DNA from: Oscillospiraceae bacterium
GTDB taxonomy: Bacteria; Bacillota; Clostridia; Oscillospirales; Oscillospiraceae
Reading direction: 5' to 3'
DNA length: 32,511 bases
Assembly: GCA_031261245.1 (NCBI GenBank)
Contig: JAISKU010000100.1
Coordinates: 1 to 32,511, forward strand
The notes under the pieces: model-generated
Database searches by the model: none
What the model was told of the DNA's origin: nothing
Seen by the model: the letters and a program-made list of their open reading frames with translations, nothing else
Shown: in pieces, positions 1 to 32,511 of the stretch
How the letters are laid out: each line of letters opens with the position of its first letter
Position numbering within the stretch: position 1 is the first letter of the stretch
Made by a program: the position numbers and the translations under genes

Positions 1-1212
1 GCTCTCGCGCTCCGGATAGCGCAGCGCCGTGAGCTTCCCGCCGAAAACGCAGCCCGTGTCGATGCACACCGCGCCGTTCACGTTCCGCACCTCGGGAACA
101 GGCGTGTGGCCGTAGACGATGAGGGCGCGTCCGCGGTACTCCTCCGCCCACGGCAGGCGCACGGGCAGACCGAACTCGTCCGTCTCGCCGTCCGTGTCAC
201 CGTAGAGGCAGAAGCTGCGGACGCGCGACGACGCGCGGCCTTGCAGCTTTTCCGGCAGCCCCGCGTGCGCGACGACAAGCCGCCCGCCGTCAAAAACGTA
301 ATGGCTTACCAGGCCGTCGAGGAACACGGCGACCTCGCGCCTGAAATCCTCATTCTGCCCGTCGAGCTGTTCTATTGTGGCGTCCAAGCCGTGCGTGCGC
401 TGAACGTCCTTGCCGCGCAAGTGTTTCAGCAGCTTCGCGTCGTGGTTGCCGGGGACGCAGTACGCCGCGCCGGACGCGCACATGTTCATCACGAGCCGCA
501 AAACCTCTACGTTCCCCGGCCCCCTGTCGCACAAATCGCCGAGGAAAACCGCCCGTCGCCCCTCCGGCGGCGCGGCTGCGAAATTCTCCGCGTCAACCGC
601 GTAGCCGAGCTTTTGAAGCATCTCCGCAAGCTCGTCAAAGCAGCCGTGAACGTCGCCGATGATGTCGAACGGCCCTCTCTCGCTCTTTTTGTCGCTCCAC
701 AGCGGCGTGCGGACAATCTCGCATTCCGCGATATCCGCCTCGCTCTTTAGCGTGTAGACAAAACGGAAGCCGTCCTTTTTCAGATATTTCAGCGAGCGTT
801 TCAGCTGCGCGGACTGCTTCGCGATGACCGACGCGCCGAAGTCGCGATCCGCGCGCTTTTCGTTGCGCTCGCGGCAGACCTGCTCCGGCAAATCGAGGAC
901 AATCGCCGCGGCGTGGATATTCTGCTCTTTCGCGAGCCTGATTATCTCCCGTCGCGCGTCGGACTGCACGTTTGTCGCGTCGATTACAGTCAGCAGGCCG
1001 AGCTCCAGACGCTTGCGCGCGACGTAATACAGCGCGTCGAACGCCTGCGCCGACACGGCCTGATTGTTCTCGTCGTCAGAGACGAGCGCGCGGAAATAAT
1101 CCGACGAGAGAACCTCCGTCGGCTTGAAATGCGCCTTTGCGAACGTGCTCTTACCGCTACCCGACACTCCCACGAGCGCGACGAGACACAGCTCCGGTAT
1201 CTCTATTCGCAT
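1..1212 (-). CDS. pnkp: Polynucleotide kinase-phosphatase (Pnkp), N-terminal kinase and phosphoesterase domains; 3' part of the gene lies outside the window
   Basis: Not in the supplied ORF track because there is no stop inside the window. My translation of the minus strand from ATG 1212..1210 gives MRIEIPELCLVALVGVSGSGKSTFAKAHFKPTEVLSSDYFR..., a P-loop kinase (GVSGSGKST). It is followed by calcineurin-type phosphoesterase motifs DIIGDVHGC, FLGDLCDRGP, VPGNHD and VYGHTP. The ATG overlaps the hen1 stop (ATGCGAATAG), so the pair is translationally coupled. Confidence 0.85.
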   Translation of the reverse strand, partial: MRIEIPELCLVALVGVSGSGKSTFAKAHFKPTEVLSSDYFRALVSDDENNQAVSAQAFDALYYVARKRLELGLLTVIDATNVQSDARREIIRLAKEQNIHAAAIVLDLPEQVCRERNEKRADRDFGASVIAKQSAQLKRSLKYLKKDGFRFVYTLKSEADIAECEIVRTPLWSDKKSERGPFDIIGDVHGCFDELAEMLQKLGYAVDAENFAAAPPEGRRAVFLGDLCDRGPGNVEVLRLVMNMCASGAAYCVPGNHDAKLLKHLRGKDVQRTHGLDATIEQLDGQNEDFRREVAVFLDGLVSHYVFDGGRLVVAHAGLPEKLQGRASSRVRSFCLYGDTDGETDEFGLPVRLPWAEEYRGRALIVYGHTPVPEVRNVNGAVCIDTGCVFGGKLTALRYPERES

Positions 1213-2567
1213 AGCTCAAACACCCCCATCTGCGTCGGAGAGCCGTACTCCGCGCTCACGTCGCCGATTCCCGAAATCGCGACTTTGTAGCCGCGCCTCG
1301 CGGCAACTGCCTCCGCCCAAGCCGAAAACTCACTGCGCGTCCACTCAAAGCGGTGGTCGCCGTGGCGCATTTCGTCCGCCGTAAGCTTCTCGTACACCGC
1401 GTTGTAGTCGCGGTTCGGCGTCGTCAGCACGATTACGCGCGGCTTTGCGTACCCGAACAGCACGCGCTCAAACACATTCAGCCGCGCCGCGTCCAGATGC
1501 TCAATCACTTCCATCACGCTCGCCGCGTCGTAGCCTTGAATCCGCCTGTCCTTGTACGTCAGGGAACTTTGGAACAGCGTCACGCGCTCGTCTGTTCGCT
1601 CGCTCGCGGTTTCGAGCCGCAGCCTGTCCGACGCGCGCTTGAGCGACGATTGCGACACGTCCGTCCCCGCGATTTTCGCAAATTGCCCGTCCCGCAGCAG
1701 CAGACTCAGTAGCCGCCCCTCGCCGCAGCCGAGGTCGATTACCGTCCGCGCGCCCGACGCCTTCAGCGCATCGAGCACGGCGTCAAGCCGCTTCGCGTTC
1801 AGACCCGGCTCGCGCGCGGGCTTTTCCTCCGGTTCCTCAAGACCGTCGTTCAGCCGCGCGAAATACTCGCCGACGAGGTCGCGCTGGCGGTGCAGATAGC
1901 GGTCAACTATGAACTTGCGCTCGGGGTGGGTTTCGAGCCACTCACCGCCCGAACGCAGAAGCTTGTCCACCTCGTCGTCGCCGACCCAGTAGTGCTTGTG
2001 CCTGTCAAAAACGGGCAGGAGTACGTAGATATGCCGCAGCAAATCCCGCAGGCGGACGCTCCCGCGCAGGGTCAAATCGACGCAGCGGCTCTCGCCCCAC
2101 TCCGGAAAGCTCTCGTCCAGAGCGCGTGCTTCAAAGCTCACCGAGTACCCCAGCGGCCCGAATACTCGCGCGAGCATCGCAAAATCCGTGTTGCACGGGA
2201 GCATTGTGATCTCCGCCGACAGCTCCAGCGGCGAGTCGGACAGCTCCTGGTGCGCGTCCGCGCGCCCCGTCATCGCCGTGCCGAAAACCTTTGCGATCGC
2301 GACGCTCATAAACGACGACGAGACATACGGGCGGTCATTCACGTAATCAAACAGCCCCTCCGCGCCGCCCTTGCCCTTCGCGAGGTCGAGCGGGTCGATA
2401 TCGAGCAGCAGCGCCGCAGTCGTGCGCCCGTCCGTGACCTCGGGGTAAAAGACGTGCGCCATGCCGAACGTGAGGTCGAACGCCTGCGGGCAGCGGTTCG
2501 GGTTTTTGTAGAGCAGATACCCGAGGTCGGACGTGCCGCGCCCCGTGTAGGTGATGGTCAGGAGCAT
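1203..2567 (-). CDS. hen1: 3'-terminal RNA ribose 2'-O-methyltransferase Hen1 (bacterial RNA-repair partner of Pnkp)
   Basis: 454-aa ORF. The N-terminus MLLTITYTG..DLGYLLYKNPNR..AHVFYPE is typical of the bacterial Hen1 N-terminal domain. The C-terminal half has the SAM-methyltransferase motif VIDLGCGEGRLL. GGGAGG SD sits 7 nt upstream of ATG 2567. pnkp follows immediately downstream. Confidence 0.85.
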   Translation of the reverse strand: MLLTITYTGRGTSDLGYLLYKNPNRCPQAFDLTFGMAHVFYPEVTDGRTTAALLLDIDPLDLAKGKGGAEGLFDYVNDRPYVSSSFMSVAIAKVFGTAMTGRADAHQELSDSPLELSAEITMLPCNTDFAMLARVFGPLGYSVSFEARALDESFPEWGESRCVDLTLRGSVRLRDLLRHIYVLLPVFDRHKHYWVGDDEVDKLLRSGGEWLETHPERKFIVDRYLHRQRDLVGEYFARLNDGLEEPEEKPAREPGLNAKRLDAVLDALKASGARTVIDLGCGEGRLLSLLLRDGQFAKIAGTDVSQSSLKRASDRLRLETASERTDERVTLFQSSLTYKDRRIQGYDAASVMEVIEHLDAARLNVFERVLFGYAKPRVIVLTTPNRDYNAVYEKLTADEMRHGDHRFEWTRSEFSAWAEAVAARRGYKVAISGIGDVSAEYGSPTQMGVFELCE

Positions 2568-2594
2568 ATCGGAACCTCCCGTGATTTTTTAATG

Positions 2595-2623
2595 AATATA
2601 TCATATACCCGGCAATTTCGCAA
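2595..2623 (-). promoter_or_regulatory. Candidate sigma-A-type promoter for hen1-pnkp
   Basis: Minus strand reads TTGCGA (2623..2618) - 17 nt - TATATT (2600..2595), just upstream of the hen1 SD/ATG. Confidence 0.4.
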
Positions 2624-2651
2624 CAAACCTCCGGTTTATCCCTCGTATCCG

Positions 2652-2680
2652 TTGCAATTTTGTCGAAAGCTTGGTATAAT
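2652..2680 (+). promoter_or_regulatory. Strong sigma-A-type promoter (extended -10) for the 2709-6843 operon
   Basis: TTGCAA (2652..2657) - 17 nt - TATAAT (2675..2680), with TG at 2672..2673 giving TGnTATAAT. It lies 28 nt upstream of ATG 2709 and inside the 5' extension of track ORF 1890..4430, which argues against that extension. Confidence 0.6.
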
Positions 2681-2708
2681 CGCGGAAAAACAAAGGTTGG
2701 TGACGCAT

Positions 2709-4430
2709 ATGCCGACGGAACGGCACCGCCCGACCGCGCTGCTACCGAACAGAATATTCCCGAGCTATCAGCTGTTCGCGACGGCGGGCAACGGGAAACT
2801 CGCGCCCGAAAAGACGCTCGTCCGCTGCGTCCTGCACGCGTTCGCGTGGCTGCGCGGGCGCTTCCGCGAGCTGGAGCGCCCGACGGAGCTCGTCTGCGCG
2901 CCGCCGGAAGAGAGCGCGGGCGTGAGCTTCGCGGACTTCAAGTCGTTTGAGCTGAACGTCGGCTACAAGATAGAAACCGTCTGTTTGCAGGAGGAAAAGG
3001 CGTGGGCGCTGCGCCTCACGGAGCCGGATCCCGGCGCGACGCTCACCGACGGGACGACGCGCGCGGCCGTCGCCGGGCGGATTTTTGAGACGAATATCGC
3101 GTTCCGCCTGATTGAGAGCAAGGTCGAGTGCGGCTTCAAAACCGTCGTTTCCGAGCCCGAGGGTACGGCGGAGCCGTGCGAGGTGTTCCGCTACGCGCTC
3201 GTGCGGAGCCTCATCGAGGACGCGCAAATCGGTCTGTCGCACGGCGCGTATCCGCTCCGCGCGGAGCCGCTGTCCGCCGCGAACGCAAAGGACGCGCAAA
3301 AGCTCACAAAATGGCTCCGTGACGACCGCCGTATGCTGCCCGCGGTCGTCCTCGTCGAAGCGGACGCGGGCGAAAAACCCGCGCCGCCGCTCAATTTTGC
3401 GAAGCTGGACTTCGCGCGCGTGTCGCTCGCGCCCCGACTGCCCGCCGCGCCGCCGGTCGCGCCGAAAAAGCGCGAACCGGACGTTGACTGGAGCTTCGCC
3501 ATGGGCTTCGCGCAGGTGTTCACCACAACCGCCGAATTCCTCTATACCGCCGGCGACACGCTGCTCGTTGAGCCGCAGTTCTCCGGCGAGGTCGTCAACG
3601 TTCGCGGTGAGCCGGACGCGCGTCTGCGGGAGCGCGTGAAAAATTACCCCGTGGGCAAGCCCATAAAATACGGCAGCGTGATGTTCGTCACCGAGGCAAA
3701 AATCGTCGAGCTGGAGGCGCGCATTGCCGCGGACTCGAGCCGCGGAGAGATGCTCGCTGACTTTGAGCTGCAAAAGGCCGCCCTGCGCGACAGCTTCGGC
3801 GAAAAGCAGCGGCAGCGCGACCTCGAATTTATCGCGCTCGAAAAAAAGCTCGCCTCAGAGCGCGGCAGACGCGAAAAAGAGGAGAAAAAAACCGCGGAGC
3901 TGCTGCGAAACATCGACGAAATCAGTGAAAAGCACAGCCGCGACCTGCGCCGACGCGACGCGGAGATAGCCTTTCTGCGCTCAAAGGCCGCGCGCCCGAA
4001 AAAGCCGCAGGAGCTTGCGGCGTGGGCGGCGGAGCGCTTCGCCGGACAGCTCGAGGTCTTTGACAGCAACAGAATAAAGTGGGGCGAGATTGGCGACGTC
4101 GAGCTTTTCTGCGACGCGCTCGACTACCTCGCGGCGGAGTACCTCGCCAATCTGCTCGGCGAGCTCCCGGAGGACGAGATGAACGACGCGAGCTCCGTCA
4201 AGTACAACAGGGGCTTCGATGTCGGACTCGTTACCGGCACCTCGCCGGAGGTCTACCACGGCGATTACCACATTAATTACGGCGGAGCGGAGCGACTGCT
4301 CGACCGCCACCTGCGCGTCGGCAACAGGACGGAGAACCTGCTGCGCGTATACTTTTTCTTTGACAAGGAGCGACGGCTCATTGTAATCGGCTCGCTGCCC
4401 GGCCATTTGCCGACCGTAAGTTACAGCTGA
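2709..4430 (+). CDS. Hypothetical 573-aa protein with a central charged coiled-coil; function unknown
   Basis: In-frame ATG at 2709 of track ORF 1890..4430, downstream of the promoter and an AAGG-type SD. The upstream part of that ORF is antisense to hen1. A Lys/Glu/Arg-rich heptad-like stretch (EARIAADSS...EKKLASERGRREKEEKKTAELLRNIDEISEKHSRDLRRRDAEIAFL) separates an N-terminal region of ~330 aa from a C-terminal globular region of ~150 aa. I recognise no family. Confidence 0.7.
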   Translation: MPTERHRPTALLPNRIFPSYQLFATAGNGKLAPEKTLVRCVLHAFAWLRGRFRELERPTELVCAPPEESAGVSFADFKSFELNVGYKIETVCLQEEKAWALRLTEPDPGATLTDGTTRAAVAGRIFETNIAFRLIESKVECGFKTVVSEPEGTAEPCEVFRYALVRSLIEDAQIGLSHGAYPLRAEPLSAANAKDAQKLTKWLRDDRRMLPAVVLVEADAGEKPAPPLNFAKLDFARVSLAPRLPAAPPVAPKKREPDVDWSFAMGFAQVFTTTAEFLYTAGDTLLVEPQFSGEVVNVRGEPDARLRERVKNYPVGKPIKYGSVMFVTEAKIVELEARIAADSSRGEMLADFELQKAALRDSFGEKQRQRDLEFIALEKKLASERGRREKEEKKTAELLRNIDEISEKHSRDLRRRDAEIAFLRSKAARPKKPQELAAWAAERFAGQLEVFDSNRIKWGEIGDVELFCDALDYLAAEYLANLLGELPEDEMNDASSVKYNRGFDVGLVTGTSPEVYHGDYHINYGGAERLLDRHLRVGNRTENLLRVYFFFDKERRLIVIGSLPGHLPTVSYS

Positions 4431-4440
4431 GAGGTGACGT

Positions 4441-5946
4441 ATGAACCTGTCCAAATCCCGCTATTGCAGCGCTGTGCAGTGCCCGAAAATCCTCTGGATG
4501 CAGTCGCACATGCCCGAGGAATACGACGAAACCGTGATGAATGCGAGCACCCTCGCGATGGGAAACGCCGTCGGTGACCTCGCCATGGGCTACTACGGCG
4601 ACTTCACCGAGATTCCGTACAGCGACGACAAATCTGCGATGCTCGCCGCGACACAGGCGGCGCTGAACAACGGCGTCGCCGTGATTGCCGAGGCGTCGTT
4701 CGCGGTTGACGGGAACTTTTGCAGCGTGGACATTCTGCGCAATTTCGGCGGGTATGTCGAGATTGTCGAGGTCAAAAGCTCGACCGAGCTGAAGGACATC
4801 TATCTGCACGACATGGCGTACCAGTGCTACGTCCTGCAACAGTGCGGGCTGAACGTCGCGCGCGTGTCGCTCATGCACATCAACAACCAGTACGTCCGGC
4901 AGGGCGCGCTGGATTTGCGGGAGCTTTTCACCGTCGAGGACCACACGGCTGACATGGACGCCCTGCTCGCGGATATTCCAGACAATATCGCGCGCTTCAA
5001 GGCGATCGCTGATCAGAGTGATGAACCCGATATCGGCATAAGCGAAAACTGTGACAAGCCGTATGAGTGCGGCTACAAGAGCCACTGCTGGCGGGATATC
5101 CCCGAAAACAGCGTATTTGACGTCGCGGGACATATGCACGCGACGAAAAAATGGGATATGTACCGGCGCGGCATCGTCACCTTTGCGGAGATTATCGCGT
5201 CCGGCGTAAAAATAAACGATAAACAGCGGCGGCAGGTGACGGGCGAGCTGTCGCGCGGCGCGCCCGAGATCAACAAGCGCGAAATTCGCCTGTTCCTCAA
5301 TTCTCTCCGCTATCCGCTGTACCACCTCGATTTTGAGACGTATCAGGCCGCGATTCCCGAGTACGACGGACTGCGGCCGTACTCGCAGGTGCCGTTCCAG
5401 TTCTCGCTGCACATTGAGTACACCGAGGGCGCGGAGCCGGAGCACCGCGAATTCCTCGCGGAGGCCGGAGCCGACCCGCGCCGAGAGCTTGCGGAGCGGC
5501 TTTGCGCGGATATCCCCGCGGGCGTGTGCGTCCTCGCCTACAACAAGGCGTTTGAGCAGTCGCGGCTGCTTGAGCTCGCGCGGCAGTTCCCGGATTTGAG
5601 CGGACACCTCACGTCAATCCGCGAGAATATTGAGGATTTAATGCTGCCGTTCGAAAAGCAGGACTACTACGATTGGCGCTTCAAGGGGTCGTACTCGATA
5701 AAGTATGTGCTGCCCGCGCTCTGCCCCGGCGACCCGGAGCTGGATTACAACGCGCTCGACCTGATTCACAACGGCGGCGAAGCGATGGACGCGTTCCCGG
5801 CGCTCGCGGCGCTCCCGCCCGACGAGGCGGAGCCGTACCGCCGCGCCCTGCTCGCGTACTGCCGCCTCGACACCCTCGCGATGGTGAAAATTCTGGCGCG
5901 GCTGCGTGAGGAAGCAAAGAAGGACAAGAGCTTTGAATCGATATAG
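4441..5946 (+). CDS. DUF2779-type protein (N-terminal PD-(D/E)xK/Cas4-RecB-like nuclease fold plus C-terminal RNase-H-like region)
   Basis: 501 aa. The N-terminus LSKSRYCSAVQCPKILWM and the motif VEIVEVKSS (ExK) match the pattern I recall for DUF2779. The C-terminal half has YHLDFETY...PFQFS, which looks like an exonuclease motif. GAGAGGTG SD; only a 10-nt gap after the preceding stop. Confidence 0.7.
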   Translation: MNLSKSRYCSAVQCPKILWMQSHMPEEYDETVMNASTLAMGNAVGDLAMGYYGDFTEIPYSDDKSAMLAATQAALNNGVAVIAEASFAVDGNFCSVDILRNFGGYVEIVEVKSSTELKDIYLHDMAYQCYVLQQCGLNVARVSLMHINNQYVRQGALDLRELFTVEDHTADMDALLADIPDNIARFKAIADQSDEPDIGISENCDKPYECGYKSHCWRDIPENSVFDVAGHMHATKKWDMYRRGIVTFAEIIASGVKINDKQRRQVTGELSRGAPEINKREIRLFLNSLRYPLYHLDFETYQAAIPEYDGLRPYSQVPFQFSLHIEYTEGAEPEHREFLAEAGADPRRELAERLCADIPAGVCVLAYNKAFEQSRLLELARQFPDLSGHLTSIRENIEDLMLPFEKQDYYDWRFKGSYSIKYVLPALCPGDPELDYNALDLIHNGGEAMDAFPALAALPPDEAEPYRRALLAYCRLDTLAMVKILARLREEAKKDKSFESI

Positions 5947-5973
5947 TGGACTGATCATCCTCGAGGTGCAAAC

Positions 5974-6843
5974 ATGATCATCAGCGCGTCGCGTCGAACG
6001 GATATTCCGGCGTTCTACTCCGAGTGGCTCGTGAACCGGCTGCGCGAGGGCTTTGTGCTCGTGCGCAATCCGGTGAATCCGTCGCAGATTCGGCGCGTCG
6101 AGCTCGCGCCGGAGTGCGTGGACGGCTTCGTGTTCTGGACGAAAAACGCCGCGCCGATGCTCCCGAAGCTCGACGCGGTTGCCGCGTTCCCGTACTATTT
6201 CCAGTACACCATCACCGCCTATGATTCGGACATCGAGCGCGGCCTGCCGTCGAAGCGCGACGTCGTGATTCCCGCGTTCCGGGAACTCGCAGCGCGCGTC
6301 GGAGCGGAGCGCGTCGTGTGGCGTTACGACCCGATTCTATTCACGCCGAGGTACGATTTCGACTACCACATCCGCGCGTTCACGCGGCTGTGCGGTTTGC
6401 TCGAGGGCAGCACGCGGCGGTGCGTCGTCAGCTTCGTGATTCCGTACAAGTCGATTGCGGGGAGCTTCCGTGCCGCCGGAATCGAGGTTCCGACGGGCGA
6501 CGCGCGGCTGCGGCTCGCTGAAAAACTGCTGCAAACAGCGGCGGAGCGCGGGATTGCGCTGTGCGCGTGCTGCGAGTCGCCGGAGTTGTACGCGCTCGGC
6601 GTCAGCCCGACGGCGTGTGTGGATTCGGCGCTGCTCGGCGAGATTGCGGGGCGGCCGCTCGAGGTCAAGCGCGACAAAAATCAGCGCGACGGCTGCAACT
6701 GCGCCGCGAGCGTCGATATCGGCGCGTACAACACGTGTCTGAACGGCTGCGCGTACTGCTACGCGAACCACGGCGCGCGCCGCGTCGCGTCGAACGCGGC
6801 GGCGCACGATGCGACGAGTCCGCTGATAGTGGGGAATGTTTAA
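5974..6843 (+). CDS. DUF1848 family protein (putative Fe-S cluster protein)
   Basis: 289 aa. The N-terminus MIISASRRTDIPAFYSEW is characteristic of DUF1848. C-terminal Cys cluster: CNCAASVDIGAYNTCLNGCAYCYAN. GAGGTG SD upstream. Confidence 0.75.
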   Translation: MIISASRRTDIPAFYSEWLVNRLREGFVLVRNPVNPSQIRRVELAPECVDGFVFWTKNAAPMLPKLDAVAAFPYYFQYTITAYDSDIERGLPSKRDVVIPAFRELAARVGAERVVWRYDPILFTPRYDFDYHIRAFTRLCGLLEGSTRRCVVSFVIPYKSIAGSFRAAGIEVPTGDARLRLAEKLLQTAAERGIALCACCESPELYALGVSPTACVDSALLGEIAGRPLEVKRDKNQRDGCNCAASVDIGAYNTCLNGCAYCYANHGARRVASNAAAHDATSPLIVGNV

Positions 6844-6860
6844 GATTTTTATTTTGTGCA

Positions 6861-6900
6861 ATCAAGGCTTACCGTTTTTCGCGGTAAGCCTTGATAATTT
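6861..6900 (+). terminator. Rho-independent-type terminator ending the 2709-6843 operon
   Basis: 14-bp perfect stem ATCAAGGCTTACCG (6861..6874) / CGGTAAGCCTTGAT (6882..6895) with a 7-nt loop, followed by AATTT. It marks the left edge of the AT-richer island. Confidence 0.6.
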
Positions 6901-6927
6901 CTAAATTGTCATATTACGAGAATTGTA

Positions 6928-6956
6928 TTGACCCGCAAATCCCTTTGGTCTATAAT
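6928..6956 (+). promoter_or_regulatory. Sigma-A-type promoter of the accessory + type III effector operon
   Basis: TTGACC (6928..6933) - 17 nt - TATAAT (6951..6956), 29 nt upstream of GTG 6986, which is preceded by GGAGGT. Confidence 0.6.
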
Positions 6957-6985
6957 TAAAACCAATATTCTGTGGAGGTGCAGCA

Positions 6986-7840
6986 GTGACGACATATAAA
7001 ACGATATACAATGCGCAGGTGAGTTGCCCCCCTTCAAGCAGAAAAAATACATACGAAAAACTGAAAGACTTTGAATCGAATTTTAGTACAATGGCCGCAA
7101 ATCTCCAAATCAATGGTACTGTTGACTACGAGATCGGGTATCAGGAAGAAACGGAATATTTTGACACGCTGTTCGATGTGTCAAAGGTACTGCTAACATG
7201 CGGCTTGAGTAACGATATATTCAAGAGCAAGAATAGAGGCCCTATTTATTTCAGCCATTCTGTATTCCCGGACACAAAAAAATACTCTGACTTTCGCAAA
7301 GCAATGAGAGCGCTTGACGCCATCGGCTATGTCAGTTATAAGGGCCATCGCGGGAATCCCTCCAATGCTTACATTATAACGGGCTGCGACATAACAATTG
7401 CTGATGATGAAGTAAAATCGCGTTTTCTCTCAAAGGACGCATGGTACGAGGTGTACATAATGGGAGTGGTACGAACGATTATGGAAACATCTTTCAATGA
7501 GGTGCCGTATGAATTGGCGACAGGCGTCACAATCAGGTTAAATAACAATGACATCACCGACTGTGATGTTTTGCTTGCGGTTGGCAATTCTGTTTTTTAT
7601 ATTGAAACAAAAGTAAGTGCTTATAAGGGCAAAGAATATGAGTCTTACATGAATAAATACGCTAACCACATCGAACTATTCGGATTTTCCCCTGTAAACG
7701 CTTGCTTTGTATGTCTGAACAAAACCGATGAGAAGTTAGCCGAAATGAGAACCTACGCAAACGGACGATTTCATGTTCATGATAACCGCTCATTTCCCAT
7801 GTGGATTGAGAACCGCATTCGGGAAGTATTAAAAAAATAA
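6986..7840 (+). CDS. Card1/Can2-type (DUF1887-like) PD-(D/E)xK nuclease domain protein with a non-CARF, winged-helix-like N-terminal half
   Basis: 284 aa; GTG start 5 nt after GGAGGTG. The C-terminal half has KDAWYEVYIMGVV (the GxW[FY]Exy helix I associate with the Card1/Can nuclease domain). It also has the catalytic-type pattern DCDVLLAVGNSVFYIETK (D..D..(E)xK). The N-terminal segment FRKAMRALDAIGYVSYKGHRGNPSNAYIITG looks like a wHTH recognition helix plus wing. I see no Rossmann/CARF pattern. Confidence 0.55.
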   Translation: MTTYKTIYNAQVSCPPSSRKNTYEKLKDFESNFSTMAANLQINGTVDYEIGYQEETEYFDTLFDVSKVLLTCGLSNDIFKSKNRGPIYFSHSVFPDTKKYSDFRKAMRALDAIGYVSYKGHRGNPSNAYIITGCDITIADDEVKSRFLSKDAWYEVYIMGVVRTIMETSFNEVPYELATGVTIRLNNNDITDCDVLLAVGNSVFYIETKVSAYKGKEYESYMNKYANHIELFGFSPVNACFVCLNKTDEKLAEMRTYANGRFHVHDNRSFPMWIENRIREVLKK

Positions 7841-7915
7841 CCGCACCCGCTGCGAAAAACCGTAAACCGCACCTCAATAAATTAAGTAATGCAAAACAAT
7901 TAGGAGTGATATCTG

Positions 7916-8755
7916 ATGACAAGAAAGAAAAAATTCTTCGCCGCGATTAGCCTTATCGACAAAGAAGAGCGTGAAGCCATATCATATGCGTTCCATGAAT
8001 CCTGCGAGATTTCAGGCGGCTATGTTATGTCTGTCCACAATCCCGTTATGGCGTTCATTATGGACAAGGTGAAGCCCGATGAGGAGCTTGACCTGTACCT
8101 TATTCTGTGCCGGGGCGACTGCGCCAACGGAGCGTTATCCGGTTCTGCGGCGAGAAACGCGGACAACAAAATCAGCACCGCCGTCGCCAAACGCCTACAG
8201 GAAATTCTTGGCGCGGGAAACGGTCTGACTGTTGATTCCCCGGTAGTTTTTGACGGCGCCTCACAGGCTTCCGGCGACTGTGACTTAAATACCGTACGCG
8301 AGATGTTTCGCAAAAAGAACGGCGCGGACGCGGACTTCAGGTGTACCGTCCATCTCGTGGACGACAGCGACAGCGAGGGTAATACGCTCGGCAACAGCAG
8401 CAAGGCGTATATTCAGCTGCTTCGCAAGCTCATCAAGCTGATTGAAGACCACGACATTATCTATGTTGACACCACATATGGGTTTAAACCATTATCTGAA
8501 GTATGGAGAAATCTCTGCATATACGCTGTTCGCGCGAAAACCGGGGCGGAGGTCGGCGCGTTTTCATACGGCAGCCTATACGGCGTTACGAACGAGAACC
8601 CGACAATCTTCAACAACCGCGCCTTTTTGGTAATGGGCGATATAATGAGCAACGCCTACGACAACAAAACCACGGACACGATTATTAACGACTTGCTTGA
8701 GGATTTGCAGAACGACAACTGGGACGAGGATGATTTAGAGGACGAGGAGGTATAA
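7916..8755 (+). CDS. Stand-alone CARF-like (TM1812/Csx-type Rossmann) protein with a poly-acidic C-terminal tail
   Basis: 279 aa; AGGAG SD 9 nt upstream. Pattern: beta-1 KKFFAAISLI, then ELDLYLILC, then helix YIQLLRKLIKLIEDHD followed by IIYVDTTYGFKPLS. The last matches the CARF signature D[IV]T[HG]GF[RK]..P. Then AFSYGSL. Tail: NDLLEDLQNDNWDEDDLEDEEV. Confidence 0.55.
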   Translation: MTRKKKFFAAISLIDKEEREAISYAFHESCEISGGYVMSVHNPVMAFIMDKVKPDEELDLYLILCRGDCANGALSGSAARNADNKISTAVAKRLQEILGAGNGLTVDSPVVFDGASQASGDCDLNTVREMFRKKNGADADFRCTVHLVDDSDSEGNTLGNSSKAYIQLLRKLIKLIEDHDIIYVDTTYGFKPLSEVWRNLCIYAVRAKTGAEVGAFSYGSLYGVTNENPTIFNNRAFLVMGDIMSNAYDNKTTDTIINDLLEDLQNDNWDEDDLEDEEV

Positions 8756-8757
8756 TC

Positions 8758-9999
8758 GTGGGAGCAAGGGAGCAGTGGCTATCCGAACAGGATTGGGAAA
8801 CTGCACGGTCAAGAATAAATGAGGCGGCGAATGACGGAAAGTCTTCTGATGCTGTTCTGCCCTACTTTCTCAACGAAAACGGCGTACGGGTCGGAAGGCT
8901 TAAAGAATATTACGGCGTGACGCTTTGCGAAATCAAGACAATCAAAGGTGTTTTATTTTGCGAACCCGGGGACATGGTGTGTATCGTAAGCGATAAGCTG
9001 TCAAAATATAAAAAATACTTGAGTGACAAGGGCTGCGAAGCAAAGGAGTTTTTCGAGTATCTGTGCGGAGAATTTACGCCCCATCCGAAGTTCGCCATTA
9101 AGCGGGCCCACCTTGACATAAACAACGAGCTCACAGAAGTACAGGAGAAAGACTTTTCAAAAATACACAAATATCTGACGGAATTGGCGGGTACCGAAAA
9201 CACTGACGACCATAAGGAGCTTATTTCGGCGCTGCTGAATTCAGGGGACGCCGATGATGACCTACGCAAATTGGGAAAGCGGCTTGACGCGAAAAAAACG
9301 CTTACCGTCAAAAAGAAACTGCGCGAATATGAGTCCCTGCGGTTGTCGCCGTCATTGTCACTTGACAAAGAGCGCGGCGACGACATCACGTTGTACGATA
9401 CCTTGTCGAGTGATGACGAGTATGAAATAGAACAAGATGTTCAAAGCAATGACCATGTTTCGGCAAACCTAAACAATGATTTAAACAACCTGTTTGGCGC
9501 CAAGATTGAAAGGCGTGTTCTGGCGACAAAGTATCTAACGGAGAATATTATCAAGACCAGCCCAAATGTGTCAAACTATCGCAGAAAGTACGAACGCGAA
9601 CACGGCGGCAAATTGCCTGTTCTGAAATACTATGTCGTCAATTACAAAGGTGTCCGCAGCGCGCTGGAACAATGTTCAAAAAAAGAATTGTCAGAATATG
9701 CGCAAGTCGATTGTGTCAACCCAAAAAGCAAACGCGGCCTCTGCGCTGATTGTGACCCGCAATGCGAAACTTATTGCGAAGTGGATGCCAAAACAATAGC
9801 GACGGCATACGCAGTATCGGCCGGGAGATATATGGTTCAGGTCGCGTGTCATATATTCGCAAGCGGAAAAGTTCCGTCAAACAGGCAGTTGCAAGAGTTC
9901 GGCGATATTTCGGGATTATACAGCGTATCACCGCTTGACGATAGGATGATAAACAGTATGATTAAAAATCTCGCAAAAAAATATAAAATAAGGTGGTGA
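8758..9999 (+). CDS. Hypothetical Cys-rich 413-aa protein; possible HTH / sigma-70 region 3.2-4-like C-terminal half (weak)
   Basis: GTG start 2 nt after the preceding TAA, with GAGGAGG 8 nt upstream. Cys cluster: CVNPKSKRGLCADCDPQCETYC. The segment LSLDKERGDDITLYDTLSSDDEYE...LFGAKIERRVLATKYL resembles the sigma-70 SLD..TLxD linker plus region 4.1 (compare SigK in this window: VSLSDPIDTDREGNALTLIDLI). AKTIATAYAVSAGRYMVQVA resembles a region 4.2 HTH. I see no region 2. Confidence 0.35.
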   Translation: MGAREQWLSEQDWETARSRINEAANDGKSSDAVLPYFLNENGVRVGRLKEYYGVTLCEIKTIKGVLFCEPGDMVCIVSDKLSKYKKYLSDKGCEAKEFFEYLCGEFTPHPKFAIKRAHLDINNELTEVQEKDFSKIHKYLTELAGTENTDDHKELISALLNSGDADDDLRKLGKRLDAKKTLTVKKKLREYESLRLSPSLSLDKERGDDITLYDTLSSDDEYEIEQDVQSNDHVSANLNNDLNNLFGAKIERRVLATKYLTENIIKTSPNVSNYRRKYEREHGGKLPVLKYYVVNYKGVRSALEQCSKKELSEYAQVDCVNPKSKRGLCADCDPQCETYCEVDAKTIATAYAVSAGRYMVQVACHIFASGKVPSNRQLQEFGDISGLYSVSPLDDRMINSMIKNLAKKYKIRW

Positions 10000-10004
10000 G
10001 CGGA

Positions 10005-11429
10005 ATGTCAATATTCGCGGTATACGACACGACGGGTATCCAAGACTATGTGTTCGCGTCTGGGAAGTTCTCCGAGTGTAAAGGCGCGTCTAACCTTGTG
10101 CGATCAATTTTTGCGGACATTCTGCCAGGTGCCATGCCTCCCGGTAGCATCACCGATTGGAAGCCCCGCACGGACATACCGCTTGACCGCGCCGCGCCCG
10201 CCGAGCTCGTGTGCGCGGGCGGTGGCAACGCCTATGTGGTTTTCAAAGACGAGAACACTTTCCGGGACACAACGAAGCGGTTTCTCCGAGCCGTGCTTGA
10301 AAAGACTTGTGGGATGGGTATCGCGGTCGCGGCGGTTGAAACAAATCTTGCGAACTTTGCCGCCGATTATAAAGAGCTGCAGCGGCGCATATCGCTCACA
10401 AAGGGCAACGTCAACAGGACGCTCATAGCGGGAAGCCGGAACATCACGCAATCAACCGCGCAGACGAACGAGCCCGTCACGAGGGTCGTATTGCGCCACA
10501 ATAAATATGTAAGCCTGTCCGAGGGGCAGTATCTCAAAACAAAATATATTCCCAAGGATATTCCCAAGGGCGCAAGAGAGTTTGACGATCTGACGGATGC
10601 GGGCAACAACTTTATCGGCGTAATCCACGCGGACGGGAATAACATGAGCGACAAAATCAGGGCGTTTGTGGCGAGTGAAATTGACTGGAACAGTGCCGTG
10701 CCGAAGCTTCGCCGTATGTCAAAAAACATTTCGGCTTATTTCCAACTTGCCTATGAGAAAACCGTGAGCGGCTTTGATTTGCCGATAATCTCGCTCGTCA
10801 CGGACGGCGAGGACATGACATTTATAATACAAGGCAAATACGCCGTATCCTTCGCCGCGGAATATCTCAGAAATGTTGAACGCCTAAACAACGAAGCGGA
10901 TATTAAGCCGTTTGACGACGACGAAACAATAACCGCCTGCGCCGGCGTGGCGCTGTTCCACAGCCATTTTCCGTTCATTGAGGCGTACAAAATGGCGGAG
11001 GAACTGTGCTCAAGCGCGAAAAGCGCGGCGCGACGCGCGCCGGACACATCATACGTGGACTTCCATATCCACAGCACGGGTTTTGTGACAACCGTTAGCG
11101 AACATAGGGGTAACTATTATCCGAATGTCGGAAAAAACCTGTATTCTCGACCATTACGGATTGGCGGCGGTTTTGAGGATTTTGAACAACTGACGGCGTC
11201 GCTTTCGGGCGGCGATAAGTATCCGCGCACAAAACTGAAATCGCTGCGCTCCGCGCTGAATAATCACGCGGACGGCGATTTTACCGACGCGCGGGCGCTG
11301 ATCAAGTCGCTCGGTCTGTCGGACGAAATAAAACCCTCCAAAAGCGCCGAGGTTCACGAATACGCGCTGCTGAACGACGCGCTTGAATTTATGGATACCT
11401 ATGAACGTGTCGCCGGAGGTGTGGCATGA
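10005..11429 (+). CDS. cas10: Minimal Cas10-like subunit (two palm/cyclase-like domains, no HD domain, no Zn finger)
   Basis: ATG 10005 (GGTGGTGA SD); GTG 9993/9996 are alternatives. It opens with IFAVYDTTGIQDYVFASGKFSECKGASNLV, the GIQxFIF...GAS palm motif of Cas10. Then come ELVCAGGGNAYVVF (degenerate palm 1) and FIGVIHADGNNMS. SLVTDGEDMTFIIQG sits at the GGDD position. ITACAGVALFHSHFPFIEAYKMAEELCSSAK matches the SAGI...AK motif. YSRPL and a short helical C-terminus follow. Confidence 0.75.
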   Translation: MSIFAVYDTTGIQDYVFASGKFSECKGASNLVRSIFADILPGAMPPGSITDWKPRTDIPLDRAAPAELVCAGGGNAYVVFKDENTFRDTTKRFLRAVLEKTCGMGIAVAAVETNLANFAADYKELQRRISLTKGNVNRTLIAGSRNITQSTAQTNEPVTRVVLRHNKYVSLSEGQYLKTKYIPKDIPKGAREFDDLTDAGNNFIGVIHADGNNMSDKIRAFVASEIDWNSAVPKLRRMSKNISAYFQLAYEKTVSGFDLPIISLVTDGEDMTFIIQGKYAVSFAAEYLRNVERLNNEADIKPFDDDETITACAGVALFHSHFPFIEAYKMAEELCSSAKSAARRAPDTSYVDFHIHSTGFVTTVSEHRGNYYPNVGKNLYSRPLRIGGGFEDFEQLTASLSGGDKYPRTKLKSLRSALNNHADGDFTDARALIKSLGLSDEIKPSKSAEVHEYALLNDALEFMDTYERVAGGVA

Positions 11430-13489
11430 CGAATATAGAATTAGAACTATTGTCCGACACCCACGCGGGCGCGGGACTCGGCGCGTTCGGCGGTGTTGAC
11501 GCAGAAATATCGCTCGACAAATACGGTCTGCCCATTATCCCCGCGAAGCGCGTCAAGGGCCGTCTGAGCGAAGCCGGAGAGGAAATACTCTCGGTATTTC
11601 CGCAGTATTCGGACATTTTTCTTAGATTGTTCGGCGAAAAGGGCAGCGAAAAATCCGGCGAGCTGGAAATCCATACGGGAACGCTTTCAAAGCCCTATCC
11701 CGCCGAGGATTTGGTAAAGGAGATAAAGAGCGAGCGGTACACGCCGAGTCGGGTGACGGAGCTTTTTACATCACTCCGTACGAGCACCGCCGTGAGCGAG
11801 GATGACGGATTGATTCATCAGACGGACGAGAGCGCCCTGCGCGTAATCCGCGTTGCCGACAAGGGCTTAAAATTCCGGTTTGATGTTGAATGCCCTGATG
11901 ACGGAACGGAGTTTTTGGGGAAATGCTGTTTAGCGTTGCGGGACATAGGCGCCAATCGCACAAGAGGCCTCGGCGAGGTGAGGTGCAGGCTCGTCGTCTC
12001 CGACGAGACTGCGGAGGCGTCAATCGGCAAATTTGCGCCGCAGTCGGTCACGGAGCATTTGAAATGCGCGACATATTTCTTAGAGCTTACAGAACCGGTC
12101 GCGATTTCCGATGACTATATCCCCGGCTCGTTGATTTTAGGCAGCTTCTCAAGCGCATGGGTTAGGAAACATCCCGGCGTACCGCCGCATACAAGCCCCG
12201 AATTTCGCAGGCTGTTCCTTGACGGCGGCGTAAGCTTTCTCTCGGCGTATCCTCTCAGCGATAAGGGCAAGGTGCTCTATCCCGCCGAGCGCGGTATTCG
12301 CTCAAAAAAAGACGGCAACGAGATTAAAGACGCGAGCTTCGGCGACATTCCGGATGAATACACCAAAACCCTCACCGGGTTCGGATACAAAAGCGGCAGT
12401 AACTACCATCAGCTCGGCGGGGTATCGAGAGCCGTCGCCGCGCACCACGCCAGACCCTCGGACAAGTCGATCGGACACGCGGTGGAAAATGCCGGCGCGG
12501 AAAGCGGCGCGTTTTATAAATACGACGCGCTGGCGCAGGGCTTAAAATTTGTCGGCGGTATTGTCGGTTCTGACTCGGATTTAGAGATTATACATTCGCT
12601 CGCGGACGGAACCGTGCGGCTTGGGAAGTCGCGGAGCGCGCAATACGGAAACGTAAAATTTGACTGGACTGACTATGCGTTTTTAGAAAACGAAAAGCTC
12701 ACCGTAAAAAGCGATGAGAGTTTTAAGATTATTTTGCGTTCTCCTTTAATACTTACGGACGATGACGGTACCGTCTCACCCGACCCGAAACTGCTGCTTG
12801 ACGCTTTGAATCTCGGCGGTTGCTCTCTCGTGAAGGTGTTTTGCTCGGCGGCAGTCGCGGCAGGCTATAACTCAAAGTGGCTCCTGCCGCGCACGCAGGA
12901 GTTCGCGCTTGCGGGCGGAAGTGTGATTGTCGCAAAAAATGAAAGCGGAAAAGATATTGCGCTTGATTCTGTCGAAAACTTTGTTGGCTTACGCAGGGGC
13001 GAGGGCTTCGGGCATGTTTTTATCGAAAAGCTTACAGACTCAAGGCTGACTCACAAGCAGCCTGCAAAACAGGACACCGTAAGCATTGGCTCCGCTAAAA
13101 CCCGGCATCTCAAAGAATTAATACTGAAACAGCAAGTATTATCACGCGTACAGTACGCTGTCGAGCAGAGCAAAGCAACGAATGTTACCAACTCACAGCT
13201 CGGCAGACTTCGCGGGTACCTGTCCGTGTGTGACAGCTTTGACAGTTTGGCCGAAAAGCTGAACAGCGTGGCTTGGAAGCAGACAAAGGACCGCGAAAAT
13301 ATCCAAAAATTCATCTTCGACCAAAAGGCCGAGGACGGCGACATTTTGAGTTTACTCAAACAAAAAGCCGAAAGCGTTGTCGAATCCGATATCTGGCGAC
13401 TGCTTGACGAAAGAGCGCGGTACTATTGGTTCAAGACATATCTGATTATGCTGATACGCAGACGCAAAGGAGAGAAGGAGGGACAGTAA
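11426..13489 (+). CDS. Fused RAMP protein, Cas7-Cas5-Cas11-like (type III-D variant style large fusion subunit)
   Basis: 687 aa; ATGA overlap with cas10. The N-terminal RAMP has GLPIIPAKRVKGRLSEA and the G-rich loop GANRTRGLGEV. A second RAMP-like unit has YIPGSLILGSFSS ... LGKSRSAQYGNV, followed by VGLRRGEGFGHV. The C-terminal helical part with NVTNSQLGRLRGYLS resembles the Cas11 (Csm2/Cmr5) SQLR motif. Confidence 0.7.
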   Translation: MTNIELELLSDTHAGAGLGAFGGVDAEISLDKYGLPIIPAKRVKGRLSEAGEEILSVFPQYSDIFLRLFGEKGSEKSGELEIHTGTLSKPYPAEDLVKEIKSERYTPSRVTELFTSLRTSTAVSEDDGLIHQTDESALRVIRVADKGLKFRFDVECPDDGTEFLGKCCLALRDIGANRTRGLGEVRCRLVVSDETAEASIGKFAPQSVTEHLKCATYFLELTEPVAISDDYIPGSLILGSFSSAWVRKHPGVPPHTSPEFRRLFLDGGVSFLSAYPLSDKGKVLYPAERGIRSKKDGNEIKDASFGDIPDEYTKTLTGFGYKSGSNYHQLGGVSRAVAAHHARPSDKSIGHAVENAGAESGAFYKYDALAQGLKFVGGIVGSDSDLEIIHSLADGTVRLGKSRSAQYGNVKFDWTDYAFLENEKLTVKSDESFKIILRSPLILTDDDGTVSPDPKLLLDALNLGGCSLVKVFCSAAVAAGYNSKWLLPRTQEFALAGGSVIVAKNESGKDIALDSVENFVGLRRGEGFGHVFIEKLTDSRLTHKQPAKQDTVSIGSAKTRHLKELILKQQVLSRVQYAVEQSKATNVTNSQLGRLRGYLSVCDSFDSLAEKLNSVAWKQTKDRENIQKFIFDQKAEDGDILSLLKQKAESVVESDIWRLLDERARYYWFKTYLIMLIRRRKGEKEGQ

Positions 13490-14793
13490 TGAGCGAAAAA
13501 CTCACGGTTAAGCGTGTTTATGCCGTTTGTAAAATGCGGCTTGAAGCACCGGCGCTCATTGGCACGTCCGAAGATATTGAGCGCGACCGCGATGTCGCGC
13601 TTAACAAGGACGGCAACCCGTTTATCCCCGGCACGACATTAGCGGGTATTTTGAGAAGCTCCCTGACCGTCAGCGATGCGGACACGCTGTTCGGCAAACG
13701 TATAAGAGCTAAGGGCGATGAAATCAAACAAAGTCCGCTATGGGTTTACGATGCAGAGATCTTTAACGGGCAGATTATCACTATCGATAATGTGTCGCTT
13801 GATGAAAATCAGAGAAACGCGAAAATACCTGAAAATCCGGAACTCGACCACATGAATAAATCTGCTAAAAACGAAGCGAAATTTGATATGCAGGCCGTGG
13901 ACAAAGGTGCGGAGTTCGACCTCCGTTTGTGTCTGATTGTTCGCGATGGCGACACAAAAACAGAGATTTTGCTCGCTCGTCTGCTTGAGACGCTGAACAA
14001 CCTCTACGTCGGCGGAAAAACCTCTCGCGGATTCGGTAAGTTGTCTTGCTTCGGTGTTTACAAACACGCTTTTGACTTCACGGGCGCGGATAAACAATCA
14101 CAGATGGACGCGTGGCTCGCATTTGAAGATTGGAAAACGCTTGAAACGGATGAGTACAGGCAAGACCTCGTGTTTATACCGCCGGTAGGTGTTTCGACGC
14201 TTTCCGCCAAATTGACGCTGAACGGCGCCGTGCTTGTCCGCGACATATATTCCGTTGAGGATGACGAGGACTTTGCGCACACTAAAAGCGCGGGATCTTC
14301 CGTGATATACGGCACATCGTGGGCAGGCGCGCTACGCGGTGGTTTGGCGCGGTTGTTCAAGTCAAACGGATATGAGAGCGCCGAAGCTTTCCTTGACAGC
14401 GTGTTCGGCAGACAGTATGGCGATAAGGCCGTAACCGAACCGTCGAAAATCCGCGTTGACGCGTCATATATCAGCGGCGGCGAACGGCTGATATACTCGC
14501 GCAATAAGATAGACCGGTTCACCGGCGGCACTGCAAATACTGCGCTGTTTACTAACCGTCCGCATTTCGGCGGTAAGACAATACTCACTGTACAATTCAA
14601 AACAGCCGATGTCGCTATAAGAGAGCTGTTGCTGCTTGCGCTTGACGCCCTGAACAAGGGACTAATTACGCTCGGCGGCGAAACCTCAATCGGGCGCGGA
14701 GTGTTCACCGTTGGTCGCGTATCCCTTGATGGTCAGAAAGCTCAATTCGGCGCTAAACCGACCGCGTTAAAGGAGGCGCTATCGCATGTTTGA
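13489..14793 (+). CDS. Fused double Cas7 (Csm3-like x2) RAMP protein
   Basis: ATG 13489 overlaps the preceding stop (TAATG), with AAGGAGAGAAGGAGG upstream. Unit 1 has DRDVALNKDGNPFIPGTTLAGILRS ... GGKTSRGFGKL. Unit 2 has SVIYGTSWAGALRGGL ... LGGETSIGRGVF. Confidence 0.75.
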   Translation: MSEKLTVKRVYAVCKMRLEAPALIGTSEDIERDRDVALNKDGNPFIPGTTLAGILRSSLTVSDADTLFGKRIRAKGDEIKQSPLWVYDAEIFNGQIITIDNVSLDENQRNAKIPENPELDHMNKSAKNEAKFDMQAVDKGAEFDLRLCLIVRDGDTKTEILLARLLETLNNLYVGGKTSRGFGKLSCFGVYKHAFDFTGADKQSQMDAWLAFEDWKTLETDEYRQDLVFIPPVGVSTLSAKLTLNGAVLVRDIYSVEDDEDFAHTKSAGSSVIYGTSWAGALRGGLARLFKSNGYESAEAFLDSVFGRQYGDKAVTEPSKIRVDASYISGGERLIYSRNKIDRFTGGTANTALFTNRPHFGGKTILTVQFKTADVAIRELLLLALDALNKGLITLGGETSIGRGVFTVGRVSLDGQKAQFGAKPTALKEALSHV

Positions 14794-15331
14794 CGAAAAA
14801 ATCGGCAACAAATTCGGAAACAATAAGGCGTGGGCCGTCTGTACTATGTACCACGGTGTGATCATCGGCAAATGGGACGGTAAACGCCTGAATTTTCATA
14901 AAGACGCGGAGTTCTCAGAGGATTGCGTCACGGAAATGCGCGTATTTAACAACGACGCGGAGCTGCGCTTTGTTAAGACAGACGGCGGTATAAAAGAGCG
15001 CTATATCACGGATGGCGCAAATTCAGACGTATACGACAAAAAGTATCTCGTCTACGGTACGGATTACACGCCGGACAGCGGCGGAATATTCCTAACCGAA
15101 GAACGCGGCGGCAAGCTGTGGTTTCCCGCCGTACCGGAGTTTGCGGACGGAAAGGTAAACCTCTGGCTCGGTATCCGCAACTATTTGAAATACAACCCCG
15201 TGTCAATTGGTGATGACGATACAAAACGTCAGACAGGCAAACCCGCGCTTGAGGTCACTGATTATCGTTACTTTGGATTTTACGAGGGGTTATCGTCTGA
15301 CGGCACAGCTACGACGGAGGTTTTGCTATGA
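14786..15331 (+). CDS. Small type III-D-associated protein in the Csx19 position; identity based on position only
   Basis: 181 aa; overlaps the upstream gene by 8 nt (ATGTTTGA) and the downstream gene by 4 nt (ATGA). Its size and its place between the double-Cas7 and the insertion-Cas7 match where csx19 sits in described III-D variant loci. I recognise no motif. Confidence 0.4.
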   Translation: MFDEKIGNKFGNNKAWAVCTMYHGVIIGKWDGKRLNFHKDAEFSEDCVTEMRVFNNDAELRFVKTDGGIKERYITDGANSDVYDKKYLVYGTDYTPDSGGIFLTEERGGKLWFPAVPEFADGKVNLWLGIRNYLKYNPVSIGDDDTKRQTGKPALEVTDYRYFGFYEGLSSDGTATTEVLL

Positions 15332-17295
15332 GCTTTGTGAATCCGTATAATTTTGTGACGCTTGAGGATTCCTGTGAGAAGAAAAATCGCGACATTCCGA
15401 TAAACGCCGAACGCTCCGGCGAAACCCTCTATACGGGTGAGTTCGTCTGCGAACTGACTACGCTCACGCCGCTGTTTATCCCGAATACAACTAATGATAA
15501 CACCTTCCCGGATACGGCAAAACAAAATTTGGACAAATACAATTCGGCGCTTGAACCTGACGGCAAGAAAGAGACGGAAACAAGCAAATCCTACGACTTT
15601 TTCAGCTACTCCGATATGTCAATAAAAGGCGCGACGCCAACGCAATCCCCGGTAATTCCCGGTTCATCGATTCGCGGCGTGATCCGCAGCGTGTTTGAAA
15701 CGGTCACAAACAGCTGTATGTCCACAAGCGACGGCAAAGAAACTCCGCTGTATAGACGTACACCTGCCGCAAAGAGCAAGTTCGGCGTCATTAAGAATGG
15801 TAAGTTATACTACTCCGGAACAGAGAAGCTTCTCGTGAAGGTGGATAATCCAAACTATTCTGCGCATCCTTTTGGGGCCGGTCTGCCGCTCTTACGCGGG
15901 TTGGCAAACGGGCAGGAAATATGGGTCACGCCGACTCAGGACAGATTTATTAAGAAAATCAAAAATAGAGACGGCACTTTCAAGATGATTTCTCTTAATC
16001 GCGGTGTTGCAAGTAAAAACCCGGTGGGTGAAGGGGTGTGCGGATACTACCTAAAAGGCGAACCCTTTGGAACGAAAAAACACTTTGATGCCGTTATGGT
16101 TCCAAACCTTACTTCAAAACCCTATGTCCTCACAGACCGCGACAAGGAGCGGCTCAAAAAGCTGATAGAGCTATATTCGCACGACAAAGATGGCGTTAAT
16201 CAGACCCTCGGACACAATGAGTACAAGGACTTCCTTGATGCGGAGGTTAAACCCGTTTACTATTCGGAGGTCGGCGGTAAGTATTATATTTCTCCGGCAA
16301 GTATCACAAAAGAGGTATTTGACCGTACAATCGCGGGCATACTCCAACATCAGGGCGGTTTCAACGCTTGCTCGAGAGCGGACAATCTGTGCGAGGCGTG
16401 CCATCTGTTCGGAATGATTGAAAAGGGCGAAATGGCGAAGACGCGCTCGTCGCGCGTTTCGTTCCGCGATGCGATTGCGCGCGACGCCGGAGACTATATG
16501 GGTGACGTTACATCTATGGCAATTCTCGGCTCGCCAAAAATTACCGCAACCGAGTTCTATATGCAACAACCCCGAAAGAACAATGATGTCTTCAACTACG
16601 ATTACGAGACAATCAATAAGCAATCGTCATTGCTCCGCGACGACGCGGTGCGTTTGCGCGGACGCAAATATTATTGGCACCACGGAACCGAACCCAAATC
16701 CGCAGGTCTTGATGACAAGCCAAAACAATATCAAATCACACGTCCCGTGTTAAAAGGCAAAACCTTTGTGTTTACCGTCGCCTTTGAGCGCCTGACGCTT
16801 GACGAGCTGCGCAAGCTGCGGTACAGCCTTGAGCTCGACGAGACTCACGCCCACAAAATGGGTCACGGCAAACCGATAGGCTACGGGAGTGCGCGGGTAA
16901 AGATTGACCGTGATAAAAGCCGAGTATTTACACTTAGCCCGGATTTTGTGATTGTCTGTGCATCGTTGCCGGACGCGGCATATGAGTTCACCTATGACAA
17001 CGCCGACTTCCTCGCGCTGACAGACATATCCGCGCCGAAAAAGAACGTTTCATATCCGAGAGGAACATATAGAGGCAAACCCACTGTATACGACTGGTTC
17101 GTGTTAAACCGCGAGGCAAACGGCGGCACCTCTACAAACCCGAGGTTTGCATATGTTCTGCCGAGGGCGAGCGCGCAGGATGTGACTTTACCGGAGATAA
17201 CAAAGCGTGACAGAGAAATCACACAGGGCAGAGGGTCAAACCGCGCCGTAGTGTGGGATAGCTTTAACAAAAGCGACGGTATGCCCACTCAGTGA
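15328..17295 (+). CDS. Cas7-family RAMP with large insertion (Cas7-insertion type)
   Basis: 655 aa. N-terminal FVNPYNFVTL. SPVIPGSSIRGVIRSVFE is the RAMP GSS[IL][KR]G motif. CSRADNLCEACHLFG is the Csm3-type CxxC..LFG motif. G-rich loop HKMGHGKPIGYGSARV. About 200 aa are inserted between the first two motifs. Confidence 0.75.
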   Translation: MSFVNPYNFVTLEDSCEKKNRDIPINAERSGETLYTGEFVCELTTLTPLFIPNTTNDNTFPDTAKQNLDKYNSALEPDGKKETETSKSYDFFSYSDMSIKGATPTQSPVIPGSSIRGVIRSVFETVTNSCMSTSDGKETPLYRRTPAAKSKFGVIKNGKLYYSGTEKLLVKVDNPNYSAHPFGAGLPLLRGLANGQEIWVTPTQDRFIKKIKNRDGTFKMISLNRGVASKNPVGEGVCGYYLKGEPFGTKKHFDAVMVPNLTSKPYVLTDRDKERLKKLIELYSHDKDGVNQTLGHNEYKDFLDAEVKPVYYSEVGGKYYISPASITKEVFDRTIAGILQHQGGFNACSRADNLCEACHLFGMIEKGEMAKTRSSRVSFRDAIARDAGDYMGDVTSMAILGSPKITATEFYMQQPRKNNDVFNYDYETINKQSSLLRDDAVRLRGRKYYWHHGTEPKSAGLDDKPKQYQITRPVLKGKTFVFTVAFERLTLDELRKLRYSLELDETHAHKMGHGKPIGYGSARVKIDRDKSRVFTLSPDFVIVCASLPDAAYEFTYDNADFLALTDISAPKKNVSYPRGTYRGKPTVYDWFVLNREANGGTSTNPRFAYVLPRASAQDVTLPEITKRDREITQGRGSNRAVVWDSFNKSDGMPTQ

Positions 17296-17328
17296 CACGA
17301 CAGCTTTGGCGCTGATCGTCTGAATCGT

Positions 17329-17368
17329 AAAACTCCTTGAAAATTTTCAAGGAGTTTTGTTTTGTTTT
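17329..17368 (+). terminator. Rho-independent terminator ending the effector operon
   Basis: Perfect palindrome AAAACTCCTTGAAAA/TTTTCAAGGAGTTTT (17329..17358) followed by GTTTTGTTTT. Confidence 0.75.
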
Positions 17369-17445
17369 ATCTGCGAAAAATCCAAAACCTCCCCACAATA
17401 AGATAATGTAGACACAAAAAATCATAATAAAAGGAGAACAACAGC

Positions 17446-17811
17446 ATGAGCTACAACACTTACGACAAGTACGGCAACAAAAAAGGCTACAGCACAACCT
17501 CCACCGGTATCTTTGGCGGCAATACGACGAGTCACTACAACAACTCCGGTAAGCGCACGAGCACAACGACCTACGACAAGGGCATCTTCGGCGGCACAAC
17601 AGCAAACCACTACGGCAGAGACGGCAAGAAATCCGGCTACAGCAAGAGGGAGACAGGCATGTTCGGCGGCAACTACACACAGCACTACGACAAGTACGGC
17701 AGCAAAACCGGCACTTCGCGACGCGAATCAGGTTTTTTCGGAGACAAGATCGTCCACTATGACAAGTATGGGAACAAGAGGGGCTCAAGCAAGAAGAGCG
17801 GGTGGTTCTAA
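17446..17811 (+). CDS. Gly/Tyr/Lys/Thr-rich protein built from 25-aa tandem repeats; function unknown
   Basis: 121 aa; AAAGGAG SD 9 nt upstream. Repeat register is exact: G[IMF]FGG at residues 21, 46, 71 and 96, and HYDKYG.K.G.S recurs every 25 residues. No signal peptide or TM segment. Confidence 0.65.
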   Translation: MSYNTYDKYGNKKGYSTTSTGIFGGNTTSHYNNSGKRTSTTTYDKGIFGGTTANHYGRDGKKSGYSKRETGMFGGNYTQHYDKYGSKTGTSRRESGFFGDKIVHYDKYGNKRGSSKKSGWF

Positions 17812-17917
17812 GCCACCCGCCCCGAGCGAAAGGGGGTGAGGGAACAAAAAGTATATGCTCGCGTTTCGACTATTGGCGTAATTCAACATTTTATAATTTT
17901 AAGGAGAAAACAACACC

Positions 17918-18331
17918 ATGAGTAAATTCAAACGAATCACCGCAATCGCACTCTCATTCATTATGATACTCAGCATGGGCGCGACCGTCGCGCTGGCGGC
18001 AAGCAACGACTACTCCATAAGCACACCATATTACAGAATAGGCACCAAGAAGCGACTCGATATCTACACGGACAGCAAAATGGCGGGGTGCGGAACCCCA
18101 TACATCCAACTCGGCACAAGTTTATTGGCACCATACGCAGAGGTAACACTCAAAGTTCAGGACTTGACTAACGGCAAAACGAATACTGTAAAAATGAGAC
18201 GAGGCTGCAAGCTGTATCTTGATCTAAACCACCGTTACTATATCACGGACACTTCGGCGCAGGTAACAAGCATCATACCGTACGACTGGAAACTAACAGG
18301 CACCTACAGAGTTTCGCGCATCGACTGCTAA
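17918..18331 (+). CDS. Small secreted protein (signal peptide), function unknown
   Basis: 137 aa; AAGGAG SD. N-terminus MSKFKRITAIALSFIMILSMGATVALA/AS has the n-h-c regions and an AxA cleavage site. Three Cys in the mature part. Confidence 0.65.
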   Translation: MSKFKRITAIALSFIMILSMGATVALAASNDYSISTPYYRIGTKKRLDIYTDSKMAGCGTPYIQLGTSLLAPYAEVTLKVQDLTNGKTNTVKMRRGCKLYLDLNHRYYITDTSAQVTSIIPYDWKLTGTYRVSRIDC

Positions 18332-18340
18332 CCTTGCGGC

Positions 18341-18374
18341 AGGAGCGCACCGTCATAAAAAGCGGTGCGCTCCT
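18341..18374 (+). terminator. 12-bp GC-rich hairpin after the 137-aa gene (terminator-like, no clear T tract)
   Basis: AGGAGCGCACCG (18341..18352) / CGGTGCGCTCCT (18363..18374) with a 10-nt loop. Confidence 0.45.
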
Positions 18375-18427
18375 CGCTTGTCTTACCGTTGTCGCGCCAA
18401 TACCGCCAAGTGCGTTTGGCAAGCAGC

Positions 18428-18488
18428 TTGACTGCAATCAAAATTTTGCCGTAATATAGTTGACGAAATTGGCGTTCTGATGTATGAT
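18428..18488 (+). promoter_or_regulatory. CRISPR leader with two tandem candidate promoters
   Basis: P1: TTGACT (18428..18433) - 18 nt - TAATAT (18452..18457). P2: TTGACG (18460..18465) - 17 nt - TATGAT (18483..18488). Both lie 55-115 nt upstream of the first repeat. Confidence 0.45.
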
Positions 18489-18543
18489 AAATGAGATAGG
18501 GCAGTGGTCTGAAAAAGTTGCACAGGTATCAAAAACGGGGGGT

Positions 18544-19138
18544 GTTTACAATTCAAGAATCTCGGCGCGAGATTGAAACCATAATAAATCCTTTCGTTTT
18601 TTACGACGTTGGGGCAGGAAATACCTTAACCTCGGTGCGAGATTGAAACCGATATTCATGTTGTTAATATAGATACAAAACGTAGGAAATACCTTACTCT
18701 CGGCGCGAGATTGAAACGTCATACTCATAGTGGTGTTGCTCCTTTCTTTTTTGTAGGAAATACCTTAATCTCGGTGCGAGATTGAAACTTTTCAGCGCCC
18801 TTTGGTTATGTGGATACGCTTAGGTCGGAAGAACCTTTATCTCGGTGCGAGATTGAAACTGCCATGTCTGGTACCTCCATCTTTTTAATAGCGTAGGAAA
18901 TACCTTAATCTCGGTGCGAGATTGAAACCCCGGAGAAGTGACGTGACCAGTCACCGCGGAGTGTAGGAAATACCTTAATCTCGGTGCGAGATTGAAACGC
19001 AACCTTCCTTTCAAATCGTTGTCATCATAAAAGTAGGAAATACCTTAATCTCGGTGCGAGATTGAAACGATTTTCAGGGCACTAGCCCGCCTTTCTTTTG
19101 GCGTAGGAAATACCTTAATCTCGGTGCGAGATTGGAGA
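18544..19138 (+). CRISPR. CRISPR array, 9 repeats / 8 spacers (32-35 nt); consensus repeat GTAGGAAATACCTTAATCTCGGTGCGAGATTGAAAC (36 nt)
   Basis: Repeats are at 18544, 18614, 18682, 18753, 18824, 18893, 18963, 19033 and 19103, each 36 nt. R4, R6, R7 and R8 are identical. R2, R3 and R5 carry 2, 2 and 4 substitutions. R1 keeps only the 3' 22 nt. R9 ends ATTGGAGA instead of ATTGAAAC. Orientation is plus because the repeat ends with the canonical 8-nt crRNA tag ATTGAAAC, all cas genes are co-directional, and the promoters lie upstream. Internal hairpin: AATCTCG-GTG-CGAGATT. Confidence 0.95.
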
Positions 19139-19146
19139 AACACATA

Positions 19147-19863
19147 ATGAAATGTGTGGATTTTGTTCTGCAAAAGCGAGATTTATCGGGGCTTTACTCA
19201 TCATTGGCGGTAAAGCTCCAGGCTTTTCTCATGTCAAAAACAGAGGGCGCCGCGGCGGAGTATCTGCACAAGCGCAATCTGCGCCCGTACAGCTTGTTCA
19301 CTGTGGAGCAGCGGGAAAATATCATTTTTCGGCTGAACATCCTGACCGATGAGGCTCTGCCCTTGTACAATGCCGCGCTTAATACGCGTCGCTACGCAGT
19401 TACCGGTATCAATGGCGGCATAGACGTATTGGACACTGTGACTTATGACGATATGCCGCTTTCGGATTTGCGCGGCAGCGCTCCGAAGCAGTTTAAGCTG
19501 TTGCTTGCCTCCCCCGCCACGTATAAGCACGAAAATACTTACTCGAACATATTCGCGCTCGCGCCTCTGTTTTTTAGCGTTGCGGACAAGCTGCGGTTGT
19601 TTTTTGGAGTTGATATAAGCAACGCGGAGATAACTGCGCTATGTGAAACGCTGAAATTTGTACAGTACAACTTCAGAAGTGATACATACGCGGTCAAGCG
19701 CGGCAACGTAATACCGGCGTTTTCCGGCGAGTTTGCGCTTGCTCCGCGCGGCACGGACGCGCAGACAGAAAAGCTTATGCTTCTGTTGCGGTTCGCCGAA
19801 TACTCCGGCGTCGGCGCGAAGACCGCGCTCGGAATGGGCGGTGTTTTACTCGATGAAAAATAG
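19147..19863 (+). CDS. cas6: Cas6 crRNA-processing endoribonuclease
   Basis: 238 aa from ATG 19147; the track start 19132 is a TTG inside the last repeat. The C-terminal G-rich loop FAEYSGVGAKTALGMGGV is the Cas6 signature. GGAGA of the degenerate last repeat sits 8 nt upstream of the ATG. Confidence 0.8.
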   Translation: MKCVDFVLQKRDLSGLYSSLAVKLQAFLMSKTEGAAAEYLHKRNLRPYSLFTVEQRENIIFRLNILTDEALPLYNAALNTRRYAVTGINGGIDVLDTVTYDDMPLSDLRGSAPKQFKLLLASPATYKHENTYSNIFALAPLFFSVADKLRLFFGVDISNAEITALCETLKFVQYNFRSDTYAVKRGNVIPAFSGEFALAPRGTDAQTEKLMLLLRFAEYSGVGAKTALGMGGVLLDEK

Positions 19864-19876
19864 CGGACAACAAGTG

Positions 19877-19899
19877 TTAATCTCGCCCGCTACGAGATT
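19877..19899 (+). repeat. Repeat-derived hairpin immediately after cas6 (orphan partial CRISPR repeat)
   Basis: TTAATCTCG (19877..19885) + 7-nt loop CCCGCTA + CGAGATT (19893..19899). Both arms are identical to the repeat hairpin TTAATCTCG-GTG-CGAGATT. The 5' part and the GAAAC tail are not conserved. Confidence 0.6.
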
Positions 19900-20021
19900 T
19901 TAAGCACCCCTGAAATTTATTCAAGGATGCTTTTGTTTTTATGTGAAAAATCTGAAACCGCCTCTCAATATAAAATCAAACCCACAACCCCAAAGCTTTA
20001 TTTTGAAAGGATTCCACCACC

Positions 20022-21539
20022 ATGAAAAAAACAACAACCCGCCTGCTCACCGTCATCCTCGCGGTCGTTATCTGCGTATCCCTCGCCGTTCCCGCGCTCG
20101 CGGACTACACCGCGCCCGACTCCTCGGTGACTCTCAGCCACAACCCGGAGTACAACATCAGCTTCACGCTCACCGGACGAACCTTTGCCGTCAACGGCCT
20201 GCCGCAAACAGGAGATTTCCGCGTCCTCTGGCTGCAAATCGAGCGAAACGGCGTCCTGGTTTTTGAGAGCTTCGCCGAGCGCGGCGCCGACAGCCGCGCG
20301 TCCTTCACCCTCAACGGCCTCGGCGCGGGAAAATATGAGGTCTCAATCTACCACGCGCCTGTATATTATACCACGTACCACGGCATTGTCTGGGGAAGCG
20401 CCCTCACGCTCAACTGGACTGGCGAGCGCGGCGCTTTCACGGAATCCGCCGCGCTCTCACGCAACCGCGAGACTTACTCCTCAAAGCGCACGGACGTCGC
20501 CGCGCTGACCTACTACCTCGCGCCGTCACGCGATATTCAAAGCGACAACAAGGATATTGTCGCTCTCGCCAACACGCTCACGGCCGGAATTACCGACGAT
20601 TACCGGAAGGCCGTTGTGCTTCACGACTGGGTGTGCAATAATATCTACTACAACTACGACGCGCTGTATGGCCGCGTTCCCTACGGCGACACCTCCGCCG
20701 CCGGCGTACTGAAAAGCCGCCGCTCCGTGTGCGAGGGTTTCACGAACCTCACCGCGGCGCTGCTCCGCGCCGTCGGCATCCCGGCAAAGCGAATCACCGG
20801 CTACGCGCTCGGCTTGACCGTCGGCGACGCCTTCCCCCGCAACCTCTGGACGGACGATTTATCAAACCACGCGTGGAACGAGGCCTTTATCAACGGTCAT
20901 TGGGCGATTATCGACTCAACGTGGAACAGCGACAACAGCTGGGAATTCGGCGCTGTAACCGACGACGGGGGCTTGCGGAGCTACCGGTACTTCGACGCGG
21001 CCATGGAGAGCTTCTCGTTCGACCACGCAATCCTCGACTACTCCGAATCCGGCATTGACCGAACCGTAAACGCAAAGAAAAAGACGGCGGTGCCGTTCAC
21101 GGGCAGGCTGTCCTTCAACGGCGCGGCGGTCACACCGGCGGCGTACACGGTGGACGGCAGCACCTACATAAAAATCCGCGACGTCGCCGCGCTAATGAAC
21201 GGAACAGAGAGCAGCGTAGACGTCGGCTATATCGGCGCGAGCAATACGATCGTTCTGAATACCGGCGCCGAGTACACGCCGAACGGCTCGGAGCTGCTCC
21301 CCGTGCAGGGGAAGAACAAGAGCGTCGCCGTTCCGCAGCTGCACATCACGATTGACGGCGTCGAGACATACCTCATGGCGTACAGCATCGACGGCAGCAC
21401 CTACATCAAGCTGCGCGACCTCGGCAAAGCCCTGAATTTCGGCGTGGACTGGGACTCCGCCTCCGGTACCGTTCTTTTGACGGCGGAGCTAATCTCTCAA
21501 CTCGCTGACGATTCCGCAACTCCCCCCGCCCCCCGGTAA
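20022..21539 (+). CDS. Secreted transglutaminase-like cysteine protease-fold protein with two C-terminal copper-amine-oxidase-N-like stalk repeats
   Basis: 505 aa. Signal peptide MKKTTTRLLTVILAVVICVSLAVPALA. Transglutaminase core SRRSVCEGFTNLTAALLRAVGIPAKRITGY ... HAWNEAFINGHWAIIDSTW (Cys-His-Asp type). Duplicated YTVDGSTYIKIRDVAALMNG / YSIDGSTYIKLRDLGKALNF. Confidence 0.75.
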   Translation: MKKTTTRLLTVILAVVICVSLAVPALADYTAPDSSVTLSHNPEYNISFTLTGRTFAVNGLPQTGDFRVLWLQIERNGVLVFESFAERGADSRASFTLNGLGAGKYEVSIYHAPVYYTTYHGIVWGSALTLNWTGERGAFTESAALSRNRETYSSKRTDVAALTYYLAPSRDIQSDNKDIVALANTLTAGITDDYRKAVVLHDWVCNNIYYNYDALYGRVPYGDTSAAGVLKSRRSVCEGFTNLTAALLRAVGIPAKRITGYALGLTVGDAFPRNLWTDDLSNHAWNEAFINGHWAIIDSTWNSDNSWEFGAVTDDGGLRSYRYFDAAMESFSFDHAILDYSESGIDRTVNAKKKTAVPFTGRLSFNGAAVTPAAYTVDGSTYIKIRDVAALMNGTESSVDVGYIGASNTIVLNTGAEYTPNGSELLPVQGKNKSVAVPQLHITIDGVETYLMAYSIDGSTYIKLRDLGKALNFGVDWDSASGTVLLTAELISQLADDSATPPAPR

Positions 21540-21550
21540 TACGGACACCC

Positions 21551-21596
21551 CACCACCGAATAGACTGTTTCATAACAATTATTCGGTGGTGTTTTT
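21551..21596 (+). terminator. Rho-independent terminator
   Basis: CACCACCGAATA (21551..21562) / TATTCGGTGGTG (21580..21591), 17-nt loop, then TTTTT (21592..21596), directly abutting the sigK ATG. Confidence 0.6.
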
Positions 21597-22292
21597 ATGA
21601 TTTCTGCTGCGCTTGCGCTCTTTTTCACGTCTCCGTTTCTCATGCTGCGCATGTCGGACGGCGGCGGCGCGTTCCAAAAACCCCTCTCGCCCGCGGAGGA
21701 GCGGGAGTATATCGACCGCATGATCGCCGGCGACGCCGACGCGCGCCGCGTGCTGATTGAGCGCAATCTGCGCCTCGTCGCGCACATCATGAAGAAGTAT
21801 TACACACAGGAAAACGACAAGGAGGATCTCATCTCCATCGGCACAATCGGGCTCATCAAGGGCATCTCCACCTACAACCCCGAGAAAAAAGTCCACCTGT
21901 CCACCTACGCCAGCCGCTGCATCGAAAACGAAATACTCATGCACTTCCGCGGCCGTAAAAAATCCGGCGGCGACGTGTCGCTGTCCGACCCCATCGACAC
22001 CGACCGCGAGGGCAACGCGCTCACGCTCATCGACCTGATAAGCGTCGAGGACGACATGCTTGAGAGCATCTCCGCCGAGGAGACGCGCAGCCGTCTGGAG
22101 CGCTATATCCGCGAGTCGCTCACCCCGCGCGAGTCGGAGATCATCGCCCAGCGCTACGGACTGCGCGGCCTCGCGCCCCGCACACAGCGCGAGGTGGCGG
22201 CGGAGCGCGGCATCTCGCGCTCCTACGTGTCGCGCATCGAAAAAAAGGCGCTCGAAAAGCTGCGGGAGCGCTTCCTCGACGAGGACGTATAA
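21597..22292 (+). CDS. sigK: Sporulation sigma factor, pro-sigma-K type (uninterrupted)
   Basis: 231 aa. Hydrophobic pro-peptide MISAALALFFTSPFLMLR..FQKPLSPAEE. LIERNLRLVAHIMKKY, GTIGLIKGI, CIENEILMH, DVSLSDPIDTDREGNALTLIDLI and TQREVAAERGISRSYVSRIEKKALEKL match B. subtilis SigK better than SigE at the diagnostic positions, as I recall those sequences. Confidence 0.7.
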   Translation: MISAALALFFTSPFLMLRMSDGGGAFQKPLSPAEEREYIDRMIAGDADARRVLIERNLRLVAHIMKKYYTQENDKEDLISIGTIGLIKGISTYNPEKKVHLSTYASRCIENEILMHFRGRKKSGGDVSLSDPIDTDREGNALTLIDLISVEDDMLESISAEETRSRLERYIRESLTPRESEIIAQRYGLRGLAPRTQREVAAERGISRSYVSRIEKKALEKLRERFLDEDV

Positions 22293-22307
22293 TCTGCCAA
22301 AATAGTA

Positions 22308-22336
22308 TTGACAACACGTCACAAAAAGGGTATATT
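22308..22336 (+). promoter_or_regulatory. Sigma-A-type promoter for the GGDEF gene
   Basis: TTGACA (22308..22313) - 17 nt - TATATT (22331..22336). GGAGGG SD before GTG 22381. Confidence 0.55.
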
Positions 22337-22380
22337 TTTACTATACTTACAGAGTTTAGTAACAGAGCGGAGGGTTCAGG

Positions 22381-23949
22381 GTGACGACAAACACGCTTAT
22401 TATCATATTTCTGTTCATAAGCTTTGTGACGAACGTCTTTCTGCTCTTCGTCACCGTACACAACTGTCGAAGCGAGAAGAAAAACTGGTTCGTGTTCTGC
22501 CTGATCTCGACCGTGTTCTTCATTCTCGGCAACTTCATGGAGGGCATAAGCCACTCCACGGAGGCCGCGCTGAGCGGCGTTAAGGTCATGTACGTCGGCG
22601 CGTGCTATATGGCGCCGCTCTTCCTGCTGTTCACGATGGACTACTGCGAAATCAACCTCAAGCGCAAGCTGCTGCATAAGCTGCTGCGCACGCTCCTGCT
22701 CGCGCTCCCGACCGTCAACCTCTTCCTCGTGTGGACGACGGAGTACACGCGCCTCATATACAAGGAATTCACGTTCACGGCGGACGCGACAGTCCGCGGC
22801 CTTCAGATCGTGTCGCAGGGGCCGCTCTACTACCTCGTCTACGGCACCGCGCTCGTGTGCATTCTCGCCTCCATCGCCATCGCCGTCGCGCGCATGATCA
22901 AGTGGAACAGGCGCGCCCGCCTCTCGCTCTTCCTGCTGCTCATAAGCGGCGCGGCGCCGCTTATCGCCAACGGCCTGTATATCCTCAGCTCGTACATATT
23001 CAAGACGGATCTTCACGGCGTGAACCTCACGCCGTTCGCCCTCGTCGTCACTTACATACTCTTCTACGTAAACGTGCTGCGGTACGACCTCTTCGATTTC
23101 ACGCCGCGCGCCCGCTCCGCCACGCTCGACATGATACGCGACGGGATCCTGTTCCTCGACACGCAGCTCAACTACACCTCCTCGAACGCGATTGCCAGGT
23201 CGCTCTTCCCGGGACTGCGCGCGTTCGGCAAGGGCCGCCCGATTGCGGAGCTCCCCGAGTGGCCGGAGGAGCTGCGCGGACTCGACGCGGGCGAATCCGG
23301 CAAAAATATCCGGTTTAGCCTCCCCGGCGCGGACGGCGGCGACGCGCACGTGTTCAACGCGTGGGTCAACACGGTGCGAAGCGGCGACAAGGCACTCAGC
23401 GTCGTCATTATCATACAGGACGTCACGGACAACATTCTGCTGATGCAGCGGCTCGAGGACGCGGCGTATACGGACGGCCTCACGGGCCTGTACAACCGCA
23501 AGCATTTTATGGAGCTCGTCTCCATGCAGCTGGAGCACGCGCGCCGCGCCGACACACGCTCCTGCTTCCTGCTCTTCGACCTCGACCTCTTCAAAAACGT
23601 AAACGACACGTTCGGCCACCTCGCCGGTGATGAGGTGCTGCGCTTCGTCGCGCAAAATGTGCGCCGGACGGTGCGCGCCTACGACCTCGTCGCGAGGTAC
23701 GGCGGGGAGGAATTCGTCGTGTTCCTCGCCGACACGGACGCGGAGCTCGCGGCGCGCCTTGCGGAGCGCATACGCGAGAATATCGCCGCCGCCCCCTGCG
23801 TCTACGAGGATATTGAGATACCCGTCACGTGCAGCATCGGCGTCACGCAGACGCGCGGCGACGATTCGATTGACGACGTGCTAAAACGCGCCGACTCGGC
23901 GATGTACCGCGCAAAGGAGACGGGCCGCAACCGCGTCTGCGTCCTGTAA
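22381..23949 (+). CDS. Membrane-bound diguanylate cyclase (N-terminal multi-TM sensor, PAS-like linker, GGDEF domain)
   Basis: 522 aa. About 7 hydrophobic helices in the first 230 aa. GGDEF domain: YTDGLTGLYNRKHF, LFDLDLFKNVNDTFGHLAGDEVL, active site RYGGEEFVVFL with an RxxD I-site (RAYD) 5 residues upstream, and ADSAMYRAKETGRNRV. Confidence 0.85.
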   Translation: MTTNTLIIIFLFISFVTNVFLLFVTVHNCRSEKKNWFVFCLISTVFFILGNFMEGISHSTEAALSGVKVMYVGACYMAPLFLLFTMDYCEINLKRKLLHKLLRTLLLALPTVNLFLVWTTEYTRLIYKEFTFTADATVRGLQIVSQGPLYYLVYGTALVCILASIAIAVARMIKWNRRARLSLFLLLISGAAPLIANGLYILSSYIFKTDLHGVNLTPFALVVTYILFYVNVLRYDLFDFTPRARSATLDMIRDGILFLDTQLNYTSSNAIARSLFPGLRAFGKGRPIAELPEWPEELRGLDAGESGKNIRFSLPGADGGDAHVFNAWVNTVRSGDKALSVVIIIQDVTDNILLMQRLEDAAYTDGLTGLYNRKHFMELVSMQLEHARRADTRSCFLLFDLDLFKNVNDTFGHLAGDEVLRFVAQNVRRTVRAYDLVARYGGEEFVVFLADTDAELAARLAERIRENIAAAPCVYEDIEIPVTCSIGVTQTRGDDSIDDVLKRADSAMYRAKETGRNRVCVL

Positions 23950-23964
23950 GCGCATTTTCAAGCC

Positions 23965-24001
23965 AAAAAAAGGGCGTCCGCCGTGGCGGACGCCCCTTTT
24001 T
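23965..24001. terminator. Bidirectional rho-independent terminator between the convergent GGDEF gene and atpC
   Basis: A7-GGGCGTCCGCC / GGCGGACGCCC-CT5: an 11-bp GC stem flanked by an A tract on one side and a T tract on the other. Confidence 0.8.
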
Positions 24002-24014
24002 ACGCGTTTTTTCC

Positions 24015-24428
24015 CTATTTTCGCTTCAGCCTCGTCACGCGCAGACGCTCCACGGCGCGCGACAGGTCGATTTTTGACCGCTGGTACTCCGCCATGCTCC
24101 GCTTCTGCCGCAGCTGCTCCTCCGCGCGCAAAAGCGCCTCCTCGGCGCGCCTCGCGTCTATCTCGTCCGGCCACTCGCACGTCTGCACGAACATCATCAC
24201 GCCGTTTCGCCGCACGTCCACAAACCCCTCGGAGGAGAACGCCTCGACCCACGTCCCGTCCGCCTTTTTTATGCGCGTGGTGGACACCTCGACGGGCGAA
24301 ATAAGCGGCGTGTGATCCGCCATAAACGTCGCGGAGCCGTCCGGCAACGTGACGTAAAGCGCCTCGACCTTATCCGAGAAAAACAGCCTCTCCGGCGTAA
24401 AAATATTCAATTCAAATAATTTCGCCAT
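24015..24428 (-). CDS. atpC: F1 ATP synthase epsilon subunit
   Basis: 137 aa. N-terminal beta-sandwich pattern (LNIFTPERLFFSDKVEALYVTLPDGSATFMADHTPL) and C-terminal helical hairpin (DEIDARRAEEALLRAEEQL). Last gene of the atp operon. Confidence 0.85.
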   Translation of the reverse strand: MAKLFELNIFTPERLFFSDKVEALYVTLPDGSATFMADHTPLISPVEVSTTRIKKADGTWVEAFSSEGFVDVRRNGVMMFVQTCEWPDEIDARRAEEALLRAEEQLRQKRSMAEYQRSKIDLSRAVERLRVTRLKRK

Positions 24429-24460
24429 ATGTCACCTCGCGGTTCGCTTCGTCTTGCGTC

Positions 24461-24780
24461 CTTGCCGTAGGGGTCGATGTCCACATCGACCCGCCGTCCC
24501 TTTATCGACCCGCCGTCCCTTTATCGCCCGCCGTCCCCTTATCGCCCGTCGTACCCTTTATCGCCCCCGCGCGGCGGGGGAGATGTCGGCGCAGCCGACA
24601 GAGGGGGTTCTTCGACAGAGGGGGCGCAAATTTTGCTTGCCGTAGGGGTCGATGTCCACATCGACCCGCCAATTTTACAATCGACCCGCCAAATTTACAA
24701 TCGACCCGCCAAATTTACAATCGACCCGCCAAATTTACAAAAATTGTTCAACACGGGTCGATGTGGACATCGACCCCTAC
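24461..24780. repeat. Composite intergenic repeat element: three copies of a 26-nt palindromic unit plus two tandem-repeat blocks
   Basis: CTTGCCGTAGGGGTCGATGTCCACATCGACCCGCC is identical at 24461..24495 and 24636..24670. Its core, GTAGGGGTCGATGTCCACATCGACCC, recurs as an exact reverse complement at 24755..24780. The core contains the 10-bp-arm palindrome GGGTCGATGT cc ACATCGACCC. Tandem block A has 4 units of 18-19 bp (GTCCCTTTATCGACCCGCC-like, 24496..24568). Tandem block B has 3.5 units of 20 bp (AAATTTACAATCGACCCGCC, 24671..24740). Confidence 0.9.
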
Positions 24781-24782
24781 AA

Positions 24783-27049
<2,267 letters not shown>

Positions 27050-27063
<14 letters not shown>

Positions 27064-28798
27064 TTATCCGCTCCTCCTCCGCGAGGAAGCGCTCAAAATG
27101 GCGCTCCAAGTCCGTCCTGTCGAAATCCGCGAGCGCGCCGGTCGAATCTATGCTCTGCATGATGTACGCCGCGTTCTCGCGCAGGTATTTCAAAAGCCTC
27201 GCCTCCGTCGCGTCCACGTCGCGCCTCGCGCACGACTTGAAAACGCCGTTCGTGGAGGCGAGCAGGATACACACCTGCTCCGACAGCGGGTGAAGCTGCT
27301 CCACGGGCTGCCGCAGCAGCTCCATAAGCCTCTCGCCGTTACTGAGCATATCCGCCGTCGTGCTGTCGATGTCCGCGCCGAACTGCGCGAAAACCGCCAT
27401 GTCGCGATACTGCGCGACCTCGAGGCGCAGAGAGCCCGAAACCGCCCTCATCGCCTTGTGCTGCGCCGCGCGGCCGACGCGCGACACGGACAGGCCGACG
27501 TTCACCGCCGGGCGCGTCCCCGCGTTAAAAAGCTCGCTCTCCAGATAAATCTGCCCGTCGGTGATGGATATCACGTTCGTCGGAATATACGCGGAGATGT
27601 CCCCCGCCATCGTCTCGACAATCGGAAGCGCCGTTATGCTGCCTCCGCCGAGCTCGGGGGCGAGCCTCGCCGCCCGCTCCAGCAGCCGCGAGTGCAGGTA
27701 GAACACGTCGCCCGGGTACGCCTCGCGCCCCGACGGACGCCGTAGCAGCAGCGACATCTGCCGGTACGCCACCGCGTGCTTCGACAGGTCGTCGTAGACG
27801 ATCAGCACATCTCTCCCGGAGTGCATGAACTCCTCCGCGACGGCGCACGCCGCGTACGGCGCGATATACTGCATCGCCGCCGTCGCGCTGCCGTTCGCCG
27901 CAACTATAACCGTGTTCTGCAGCGCGTCGTTGCCCTTCAGCATCCTCGCGAGCTCCGACACCGTGGACGCCTTCTGCCCTATGGCGCAGTAGACGCACAG
28001 GACGCCCTTGCCGCGCTGGTTCATTATCGCCTGAAGCGCAATCGACGTCTTGCCCGTCTGCCTGTCGCCGATTATCAGCTCGCGCTGTCCGCGCCCTATC
28101 GGAATCATGCTGTCTATCGCCAGAATCCCCGTCTCAAGCGGCGTGTCCACCGCCGCGCGCTGCATAATCGTCGGCGCGGGCGACTCCACGGGCCGCGTCC
28201 TGTTCGTTTTAAGCGGTCTGCCGTCTATCGGCCGGCCCAGCGGGTCCACGATTCTTCCGAGAAGCTCCGTCCCCACGCCTATCTCCGCCACGCGCCCCGT
28301 CGGATGCACGACGCTCGCGGTAGAGACGGTGCCGTCCAGCAGCGCCGCGCCCACCCCGTCGATGTGCAGGTCGAGAGTTAGCCCGATCGCCCCGCCGTCG
28401 AAGTCGAGAAGCTCGCCGTATTTACAGCCCGAGAGCCCGGAGATGTGCACAATCCCGTCGGCGAAGCTCGTCACCTCGCCGTAGTTGTACACGCGCGCCG
28501 GCGCGCTCGCCTTCATCGCCCGCTGTTTGAGCAGCGCGCCCACCGTCGCGAACGAGGACGCCGCCTCGCCGCCGCCCGCGTCGCTTGTAAGCGACTCGGA
28601 CAGCTCGTGCAGACGCGAGGAAAAGCTCGCGTCGTAGACGCGCCCGTTTATTATGGCGATAAATCCGCCCGTAATCTTGCCGTCCTCAATGACGTCGAAG
28701 TCCGGCTCCTCGCCGAGCTTATCGCGGAAGCCCGCGGTAACGGCGGCGATGCCGTCCCTGTCGTCGCGTGAGGCGACAATCAATATTGGTCTTGCCAT
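27050..28798 (-). CDS. atpA: F1 ATP synthase alpha subunit carrying an N-terminal delta (OSCP) C-terminal-domain-like extension of ~80 aa
   Basis: 582 aa. The alpha part starts near residue 82 (SSFATVGALLKQRA...) with Walker A GDRQTGKT, VYDDLSKHA and ITDGQIYLES. Residues ~3-75 (ILIVASRDDRDGIAAVTAGFRDKLGEEPDFDVIEDGKITGGFIAIINGRVYDASFSSRLHELSESL) align by eye to the C-terminal domain of B. subtilis AtpH (...[33 protein letters not shown]). GAGGAG SD; the ATG lies 3 nt after the atpF stop. Confidence 0.85.
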
Positions 28799-28801
28799 TA
28801 T

Positions 28802-29275
28802 TTACTCCTCAAAGAAATCGCGTGCCGCTGAGATGTTGTCGTCGAGGGACACCTCGCGGCGCAAAATCCGCGACGCCATCTCCGTCGCGAGCTGCGCGAT
28901 ATCGTGGCGCGCGGCGTTCACCGCGTCCTGCCGCTCGGCGTCGATCCGCTCCTTCGCGTCGGAGAGCATTTTCTCCGCCTGCCCCTTCGCCGCGTCCGTT
29001 ATCTCCGTCGCCTGCGCGCCCGCGCGTATCTGCGAGTCGCGCATAATCTCGCGCCCGCGCTCCTCGAGGTCGCTTATGCTCTTCTCGTACTCCGCGCGCA
29101 TCTCCTCCGCCTCGGACTTCGTGCGCGCCGCGTCGTCGAGCTCCTCCTTGACGCGCCCGGCGCGCGCCTCGAGGTACTTCGTCATCGGCCGCCACAGAAT
29201 CAGGCGTAGCAGAACAAACAGCACGAGGATGTTGACACAGTGCAGCAGTACGTCTACAGGTTCCAAGCCTTCCAT
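28802..29275 (-). CDS. atpF: Fo ATP synthase b subunit
   Basis: 157 aa. A single N-terminal TM helix (VNILVLFVLLRLILWRP) is followed by a long charged helix (YLEARAGRVKEELDDAARTKSEAEEMRAEYEK...). Confidence 0.85.
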   Translation of the reverse strand: MEGLEPVDVLLHCVNILVLFVLLRLILWRPMTKYLEARAGRVKEELDDAARTKSEAEEMRAEYEKSISDLEERGREIMRDSQIRAGAQATEITDAAKGQAEKMLSDAKERIDAERQDAVNAARHDIAQLATEMASRILRREVSLDDNISAARDFFEE

Positions 29276-29288
29276 AAAGAGGCCTCCT

Positions 29289-29507
29289 TCAGTCTATCTT
29301 CGTGAACAGCATCAGAAGCGCGGTCACGAACCCGTAGATTGCCGTCGCCTCCGTAAGCGCCATGCCGAGCAGCATTATCGAGTTGATCTTGCCCGACGCC
29401 TCCGGCTGACGCGCCACCGCGTCCACCGCCTTACCGGTTGCGAGCCCCATCGAGATCGCCGCCGCGACGCAGGGCAGAAAACACAAAGCTACAGCAAAAA
29501 GTTCCAT
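29289..29507 (-). CDS. atpE: Fo ATP synthase c subunit
   Basis: 72 aa. Helical hairpin with the ARQPEA loop and the carboxylate in LGMALTEATAIYGFV. Confidence 0.9.
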   Translation of the reverse strand: MELFAVALCFLPCVAAAISMGLATGKAVDAVARQPEASGKINSIMLLGMALTEATAIYGFVTALLMLFTKID

Positions 29508-29538
29508 GATTGATTACTCCTTTTATTTGTTGAATGAT

Positions 29539-30423
29539 TTATTCCACGGCCTCTTTTATGAATGTAAGAGACAAGGTGACAAATATAAACGCCTGAAGCA
29601 GCGGGTGGAACACGTTGAAGTACAGCCCGATTACGCTCGGTATCCCCACGGCGTTGTTGCCGAGCGCGGAGTACAGCAGATCCATGATTATCATGCCGCC
29701 GAGCATGTTGCCGAACAGCCGCGCCGCGAGCGACACGGGTATCGCGAAATCCGTGATGATCTTTATCGGCAGCACGATCGGCGTCGGCTGCGCGAGGGAT
29801 TTTATCCGCCCCGCGACGCCCTTCTTTTTCACGCCGTATATATTAATAAGTATAAACGTGATGATCCCGAGCCCGAGCGTGAACGTCACGTCGCTCGCCG
29901 GCGTGCGTATCCCGAACAGCTCCAAAACCGCGCACCCGACGAGCAGCGCCGCCACCGCGAAGATGTAGGAGCCGAGCATCTCGCCCTCCCCGTGCACGTT
30001 TGAGCCGACGTACTTCATCACCGTCTCCACTGCCGTCTCCACGACGTTCTGCGCGCCCTTCGGCGGGTCGGACGGACGGCGCAGCACGGTAACGCGCAGC
30101 ACGATCGCCAGAACCACAAGCGCGCCCATCACCGCCCACGTCCACGCCACGGTGGAGGAGACGTTGAATCCGAAGATGTCCACGCGCGCCGCCCACGGCG
30201 AAAACGCCGACAGATCCTCGCTCTTGTGCGCGCCGAAAATTATCCCGATGACGCGCGTCGCGGCGAGGTACGCGCCGAAAACCGTCACGCACGTCGCGAG
30301 CTTACGCGCCCGCTTGTTGCGTTTTGACTGCTCCGCCGCGTATTTTTTCGCGGCAGAGCGCCGCCAAAAGAAGCCGAGCGCGGCAACGGCGAGGAAAATC
30401 GCGAGAAGAATGTAGTCGAGCAC
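29539..30423 (-). CDS. atpB: Fo ATP synthase a subunit (start uncertain; GTG 30423 proposed)
   Basis: The C-terminal part has the conserved a-subunit motif SLAARLFGNMLGGMII and FHPLLQAFIFVTLSLTF. The 400-aa track ORF has no internal ATG before the TM region, and its 5' part overlaps the upstream small membrane gene. A GTG lies 2 nt after that gene's TGA (TGAGGGTG). Confidence 0.75.
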   Translation of the reverse strand: MLDYILLAIFLAVAALGFFWRRSAAKKYAAEQSKRNKRARKLATCVTVFGAYLAATRVIGIIFGAHKSEDLSAFSPWAARVDIFGFNVSSTVAWTWAVMGALVVLAIVLRVTVLRRPSDPPKGAQNVVETAVETVMKYVGSNVHGEGEMLGSYIFAVAALLVGCAVLELFGIRTPASDVTFTLGLGIITFILINIYGVKKKGVAGRIKSLAQPTPIVLPIKIITDFAIPVSLAARLFGNMLGGMIIMDLLYSALGNNAVGIPSVIGLYFNVFHPLLQAFIFVTLSLTFIKEAVE

Positions 30424-30425
30424 CC

Positions 30426-30686
30426 TCAGCGCCCCTTTCTCATCATTATATATACAATCGCCCCGATAATCAGCGCCGCCGCTATCCCGATTCCCGCCCA
30501 AAGCAGCGCCCGCGTGTAAAATATTCCCACAAGCAGCAGCGCCGCGAACGGCAAAACCCACTGCGCGAGCCCCGCCGCGACAAATTTCCCGCCGCCGCCC
30601 GTCACGCGCGAGGTGAAAAGCAGCAGCAGCGCGAGCTGTCCGAGGCCGACAAGCACGCCGATTACAAGTCCAACGGCAATATTCAT
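30426..30686 (-). CDS. Small hydrophobic AtpI/AtpZ-like membrane protein, first gene of the atp operon
   Basis: ATG 30686 is preceded by AAGGAG + 7 nt (track ORF 30426..30731 starts further upstream). 86 aa with three hydrophobic stretches. Its position before atpB matches atpI-type genes. Confidence 0.5.
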   Translation of the reverse strand: MNIAVGLVIGVLVGLGQLALLLLFTSRVTGGGGKFVAAGLAQWVLPFAALLLVGIFYTRALLWAGIGIAAALIIGAIVYIMMRKGR

Positions 30687-30709
30687 GCACATACTCCTTA
30701 TAACCGTGT

Positions 30710-30738
30710 ATACTACTCCGTAAATTCTCAAAAATCAA
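30710..30738 (-). promoter_or_regulatory. Candidate atp operon promoter
   Basis: Minus strand reads TTGATT (30738..30733) - 17 nt - TAGTAT (30715..30710). Confidence 0.35.
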
Positions 30739-30818
30739 CAAAAATAATTAATAATAATTTTACTCCTTTCCGCCCTCTGCGTTGTGATTTTGACGTATCG
30801 GCGATATCGCCGCAACAT

Positions 30819-30847
30819 TTGACATTTCTGCGGATATAAACTATAAT
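30819..30847 (+). promoter_or_regulatory. Consensus sigma-A promoter for the ABC transporter operon
   Basis: TTGACA (30819..30824) - 17 nt - TATAAT (30842..30847). AAGGAG SD before ATG 30893. Confidence 0.65.
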
Positions 30848-30892
30848 GTCCCAACCGACAATAAATAATATAAATTGTAAGGAGCATGTCAC

Positions 30893-31699
30893 ATGAAGAG
30901 ATTCTTTTCGTCCGCGCTCGCTATCGCGCTCGTCATACTGCTCGTCGTATCCGCCGCCGCCTGCGGCGGCGCAACGGGGAAGCTCAAGAAAATCAAGTCC
31001 GCCGGCAAGATAACCGTCTACACCGACCCGAACTTCTCGCCGTTTGAGTTCCTCGGCGCGAACAGTGAGATCGTCGGCGTGGACGTCGAGATCGCAAAAG
31101 CGATCGCCGCGGAGCTCGGCGTCACCGCCGACCTCAAGGAGGGCAAGTTTGACTCGATTCTCATGTCGCTCAAGGGCGGCAAGGGCGACGTCGCAATCTC
31201 CGGCTTCACCATCACCGCCGAGCGCCGTGAGAACGTCGATTTCTCCGACCCGTATATCAACTCCGTGCAGTATCTGATCCTGCCGGAGGGCTCCGACGTC
31301 GCCGTGCTCGAGGATCTCGCCGGCAAGACCGTCGGCGTCGCCAAGGGCTACACGGGCCAGCTCCTGCTCGACGACGAGACGTCGGACGAGGGTACCCTCG
31401 GCGGCGCGAACACGACGGTGAACGCCTACAACAGCGCGATGGAGGCCGTGCTCGACCTCAACACCGGCCGCATCGTCGCCGTCGTCATGGATGAGTACGT
31501 CGCGAAAAACCTCGTCGCGAGCAACGCGGGCCTCGTCGCCATCGAGCTGCGCTACTCCGACGGAAGCCTCGCCTCCGAGGAGTACGGCGTCGCCGTCCCC
31601 AAGGGCAACGAGGACCTGCTCGCCGTCATCAACACGGTAATCGCGCGCCTTAAATCAGAGCAGAAGATAGAGCAGTGGGTCGTTGACTTCTCCTCGTGA
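30893..31699 (+). CDS. Polar amino-acid ABC transporter substrate-binding lipoprotein (family 3 SBP)
   Basis: 268 aa. Signal peptide plus lipobox-like VSAAAC. KITVYTDPNFSPFEF, DVAISGFTITAERRENVDFSDPY and VGVAKGYTG are typical of His/Gln/Arg-type binding proteins. Confidence 0.85.
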   Translation: MKRFFSSALAIALVILLVVSAAACGGATGKLKKIKSAGKITVYTDPNFSPFEFLGANSEIVGVDVEIAKAIAAELGVTADLKEGKFDSILMSLKGGKGDVAISGFTITAERRENVDFSDPYINSVQYLILPEGSDVAVLEDLAGKTVGVAKGYTGQLLLDDETSDEGTLGGANTTVNAYNSAMEAVLDLNTGRIVAVVMDEYVAKNLVASNAGLVAIELRYSDGSLASEEYGVAVPKGNEDLLAVINTVIARLKSEQKIEQWVVDFSS

Positions 31700-32400
31700 T
31701 GAAAAATCTGCTTGACTGGCTCGCGCACCAATTCACAATAACGTTTGTCACCGGCAACAGGTACAAGCTGTTCCTCACCGGTTTCCGAAACACGCTCATA
31801 ATCGCGTTCGGCGCGGTGATAATCGGCACCTTCATCGGCATAATCGTCGCGATGATCCGCGTCTACCACGCGCAGAGCGGCCGCCTTCGCGCGCTCGACA
31901 AGCTGTGCGGGGCCTACCTCGCGCTCTTTCGCGGCACACCCATCGTCGTGCAGCTTCTCATCATGTACTACATCGTGTTCACGTTCATCGACAACGGCAT
32001 CTCCATCGCCGTGCTCGCGTTCGGCATAAACTCCGGCGCGTACGTCGCGGAGATTGTCCGCGCCGGCATAATGGCTGTCGATCCCGGCCAGACGGAGGCG
32101 GGCCGCTCGCTCGGACTCCCCGCGGGACTCACCATGCGCCTCGTCGTGCTGCCGCAGGCGATAAAAAACATTCTCCCCGCCCTCGGCAATGAGCTCATCG
32201 CCCTGCTCAAGGACACGTCCGTCGCCGGCTACGTCACCGTAAAAGACCTCGCGCAGGCGGGGGAGAACGTGCGCACCCTGACGGCGGAGCCGTATTTCTC
32301 GCTCCTCTTCGTCGCGGCGGTGTACTTCGTCCTCGTCATGGGCATCACAAAAATCCTGCGCGTCGCGGAGAGGAGGCTCGCCAAAAGTGATCGTAATTGA
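31696..32400 (+). CDS. Polar amino-acid ABC transporter permease
   Basis: 234 aa; ATGA overlap with the SBP gene. RGTP..VQL motif ([16 protein letters not shown]) and EAA loop ([33 protein letters not shown]). Confidence 0.9.
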
Positions 32401-32511
32401 AAACCTCGTGAAGCGCTTCGGCAAGCTCACCGTGCTCGACGACGTGTCAGAGCATATCCGCCCCGGCGAAAAGGTCGCCGTCATCGGCCCCTCCGGCTCC
32501 GGCAAATCCAC
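32387..32511 (+). CDS. Amino-acid ABC transporter ATP-binding protein, N-terminal fragment (runs off the window)
   Basis: My translation from GTG 32387 gives (M)[41 protein letters not shown], i.e. Walker A GPSGSGKS. It overlaps the permease stop. Confidence 0.85.

Follow-up and report, generated by a model that had tools for sequence, protein, structure and literature searches.

A type III-Dv CRISPR locus of an Oscillospiraceae bacterium with three very rare genes that may form a new signalling output

What is the role of three very rare genes at the front of a type III-Dv CRISPR operon, and may they form a new signalling output of this system? We addressed this question in a 32,511-nt stretch of DNA from an Oscillospiraceae bacterium (contig JAISKU010000100.1; hereafter the window). 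The initial annotation had described eight co-directional genes, the last five as a type III-D-variant effector with a minimal Cas10 and the first three (P1, P2 and P3) as falling outside the canonical cas families. All eight open reading frames were found where it had placed them. P1, P2 and P3 belong to no curated family, and the effector assignment was borne out by III-Dv profiles and matches to PDB 8s9t chains, with a Cas10 that lacks an HD domain. The genes, the array and its candidate promoter are as follows.

6986-7840, plus strand: P1, CARF-less PD-(D/E)xK nuclease-like protein, 284 aa (invariant catalytic residues and PADLOC)
7916-8755, plus strand: P2, stand-alone CARF protein of the CARF2/Csx1 lineage, 279 aa (PADLOC CARF2--CARF)
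8758-9999, plus strand: P3, orphan of 413 aa, predominantly helical; it contains an acidic linker and clustered Cys residues in its C-terminal part (no family match)
10005-11429 (reading frame 9993/10005-11429), plus strand: cas10, short and HD-less, palm motifs HADGN and DGED (for GGDD; PADLOC Cas10d 5.3e-94)
11426-13489, plus strand: cas7-cas5(csx10)-cas11 fusion (PADLOC Cas5_IIId 6.6e-114 over 3-654; TIGR02674 Csx10; PDB 8s9t_A, Cas7-Cas5-Cas11, 1.4e-5)
13489-14793, plus strand: cas7-2x, two fused Cas7 domains (PADLOC Cas7_IIId 3.7e-86; two Pfam RAMP stretches)
14786-15331, plus strand: csx19 (TIGR03984 3.3e-22; PADLOC Csx19 1.2e-25)
15328-17295, plus strand: cas7-insertion, a TIGR03986 RAMP protein (TIGR03986 5.1e-82; PADLOC Cas7_IIId 1e-129; PDB 8s9t_E and Cas7-11 chains)
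18460-18488, plus strand: leader promoter candidate TTGACG-17-TATGAT, 5' of the CRISPR array (sequence reading)
18544-19138, plus strand: CRISPR array of nine 36-nt repeats (GTAGGAAATACCTTAATCTCGGTGCGAGATTGAAAC) and eight spacers of 32-35 nt
19147-19863, plus strand: cas6 (Pfam CRISPR_Cas6 1.4e-10)

Judged by these matches, the region constitutes a complete III-Dv interference module followed by an array and cas6. The locus had been taken to end at 17368, and the array and cas6 lie beyond that point. The spacers had no match in a phage collection. The locus lies within an island of low GC (41-55%, flanks 60-65%) that was gained by horizontal transfer, and related loci adjoin a relaxase/MobC, an IS21-like remnant, or a reverse transcriptase (RT) plus Cas1.

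Signalling by such a module would depend on the Cas10 palm domain. Cas10 aligned to the Synechocystis III-Dv Cas10 (PDB 8s9t_C, 4.5e-19) with DGED placed on the GGDD of that chain. An invariant DGED is confined to this Cas10 clade, the sister clade having DGDD and other Cas10 proteins GGDD, AGDD or SGDD. Cas10 is probably active despite DGED: its HADGN motif is conserved, an invariant E-D preserves the acidic pair, and the DGDD sister clade carries the cOA effector Csx1. Moreover, the Synechocystis III-Dv complex makes cOA, which activates Csx1 (PMC11026444), and the Cas10 of III-D2 is catalytically active with a motif of the GDE type (PMC13294483).

We then read the signals and junctions of the operon.

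6928-6956, plus strand: sigma-70-like promoter candidate TTGACC-17-TATAAT, 5' of P1 (consensus match 11/12)
7854-7879, plus strand: 26-nt motif GAAAAACCGTAAACCGCACCTCAATA in the P1-P2 gap, recurring twice more within the island
8753-8760, plus strand: P2/P3 junction, TAA-tc-GTG
9997-9999, plus strand: P3/cas10 junction, TGA, with ATG at 10005
11426, plus strand: cas10/cas7-cas5-cas11 junction, ATGA
13487, plus strand: cas7-cas5-cas11/cas7-2x junction, TAATG, the cas7-2x ATG at 13489 overlapping the preceding stop codon
14786, plus strand: cas7-2x/csx19 junction, ATGTTTGA
15328, plus strand: csx19/cas7-insertion junction, ATGA
17327-17370, plus strand: intrinsic-terminator-like hairpin with a 15-bp stem (17327-17360), then a T-run

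All six junctions quoted previously were correct on direct reading of the sequence. A single promoter and a single terminator had been proposed to bracket the eight genes. Both sites are indeed the best-scoring ones of their kind at the proposed places by consensus match alone (the promoter in a scan of 6500-17800), in an AT-rich island with 21 promoter-like sites where 10.2±3.7 were expected. A single promoter is not assured, because the recurring 26-nt motif sits in the P1-P2 gap. Its further copies lie at 17375-17400 and 19945-19970, every copy is 5' of a start codon, and none was found in related loci; it is a possible internal regulatory or promoter element. A hairpin and T-run that end the upstream DUF1848 gene stand 5' of the promoter candidate at 6928-6956. 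Translational linkage of P1 and P2, also claimed for this operon, was not upheld: their junction is a 75-nt gap (7841-7915), and the gap measures 68-142 nt across loci.

The next question was whether the three genes belong to the CRISPR locus at all. In a gene-neighbourhood census, as the initial annotation had suggested, all related loci of the closest Cas10 clade (>50% identical) had the three families next to the short cas10, and the families turned up nowhere else; they were not detected in 33 other III-D-like loci or in viral contigs. The alternative that P1-P3 are cargo of a mobile island travelling with the CRISPR locus, such as a restriction-like or toxin module or an island-maintenance regulator, would fit the mobile contexts described above (GC dip, relaxase/MobC, IS remnant) and the fast evolution of P1 and P3 (28-51% identity between relatives, as against 54-69% for Cas10). 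We regard it as highly improbable: the order P1-P2-P3-cas10, with constant orientation and position directly 5' of cas10, is kept in four of four diverged lineages (six further contigs) despite differing flanks, in two of these lineages P3 either overlaps cas10 or directly adjoins it, P2 is a CRISPR-signalling domain, P1 has profile matches to CRISPR ancillary nucleases only, and the searches returned no member of the trio without this cas10 beside it. Moreover, pairwise distances were congruent across the four families, a comparison that, like the residue invariance given below, rests on four sequences per family, and this indicates that the trio and Cas10 were inherited as one unit. The sister Cas10 clade carries instead Csx1 (CARF2-HEPN), a CARF2-only gene (218-224 aa) and a weakly sigma-like gene. 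We conclude that the usual ancillary effector was replaced in this Cas10 sub-lineage by a co-inherited trio in front of cas10.

P1 consists of a variable N-terminal region (residues ~1-140) and a nuclease core (~145-284). We placed its start at GTG 6986, which has a GGAGGT Shine-Dalgarno sequence and an N-terminus kept in orthologues; ATG 7091, the choice of one gene caller, was rejected, as it has neither. The initial annotation had proposed a Can/Card1-type PD-(D/E)xK nuclease without CARF, and the sequence data agree, if weakly. D192, D194, E207 and K209 (D..D..ExK) are invariant in an alignment of four orthologues, and the only PADLOC matches of these orthologues were five CARF-PD-(D/E)xK models (E 3.4e-4 to 1.3e-4), with CARF4--CARF_PDDEXK-type models aligned in their nuclease part only (profile 232-333 of 364). 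Pfam NERD scored 0.03, no CARF domain was detected in P1, and there was no match to PDB sequences, including the solved Can1, Can2 and Card1. P1 thus shows a weak resemblance to the catalytic domains of CARF-fused (Can/Card1) nucleases.

P2 had been described as a stand-alone CARF-like protein, which the PADLOC CARF2--CARF match (E 5.6e-19; TIGR02221, 0.0024) confirmed. Of the CARF profile, only the C-terminal half aligns to P2 (161-255). Members of the family are 279-303 aa long, with a net charge of -15 to -26; they contain an insertion of ~80 aa that bears Cys and end in an acidic tail, both absent from the sister-clade relatives. An invariant T-Y-G-x-K-P motif is common to the P2 family and the sister-clade CARF2-only proteins, of which P2 is a distant homologue. 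No further CARF or SAVED protein or effector was found beside P1-P3 on the island or in the related locus L001, and P2 is the sole recognisable nucleotide sensor of the locus. We also considered whether P1 and P2 arose when a Can2/Card1 gene simply split in two, and rejected this, as the CARF of P2 is of the Csx1-type CARF2 lineage and the P1 nuclease resembles the CARF4-fused kind.

These features make a split sensor and effector plausible. We hypothesize that crRNA-guided binding of a foreign transcript would activate the Cas10 palm domain (HADGN, DGED) to produce a nucleotide messenger; given that the sensor of the locus is of the Csx1-type CARF2 lineage, this would most likely be cA4. The messenger would be bound by P2 which, without an enzymatic domain of its own, would relay the signal by protein-protein contacts to P1 and/or P3, its Cys-bearing insertion and strongly acidic tail being candidate partner-binding elements. 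The output of P1 would be non-specific nucleic-acid cleavage, and P3 may contribute regulatory or redox-sensitive input. Strict co-occurrence of the trio, congruent distances, the CARF match of P2, the CRISPR-nuclease matches of P1, the probable activity of Cas10, the lack of any further sensor or effector on the island and the tight spacing of P2 and its downstream partner gene would all support such a relay, to which we assign somewhat less than an even chance. The 68-142-nt separation of P1 and P2 in every locus counts against it, as would the weak similarity of P1 (E about 1e-4), absent against the solved Can1, Can2 and Card1, and the half-profile alignment of P2. Furthermore, the sister clade has its CARF2-only protein beside a CARF-HEPN effector that needs no separate sensor, which means that the ancestral role of this protein was other than sensing for that effector.

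A serious rival, not considered in the initial annotation, makes P2 an off-switch that acts as ring nuclease or as sponge for the messenger, with P3 as an accessory and P1 either an effector sensing the messenger through its non-CARF N-terminal region or a DNase recruited to the complex, whose Cas10 is HD-less. NucC senses its messenger without CARF or SAVED, but P1 matches no PADLOC NucC model. Stand-alone CARF proteins, where characterised, are ring nucleases (PMC8284326, PMC12409355), which by analogy would speak against a relay by P2, and the P2 homologue of the sister clade adjoins a complete Csx1 effector, a classic ring-nuclease context. S12 after the first strand, invariant within the P2 family, and the G-x-K of TYGxKP loosely recall the Crn1 motifs GTS (motif I) and GRK (motif II) (PMC10018336). 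However, the sister CARF2-only proteins have Pro at this motif-I position, so that catalysis by the family is not evident, and P2 is longer than the 250 aa taken as upper limit for ring nucleases (PMC12409355). The gain of the insertion and acidic tail relative to the sister relatives suggests a new function, and the locus would possess an off-switch yet no recognisable messenger-activated effector. CARF-less restriction-endonuclease-like accessory genes beside type III loci have been recorded and other roles proposed for them, including joining the complex (PMC6546367). Taken together, we consider the off-switch possible but somewhat doubtful.

It remains to place P3, for which sigma/HTH-like segments had been claimed. 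These were not substantiated: the only regulator hints were ArpU (E 0.059) and one PHROG regulator (0.051), and searches of Pfam, NCBIfam, PADLOC, PHROG and PDB gave no match. An AF2 model had pLDDT 70-85 in the N-domain (7-196) and was poor in the remainder, and Foldseek with this model returned nothing at E<0.1 from PDB and BFVD. Of 1.84 billion representatives, only four belong to the P3 family, in which C319, C332, C336 and C340 are invariant. P3 occupies the position of the weakly sigma-like gene beside the CARF2-only gene of the sister clade. In both clades the CARF2-only gene directly precedes, and often overlaps, its conserved partner (2-nt gap in the window, overlap in L004 and L009, 2 nt in L007). 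P2 and P3 might therefore, in parallel with the sister-clade pair and, in function, with CalpL-CalpT-CalpS, form a messenger-responsive regulatory pair in which the CARF receptor retains a transcription or redox regulator or sets it free, P1 being a separately controlled nuclease. The sister partner's matches to sigma-70 families are weak but convergent (TIGR02937 1.3e-4, PHROG sigma factor 0.005, SigI 0.04), the faint hints and the invariant Cys cluster of P3 point the same way, and type III signalling is known to act on transcription in other cases, such as CalpS (PMC11229360). Nevertheless, P3 has no detectable homology to the sister partner (hhalign probability 0.2%) and no significant sigma or HTH family or fold match, and the sister assignment itself falls below curated cut-offs, with no match to PDB sequences. 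We consider such a pair unlikely, and retain the relay from P2 to P1 and/or P3 as our working model.

In this study we describe a locus whose effector gene set and order are identical to those of III-Dv of Synechocystis sp. PCC 6803 (pSYSA; PDB 8s9t-8s9x) (PMC11026444), with sequence matches to 8s9t chains C, A and E. Its Cas10 is ~24% identical to that of Synechocystis and shorter (474 aa versus 575 aa), with DGED rather than GGDD. In contrast to Synechocystis, which has Csx1 as ancillary RNase, the present locus has no Csx1 and three unrelated genes at the operon front.

Can1, Can2 and Card1 are cA4-activated CARF4-PD-(D/E)xK nucleases, and the CARF domain is the defining sensor of this family. 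P1 has the D..ExK signature in common with them but lacks CARF, and the CARF of neighbouring P2 is of the CARF2 rather than the CARF4 lineage. Like the stand-alone CARF ring nucleases Crn1/Csx14, Csx16 and Csx20 and the PADLOC CARF2--CARF / TIGR02221 (TM1812-like) family, P2 is a stand-alone CARF fold in a type III locus. P2 differs in its greater length, insertion and acidic tail, its catalytic motifs are not assignable, and its locus has no CARF-fused effector to switch off. As a CARF-less PD-(D/E)xK-type nuclease of a type III system, P1 is comparable with NucC and, by description, with clusters 37 and 45 of Shah et al. (PMC6546367). The present locus differs from CalpL-CalpT-CalpS and Csx29-Csx30-RpoE in having neither a SAVED domain nor a Lon or CHAT protease, and P3 could not be recognised as a sigma or anti-sigma factor. 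Both systems nevertheless offer a precedent, in that a type III signal passes from one protein to another and ends in a regulatory output.

Eight co-directional open reading frames (ORFs) occupy 6986-17295 of the + strand, as the initial annotation had proposed and as ORF calls on the window bore out. Three accessory genes, P1, P2 and P3, lie 5' of cas10 and four further effector genes:

6986-7840, + strand: P1, CARF-less nuclease-like protein
7916-8755, + strand: P2, stand-alone CARF protein
8758-9999, + strand: P3, Cys-rich orphan
10005-11429, + strand: short Cas10 (PADLOC Cas10d 5.3e-94; PDB 8s9t_C 4.5e-19)
11426-13489, + strand: Cas7-Cas5(Csx10)-Cas11 fusion (PADLOC Cas5_IIId 7e-114)
13489-14793, + strand: Cas7-2x (PADLOC 4e-86)
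14786-15331, + strand: Csx19 (TIGR03984 3e-22)
15328-17295, + strand: Cas7-insertion (TIGR03986 5e-82)

The gene junctions quoted in the annotation were all correct when read from the sequence: TAA-tc-GTG at 8753-8760, TGA at 9997-9999 followed by ATG at 10005, ATGA at 11426, TAATG at 13487, ATGTTTGA at 14786 and ATGA at 15328. By consensus match only, TTGACC-17-TATAAT (6928-6956) was the top promoter-like match of the region, and a 15-bp hairpin followed by a T-run (17327-17360) was the top terminator-like site. Two further claims fared less well. P1 and P2 had been described as translationally linked; the two genes are 75 nt apart in the window and are therefore not translationally coupled. 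The locus had also been taken to end at 17368, and while the eight-gene stretch stands, this end does not, since two small ORFs, a leader, a CRISPR array and cas6 continue on its 3' side:

17446-17811, + strand: 121-aa ORF with a good RBS, Gly/Tyr/Lys-rich, with 4-5 imperfect repeats YDKYGNKKGxS...G.FGG...HY
17918-18331, + strand: 137-aa ORF without a family match, its N-terminus signal-peptide-like, placed 3' of the effector operon and 5' of the CRISPR leader
upstream of the array: candidate promoter of the CRISPR leader, TTGACG-17-TATGAT
18544-19138: CRISPR array of nine 36-nt repeats, repeat 3' end ATTGAAAC
19147-19863: cas6, the crRNA-processing enzyme of the locus

An HD-less Cas10, fused subunits in the III-Dv order and a CRISPR array with cas6 were all found, and the order Cas7-Cas5-Cas11, Cas7-2x, Csx19, Cas7-insertion is that of the described III-Dv system (PMC11026444). 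We conclude that the effector is a new member of type III-Dv.

The region from ~6.9 to 20 kb forms a low-GC island in the window, with 41-55% GC versus 60-65% in the flanks. Positions 6500-20100 gave no match in Rfam, and the 121-aa ORF has no family in Pfam or PHROGs. In the array, the leader-proximal repeats have mismatch counts of 9, 2 and 2, and degeneracy is also seen at the 3' end of the last repeat. Because the leader-proximal repeats are degenerate, no cas1 or cas2 lies within the window and none of the eight spacers matched the phage collection, the data suggest that the array no longer acquires spacers. A 26-nt motif, GAAAAAYCNNAAACCNCNYCNCAATA, occurs three times on the + strand (7854-7879, in the P1-P2 gap; 17375-17400; 19945-19970). 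All copies are intergenic, lie within the island and are situated 35-75 nt 5' of start codons, namely those of P2, the small ORF at 17446 and a transglutaminase-like gene (505 aa) at 20022. The motif was not found in the related loci and may be a promoter or regulatory box.

Several features of the host flanks were recorded alongside. Just upstream of the island lie host-GC genes for a Hen1-type RNA-repair methyltransferase (1203-2567, - strand) and a DUF1848 protein (5974-6843, + strand), together with a host-GC gene for a DUF2779 protein weakly matching a Cas4-like nuclease (4441-5946, + strand) and an 846-aa ORF without a Pfam match (1890-4430). On the other side, a 7TM-GGDEF diguanylate cyclase (22381-23949, + strand) gave a weak Cas10 palm2 match (0.0018), which is due to the shared cyclase fold only. 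Two short tandem arrays in the high-GC flank at 24485-24740 (19-nt unit ×4.4 and 20-nt unit ×4.1) have on either side a 35-nt direct repeat with an internal inverted repeat (GGGTCGATGTCCACATCGACCC).

The Cas10 of the window has no HD domain, and its N-terminus begins directly at the palm N-terminal motif. Aligned to 8s9t, its palm has an intact HADGN motif and DGED at the GGDD position. In a set of 38 related Cas10 sequences, DGED occurs in the clade of the window only, where it is invariant; a sister clade, which carries Csx1 and a CARF2-only gene instead of the trio, has DGDD, and more distant clades have GGDD, AGDD or SGDD. The DGED variant is probably active, because the DGDD sister clade carries the cOA effector Csx1, Synechocystis III-Dv makes cOA that activates Csx1 (PMC11026444) and III-D2 has a catalytically active GDE-type motif (PMC13294483). 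An inactive Cas10 was judged unlikely given the invariance of HADGN and of both acidic residues. III-D2-like SAM-AMP signalling (PMC13294483) was set aside as the default reading, since CorA is absent and the sensor is of the CARF2 kind.

That sensor is P2 (279 aa), whose assignment as a stand-alone CARF held up: it matched the PADLOC stand-alone CARF2--CARF family at 5.6e-19, the alignment covering the C-terminal half of the profile only, and Csx1 models matched more weakly. The conserved post-strand motif (DxTHG-like) reads D-T-T-Y-G-x-K-P in the P2 family and is invariant there. No HEPN region was found in P2, the C-terminus of which is an acidic tail. P2 is distantly homologous to the sister-clade CARF2-only proteins (218-224 aa), with T-Y-G-x-K-P invariant in both, and has gained an insertion of ~80 aa with invariant C65, C69, C122 and C143 as well as the acidic tail, which is conserved (net charge −15 to −26). 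A changed messenger might accompany the clade-specific DGED and this remodelling of the CARF by insertion and tail.

The sister loci (Cas10 35-38% identical; Synergistales and Clostridiales MAGs) have the same five effector genes as the window. Where the contig reaches far enough, and with the exception of L008, these are followed by a common gene set that includes cas6 or a radical-SAM gene. Csx1 (CARF2-HEPN) is encoded downstream of the effector genes in L004 and L007, and no Csx1-sized ORF occurs at that place in L009. The CARF2-only protein (in L004 and L007 matching the family model at 1e-69 to 1e-73) is followed by a conserved gene for a 268-338-aa protein, which overlaps the CARF2-only gene or starts 2 nt after it; in L004 and L007 the Csx1 gene lies just upstream of the pair:

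L004, 12632-14156: CARF2-only gene and 268-338-aa gene
L007, 19524-21007: the same pair
L009, 10914-12555: the same pair

The 268-338-aa protein had no match in Pfam or the PDB, and its sigma-70 matches are weak but convergent (TIGR02937 1.3e-4; PHROG sigma factor 0.005; SigI 0.04), so that the sister pair could be an undescribed CARF-to-sigma pairing, hinting at a second, undescribed route from CARF to transcription.

The CARF2-only gene and its downstream partner are a conserved two-gene unit, and in the window the place of the partner is taken by P3. Since the ancestral P2 had a self-sufficient CARF effector as its neighbour, its original job was not to be the sensor of that effector; a ring-nuclease or regulatory role is more likely. 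One rival of the relay model presented below, rated slightly less probable than the relay, takes P2 to be a ring nuclease or sponge, with P1 activated otherwise or acting as a complex-associated DNase in place of the missing HD domain. Crn1-type ring nucleases are stand-alone CARF proteins, usually of 250 aa or less, in loci with a cA4-activated effector (PMC12409355); P2 family members have 279-303 aa and the locus has no CARF-fused effector. The catalytic motifs of Crn1 are GTS (motif I) and GRK (motif II) (PMC10018336), and P2, as read from its sequence, has A-I-S near the first strand and G-F-K within TYGFKP. That P2 and P3 form a regulatory pair, as the conserved two-gene unit would allow, and that P1 is independent is less probable than the ring-nuclease reading; this model overlaps the relay.

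P1 (284 aa) starts at the GTG at 6986, which is preceded by a GGAGGT RBS. One gene caller took an internal ATG, but the resulting 249-aa protein was ruled out by this RBS and by conservation of the N-terminus in orthologues. Its description as a PD-(D/E)xK nuclease-like protein without CARF proved sound. D192, D194, E207 and K209 are invariant in the four orthologues and form a classical PD-(D/E)xK signature, and the sole PADLOC families matched by these orthologues were five CARF-PD-(D/E)xK models of the Can/Card1 class (best E 1.3e-4), with matches confined to the nuclease part (profile 232-333 of 364). In Pfam, only NERD was matched (0.03). No CARF model matched P1 or its orthologues, and the unmatched N-terminal ~140 aa are too short for such a domain; by eye they show a helix-then-hairpin pattern compatible with a candidate wHTH. 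A permissive HMM search of all ORFs of 39 loci revealed no CARF-fused relative of P1, plasmids gave no match and similarity to the solved Can1/Can2/Card1 sequences was too weak to show. Simple fission of a Can2 gene does not explain the P1-P2 arrangement, as the CARF of P2 belongs to the CARF2 lineage and the nuclease of P1 resembles the CARF4-fused kind.

P3 (413 aa) is an orphan that belongs to nothing known. An exhaustive HMMER search of 1.84 billion sequences representing ~15 billion proteins yielded a family of four members in total. None of the orthologues had a significant match in Pfam, NCBIfam, PADLOC or PHROG, and P3 matched no PDB sequence; likewise, all PDB chains gave nothing meaningful when compared with P1, P2, P3 and profiles A1 and A2. 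The P3 sequence comprises an acidic linker and, C-terminally, a Cys cluster (CxxC-x5-6-C-x3-C-x3-C in orthologues) with four invariant cysteines. Single-sequence AF2 was unusable (pLDDT 35); from the four-sequence alignment, the N-domain (residues 7-196) alone was usable, and a Foldseek search with the model found no neighbour at E<0.1 in PDB or BFVD. The sigma/HTH-like segments previously ascribed to P3 were thus not substantiated, the best matches being ArpU (0.059) and a PHROG regulator (0.051), with none in Pfam. P3 also has no detectable homology to the sigma-like sister partner (hhalign probability 0.2%), and hhalign likewise ruled out homology of P1 to that protein.

Scanned with a Cas10 profile, one genome per species plus JGI metagenomes yielded 37 loci, and HMMs of P1, P2 and P3 were run on all six-frame ORFs of these. 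This neighbourhood census established that the three families co-occur beside short cas10 in other loci, exclusively with the closest Cas10 clade (>50% identity) and always in the order P1-P2-P3-cas10; they were absent from 33 other III-D-like loci and from viral contigs. Four lineages are known to carry the trio, three of them only on metagenome contigs or a MAG:

the window and an identical Logan contig
L001, an ENA contig
L002, a Gracilibacteraceae MAG
L039, L041 and L042, one JGI and two ENA assemblies

A word-indexed homologue search had returned two relatives for P2 and, with P1 or P3 as query, only the query itself; it overlooked orthologues at 29-36% identity that synteny revealed. Pairwise identities were congruent for all four families, with L001 and L039 closest and the window most distant; P1 and P3 (28-51%) evolve faster than P2 and Cas10 (49-70%). 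From the exclusive occurrence in constant order and the congruent identities we conclude that the trio is a co-inherited, lineage-specific and very rare cassette. That it is unrelated cargo of the island is very improbable.

Related loci have genes of mobile elements or of adaptation around them. In L041, cas7-insertion is followed by a reverse transcriptase and Cas1 (13296-14489), and the P1 orthologue is preceded by a remnant of an IS21-like transposase (640-1200); in L001 relaxase, MobC, AAA_25 and DUF6076 genes lie upstream of the trio (83-4582).

The III-Dv interference module, the CARF sensor domain, the nuclease signature and strict co-inheritance are established; beyond domain assignments, we infer the mechanistic steps. 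Binding of target RNA would activate Cas10 to make a messenger, probably cA4 because of the CARF2 lineage of the sensor. P2, as the only sensor in the locus, would bind it and, having no enzymatic domain, would act on a partner, either P1 (nuclease output), P3 or both. We put this relay from Cas10 through P2 forward tentatively, as a possible explanation. The claim that P2 is a free-standing receptor and not an off-switch, signalling in trans to the CARF-less Can/Card1-like P1 and/or the Cys-rich P3, is more doubtful. Against the relay speak the gap of 68-142 nt between P1 and P2 in every locus and the weak link of P1 to Can/Card1. Two further points against it are that the literature describes stand-alone CARFs as ring nucleases (PMC12409355, PMC8284326, PMC10018336) and that CARF-less restriction-like accessory nucleases were reported earlier from type III loci (PMC6546367).

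The ancillary cassette is absent from Pfam, NCBIfam, PADLOC and PHROGs and was not found in the surveys PMC6546367, PMC11229360, PMC12409355 and PMC12669027. Its architecture is unusual and very rare. Judged by its sequence, the locus apparently combines an active Cas10, a stand-alone remodelled CARF as the only sensor and a CARF-less nuclease as the only recognisable effector enzyme. If true, a trans relay between sensor and effector would represent a new principle of wiring that modular diagnostics could possibly exploit; alternatively, the effector may have a new, non-CARF way of sensing, or the orphan P3 may be the real output. With ~3 kb of accessory genes plus five effector genes, the system is small and therefore directly testable in E. 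coli.

In type III CRISPR signalling, sensor and effector are understood to reside on one protein (Csx1/Csm6, Can2/Card1, Cami1, CalpL), and stand-alone CARF proteins are cast as ring nucleases. We know of no earlier type III ancillary pathway that divides nucleotide sensing and nuclease output between two polypeptides. Profile scans of P1, P2 and P3 revealed neither SAVED nor Lon, and unlike CalpL-CalpT-CalpS the trio does not comprise a SAVED-Lon protease plus an anti-sigma/sigma pair. Whereas Csx1 carries a fused HEPN effector domain, P2 does not, and in contrast to Can1/Can2/Card1, P1 has the PD-(D/E)xK core without the same-chain CARF that defines that family.

Follow-up and report, generated by a model that had tools for sequence, protein, structure and literature searches.

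The window analysed here is the whole 32,511-nt stretch of Oscillospiraceae DNA, and at positions 6,986 to 7,840 it holds a gene for a 284-residue protein that is followed on the same strand by genes for a stand-alone CARF protein, a Cys-rich protein, Cas10d and the remainder of a CRISPR locus (Table 1). The reading frame is real and its translation is as given in the preliminary description. Its GTG start codon is preceded, at a spacing of 7 nt, by the Shine-Dalgarno sequence GGAGG (6974-6978, plus strand), as read from the sequence. The public gene call (P0001, 249 aa) starts instead at the ATG at 7091; we favour the GTG because the N-terminus that it restores, M-x-Y-[EK]-T, is common to the protein and its homologues. 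The gene had been described as the first of the CRISPR operon, and its surroundings bear this out: a promoter and the GGAGG precede it, the plus-strand genes downstream are tightly spaced or overlapping, and G+C falls from about 61% to 41% on entering it (0.61 to 0.41 at the inverted repeat). This inverted repeat separates the operon promoter from the DUF1848 gene upstream and sits at the G+C boundary of the island; a terminator scan passes over it because no T-run comes after it. The CARF gene, the third gene and cas10 are coupled more closely to one another than the nuclease gene is to the CARF gene, from which a gap of 75 nt separates it.

Table 1. Features of the nuclease gene and the type III-D locus that it heads; aa, residues of the protein named
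Feature	Position	Strand	Detail
Perfect 14-bp inverted repeat	6861..6895	.	arms 6861-6874 / 6882-6895, 7-nt loop; from the sequence
Sigma-70-like promoter	6928..6956	+	TTGACC-17-TATAAT, 11/12 matches; best site in 6700-10100
CARF-less Can2/Card1-like nuclease gene	6986..7840	+	284 aa
Nuclease aa 1-58	6986..7159	+	disordered tip and one long helix (17-39); low model confidence; poorly conserved except M-x-Y-[EK]-T
Nuclease aa 59-150	7160..7435	+	basic (pI 9.2) helical subdomain with a beta-hairpin at its end, winged-helix-like (model)
Nuclease aa 151-284	7436..7837	+	PD-(D/E)xK core (alpha-beta-beta-beta-alpha-beta); invariant columns, alignment to Can2 7BDV, Cdn1 8Z4I and 8BAO, model
Catalytic codons	7448-7450; 7559-7561; 7565-7567; 7604-7606; 7610-7612	+	E155; D192; D194; E207; K209
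Stand-alone CARF protein	7916..8755	+	279 aa, CARF2 (Csx1/Csm6) clade; PADLOC CARF2--CARF 5.6e-19, TIGR02221 0.0024
Conserved protein with invariant Cys cluster	8758..9999	+	413 aa; starts 2 nt past the CARF stop, overlaps the cas10 start by 7 nt
Cas10d, no HD domain	9993..11429	+	478 aa; PADLOC Cas10d 5.3e-94 over the full 462-position profile; Pfam Cas10 palm2
Type III-D effector block	11426..17295	+	the four genes below
Cas7-Cas5 (Csx10) fusion	11426-13489	+
Double Cas7	13426-14793	+
Csx19	14786-15331	+
Large Cas7	15328-17295	+	TIGR03986
CRISPR array	18544..19138	+	9 repeats of 36 nt (GTAGGAAATACCTTAATCTCGGTGCGAGATTGAAAC), period ~70
cas6	19132..19863	+	listed ORF start TTG 19132; ATG 19147 likelier

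The locus is of type III-D, with Cas10d, a Csx10-type Cas5, Csx19, several Cas7 proteins, Cas6 and a CRISPR array all present, and the PADLOC profiles matched accordingly (Cas5_IIId 6.6e-114, Csx19 1.2e-25, Cas7_IIId 1e-129 and 4.5e-86, Cas6 2.6e-31). Members of this Cas10d family are full-length at about 460 to 510 aa without an HD domain, and alignment of the five loci described below showed that the palm motifs HADGN and DGED are invariant. The genes read here and in the related loci include no recognised cas1 or cas2, and an adaptation (Cas4-like) role for the nuclease is therefore considered unlikely.

The stand-alone CARF protein gave no CARF4 match in PADLOC, and its profile found no match by sequence in the PDB. 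Its ligand-site motif DTTYGFK (D-T-T-Y-G-x-K) is invariant across the loci; the conserved ligand residue of CARF domains is a K/R after strand 4 (PMC4012209). The protein ends in a conserved D/E-rich tail, and there is charge complementarity between this acidic protein (pI 4.55) and residues 59-150 of the nuclease (pI 9.2). The Cys-rich protein encoded by the third gene gave no consistent match in Pfam, NCBIfam, PADLOC, PHROGs or the PDB. An ArpU-like identity was rejected, the match being weak (E = 0.059) and not reproduced in three orthologues.

The close family of the nuclease is very rare, with six members. In each of the five independent loci whose context is readable (the window, L001, L002, L003 and L009-L012) the gene order is the same, namely nuclease, stand-alone CARF, Cys-rich protein, HD-less Cas10d and type III-D effector genes, and one copy adjoins relaxase and MobC genes. 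A search of 5.8 billion proteins with the CARF-family profile returned only the five proteins of those same loci, and a search of genome contigs with the CARF protein gave no match. Relatives of the nuclease were recovered solely by exhaustive HMMER search of cluster representatives: a word-indexed search of the 5.8 billion proteins returned the query itself only, single-sequence searches gave noise with phmmer against the PDB and in NCBIfam and nothing in PHROGs, and searching genome and metagenome contigs with the nuclease alignment yielded just a Gracilibacteraceae MAG contig that was known already and a single JGI contig. CARF-less relatives at a greater distance are found away from type III loci, P0007 in a toxin-antitoxin-rich island and P0006 beside type I cas genes.

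Sequence profiles and a predicted structure show that the gene encodes a PD-(D/E)xK nuclease of the Can2/Card1 (DUF1887, PF09002) lineage with an intact catalytic centre. When a profile of eight family sequences was searched against the PDB, its matches were confined to the Can2/Cdn1/DUF1887/VC1899 family (Can2 7BDV, E = 8.2e-8; Cdn1, 4.6e-5; the DUF1887 protein 8BAO, 8.4e-5; VC1899, 2.7e-4). The AF2 model (pLDDT 76, pTM 0.79) has a PD-(D/E)xK core of H152-169, E175-185, E188-199 (carrying D192 and D194), E202-209 (carrying E207 and K209), H217-232 and E239-243, with pLDDT mostly 82 to 96 in the core and two 10-residue blocks at 64 to 67. With this model, the top 18 Foldseek matches all belonged to the Can2/Card1/Cdn1/VC1899 family (E = 2.7e-9 to 7e-5), in alignments of 238 to 292 columns of the 284-aa query at TMq <= 0.56 and 11 to 15% identity; the same search in BFVD gave merely uncharacterised phage PD-(D/E)xK proteins at low TM (<= 0.40). 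In PADLOC, the CARF4--CARF_PDDEXK profiles (about 361 to 364 positions) were matched only at about 224 to 336, their nuclease part. The nuclease alone did not match PF09002 in Pfam, where its sole match was to NERD (E = 0.03), and distant relatives match Card1_endonuc (PF09002) just under the gathering threshold (25.9 versus 26.4 bits).

The published Can2 signature, E-ExD-(E/S)CK (PMC10783487), maps onto E155, D192-C-D194 and E207-T-K209. W153, E155, D194, E207 and K209 are invariant in 8/8 relatives and position 192 is D or E throughout, in a set of relatives with merely 21 to 35% identity. The preliminary description had recognised this domain in the C-terminal half from KDAWYEVYIMGVV (aa 150-162, nt 7433-7471) and DCDVLLAVGNSVFYIETK (aa 192-209, nt 7559-7612), and had proposed that it be compared with Can2/Card1 nuclease structures and its D/E/K residues followed in homologues; the profile, Foldseek and conservation results above all bear the assignment out. 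Both motifs are present, and the 31 residues that were said to part them are approximate, the gap being 29 (V162 to D192) or 32 (to D194).

In place of a cOA-binding CARF domain, which in Can2 precedes the nuclease part, the protein has some 58 poorly conserved residues, for most of which (1-54) AF2 confidence is low. The missing sensor was a central claim of the preliminary description, and it stands: the cyclic oligoadenylate (cOA)-binding motif NxTGGTK, and even GGT, is absent from the sequence, no match to the PADLOC CARF4--CARF_PDDEXK profiles reaches their CARF part, Foldseek with the N-terminal model retrieved no CARF or Rossmann protein, and hhalign against the neighbouring CARF family gave a probability of 0.4%. 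A cryptic CARF in the N-terminus was rejected on the absent motif, the Foldseek result and the hhalign value. It might still be argued that a CARF, much diverged, makes up the N-terminal half and that the protein is an ordinary Can2, given that Foldseek alignments to Can2 and Cdn1 cover almost the entire query and that strands and helices alternate to some extent between residues 46 and 138 of the model. We consider this very improbable indeed, for in addition to the evidence just given only about 58 residues precede the stretch aligned to what follows the CARF in Can2, whereas a CARF needs about 150, and what the N-terminal model retrieves is winged-helix domains. Lacking both the CARF and NxTGGTK, the nuclease therefore cannot itself sense cA4.

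What the protein does retain is all that Can2 and Cdn1 have downstream of their CARF, the winged-helix-like helical subdomain as well as the core; this mapping comes from alignment lengths, TM-scores and an hmmsearch alignment to 8BAO. The modelled secondary structure of residues 59-150 is H59-72, H75-79, E87-90, H97-112, E116-122, E131-138 and H142-149, such that three helices (59-72, 75-79 and 97-112) lead into a hairpin (116-122 / 131-138). The winged-helix-like label, given earlier to the stretch FRKAMRALDAIGYVSYKGHRGNPSNAYIITG (aa 103-133, nt 7292-7384), is weakly supported by this model: most Foldseek matches are to wHTH proteins (CodY, MarR, ArsR/SmtB, ScpA and PadR), with a best E of 0.14 and TM <= 0.39. 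The statement that this half has no beta-alpha-beta pattern was too strong, as short strands interleave with helices in the model, although its point that the half is not a CARF was correct.

The nuclease domain is thus homologous to that of Can2 and Card1 (CARF4-clade CARF plus PD-(D/E)xK; PDB 7BDV, 8BAO, 6XL1 and 8Q3Y; PF09002), with the same E, [ED]xD, ExK signature and an alignable pre-core subdomain. Those proteins, homodimers in which cA4 binding switches the nuclease on, have an N-terminal CARF with NxTGGTK and the present one has neither. Can2 clade 1 is associated with type III-D and the nuclease likewise lies in a type III CRISPR locus, but it has the canonical ExK form where type III-D Can2 clade 1 has SxTTS-K. 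The best global superposition was with Cdn1 (PDB 8Z4I and 9U49; TMq 0.56, rmsd 4.6 over 267 columns), in which the CARF ends near residue 150 and the 'nuclease domain' is the remainder of the chain (PMC12825302). At 284 aa, the nuclease is the size of the 399-residue Cdn1 chain minus its CARF (1-150); the fused CARF of Cdn1 binds cA3, cA4 and cA6, and the nuclease has no such domain. Among type III accessory proteins there is also a non-CARF 'PD-DExK' family (cluster 45 of Shah et al. 2018, Marme_0670; PADLOC PDLC01131, PMC6546367), whose PADLOC label ties it to the CARF-fused family and 1XMX. The distant relative P0007 matched the PDLC01131 profile at 3.3e-4, and the nuclease and its close family gave no match to it at E up to 0.1. 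Compared with that family, the nuclease family is a separate, very rare branch with an N-terminal subdomain of its own and an obligate partnership with the CARF and Cys-rich proteins.

A separate, sensor-only protein adjoins the nuclease in every known copy of the locus, which suggests that one protein senses and another cuts. We reject a simple gene fission of Can2 as the origin of the arrangement, since the CARF next door is of the Csx1/Csm6 (CARF2) clade and not of that of Can2 (CARF4). The preliminary description had left two options, activation supplied in trans or a DNA-binding nuclease with a different trigger, and the strict co-occurrence with a stand-alone CARF in all five loci favours the former. 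We put at about even the chance that the nuclease serves cOA signalling as its effector, with the separate CARF controlling it in trans; the link between the two proteins is one of guilt by association in five loci.

How such control might work can be outlined. Since Cas10d lacks an HD domain and has a cyclase-type DGED palm, its binding of target RNA should be reported by cOA, and this would be the first step. Type III-D systems are thought to work mainly via cOA, and the palm variants DGDD and GGED are found in Cas10s with known effectors (PMC11229360); DGED in that exact form is absent from the active variants that have been published. The stand-alone CARF, as the sole recognisable cOA sensor in the module, would then receive the signal and pass it, presumably as a dimer, to the nuclease in trans. 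The CARF might bring nuclease subunits together as an active dimer, in the way that the fused CARF of Can2 does, or cOA might release an inhibitory contact, for example one between the acidic, DNA-mimic-like tail of the CARF and the basic winged-helix subdomain, and the Cys-rich protein may serve as an adaptor. Like Can2 and Card1, the activated nuclease would finally degrade DNA and/or RNA without specificity. This fuller version, a split cOA pathway in which the CARF-less Can2-type nuclease answers to an acidic-tailed CARF of the Csx1/Csm6 clade, through ligand-dependent assembly or release of the tail and with the Cys-rich protein as third component, is offered tentatively, as somewhat less likely than not. 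There is precedent for CARF domains binding partner proteins in RtcR with RtcAB (PMC9650030). Our literature searches found neither a characterised CARF-only protein that activates a separate nuclease nor a CARF-to-nuclease relay between separate proteins. In CalpL and SAVED-CHAT relays, a signal goes from the sensor protein to separate proteins, and these relays use SAVED-domain proteases, unlike the one proposed here. CalpL, with a SAVED sensor for cA4, and SAVED-CHAT are among the type III effector families with a sensor (PMC11229360).

The neighbouring CARF may, however, be an off-switch rather than an activator, because Crn1, the CARF-only proteins that have been characterised, act as ring nucleases (PMC8284326) and CARFs of the Csm6/Csx1 clade often degrade cOA (PMC12825302). 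Like Crn1 and the self-limiting Csm6/Csx1 CARFs, the neighbouring gene product is CARF-only and of the Csx1/Csm6 clade, a likeness of the partner and not of the nuclease; Crn1 proteins are crenarchaeal. With the CARF acting as a ring nuclease, cOA sponge or regulator, the nuclease might instead stand in for the missing HD domain, being recruited or activated directly by the target-bound Cas10d complex, possibly via the Cys-rich protein, and cutting DNA or RNA close to the target being transcribed. The HD-less Cas10d, the ring-nuclease activity of known CARF-only proteins and the translational coupling of the third gene to cas10 through the 7-nt overlap all fit this idea, as does the proposal of Shah et al. 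that accessory nucleases with a restriction fold but no CARF act as a complement to type III DNA targeting or join the effector complex (PMC6546367). We nevertheless think it unlikely, at something like one chance among several. A CARF that merely degraded cOA would leave the locus with no cOA-responsive effector, yet the cyclase-type palm motifs are invariant; moreover, coupling to cas10 is loosest for the nuclease gene, and in all characterised members of the lineage control comes from a ligand-driven rearrangement of the dimer and not from docking to an effector complex (PMC10783487).

That this kind of nuclease can work without cOA is indicated by the distant CARF-less relatives, because they sit outside type III loci. 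The protein could accordingly be an autonomous enzyme, either a restriction-like nuclease guided by its winged helix or a toxin that the acidic CARF or the third protein restrains, in a stabilising (addiction) module for the mobile CRISPR island. The toxin-antitoxin-rich and type I cas surroundings of those relatives, the foreign G+C of the island, the copy beside relaxase and MobC genes, and the position of the nuclease as first gene behind its own strong predicted promoter would be in keeping with this. Against it, the close six-member family occurs only at the head of this type III-D operon wherever context is readable, the module has no methyltransferase or other self-protection gene, and the CARF, always inherited with the nuclease and unchanging in its ligand motif, speaks for nucleotide signalling, so that we rate this reading a little below that of an HD substitute. 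A role mainly as a DNA-binding regulator of the operon, in which the nuclease fold would serve dimerisation or binding and not cleavage, is improbable by a wider margin. The basic winged-helix-like subdomain and the promoter-proximal position would suit such a role, and many unannotated effector domains fused to CARFs prove to be HTH regulators (Domainator preprint), but all five catalytic positions (E155, D/E192, D194, E207 and K209) are kept among these divergent relatives, which is unexpected for a non-catalytic scaffold. Control of the nuclease in trans by the CARF remains the reading that we prefer.

To our knowledge, all characterised CARF nucleases carry sensor and nuclease on one polypeptide. 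In the locus family described here, an intact Can2-type nuclease without a sensor is paired, so far without exception, with a CARF of another clade, a Cys-rich protein and an HD-less type III-D Cas10. The largest recent census of type III effectors left out loci with a Cas10 of less than 500 aa, and the Cas10 of the window falls below that cut-off, so that such loci lie in a blind spot of the survey. If the CARF does control the nuclease in trans, CARF signalling can run via protein-protein relays, like the SAVED-protease systems, and CARF sensors and effector domains would be exchangeable as separate proteins. The module would then also provide a small three-protein system for the question of how ligand binding passes between separate proteins.

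The first gene of the low-G+C island in the window (41 to 55%, against 60 to 65% in the flanks) very probably encodes a Can2-type nuclease that lacks a CARF domain. Read from the window sequence, the gene exists and translates as in the preliminary description, with KDAWYEVYIMGVV and DCDVLLAVGNSVFYIETK at residues 150 to 162 and 192 to 209, and its first-gene position is upheld, since it heads the island and has its own promoter-like site upstream (see table). A GGAGG sequence lies 7 nt 5' of the GTG start. The public call, P0001, begins at ATG 7091 and comprises 249 aa; however, the homologues begin M-[RKE]-Y-[EK]-T, and because initiation at GTG would give a similar N terminus, M-T-T-Y-K-T, the 284-aa form appears the likelier product. 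The inverted repeat at the G+C boundary could terminate transcription of the upstream gene or mark an insertion boundary.

As a single query, the nuclease found no match beyond itself in sequence searches, and its marginal family matches were to NERD (0.03) and to PADLOC CARF4--CARF_PDDEXK (3.4e-4, on residues 143 to 250). Its relatives came from an exhaustive HMMER search across 1.84 billion cluster representatives, which yielded seven: four close (P0002 to P0005; 29 to 46% identity, E = 6e-30 to 2e-18) and three distant (P0006 to P0008; E = 1e-5 to 5e-4). The distant relatives match Pfam Card1_endonuc with E values of 7.8e-6 to 5e-3. They also match many PADLOC CARF_PDDEXK profiles, with values as low as 1.9e-11, and each time the alignment falls in the nuclease part of the profile. 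P0006 (L004, 8001-8540) is a CARF-less Card1-like nuclease beside type I-like cas genes (DevR/Cas7 and Cas3 helicase), and P0007 (L005, 8001-9290), also CARF-less and Card1-like, lies in a toxin-antitoxin-rich island of the 5-Mb genome GCA_000317575.1. The target family is extremely rare, with six proteins among the cluster representatives and a single contig from each of two scans, one of 185,579 species genomes and one of JGI metagenome contigs.

Searched against the PDB, a profile of the eight sequences matched only four, all at the C-terminal nuclease domain: Can2 (7BDV, 8.2e-8), Cdn1 (8Z4I, 4.6e-5), DUF1887/Can2 (8BAO, 8.4e-5), and VC1899 (1XMX, 2.7e-4). The profile alignment pairs the W-Y-E helix and the D-V-L-L and I-E-T-K strands of the target with GGWFEHY, ELDVVF, and IECKT of Can2. 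An AF2 model based on five sequences of the family (pLDDT 76, pTM 0.79) has a nuclease core of helix 152-169, strands 175-185, 188-199, and 202-209, helix 217-232, and strand 239-243, and its best 18 Foldseek PDB matches are all VC1899, Cdn1, Can2, or Card1 (E = 2.7e-9 to 7e-5). The Can2 signature E-ExD-(E/S)CK (PMC10783487) has its counterpart in E155, D192-x-D194, and E207-T-K209. The invariant columns of the eight-sequence alignment are F147, W153, E155, D194, E207, K209, and V264, and position 192 is always acidic (D in the close family except P0005, which has E like the distant relatives), so that the suggested D/E/K site is conserved. Because profile matches, Foldseek matches, and catalytic signature agree, we assign the C-terminal half to the Can2/Card1-type nuclease domains and predict it to be catalytically competent.

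The absence of CARF, also claimed initially, is borne out: NxTGGTK and GGT do not occur in the target sequence, in none of the CARF_PDDEXK models does the alignment to the target or its relatives extend into positions 1 to about 150, where the CARF lies, and comparison of the N-terminal alignment with the neighboring CARF family by hhalign gave a probability of 0.4%. By these results a cryptic N-terminal CARF is rejected as barely credible. The model shows disorder at residues 1-15 and a single long helix at 17-39, followed by helices 59-72, 75-79, and 97-112, a beta-hairpin (116-122/131-138), and helix 142-149. Modeled separately, residues 1-150 (pLDDT 61 overall, 63 to 86 for residues 61-150) had no significant PDB match; CARF and Rossmann proteins were absent from their weak matches, which were mostly winged-helix domains (CodY, MarR, ArsR/SmtB, ScpA, and PadR; best E = 0.14). 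The "wHTH" label given to this part, for residues 103-133, is plausible but tentative. Full-model Foldseek alignments to Cdn1, Can2, and VC1899 span 238 to 292 columns (TMq up to 0.56). The CARF of Cdn1 ends near residue 150, the remainder being termed "nuclease domain" (PMC12825302), and its chain has 399 residues in the Foldseek result; in size, the target fits a Can2/Cdn1 protein minus its CARF.

Features of the window
Feature	Coordinates	Strand	Remarks
Hen1 RNA-repair methyltransferase	1203-2567	-	high-G+C host gene
DUF2779 protein	4441-5946		high-G+C host gene; weak Cas4-like match
DUF1848	5974-6843		high-G+C host gene
Perfect 14-bp inverted repeat	6861-6895		7-nt loop; exactly at island G+C boundary, before nuclease gene
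Sigma-70-like TTGACC-17-TATAAT	6928-6956		top-scoring site in region
Nuclease	6986-7840	+	284 aa
Stand-alone CARF	7916-8755	+	279 aa; Csx1/Csm6 (CARF2) clade, PADLOC 5.6e-19
Third protein	8758-9999	+	413 aa; between CARF gene and cas10
Cas10d	9993-11429	+	478 aa; full-length match to 462-position Cas10d profile, 5.3e-94
Repeat ORF	17446-17811	+	121 aa; ~25-aa repeats GIFGG..T..HYDKYG.K.G; between last Cas7 gene and array; no family match
ORF just upstream of array	17918-18331	+	137 aa; signal-peptide-like N terminus; sole match weak, to signal-peptide model
CRISPR array	18544-19138		nine 36-nt repeats ending in ATTGAAAC
Tandem repeats	24485-24740		periods 19-20 and 37 nt; inside ORF 24477-25202, downstream host region

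The nuclease gene opens a type III-D locus, which further encodes a Cas7-Csx10 fusion, a double Cas7, Csx19, a large TIGR03986 Cas7, and Cas6; the genes identified in the window include neither cas1 nor cas2. Cas10d lacks an HD domain, starting directly at its GIQDY motif, and its palm carries DGED in place of GGDD, HADGN and DGED being invariant in the five loci. Array repeats are degenerate at the 5' end (18544, 18614, 18682, and 18824), and the last is changed at its 3' end (GATTGGAGA), the cas6 ORF starting within or just past it. The 121-aa ORF may encode a genuine repeat protein or merely reflect repetitive DNA. Composition suggests that the genes of 1203-6843 lie outside the island.

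The order nuclease, CARF, Cys-rich third protein, Cas10d, effector genes is common to every related locus with readable context (L001, L002, L003, from a Gracilibacteraceae MAG, and L009 to L012), with identities to the window proteins of 31 to 35% (26 to 27% for P0005), 48 to 52%, 29 to 31%, and 54 to 56% for the first four, respectively. All five loci encode the third protein, which carries an invariant cluster of cysteines (C319, C332, C336, and C340) and an FF-x-YLC motif and for which Pfam, NCBIfam, PADLOC, PHROGs, and the PDB gave no match; its gene starts 2 nt past the end of the CARF gene and shares 7 nt with the beginning of cas10. The CARF protein (pI 4.55), which has no CARF4 match in PADLOC, carries an invariant DTTYGFK motif and a conserved, strongly acidic D/E-rich C-terminal tail (e.g., DNWDEDDLEDEEV). 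A ~90-aa insertion interrupts its CARF domain. Searched against 5.8 billion proteins, the CARF-family profile returned five, all from the same five loci. From the fixed gene order and this confinement, we infer that nuclease, CARF, and third gene behave as one module. In L002 (83-2905), the whole locus adjoins relaxase, MobC/NikA, and AAA_25 genes, and these neighbors and the change in G+C content along the window suggest that it is mobile, carried on a mobilizable element.

In loci with readable context, a nuclease with an intact predicted catalytic site and no sensor domain is thus obligately linked to a sensor-only CARF and an HD-less Cas10d. The HD domain is rare in type III-D Cas10s, which are thought to act mainly via cOA, and among systems with known effectors some have a variant of GGDD, such as DGDD or GGED (PMC11229360). 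There is about an even chance that the Cas10d complex makes cOA, that the separate CARF senses it, and that the CARF then switches the nuclease on in trans, through nuclease assembly or release of an inhibitory contact. Can2 becomes active when cA4, bound by its CARF dimer, causes the nuclease domains to rearrange (PMC10783487); inhibitory release is conceivable here because the CARF tail is acidic and a nuclease subdomain basic (pI 9.2).

The CARF-only proteins characterized so far act as ring nucleases (PMC8284326), and cOA is often cleaved by CARFs of the Csm6/Csx1 clade (PMC12825302), as would be expected if the CARF were a ring nuclease and the nuclease replaced the missing HD domain, working with the effector complex; we consider this unlikely. 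Slightly less probable still is an autonomous restriction-like enzyme or toxin, which would agree with the occurrence of distant CARF-less relatives outside type III loci, while a noncatalytic regulator is very improbable given the invariance of the catalytic residues.

A sensor-less nuclease of the 1XMX lineage is not new in kind, because catalogues of type III loci already list a non-CARF "PD-DExK" accessory family of that lineage (Shah et al. 2018, cluster 45; PDLC01131 in PADLOC). The profile of that family is not matched by the target family, however, and what sets the latter apart is its constant pairing with a sensor-only protein of the CARF2 clade and a Cys-rich protein. In full-text literature searches, neither a Can2 without CARF nor the activation of a separate nuclease by a CARF-only protein was found described, and the principal recent type III effector census left out loci with Cas10 below 500 aa (PMC11229360). 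The locus offers a compact system in which to test whether CARF signaling can run between separate proteins.

Follow-up and report, generated by a model that had tools for sequence, protein, structure and literature searches.

What does a CARF protein do in a type III CRISPR-Cas locus when it carries no effector of its own? Type III signalling is currently described in terms of a sensor and an effector fused in one protein, plus separate ring nucleases, and the window considered here (the whole stretch of DNA that was analysed, 32,511 nucleotides from an Oscillospiraceae bacterium) encodes a CARF protein that stands alone:

7916..8755, + strand: stand-alone CARF protein of 279 aa, a divergent member of the CARF2 / TM1812 (TIGR02221) family

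The ATG start of this ORF lies 8 nt downstream of an AGGAG ribosome-binding site, and its TAA stop occupies 8753-8755. In a profile HMM search the protein matches the PADLOC model CARF2--CARF (PDLC01821) with an E-value of 5.6e-19 and three further stand-alone CARF2 models with E-values of 2e-10 to 1e-6; the PADLOC Csx1/Csm6 models match residues 159-260 (E 2e-4 to 4e-4), while a Pfam scan gave no match. We take PADLOC's CARF2 to be the Csm6 clade (Crf1), by elimination from Supplementary Table 2 of PMC12669027. All 58 relatives collected by HMM match the stand-alone CARF2 family (best E 1.6e-86), and 54 of them match TIGR02221 at E < 1e-3; the 279-aa protein itself scores 17.9 bits against this NCBIfam equivalog (E 0.0024, residues 156-252 only), below the curated cut-off of 76.25 bits, and is therefore a divergent offshoot of the TM1812 family rather than a model-level member.

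The AlphaFold model built on the 58-sequence alignment (pLDDT 89.1, pTM 0.88) supersedes an earlier, poor model from three sequences (pLDDT 62.8), whose Foldseek matches were already CARF, if weak. It predicts a Rossmann-like alpha/beta fold of six strands (residues 5-10, 57-64, 142-149, 181-185, 212-220 and 230-233) with helices between them and a hairpin of strands 5 and 6. The top 13 Foldseek matches in the PDB are all CARF (probability 0.87-1.00), the best being Csx1-Crn2 (E 4.6e-5), ToCsm6 and the Crn1-type proteins Sis0455 and Sso2081; a PDB sequence search with the protein alone returned chance matches only (eS12, E 0.01), and the 58-sequence profile found nothing meaningful there, leaving no solved relative detectable by sequence. 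A preliminary description of this DNA had proposed the CARF identity and had named the lack of any CARF or Rossmann-fold match in profile or structure searches as the result that would speak against it; both searches were run and both found CARF, and the profile match, together with structural matches to the CARF domains of Csx1-Crn2, Csm6 and Crn1, confirms on sequence and predicted structure that the protein carries a real CARF domain.

The best structural matches, the Csm6/Csx1 CARF domains (ToCsm6 6o6z/6o6x; Marinitoga Csx1-Crn2 8y75/8y6z; E 4.6e-5 to 8e-4, probability 1.00), superpose on our model in their cores and not in their insertions, with a TM-score of only 0.38-0.47. ToCsm6 and the Marinitoga Csx1-Crn2 are cA4 sensors, and the ToCsm6 CARF domain also cleaves cA4. 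Whereas these proteins carry a fused HEPN RNase (plus Crn2 in Marinitoga), the 279-aa protein has, C-terminal to the CARF core, two helices and a disordered 13-residue tail and nothing else, and no Rx4-6H motif occurs in it; the preliminary description was thus right that no effector domain is fused, and to its account must be added an insertion of about 58 residues (65-122). One relative, P0044, is a tandem duplication of the CARF domain, which lends indirect support to a homodimer as the putative unit. The protein is very acidic (pI 4.55, net charge -19).

The stand-alone TM1812 CARFs (PADLOC PDLC01820-01823) resemble our protein in having the same domain and no effector, and share with it the motifs MKKF..., an invariant Tyr, an FPI/NPV helix start, DITYGxKP and YG. 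The sampled members also occupy the same kind of locus, with Cas10d, a Cas7/Cas5 fusion and Csx19, and an uncharacterised gene after the CARF. Compared with ordinary members, to which it is 17-29% identical, the 279-aa protein is about 75 residues longer, owing to the insertion of about 58 aa and to its extended acidic tail; we know of no characterised member of the family. Only five sequences of its subfamily were found in the public collections searched. Plasmid and phage records held no relatives of the CARF protein, viral structures held no structural relatives, and word-index searches with alignments recovered almost nothing new.

Where a ligand might bind, and what distinguishes this subfamily, can be placed on the gene as follows:

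8108..8281, + strand: subfamily-specific insertion of about 58 residues (65-122, with a long helix at 77-98), from alignments and model secondary structure
8468..8491, + strand: predicted CARF pocket motif, DTTYGFKP at residues 185-192 in the loop that follows strand 4, from conservation and the AlphaFold model
8714..8752, + strand: disordered acidic tail DNWDEDDLEDEEV, residues 267-279, from low pLDDT, 9 of 13 residues acidic, kept in four orthologues
8744..8750, + strand: Shine-Dalgarno sequence GAGGAGG for the downstream gene, read from the sequence

The segment IIYVDTTYGFKPLS (residues 181-194) comprises strand 4 of the model (181-185), the motif D185-T-T187-Y-G189-F-K191-P and the beginning of the next helix (191-207). 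The motif satisfies D-x-T-x-G-x-K/R after strand 4, and each of T187, G189 and K191 is found in at least 90% of the 58 relatives, whose consensus is DITYGTKP. The pattern D[IV]T[HG]GF[RK]..P by which the preliminary description had recognised a pocket does pick out the family's conserved motif, although the fit is loose (T for I/V and Y for H/G); the AFSYGSL it placed after the motif is indeed there, at residues 215-221, and includes Y218 and G219, which are at least 90% conserved, while Y24 is invariant across the 58 relatives. In place of the loop after strand 1 there is a family-specific element of about 30 residues, in which Tyr24 is invariant and Ser29-Cys30 conserved. All subfamily members have Ser12 at the end of strand 1, a column occupied by Pro in the wider family, which has Thr at columns 9-10. 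The insertion, bordered by the conserved Cys65 and Cys122, follows strand 2 and precedes the next helix; ordinary family members of about 205 aa lack it.

The acidic C-terminus reported in the preliminary description, NDLLEDLQNDNWDEDDLEDEEV (22 residues, 12 acidic and none basic), is real and conserved, but not all of it is tail: residues 253-266 are still helical in the AlphaFold model, and the disordered part is limited to 267-279, where the mean pLDDT falls to about 52 and nine of the 13 residues are acidic. At least nine acidic residues among the last 13 are expected with P = 1.5e-5 in shuffles of the protein's own composition, and the acidic tail, with W269 inside it, is retained in four orthologues only 47-52% identical. 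GAGGAGG overlaps the tail's last codons (E-E-V), 7 nt before the GTG at 8758; the idea that the acidity is a by-product of the next gene's ribosome-binding site was rejected, as this accounts for the last two or three codons only, and the tail is still present in L001 and L002, where 77 and 122 nt separate the CARF from the next gene. Other family members, P0044, P0051 and P0006, have short, moderately acidic C-termini and no nuclease. A role as a DNA mimic, suggested earlier for the tail, has no direct support.

The island around the gene is low in GC and amounts to a complete type III-Dv CRISPR-Cas locus, with an HD-less cas10, a cas7-cas5(-cas11) fusion, cas7-2x, csx19, a cas7 with an insertion, cas6 and a CRISPR array:

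9993..11429, + strand: short, HD-less Cas10d of 478 aa (PADLOC Cas10d E 5.3e-94; Pfam Cas10-Cmr2_palm2)
11426..13489, + strand: Cas7-Cas5(Csx10) fusion in the Cas7-Cas5-Cas11 position of III-Dv (PADLOC Cas5_IIId E 6.6e-114; N-terminal Csm3/Cas7 match; Csx10)
13426..14793, + strand: double Cas7, Cas7-2x (PADLOC Cas7_IIId E 4.5e-86; two RAMP stretches)
14786..15331, + strand: Csx19 (TIGR03984 E 3.3e-22; PADLOC Csx19)
15328..17295, + strand: Cas7 with an insertion, a TIGR03986 RAMP (TIGR03986 E 5.1e-82; Cas7_IIId E 1e-129)
18541..19138, + strand: CRISPR array of nine repeats (about 36 nt each, ending ATTGAAAC) separated by spacers of about 34 nt
19132..19863, + strand: Cas6 (profile matches)

Scanning all ORFs of the island against Pfam, NCBIfam and PADLOC revealed no other CARF, no SAVED and no known effector, and the 279-aa CARF is, as far as these profiles reach, the only recognisable second-messenger sensor in the island. 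The gene order is that of the Synechocystis III-Dv locus, which makes cOA and activates Csx1 (PMC11026444), and few III-D systems have an HD domain, for which reason signalling is regarded as their chief output (PMC11229360). The palm-2 motif of Cas10d is DGED, where GGDD is usual, and HADGNNM gives the first metal-binding Asp. Since DGED is kept in four orthologues, and since the single substitutions DGDD and GGED each occur in Cas10s from loci with known effectors (PMC11229360), the cyclase is probably active.

Two further genes adjoin the CARF gene, one on each side:

6986..7840, + strand: 284-aa nuclease, Can2/Card1-like PD-(D/E)xK (PADLOC, PDB profile match, invariant residues)
8758..9999, + strand: 413-aa partner with no recognised fold, the conserved downstream neighbour of the CARF gene

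The preliminary description had linked the CARF protein to both, and this link gains support from conserved gene order. In the nuclease, the PADLOC model CARF4--CARF_PDDEXK aligns over profile positions 232-333 of 364, its nuclease part, and nowhere else (E 3.4e-4), the best PDB match of the nuclease profile is the nuclease domain of Can2 (7bdv, E 0.057, motifs aligned), and a Pfam NERD match is weak; the catalytic residues E155, D192/D194 and E207-x-K209 are invariant in four orthologues. The N-terminal domain of about 140 aa is winged-helix-like by eye and is not a CARF; a hidden CARF was considered and rejected, since a domain of about 100 aa, as in L002, leaves too little room for one and none of the CARF models matches it. 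The nuclease lies upstream of the CARF gene in all four tail-bearing loci and is absent upstream of P0004, P0005, P0006, P0007, P0009 and P0044, all of which are without a long tail; because the four loci form one clade, the co-occurrence of tail and nuclease is a single evolutionary event and not four. Can2 and Card1 are cA4-activated proteins in which a CARF is fused to a PD-(D/E)xK nuclease. The same two modules are present here as a nuclease gene and a neighbouring CARF gene, with the differences that they form two polypeptides, nuclease then CARF, and that the nuclease has a different N-terminal domain (about 100-140 aa). Simple gene fission of a Can2/Card1 protein was rejected, the CARF here being of clade CARF2 and not CARF4.

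Downstream, a same-strand ORF of at least 290 aa follows the CARF gene in 13 of 13 loci with readable downstream DNA, starting -11 to +122 nt from the CARF stop; these ORFs span about 290-460 aa, and an HD-less Cas10d is present in all eight loci long enough to show one. Homologues of the 413-aa protein occupy the downstream position in seven loci (L001, L002, L003, L005, L012, L013 and L015) whose CARFs are only about 25% identical. A jackhmmer search on 12 partners had added L012, L013 and L015 to this family and not L007, L010, L014 or L016, and comparison of the family with the partners of L007 and L010 by hhalign and BLAST gave nothing. A single family comprising all downstream partners was rejected for want of detectable homology to the 413-aa protein in those four loci; because the partners of the more distant members show no such detectable homology, one conserved partner holds for the nearer clade only.

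The 413-aa protein itself gave no match in Pfam, NCBIfam, PHROGs, PADLOC or PDB sequences; its C-terminal half contains a Cys cluster, with conserved columns at residues 332, 336 and 351. We rejected the candidate that it is the HEPN half of a split Csm6/Csx1, there being no conserved Rx4-6H motif and no conserved catalytic set; a sigma/ArpU-like regulator is unsupported, with a weak match in one of seven members and nothing recurrent. The family as a whole shows no conserved catalytic constellation, a point against the trans-acting reading set out below.

The preliminary description had offered three candidate roles, a trans-acting sensor, a ring nuclease or cOA sponge and an inhibitor released on ligand binding, and sequence analysis did not separate them. 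Our best explanation, to which we assign a probability of roughly 45%, is that the 279-aa protein serves as a ligand receptor and acts in trans on separately encoded partners. It would be a dimeric CARF of the Csm6/Csx1-like CARF2 clade with no output domain. Target RNA would activate the HD-less Cas10d, and the nucleotide messenger that it then makes would most likely be a cyclic oligoadenylate; as CARF dimers have two-fold symmetry, cA4 and cA6 are the favoured candidates. The messenger would bind a predicted pocket to which the DTTYGFKP loop, Tyr24 (invariant in the family) and Tyr218-Gly219 contribute, and the resulting conformational change would be relayed in trans. The general partner, here the 413-aa protein, would come from the gene directly downstream, which is often translationally coupled to the CARF gene; in the tail-bearing clade the upstream CARF-less Can2-like PD-(D/E)xK nuclease is a likely second partner, for which, or for the other partner, the clade-specific acidic tail may be a flexible element for docking or auto-inhibition. 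Like many Csm6-clade CARF domains, the protein may also cleave its ligand slowly in the pocket and so limit its own signal. That the arrangement is a split signalling module, in which the CARF dimer controls by contact a partner family of about 330-460 aa (and the nuclease in this clade) and the tail can be released, is a tentative proposal. The literature searched describes no case in which an effector-less CARF activates a separate protein, and none is known to us, which counts against the trans-acting receptor, as do the acidic C-termini that occur without a nuclease, the single origin of the tail and nuclease pairing, and the many characterised stand-alone CARFs that are ring nucleases.

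The 279-aa protein may instead be a dedicated ring nuclease or cOA sponge that resets Cas10 signalling, with the real sensor or effector unrecognised in the 413-aa protein or in the N-terminal domain of the nuclease, the main rival reading and, in our judgement, less likely. In its favour, the characterised effector-less CARFs known to us are all ring nucleases (Crn1/Sso2081, Sis0455, Sis0811). These Crn1 types are effector-less or nearly so, lie beside type III loci as our protein does and are among its Foldseek matches (ranks 11-13 and 24; E 0.01-0.3); they differ in belonging to another CARF clade (CARF7/Crf7), and the strand 1 loop with their catalytic Ser is remodelled here. We know of no conserved coupled partner gene for Crn1 proteins, and the tight, often overlapping pairing of our CARF with its downstream gene suits a stoichiometric complex better than a free enzyme. 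In the closest fused relatives (the Csm6 clade, ToCsm6) the CARF pocket is itself the site of ligand cleavage, and TtCsm6 and Crn1 have a catalytic Ser/Thr where the subfamily has its Ser12, the invariance of which also speaks for a ring nuclease; against it, the strand 1-helix 1 loop that bears this residue in the known enzymes is here the family-specific element of about 30 residues. Most loci whose cyclase is active contain a ring nuclease, and ring nucleases accompany Can1/2-type nucleases in 66% of loci (PMC12409355); in PMC12669027, the Crf1/Csm6 row of Supplementary Table 2 reads 'sensor, effector, ring nuclease', and Sis0455 is a CARF with a C-terminal extension (PMC9638899), which we counted on the same side. 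The Crn1 model, however, is not matched by our protein and is matched by one of the 58 relatives (E 7e-4); NCBIfam and PADLOC gave no match to Crn1-5 (including Crn3/Csx3), Csx15, Csx16 or Csx20, and the loci would be left without a recognisable sensor, so that a new sensor fold has to be postulated.

It is improbable, in our estimate, that the pair is a split transcription-factor module, in which the CARF would regulate a DNA-binding 413-aa partner in the manner of Csa3 or CalpL-CalpT-CalpS and the tail would mask a basic surface. The strong acidity of the CARF protein fits such a module, as do a basic, HTH-looking segment of the 413-aa protein at about 166-200 (LGKRLDAKKTLTVKKKLREY; net charge +7 over 25 residues) and a weak match of that protein to the ArpU sigma-like regulator family (E 0.059); the segment was read from the sequence by eye, however, the ArpU match is confined to that one member of seven, and neither a recurrent sigma/HTH family (Pfam, NCBIfam and PHROGs, all members) nor a PDB sequence match was found. 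CalpL-CalpT-CalpS (SAVED-Lon protease, anti-sigma and sigma) is a precedent for a type III signal relayed via separate proteins (PMC12751052, PMC12669027); its sensor is a SAVED fused to an enzyme, and here scans of Pfam, NCBIfam and PHROGs showed neither a protease nor a sigma or anti-sigma signature. The unusual DGED of palm-2 also led us to consider that the pocket may sense a messenger that is not cOA, such as a conjugate of the SAM-AMP type; this idea is compatible with any of the proposed roles, and we give it only a small chance. Type III-D2 complexes make SAM-AMP and SAM-AMP2 with a GDE-type site, D347/E348 (PMC13294483), and DGED is not among the motif variants given for loci with known effectors (PMC11229360). 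On the other side, every characterised CARF domain senses cOA, the III-Dv architecture of this type makes cOA in Synechocystis (PMC11026444), and SAM-AMP systems use CorA and dedicated degrading enzymes (PMC12669027), none of which is present in the island.

By the count of Hoikkala et al., 133 loci have a Cas10 that is HD-less and cyclase-positive and are without a known effector (PMC11229360), and the loci found here may belong to that group. What is new is a small subfamily with a conserved downstream pairing alongside HD-less Cas10d, and with a CARF-less, Can2-like nuclease at its tail-bearing members. Should the CARF prove to be a ring nuclease, an unrecognised sensor has to lie in the partner or in the nuclease; if sensor and effector are indeed split, the 413-aa protein would represent a new effector or adaptor family and the locus a new regulatory logic for type III CRISPR, so that either outcome would be informative.

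The CARF gene occupies positions 7916-8755 of the window on the + strand, with a ribosome-binding site (AGGAG) 8 nt 5' of the ATG and a TAA stop at 8753-8755, and encodes 279 residues. The peptides quoted in the preliminary description, which had proposed a stand-alone CARF-like protein with a poly-acidic tail, are all found in this product: IIYVDTTYGFKPLS is residues 181-194, AFSYGSL is residues 215-221, and NDLLEDLQNDNWDEDDLEDEEV is the C-terminus. A Pfam profile search gives no match to the protein, and NCBIfam gives a sub-threshold match to TIGR02221 (the CRISPR-associated TM1812 family; score 17.9 bits, cut-off 76.25); PADLOC, whose library includes models of stand-alone CARF proteins, matches it to 'CARF2--CARF' (E 5.6e-19) and to three sister models, with several Csx1/Csm6 CARF+HEPN models matching residues 159-260. 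When 1.84 billion representative proteins were searched exhaustively with an HMM, 63 relatives were returned at E < 1e-3, mostly of 200-220 aa; 58 were aligned, every one of which matches 'CARF2--CARF' (best E 1.6e-86), and 54 of the 58 match TIGR02221.

No solved structure of the family is detectable by sequence, and to our knowledge no member has been characterised. AlphaFold, supplied with the 58-sequence alignment, gave a confident model (pLDDT 89.1, pTM 0.88) for which the best 13 matches in the PDB are all CARF domains; the matches include Marinitoga Csx1-Crn2 (E 4.6e-5), T. onnurineus Csm6 and the ring nuclease Sis0455, with Sso2081 at rank 24. The predicted topology has the expected alternation of strands and helices and a hairpin of strands 5 and 6, and the motif DTTYGFKP is located in the loop following strand 4. 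T187, G189, K191, Y218 and G219 are at least 90% conserved across the family, and Y24 is invariant. Together, the profile matches, family search, confident model, PDB matches, topology and motif establish the protein as a stand-alone CARF domain belonging to a divergent branch of the TM1812/'CARF2' family. Two features set it apart from the ordinary members: about 58 inserted residues (65-122) and an extended tail; in the model, helices 235-246 and 253-266 follow the CARF core and precede the disordered acidic tail. C65, C122 and C201 are conserved in the subfamily, and C30 more widely. In one relative (P0044, 433 aa; L016 7075-8376), which ends in a short acidic stretch, the CARF is duplicated in tandem; such a pseudo-dimer is consistent with the protein working as a dimer.

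The subfamily is rare: an index of 5.8 billion proteins, the set of 1.84 billion representatives, the metagenome contigs and 185,579 species genomes yielded only five of its sequences, namely the protein from the window (a termite-gut metagenome), P0002 (locus L001), P0003 (L002, identical to L006; a Gracilibacteraceae MAG), the L003 protein and P0004 (L004). No relatives were found among the plasmid and phage records or the viral predicted structures searched.

Nine of the final 13 residues are acidic and none is basic, a C-terminal acidity with P = 1.5e-5 in shuffles of the protein's own composition. Since four orthologues with an overall identity of just 47-52% retain the tail, including a Trp inside it, the tail is a selected feature rather than a chance run. 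The Shine-Dalgarno sequence of the downstream gene (GAGGAGG, 8744-8750) sits within the last codons of the tail; as an explanation of the tail it accounts for the last two or three codons only, and the acidic tail is still present in L001 and L002, where 77 and 122 nt, respectively, separate the CARF gene from the next.

The CARF gene lies inside a low-GC island (about 6,900-19,900; 41-55% GC versus 60-65% in the flanks) that is a complete type III-D CRISPR-Cas locus:

Features of the island (window coordinates)
6986-7840, 284-aa nuclease
7916-8755, + strand, CARF protein
8758-9999, 413-aa protein with no assigned family
9993-11429, HD-less Cas10d
11426-13489, Cas7-Cas5/Csx10 fusion
13426-14793, double Cas7
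14786-15331, Csx19
15328-17295, Cas7 with insertion
18541-19138, CRISPR array of nine repeats, ending in ATTGAAAC
19132-19863, Cas6

The gene order is that of the Synechocystis III-Dv system, whose complex was shown to produce cyclic oligoadenylate (cOA) upon target binding and to activate Csx1 (PMC11026444). The Cas10d palm-2 motif is DGED in place of the usual GGDD, and is kept in all four orthologues. DGED is absent from the published motif variants of loci with known effectors; because DGDD and GGED each occur in Cas10s of effector-bearing loci (PMC11229360), the cyclase is likely to be active. Given that III-D2 complexes produce SAM-AMP (PMC13294483), a product other than cOA is possible. 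The island genes include no second CARF and no SAVED, CorA or known effector.

The island (6900-19900) is without cas1/cas2 adaptation genes. The same cassette in L001 adjoins relaxase, MobC and AAA_25 genes, so it appears to be carried by mobile elements; in the window, the island is not flanked by direct repeats. Its left edge has a perfect 14-nt inverted repeat with a 7-nt loop (6861-6895), probably a terminator, just past the stop of a DUF1848 gene (5974-6843; DRT-associated 'RTasDUF1848' in PADLOC). This gene and its neighbour encoding a DUF2779 protein with a Cas4-like nuclease region (4441-5946) may be defence genes in high-GC host DNA. Farther left is a Hen1 RNA-repair methyltransferase (1203-2567, - strand, E 5e-97); that strand showed no intact gene for a Pnkp partner. 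A + strand ORF overlapping the Hen1 gene (1890-4430; 846 aa, or 609 aa if the start follows Hen1) has no Pfam or PDB match. Between the last RAMP gene and the array, a 121-aa ORF (17446-17811) of five ~25-aa repeats (YDKYGxKxG...GIFGG) corresponds to 75-nt direct repeats at 17506-17712, has no family match and may not be a real gene; a 137-aa ORF just 5' of the array (17918-18331), with a signal-peptide-like N-terminus, matches no family except a weak signal-peptide model.

A consistent association is evident from the neighbourhoods of the CARF genes. All four tail-bearing loci share one gene order: nuclease, CARF, 413-aa homologue, Cas10d. Ten further family members of decreasing similarity were examined (P0004, P0005, P0006, P0007, P0009, P0010, P0015, P0044, P0056 and P0065), nine with readable downstream DNA, the P0004 contig stopping 51 nt past the CARF stop. 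With the four tail-bearing loci these make 13, and in every one a same-strand unannotated ORF of about 290-460 aa lies directly 3' of the CARF gene; its start falls anywhere from 11 nt before the CARF stop to 122 nt past it, and overlap is frequent. At this position L005, L012, L013 and L015 encode a homologue of the 413-aa protein, even though the CARFs are just ~25% identical; homology is undetectable in L007, L010, L014 and L016. A short Cas10d is present again in every locus with a long enough contig except L010 (6.6 kb), in which no Cas10 gene was called, and RAMP fusions are also seen in L007, L014 and L016. In L016, P0044 is followed by an unannotated 424-aa gene and Cas10d; L007, the locus of a canonical family member, has an accessory set different from that of the window, with MJ1673-like and MJ1674-like genes (PF27247, PF27248) and Cas6 between the CARF gene pair and Cas10d (9743-12845).

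Searches of Pfam, NCBIfam, PHROGs, PADLOC and PDB sequences gave no match for the 413-aa family, which lacks a HEPN motif and a conserved catalytic set. A Cys cluster (CxxC-x5-7-C-x3-C-x3-C, around residues 332-352) is present in the closest four members, and a metal or redox feature shared with the neighbouring CARF subfamily is possible.

Members of the 413-aa family
Window, 8758-9999
L001, 6869-8209
L002, 3028-4284
L003, 2116-3510
L005, 1018-1890
L012, 1119-2447
L013, 1428-2783

The C-terminal half of the 284-aa protein matches just the nuclease portion of 'CARF4--CARF_PDDEXK' models. Its profile has the Can2 nuclease domain as best match among PDB sequences (E 0.057), with GW(Y/F)E and D...ExK motifs aligned; E155, D192/D194, E207 and K209 are invariant. 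The N-terminal 100-140 residues are too short for a CARF, match no CARF model, and by eye look like a winged helix. Judged from these alignments, the protein is a putative Can2-type nuclease that lacks the usual sensor, and its gene adjoins that of a sensor lacking an effector. Upstream of the CARF gene, the nuclease occurs in just the four loci with the long acidic tail; none lies upstream of P0004, the closest tail-less relative, or of P0005, P0006, P0007, P0009 or P0044. This co-occurrence is suggestive, and counts as one evolutionary event because the four loci form one clade.

The best-supported reading, to which we give a probability of about 45%, is that CARF is the messenger receptor of the locus, acting in trans on separate partners. 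The Cas10d product would bind CARF, which would signal in turn to the protein encoded by the coupled downstream gene and, in the tail-bearing clade, to the CARF-less nuclease as well, the acidic tail serving as a flexible docking or auto-inhibitory element; CARF may additionally cleave its own ligand slowly, like Csm6-clade CARF domains. Its main rival, a plain ring nuclease or sponge, draws on the fact that every characterised effector-less CARF we know of is of that kind. Ring nucleases are also common companions of Can-type nucleases (PMC12409355); nevertheless, this role would leave no recognisable sensor in any of these loci, and we consider it the less likely of the two. Minor alternatives are that CARF belongs to a split transcription-factor module or that its ligand is not cOA.

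The CARF domain and the broad TM1812/'CARF2' family are already in databases. New here are the subfamily bearing the insertion and tail, a Can2-like nuclease without a CARF beside a CARF gene, the absence of another sensor from these loci and, as the main new result, the rule that pairs CARF with an unannotated downstream gene in Cas10d (III-Dv-type) loci.
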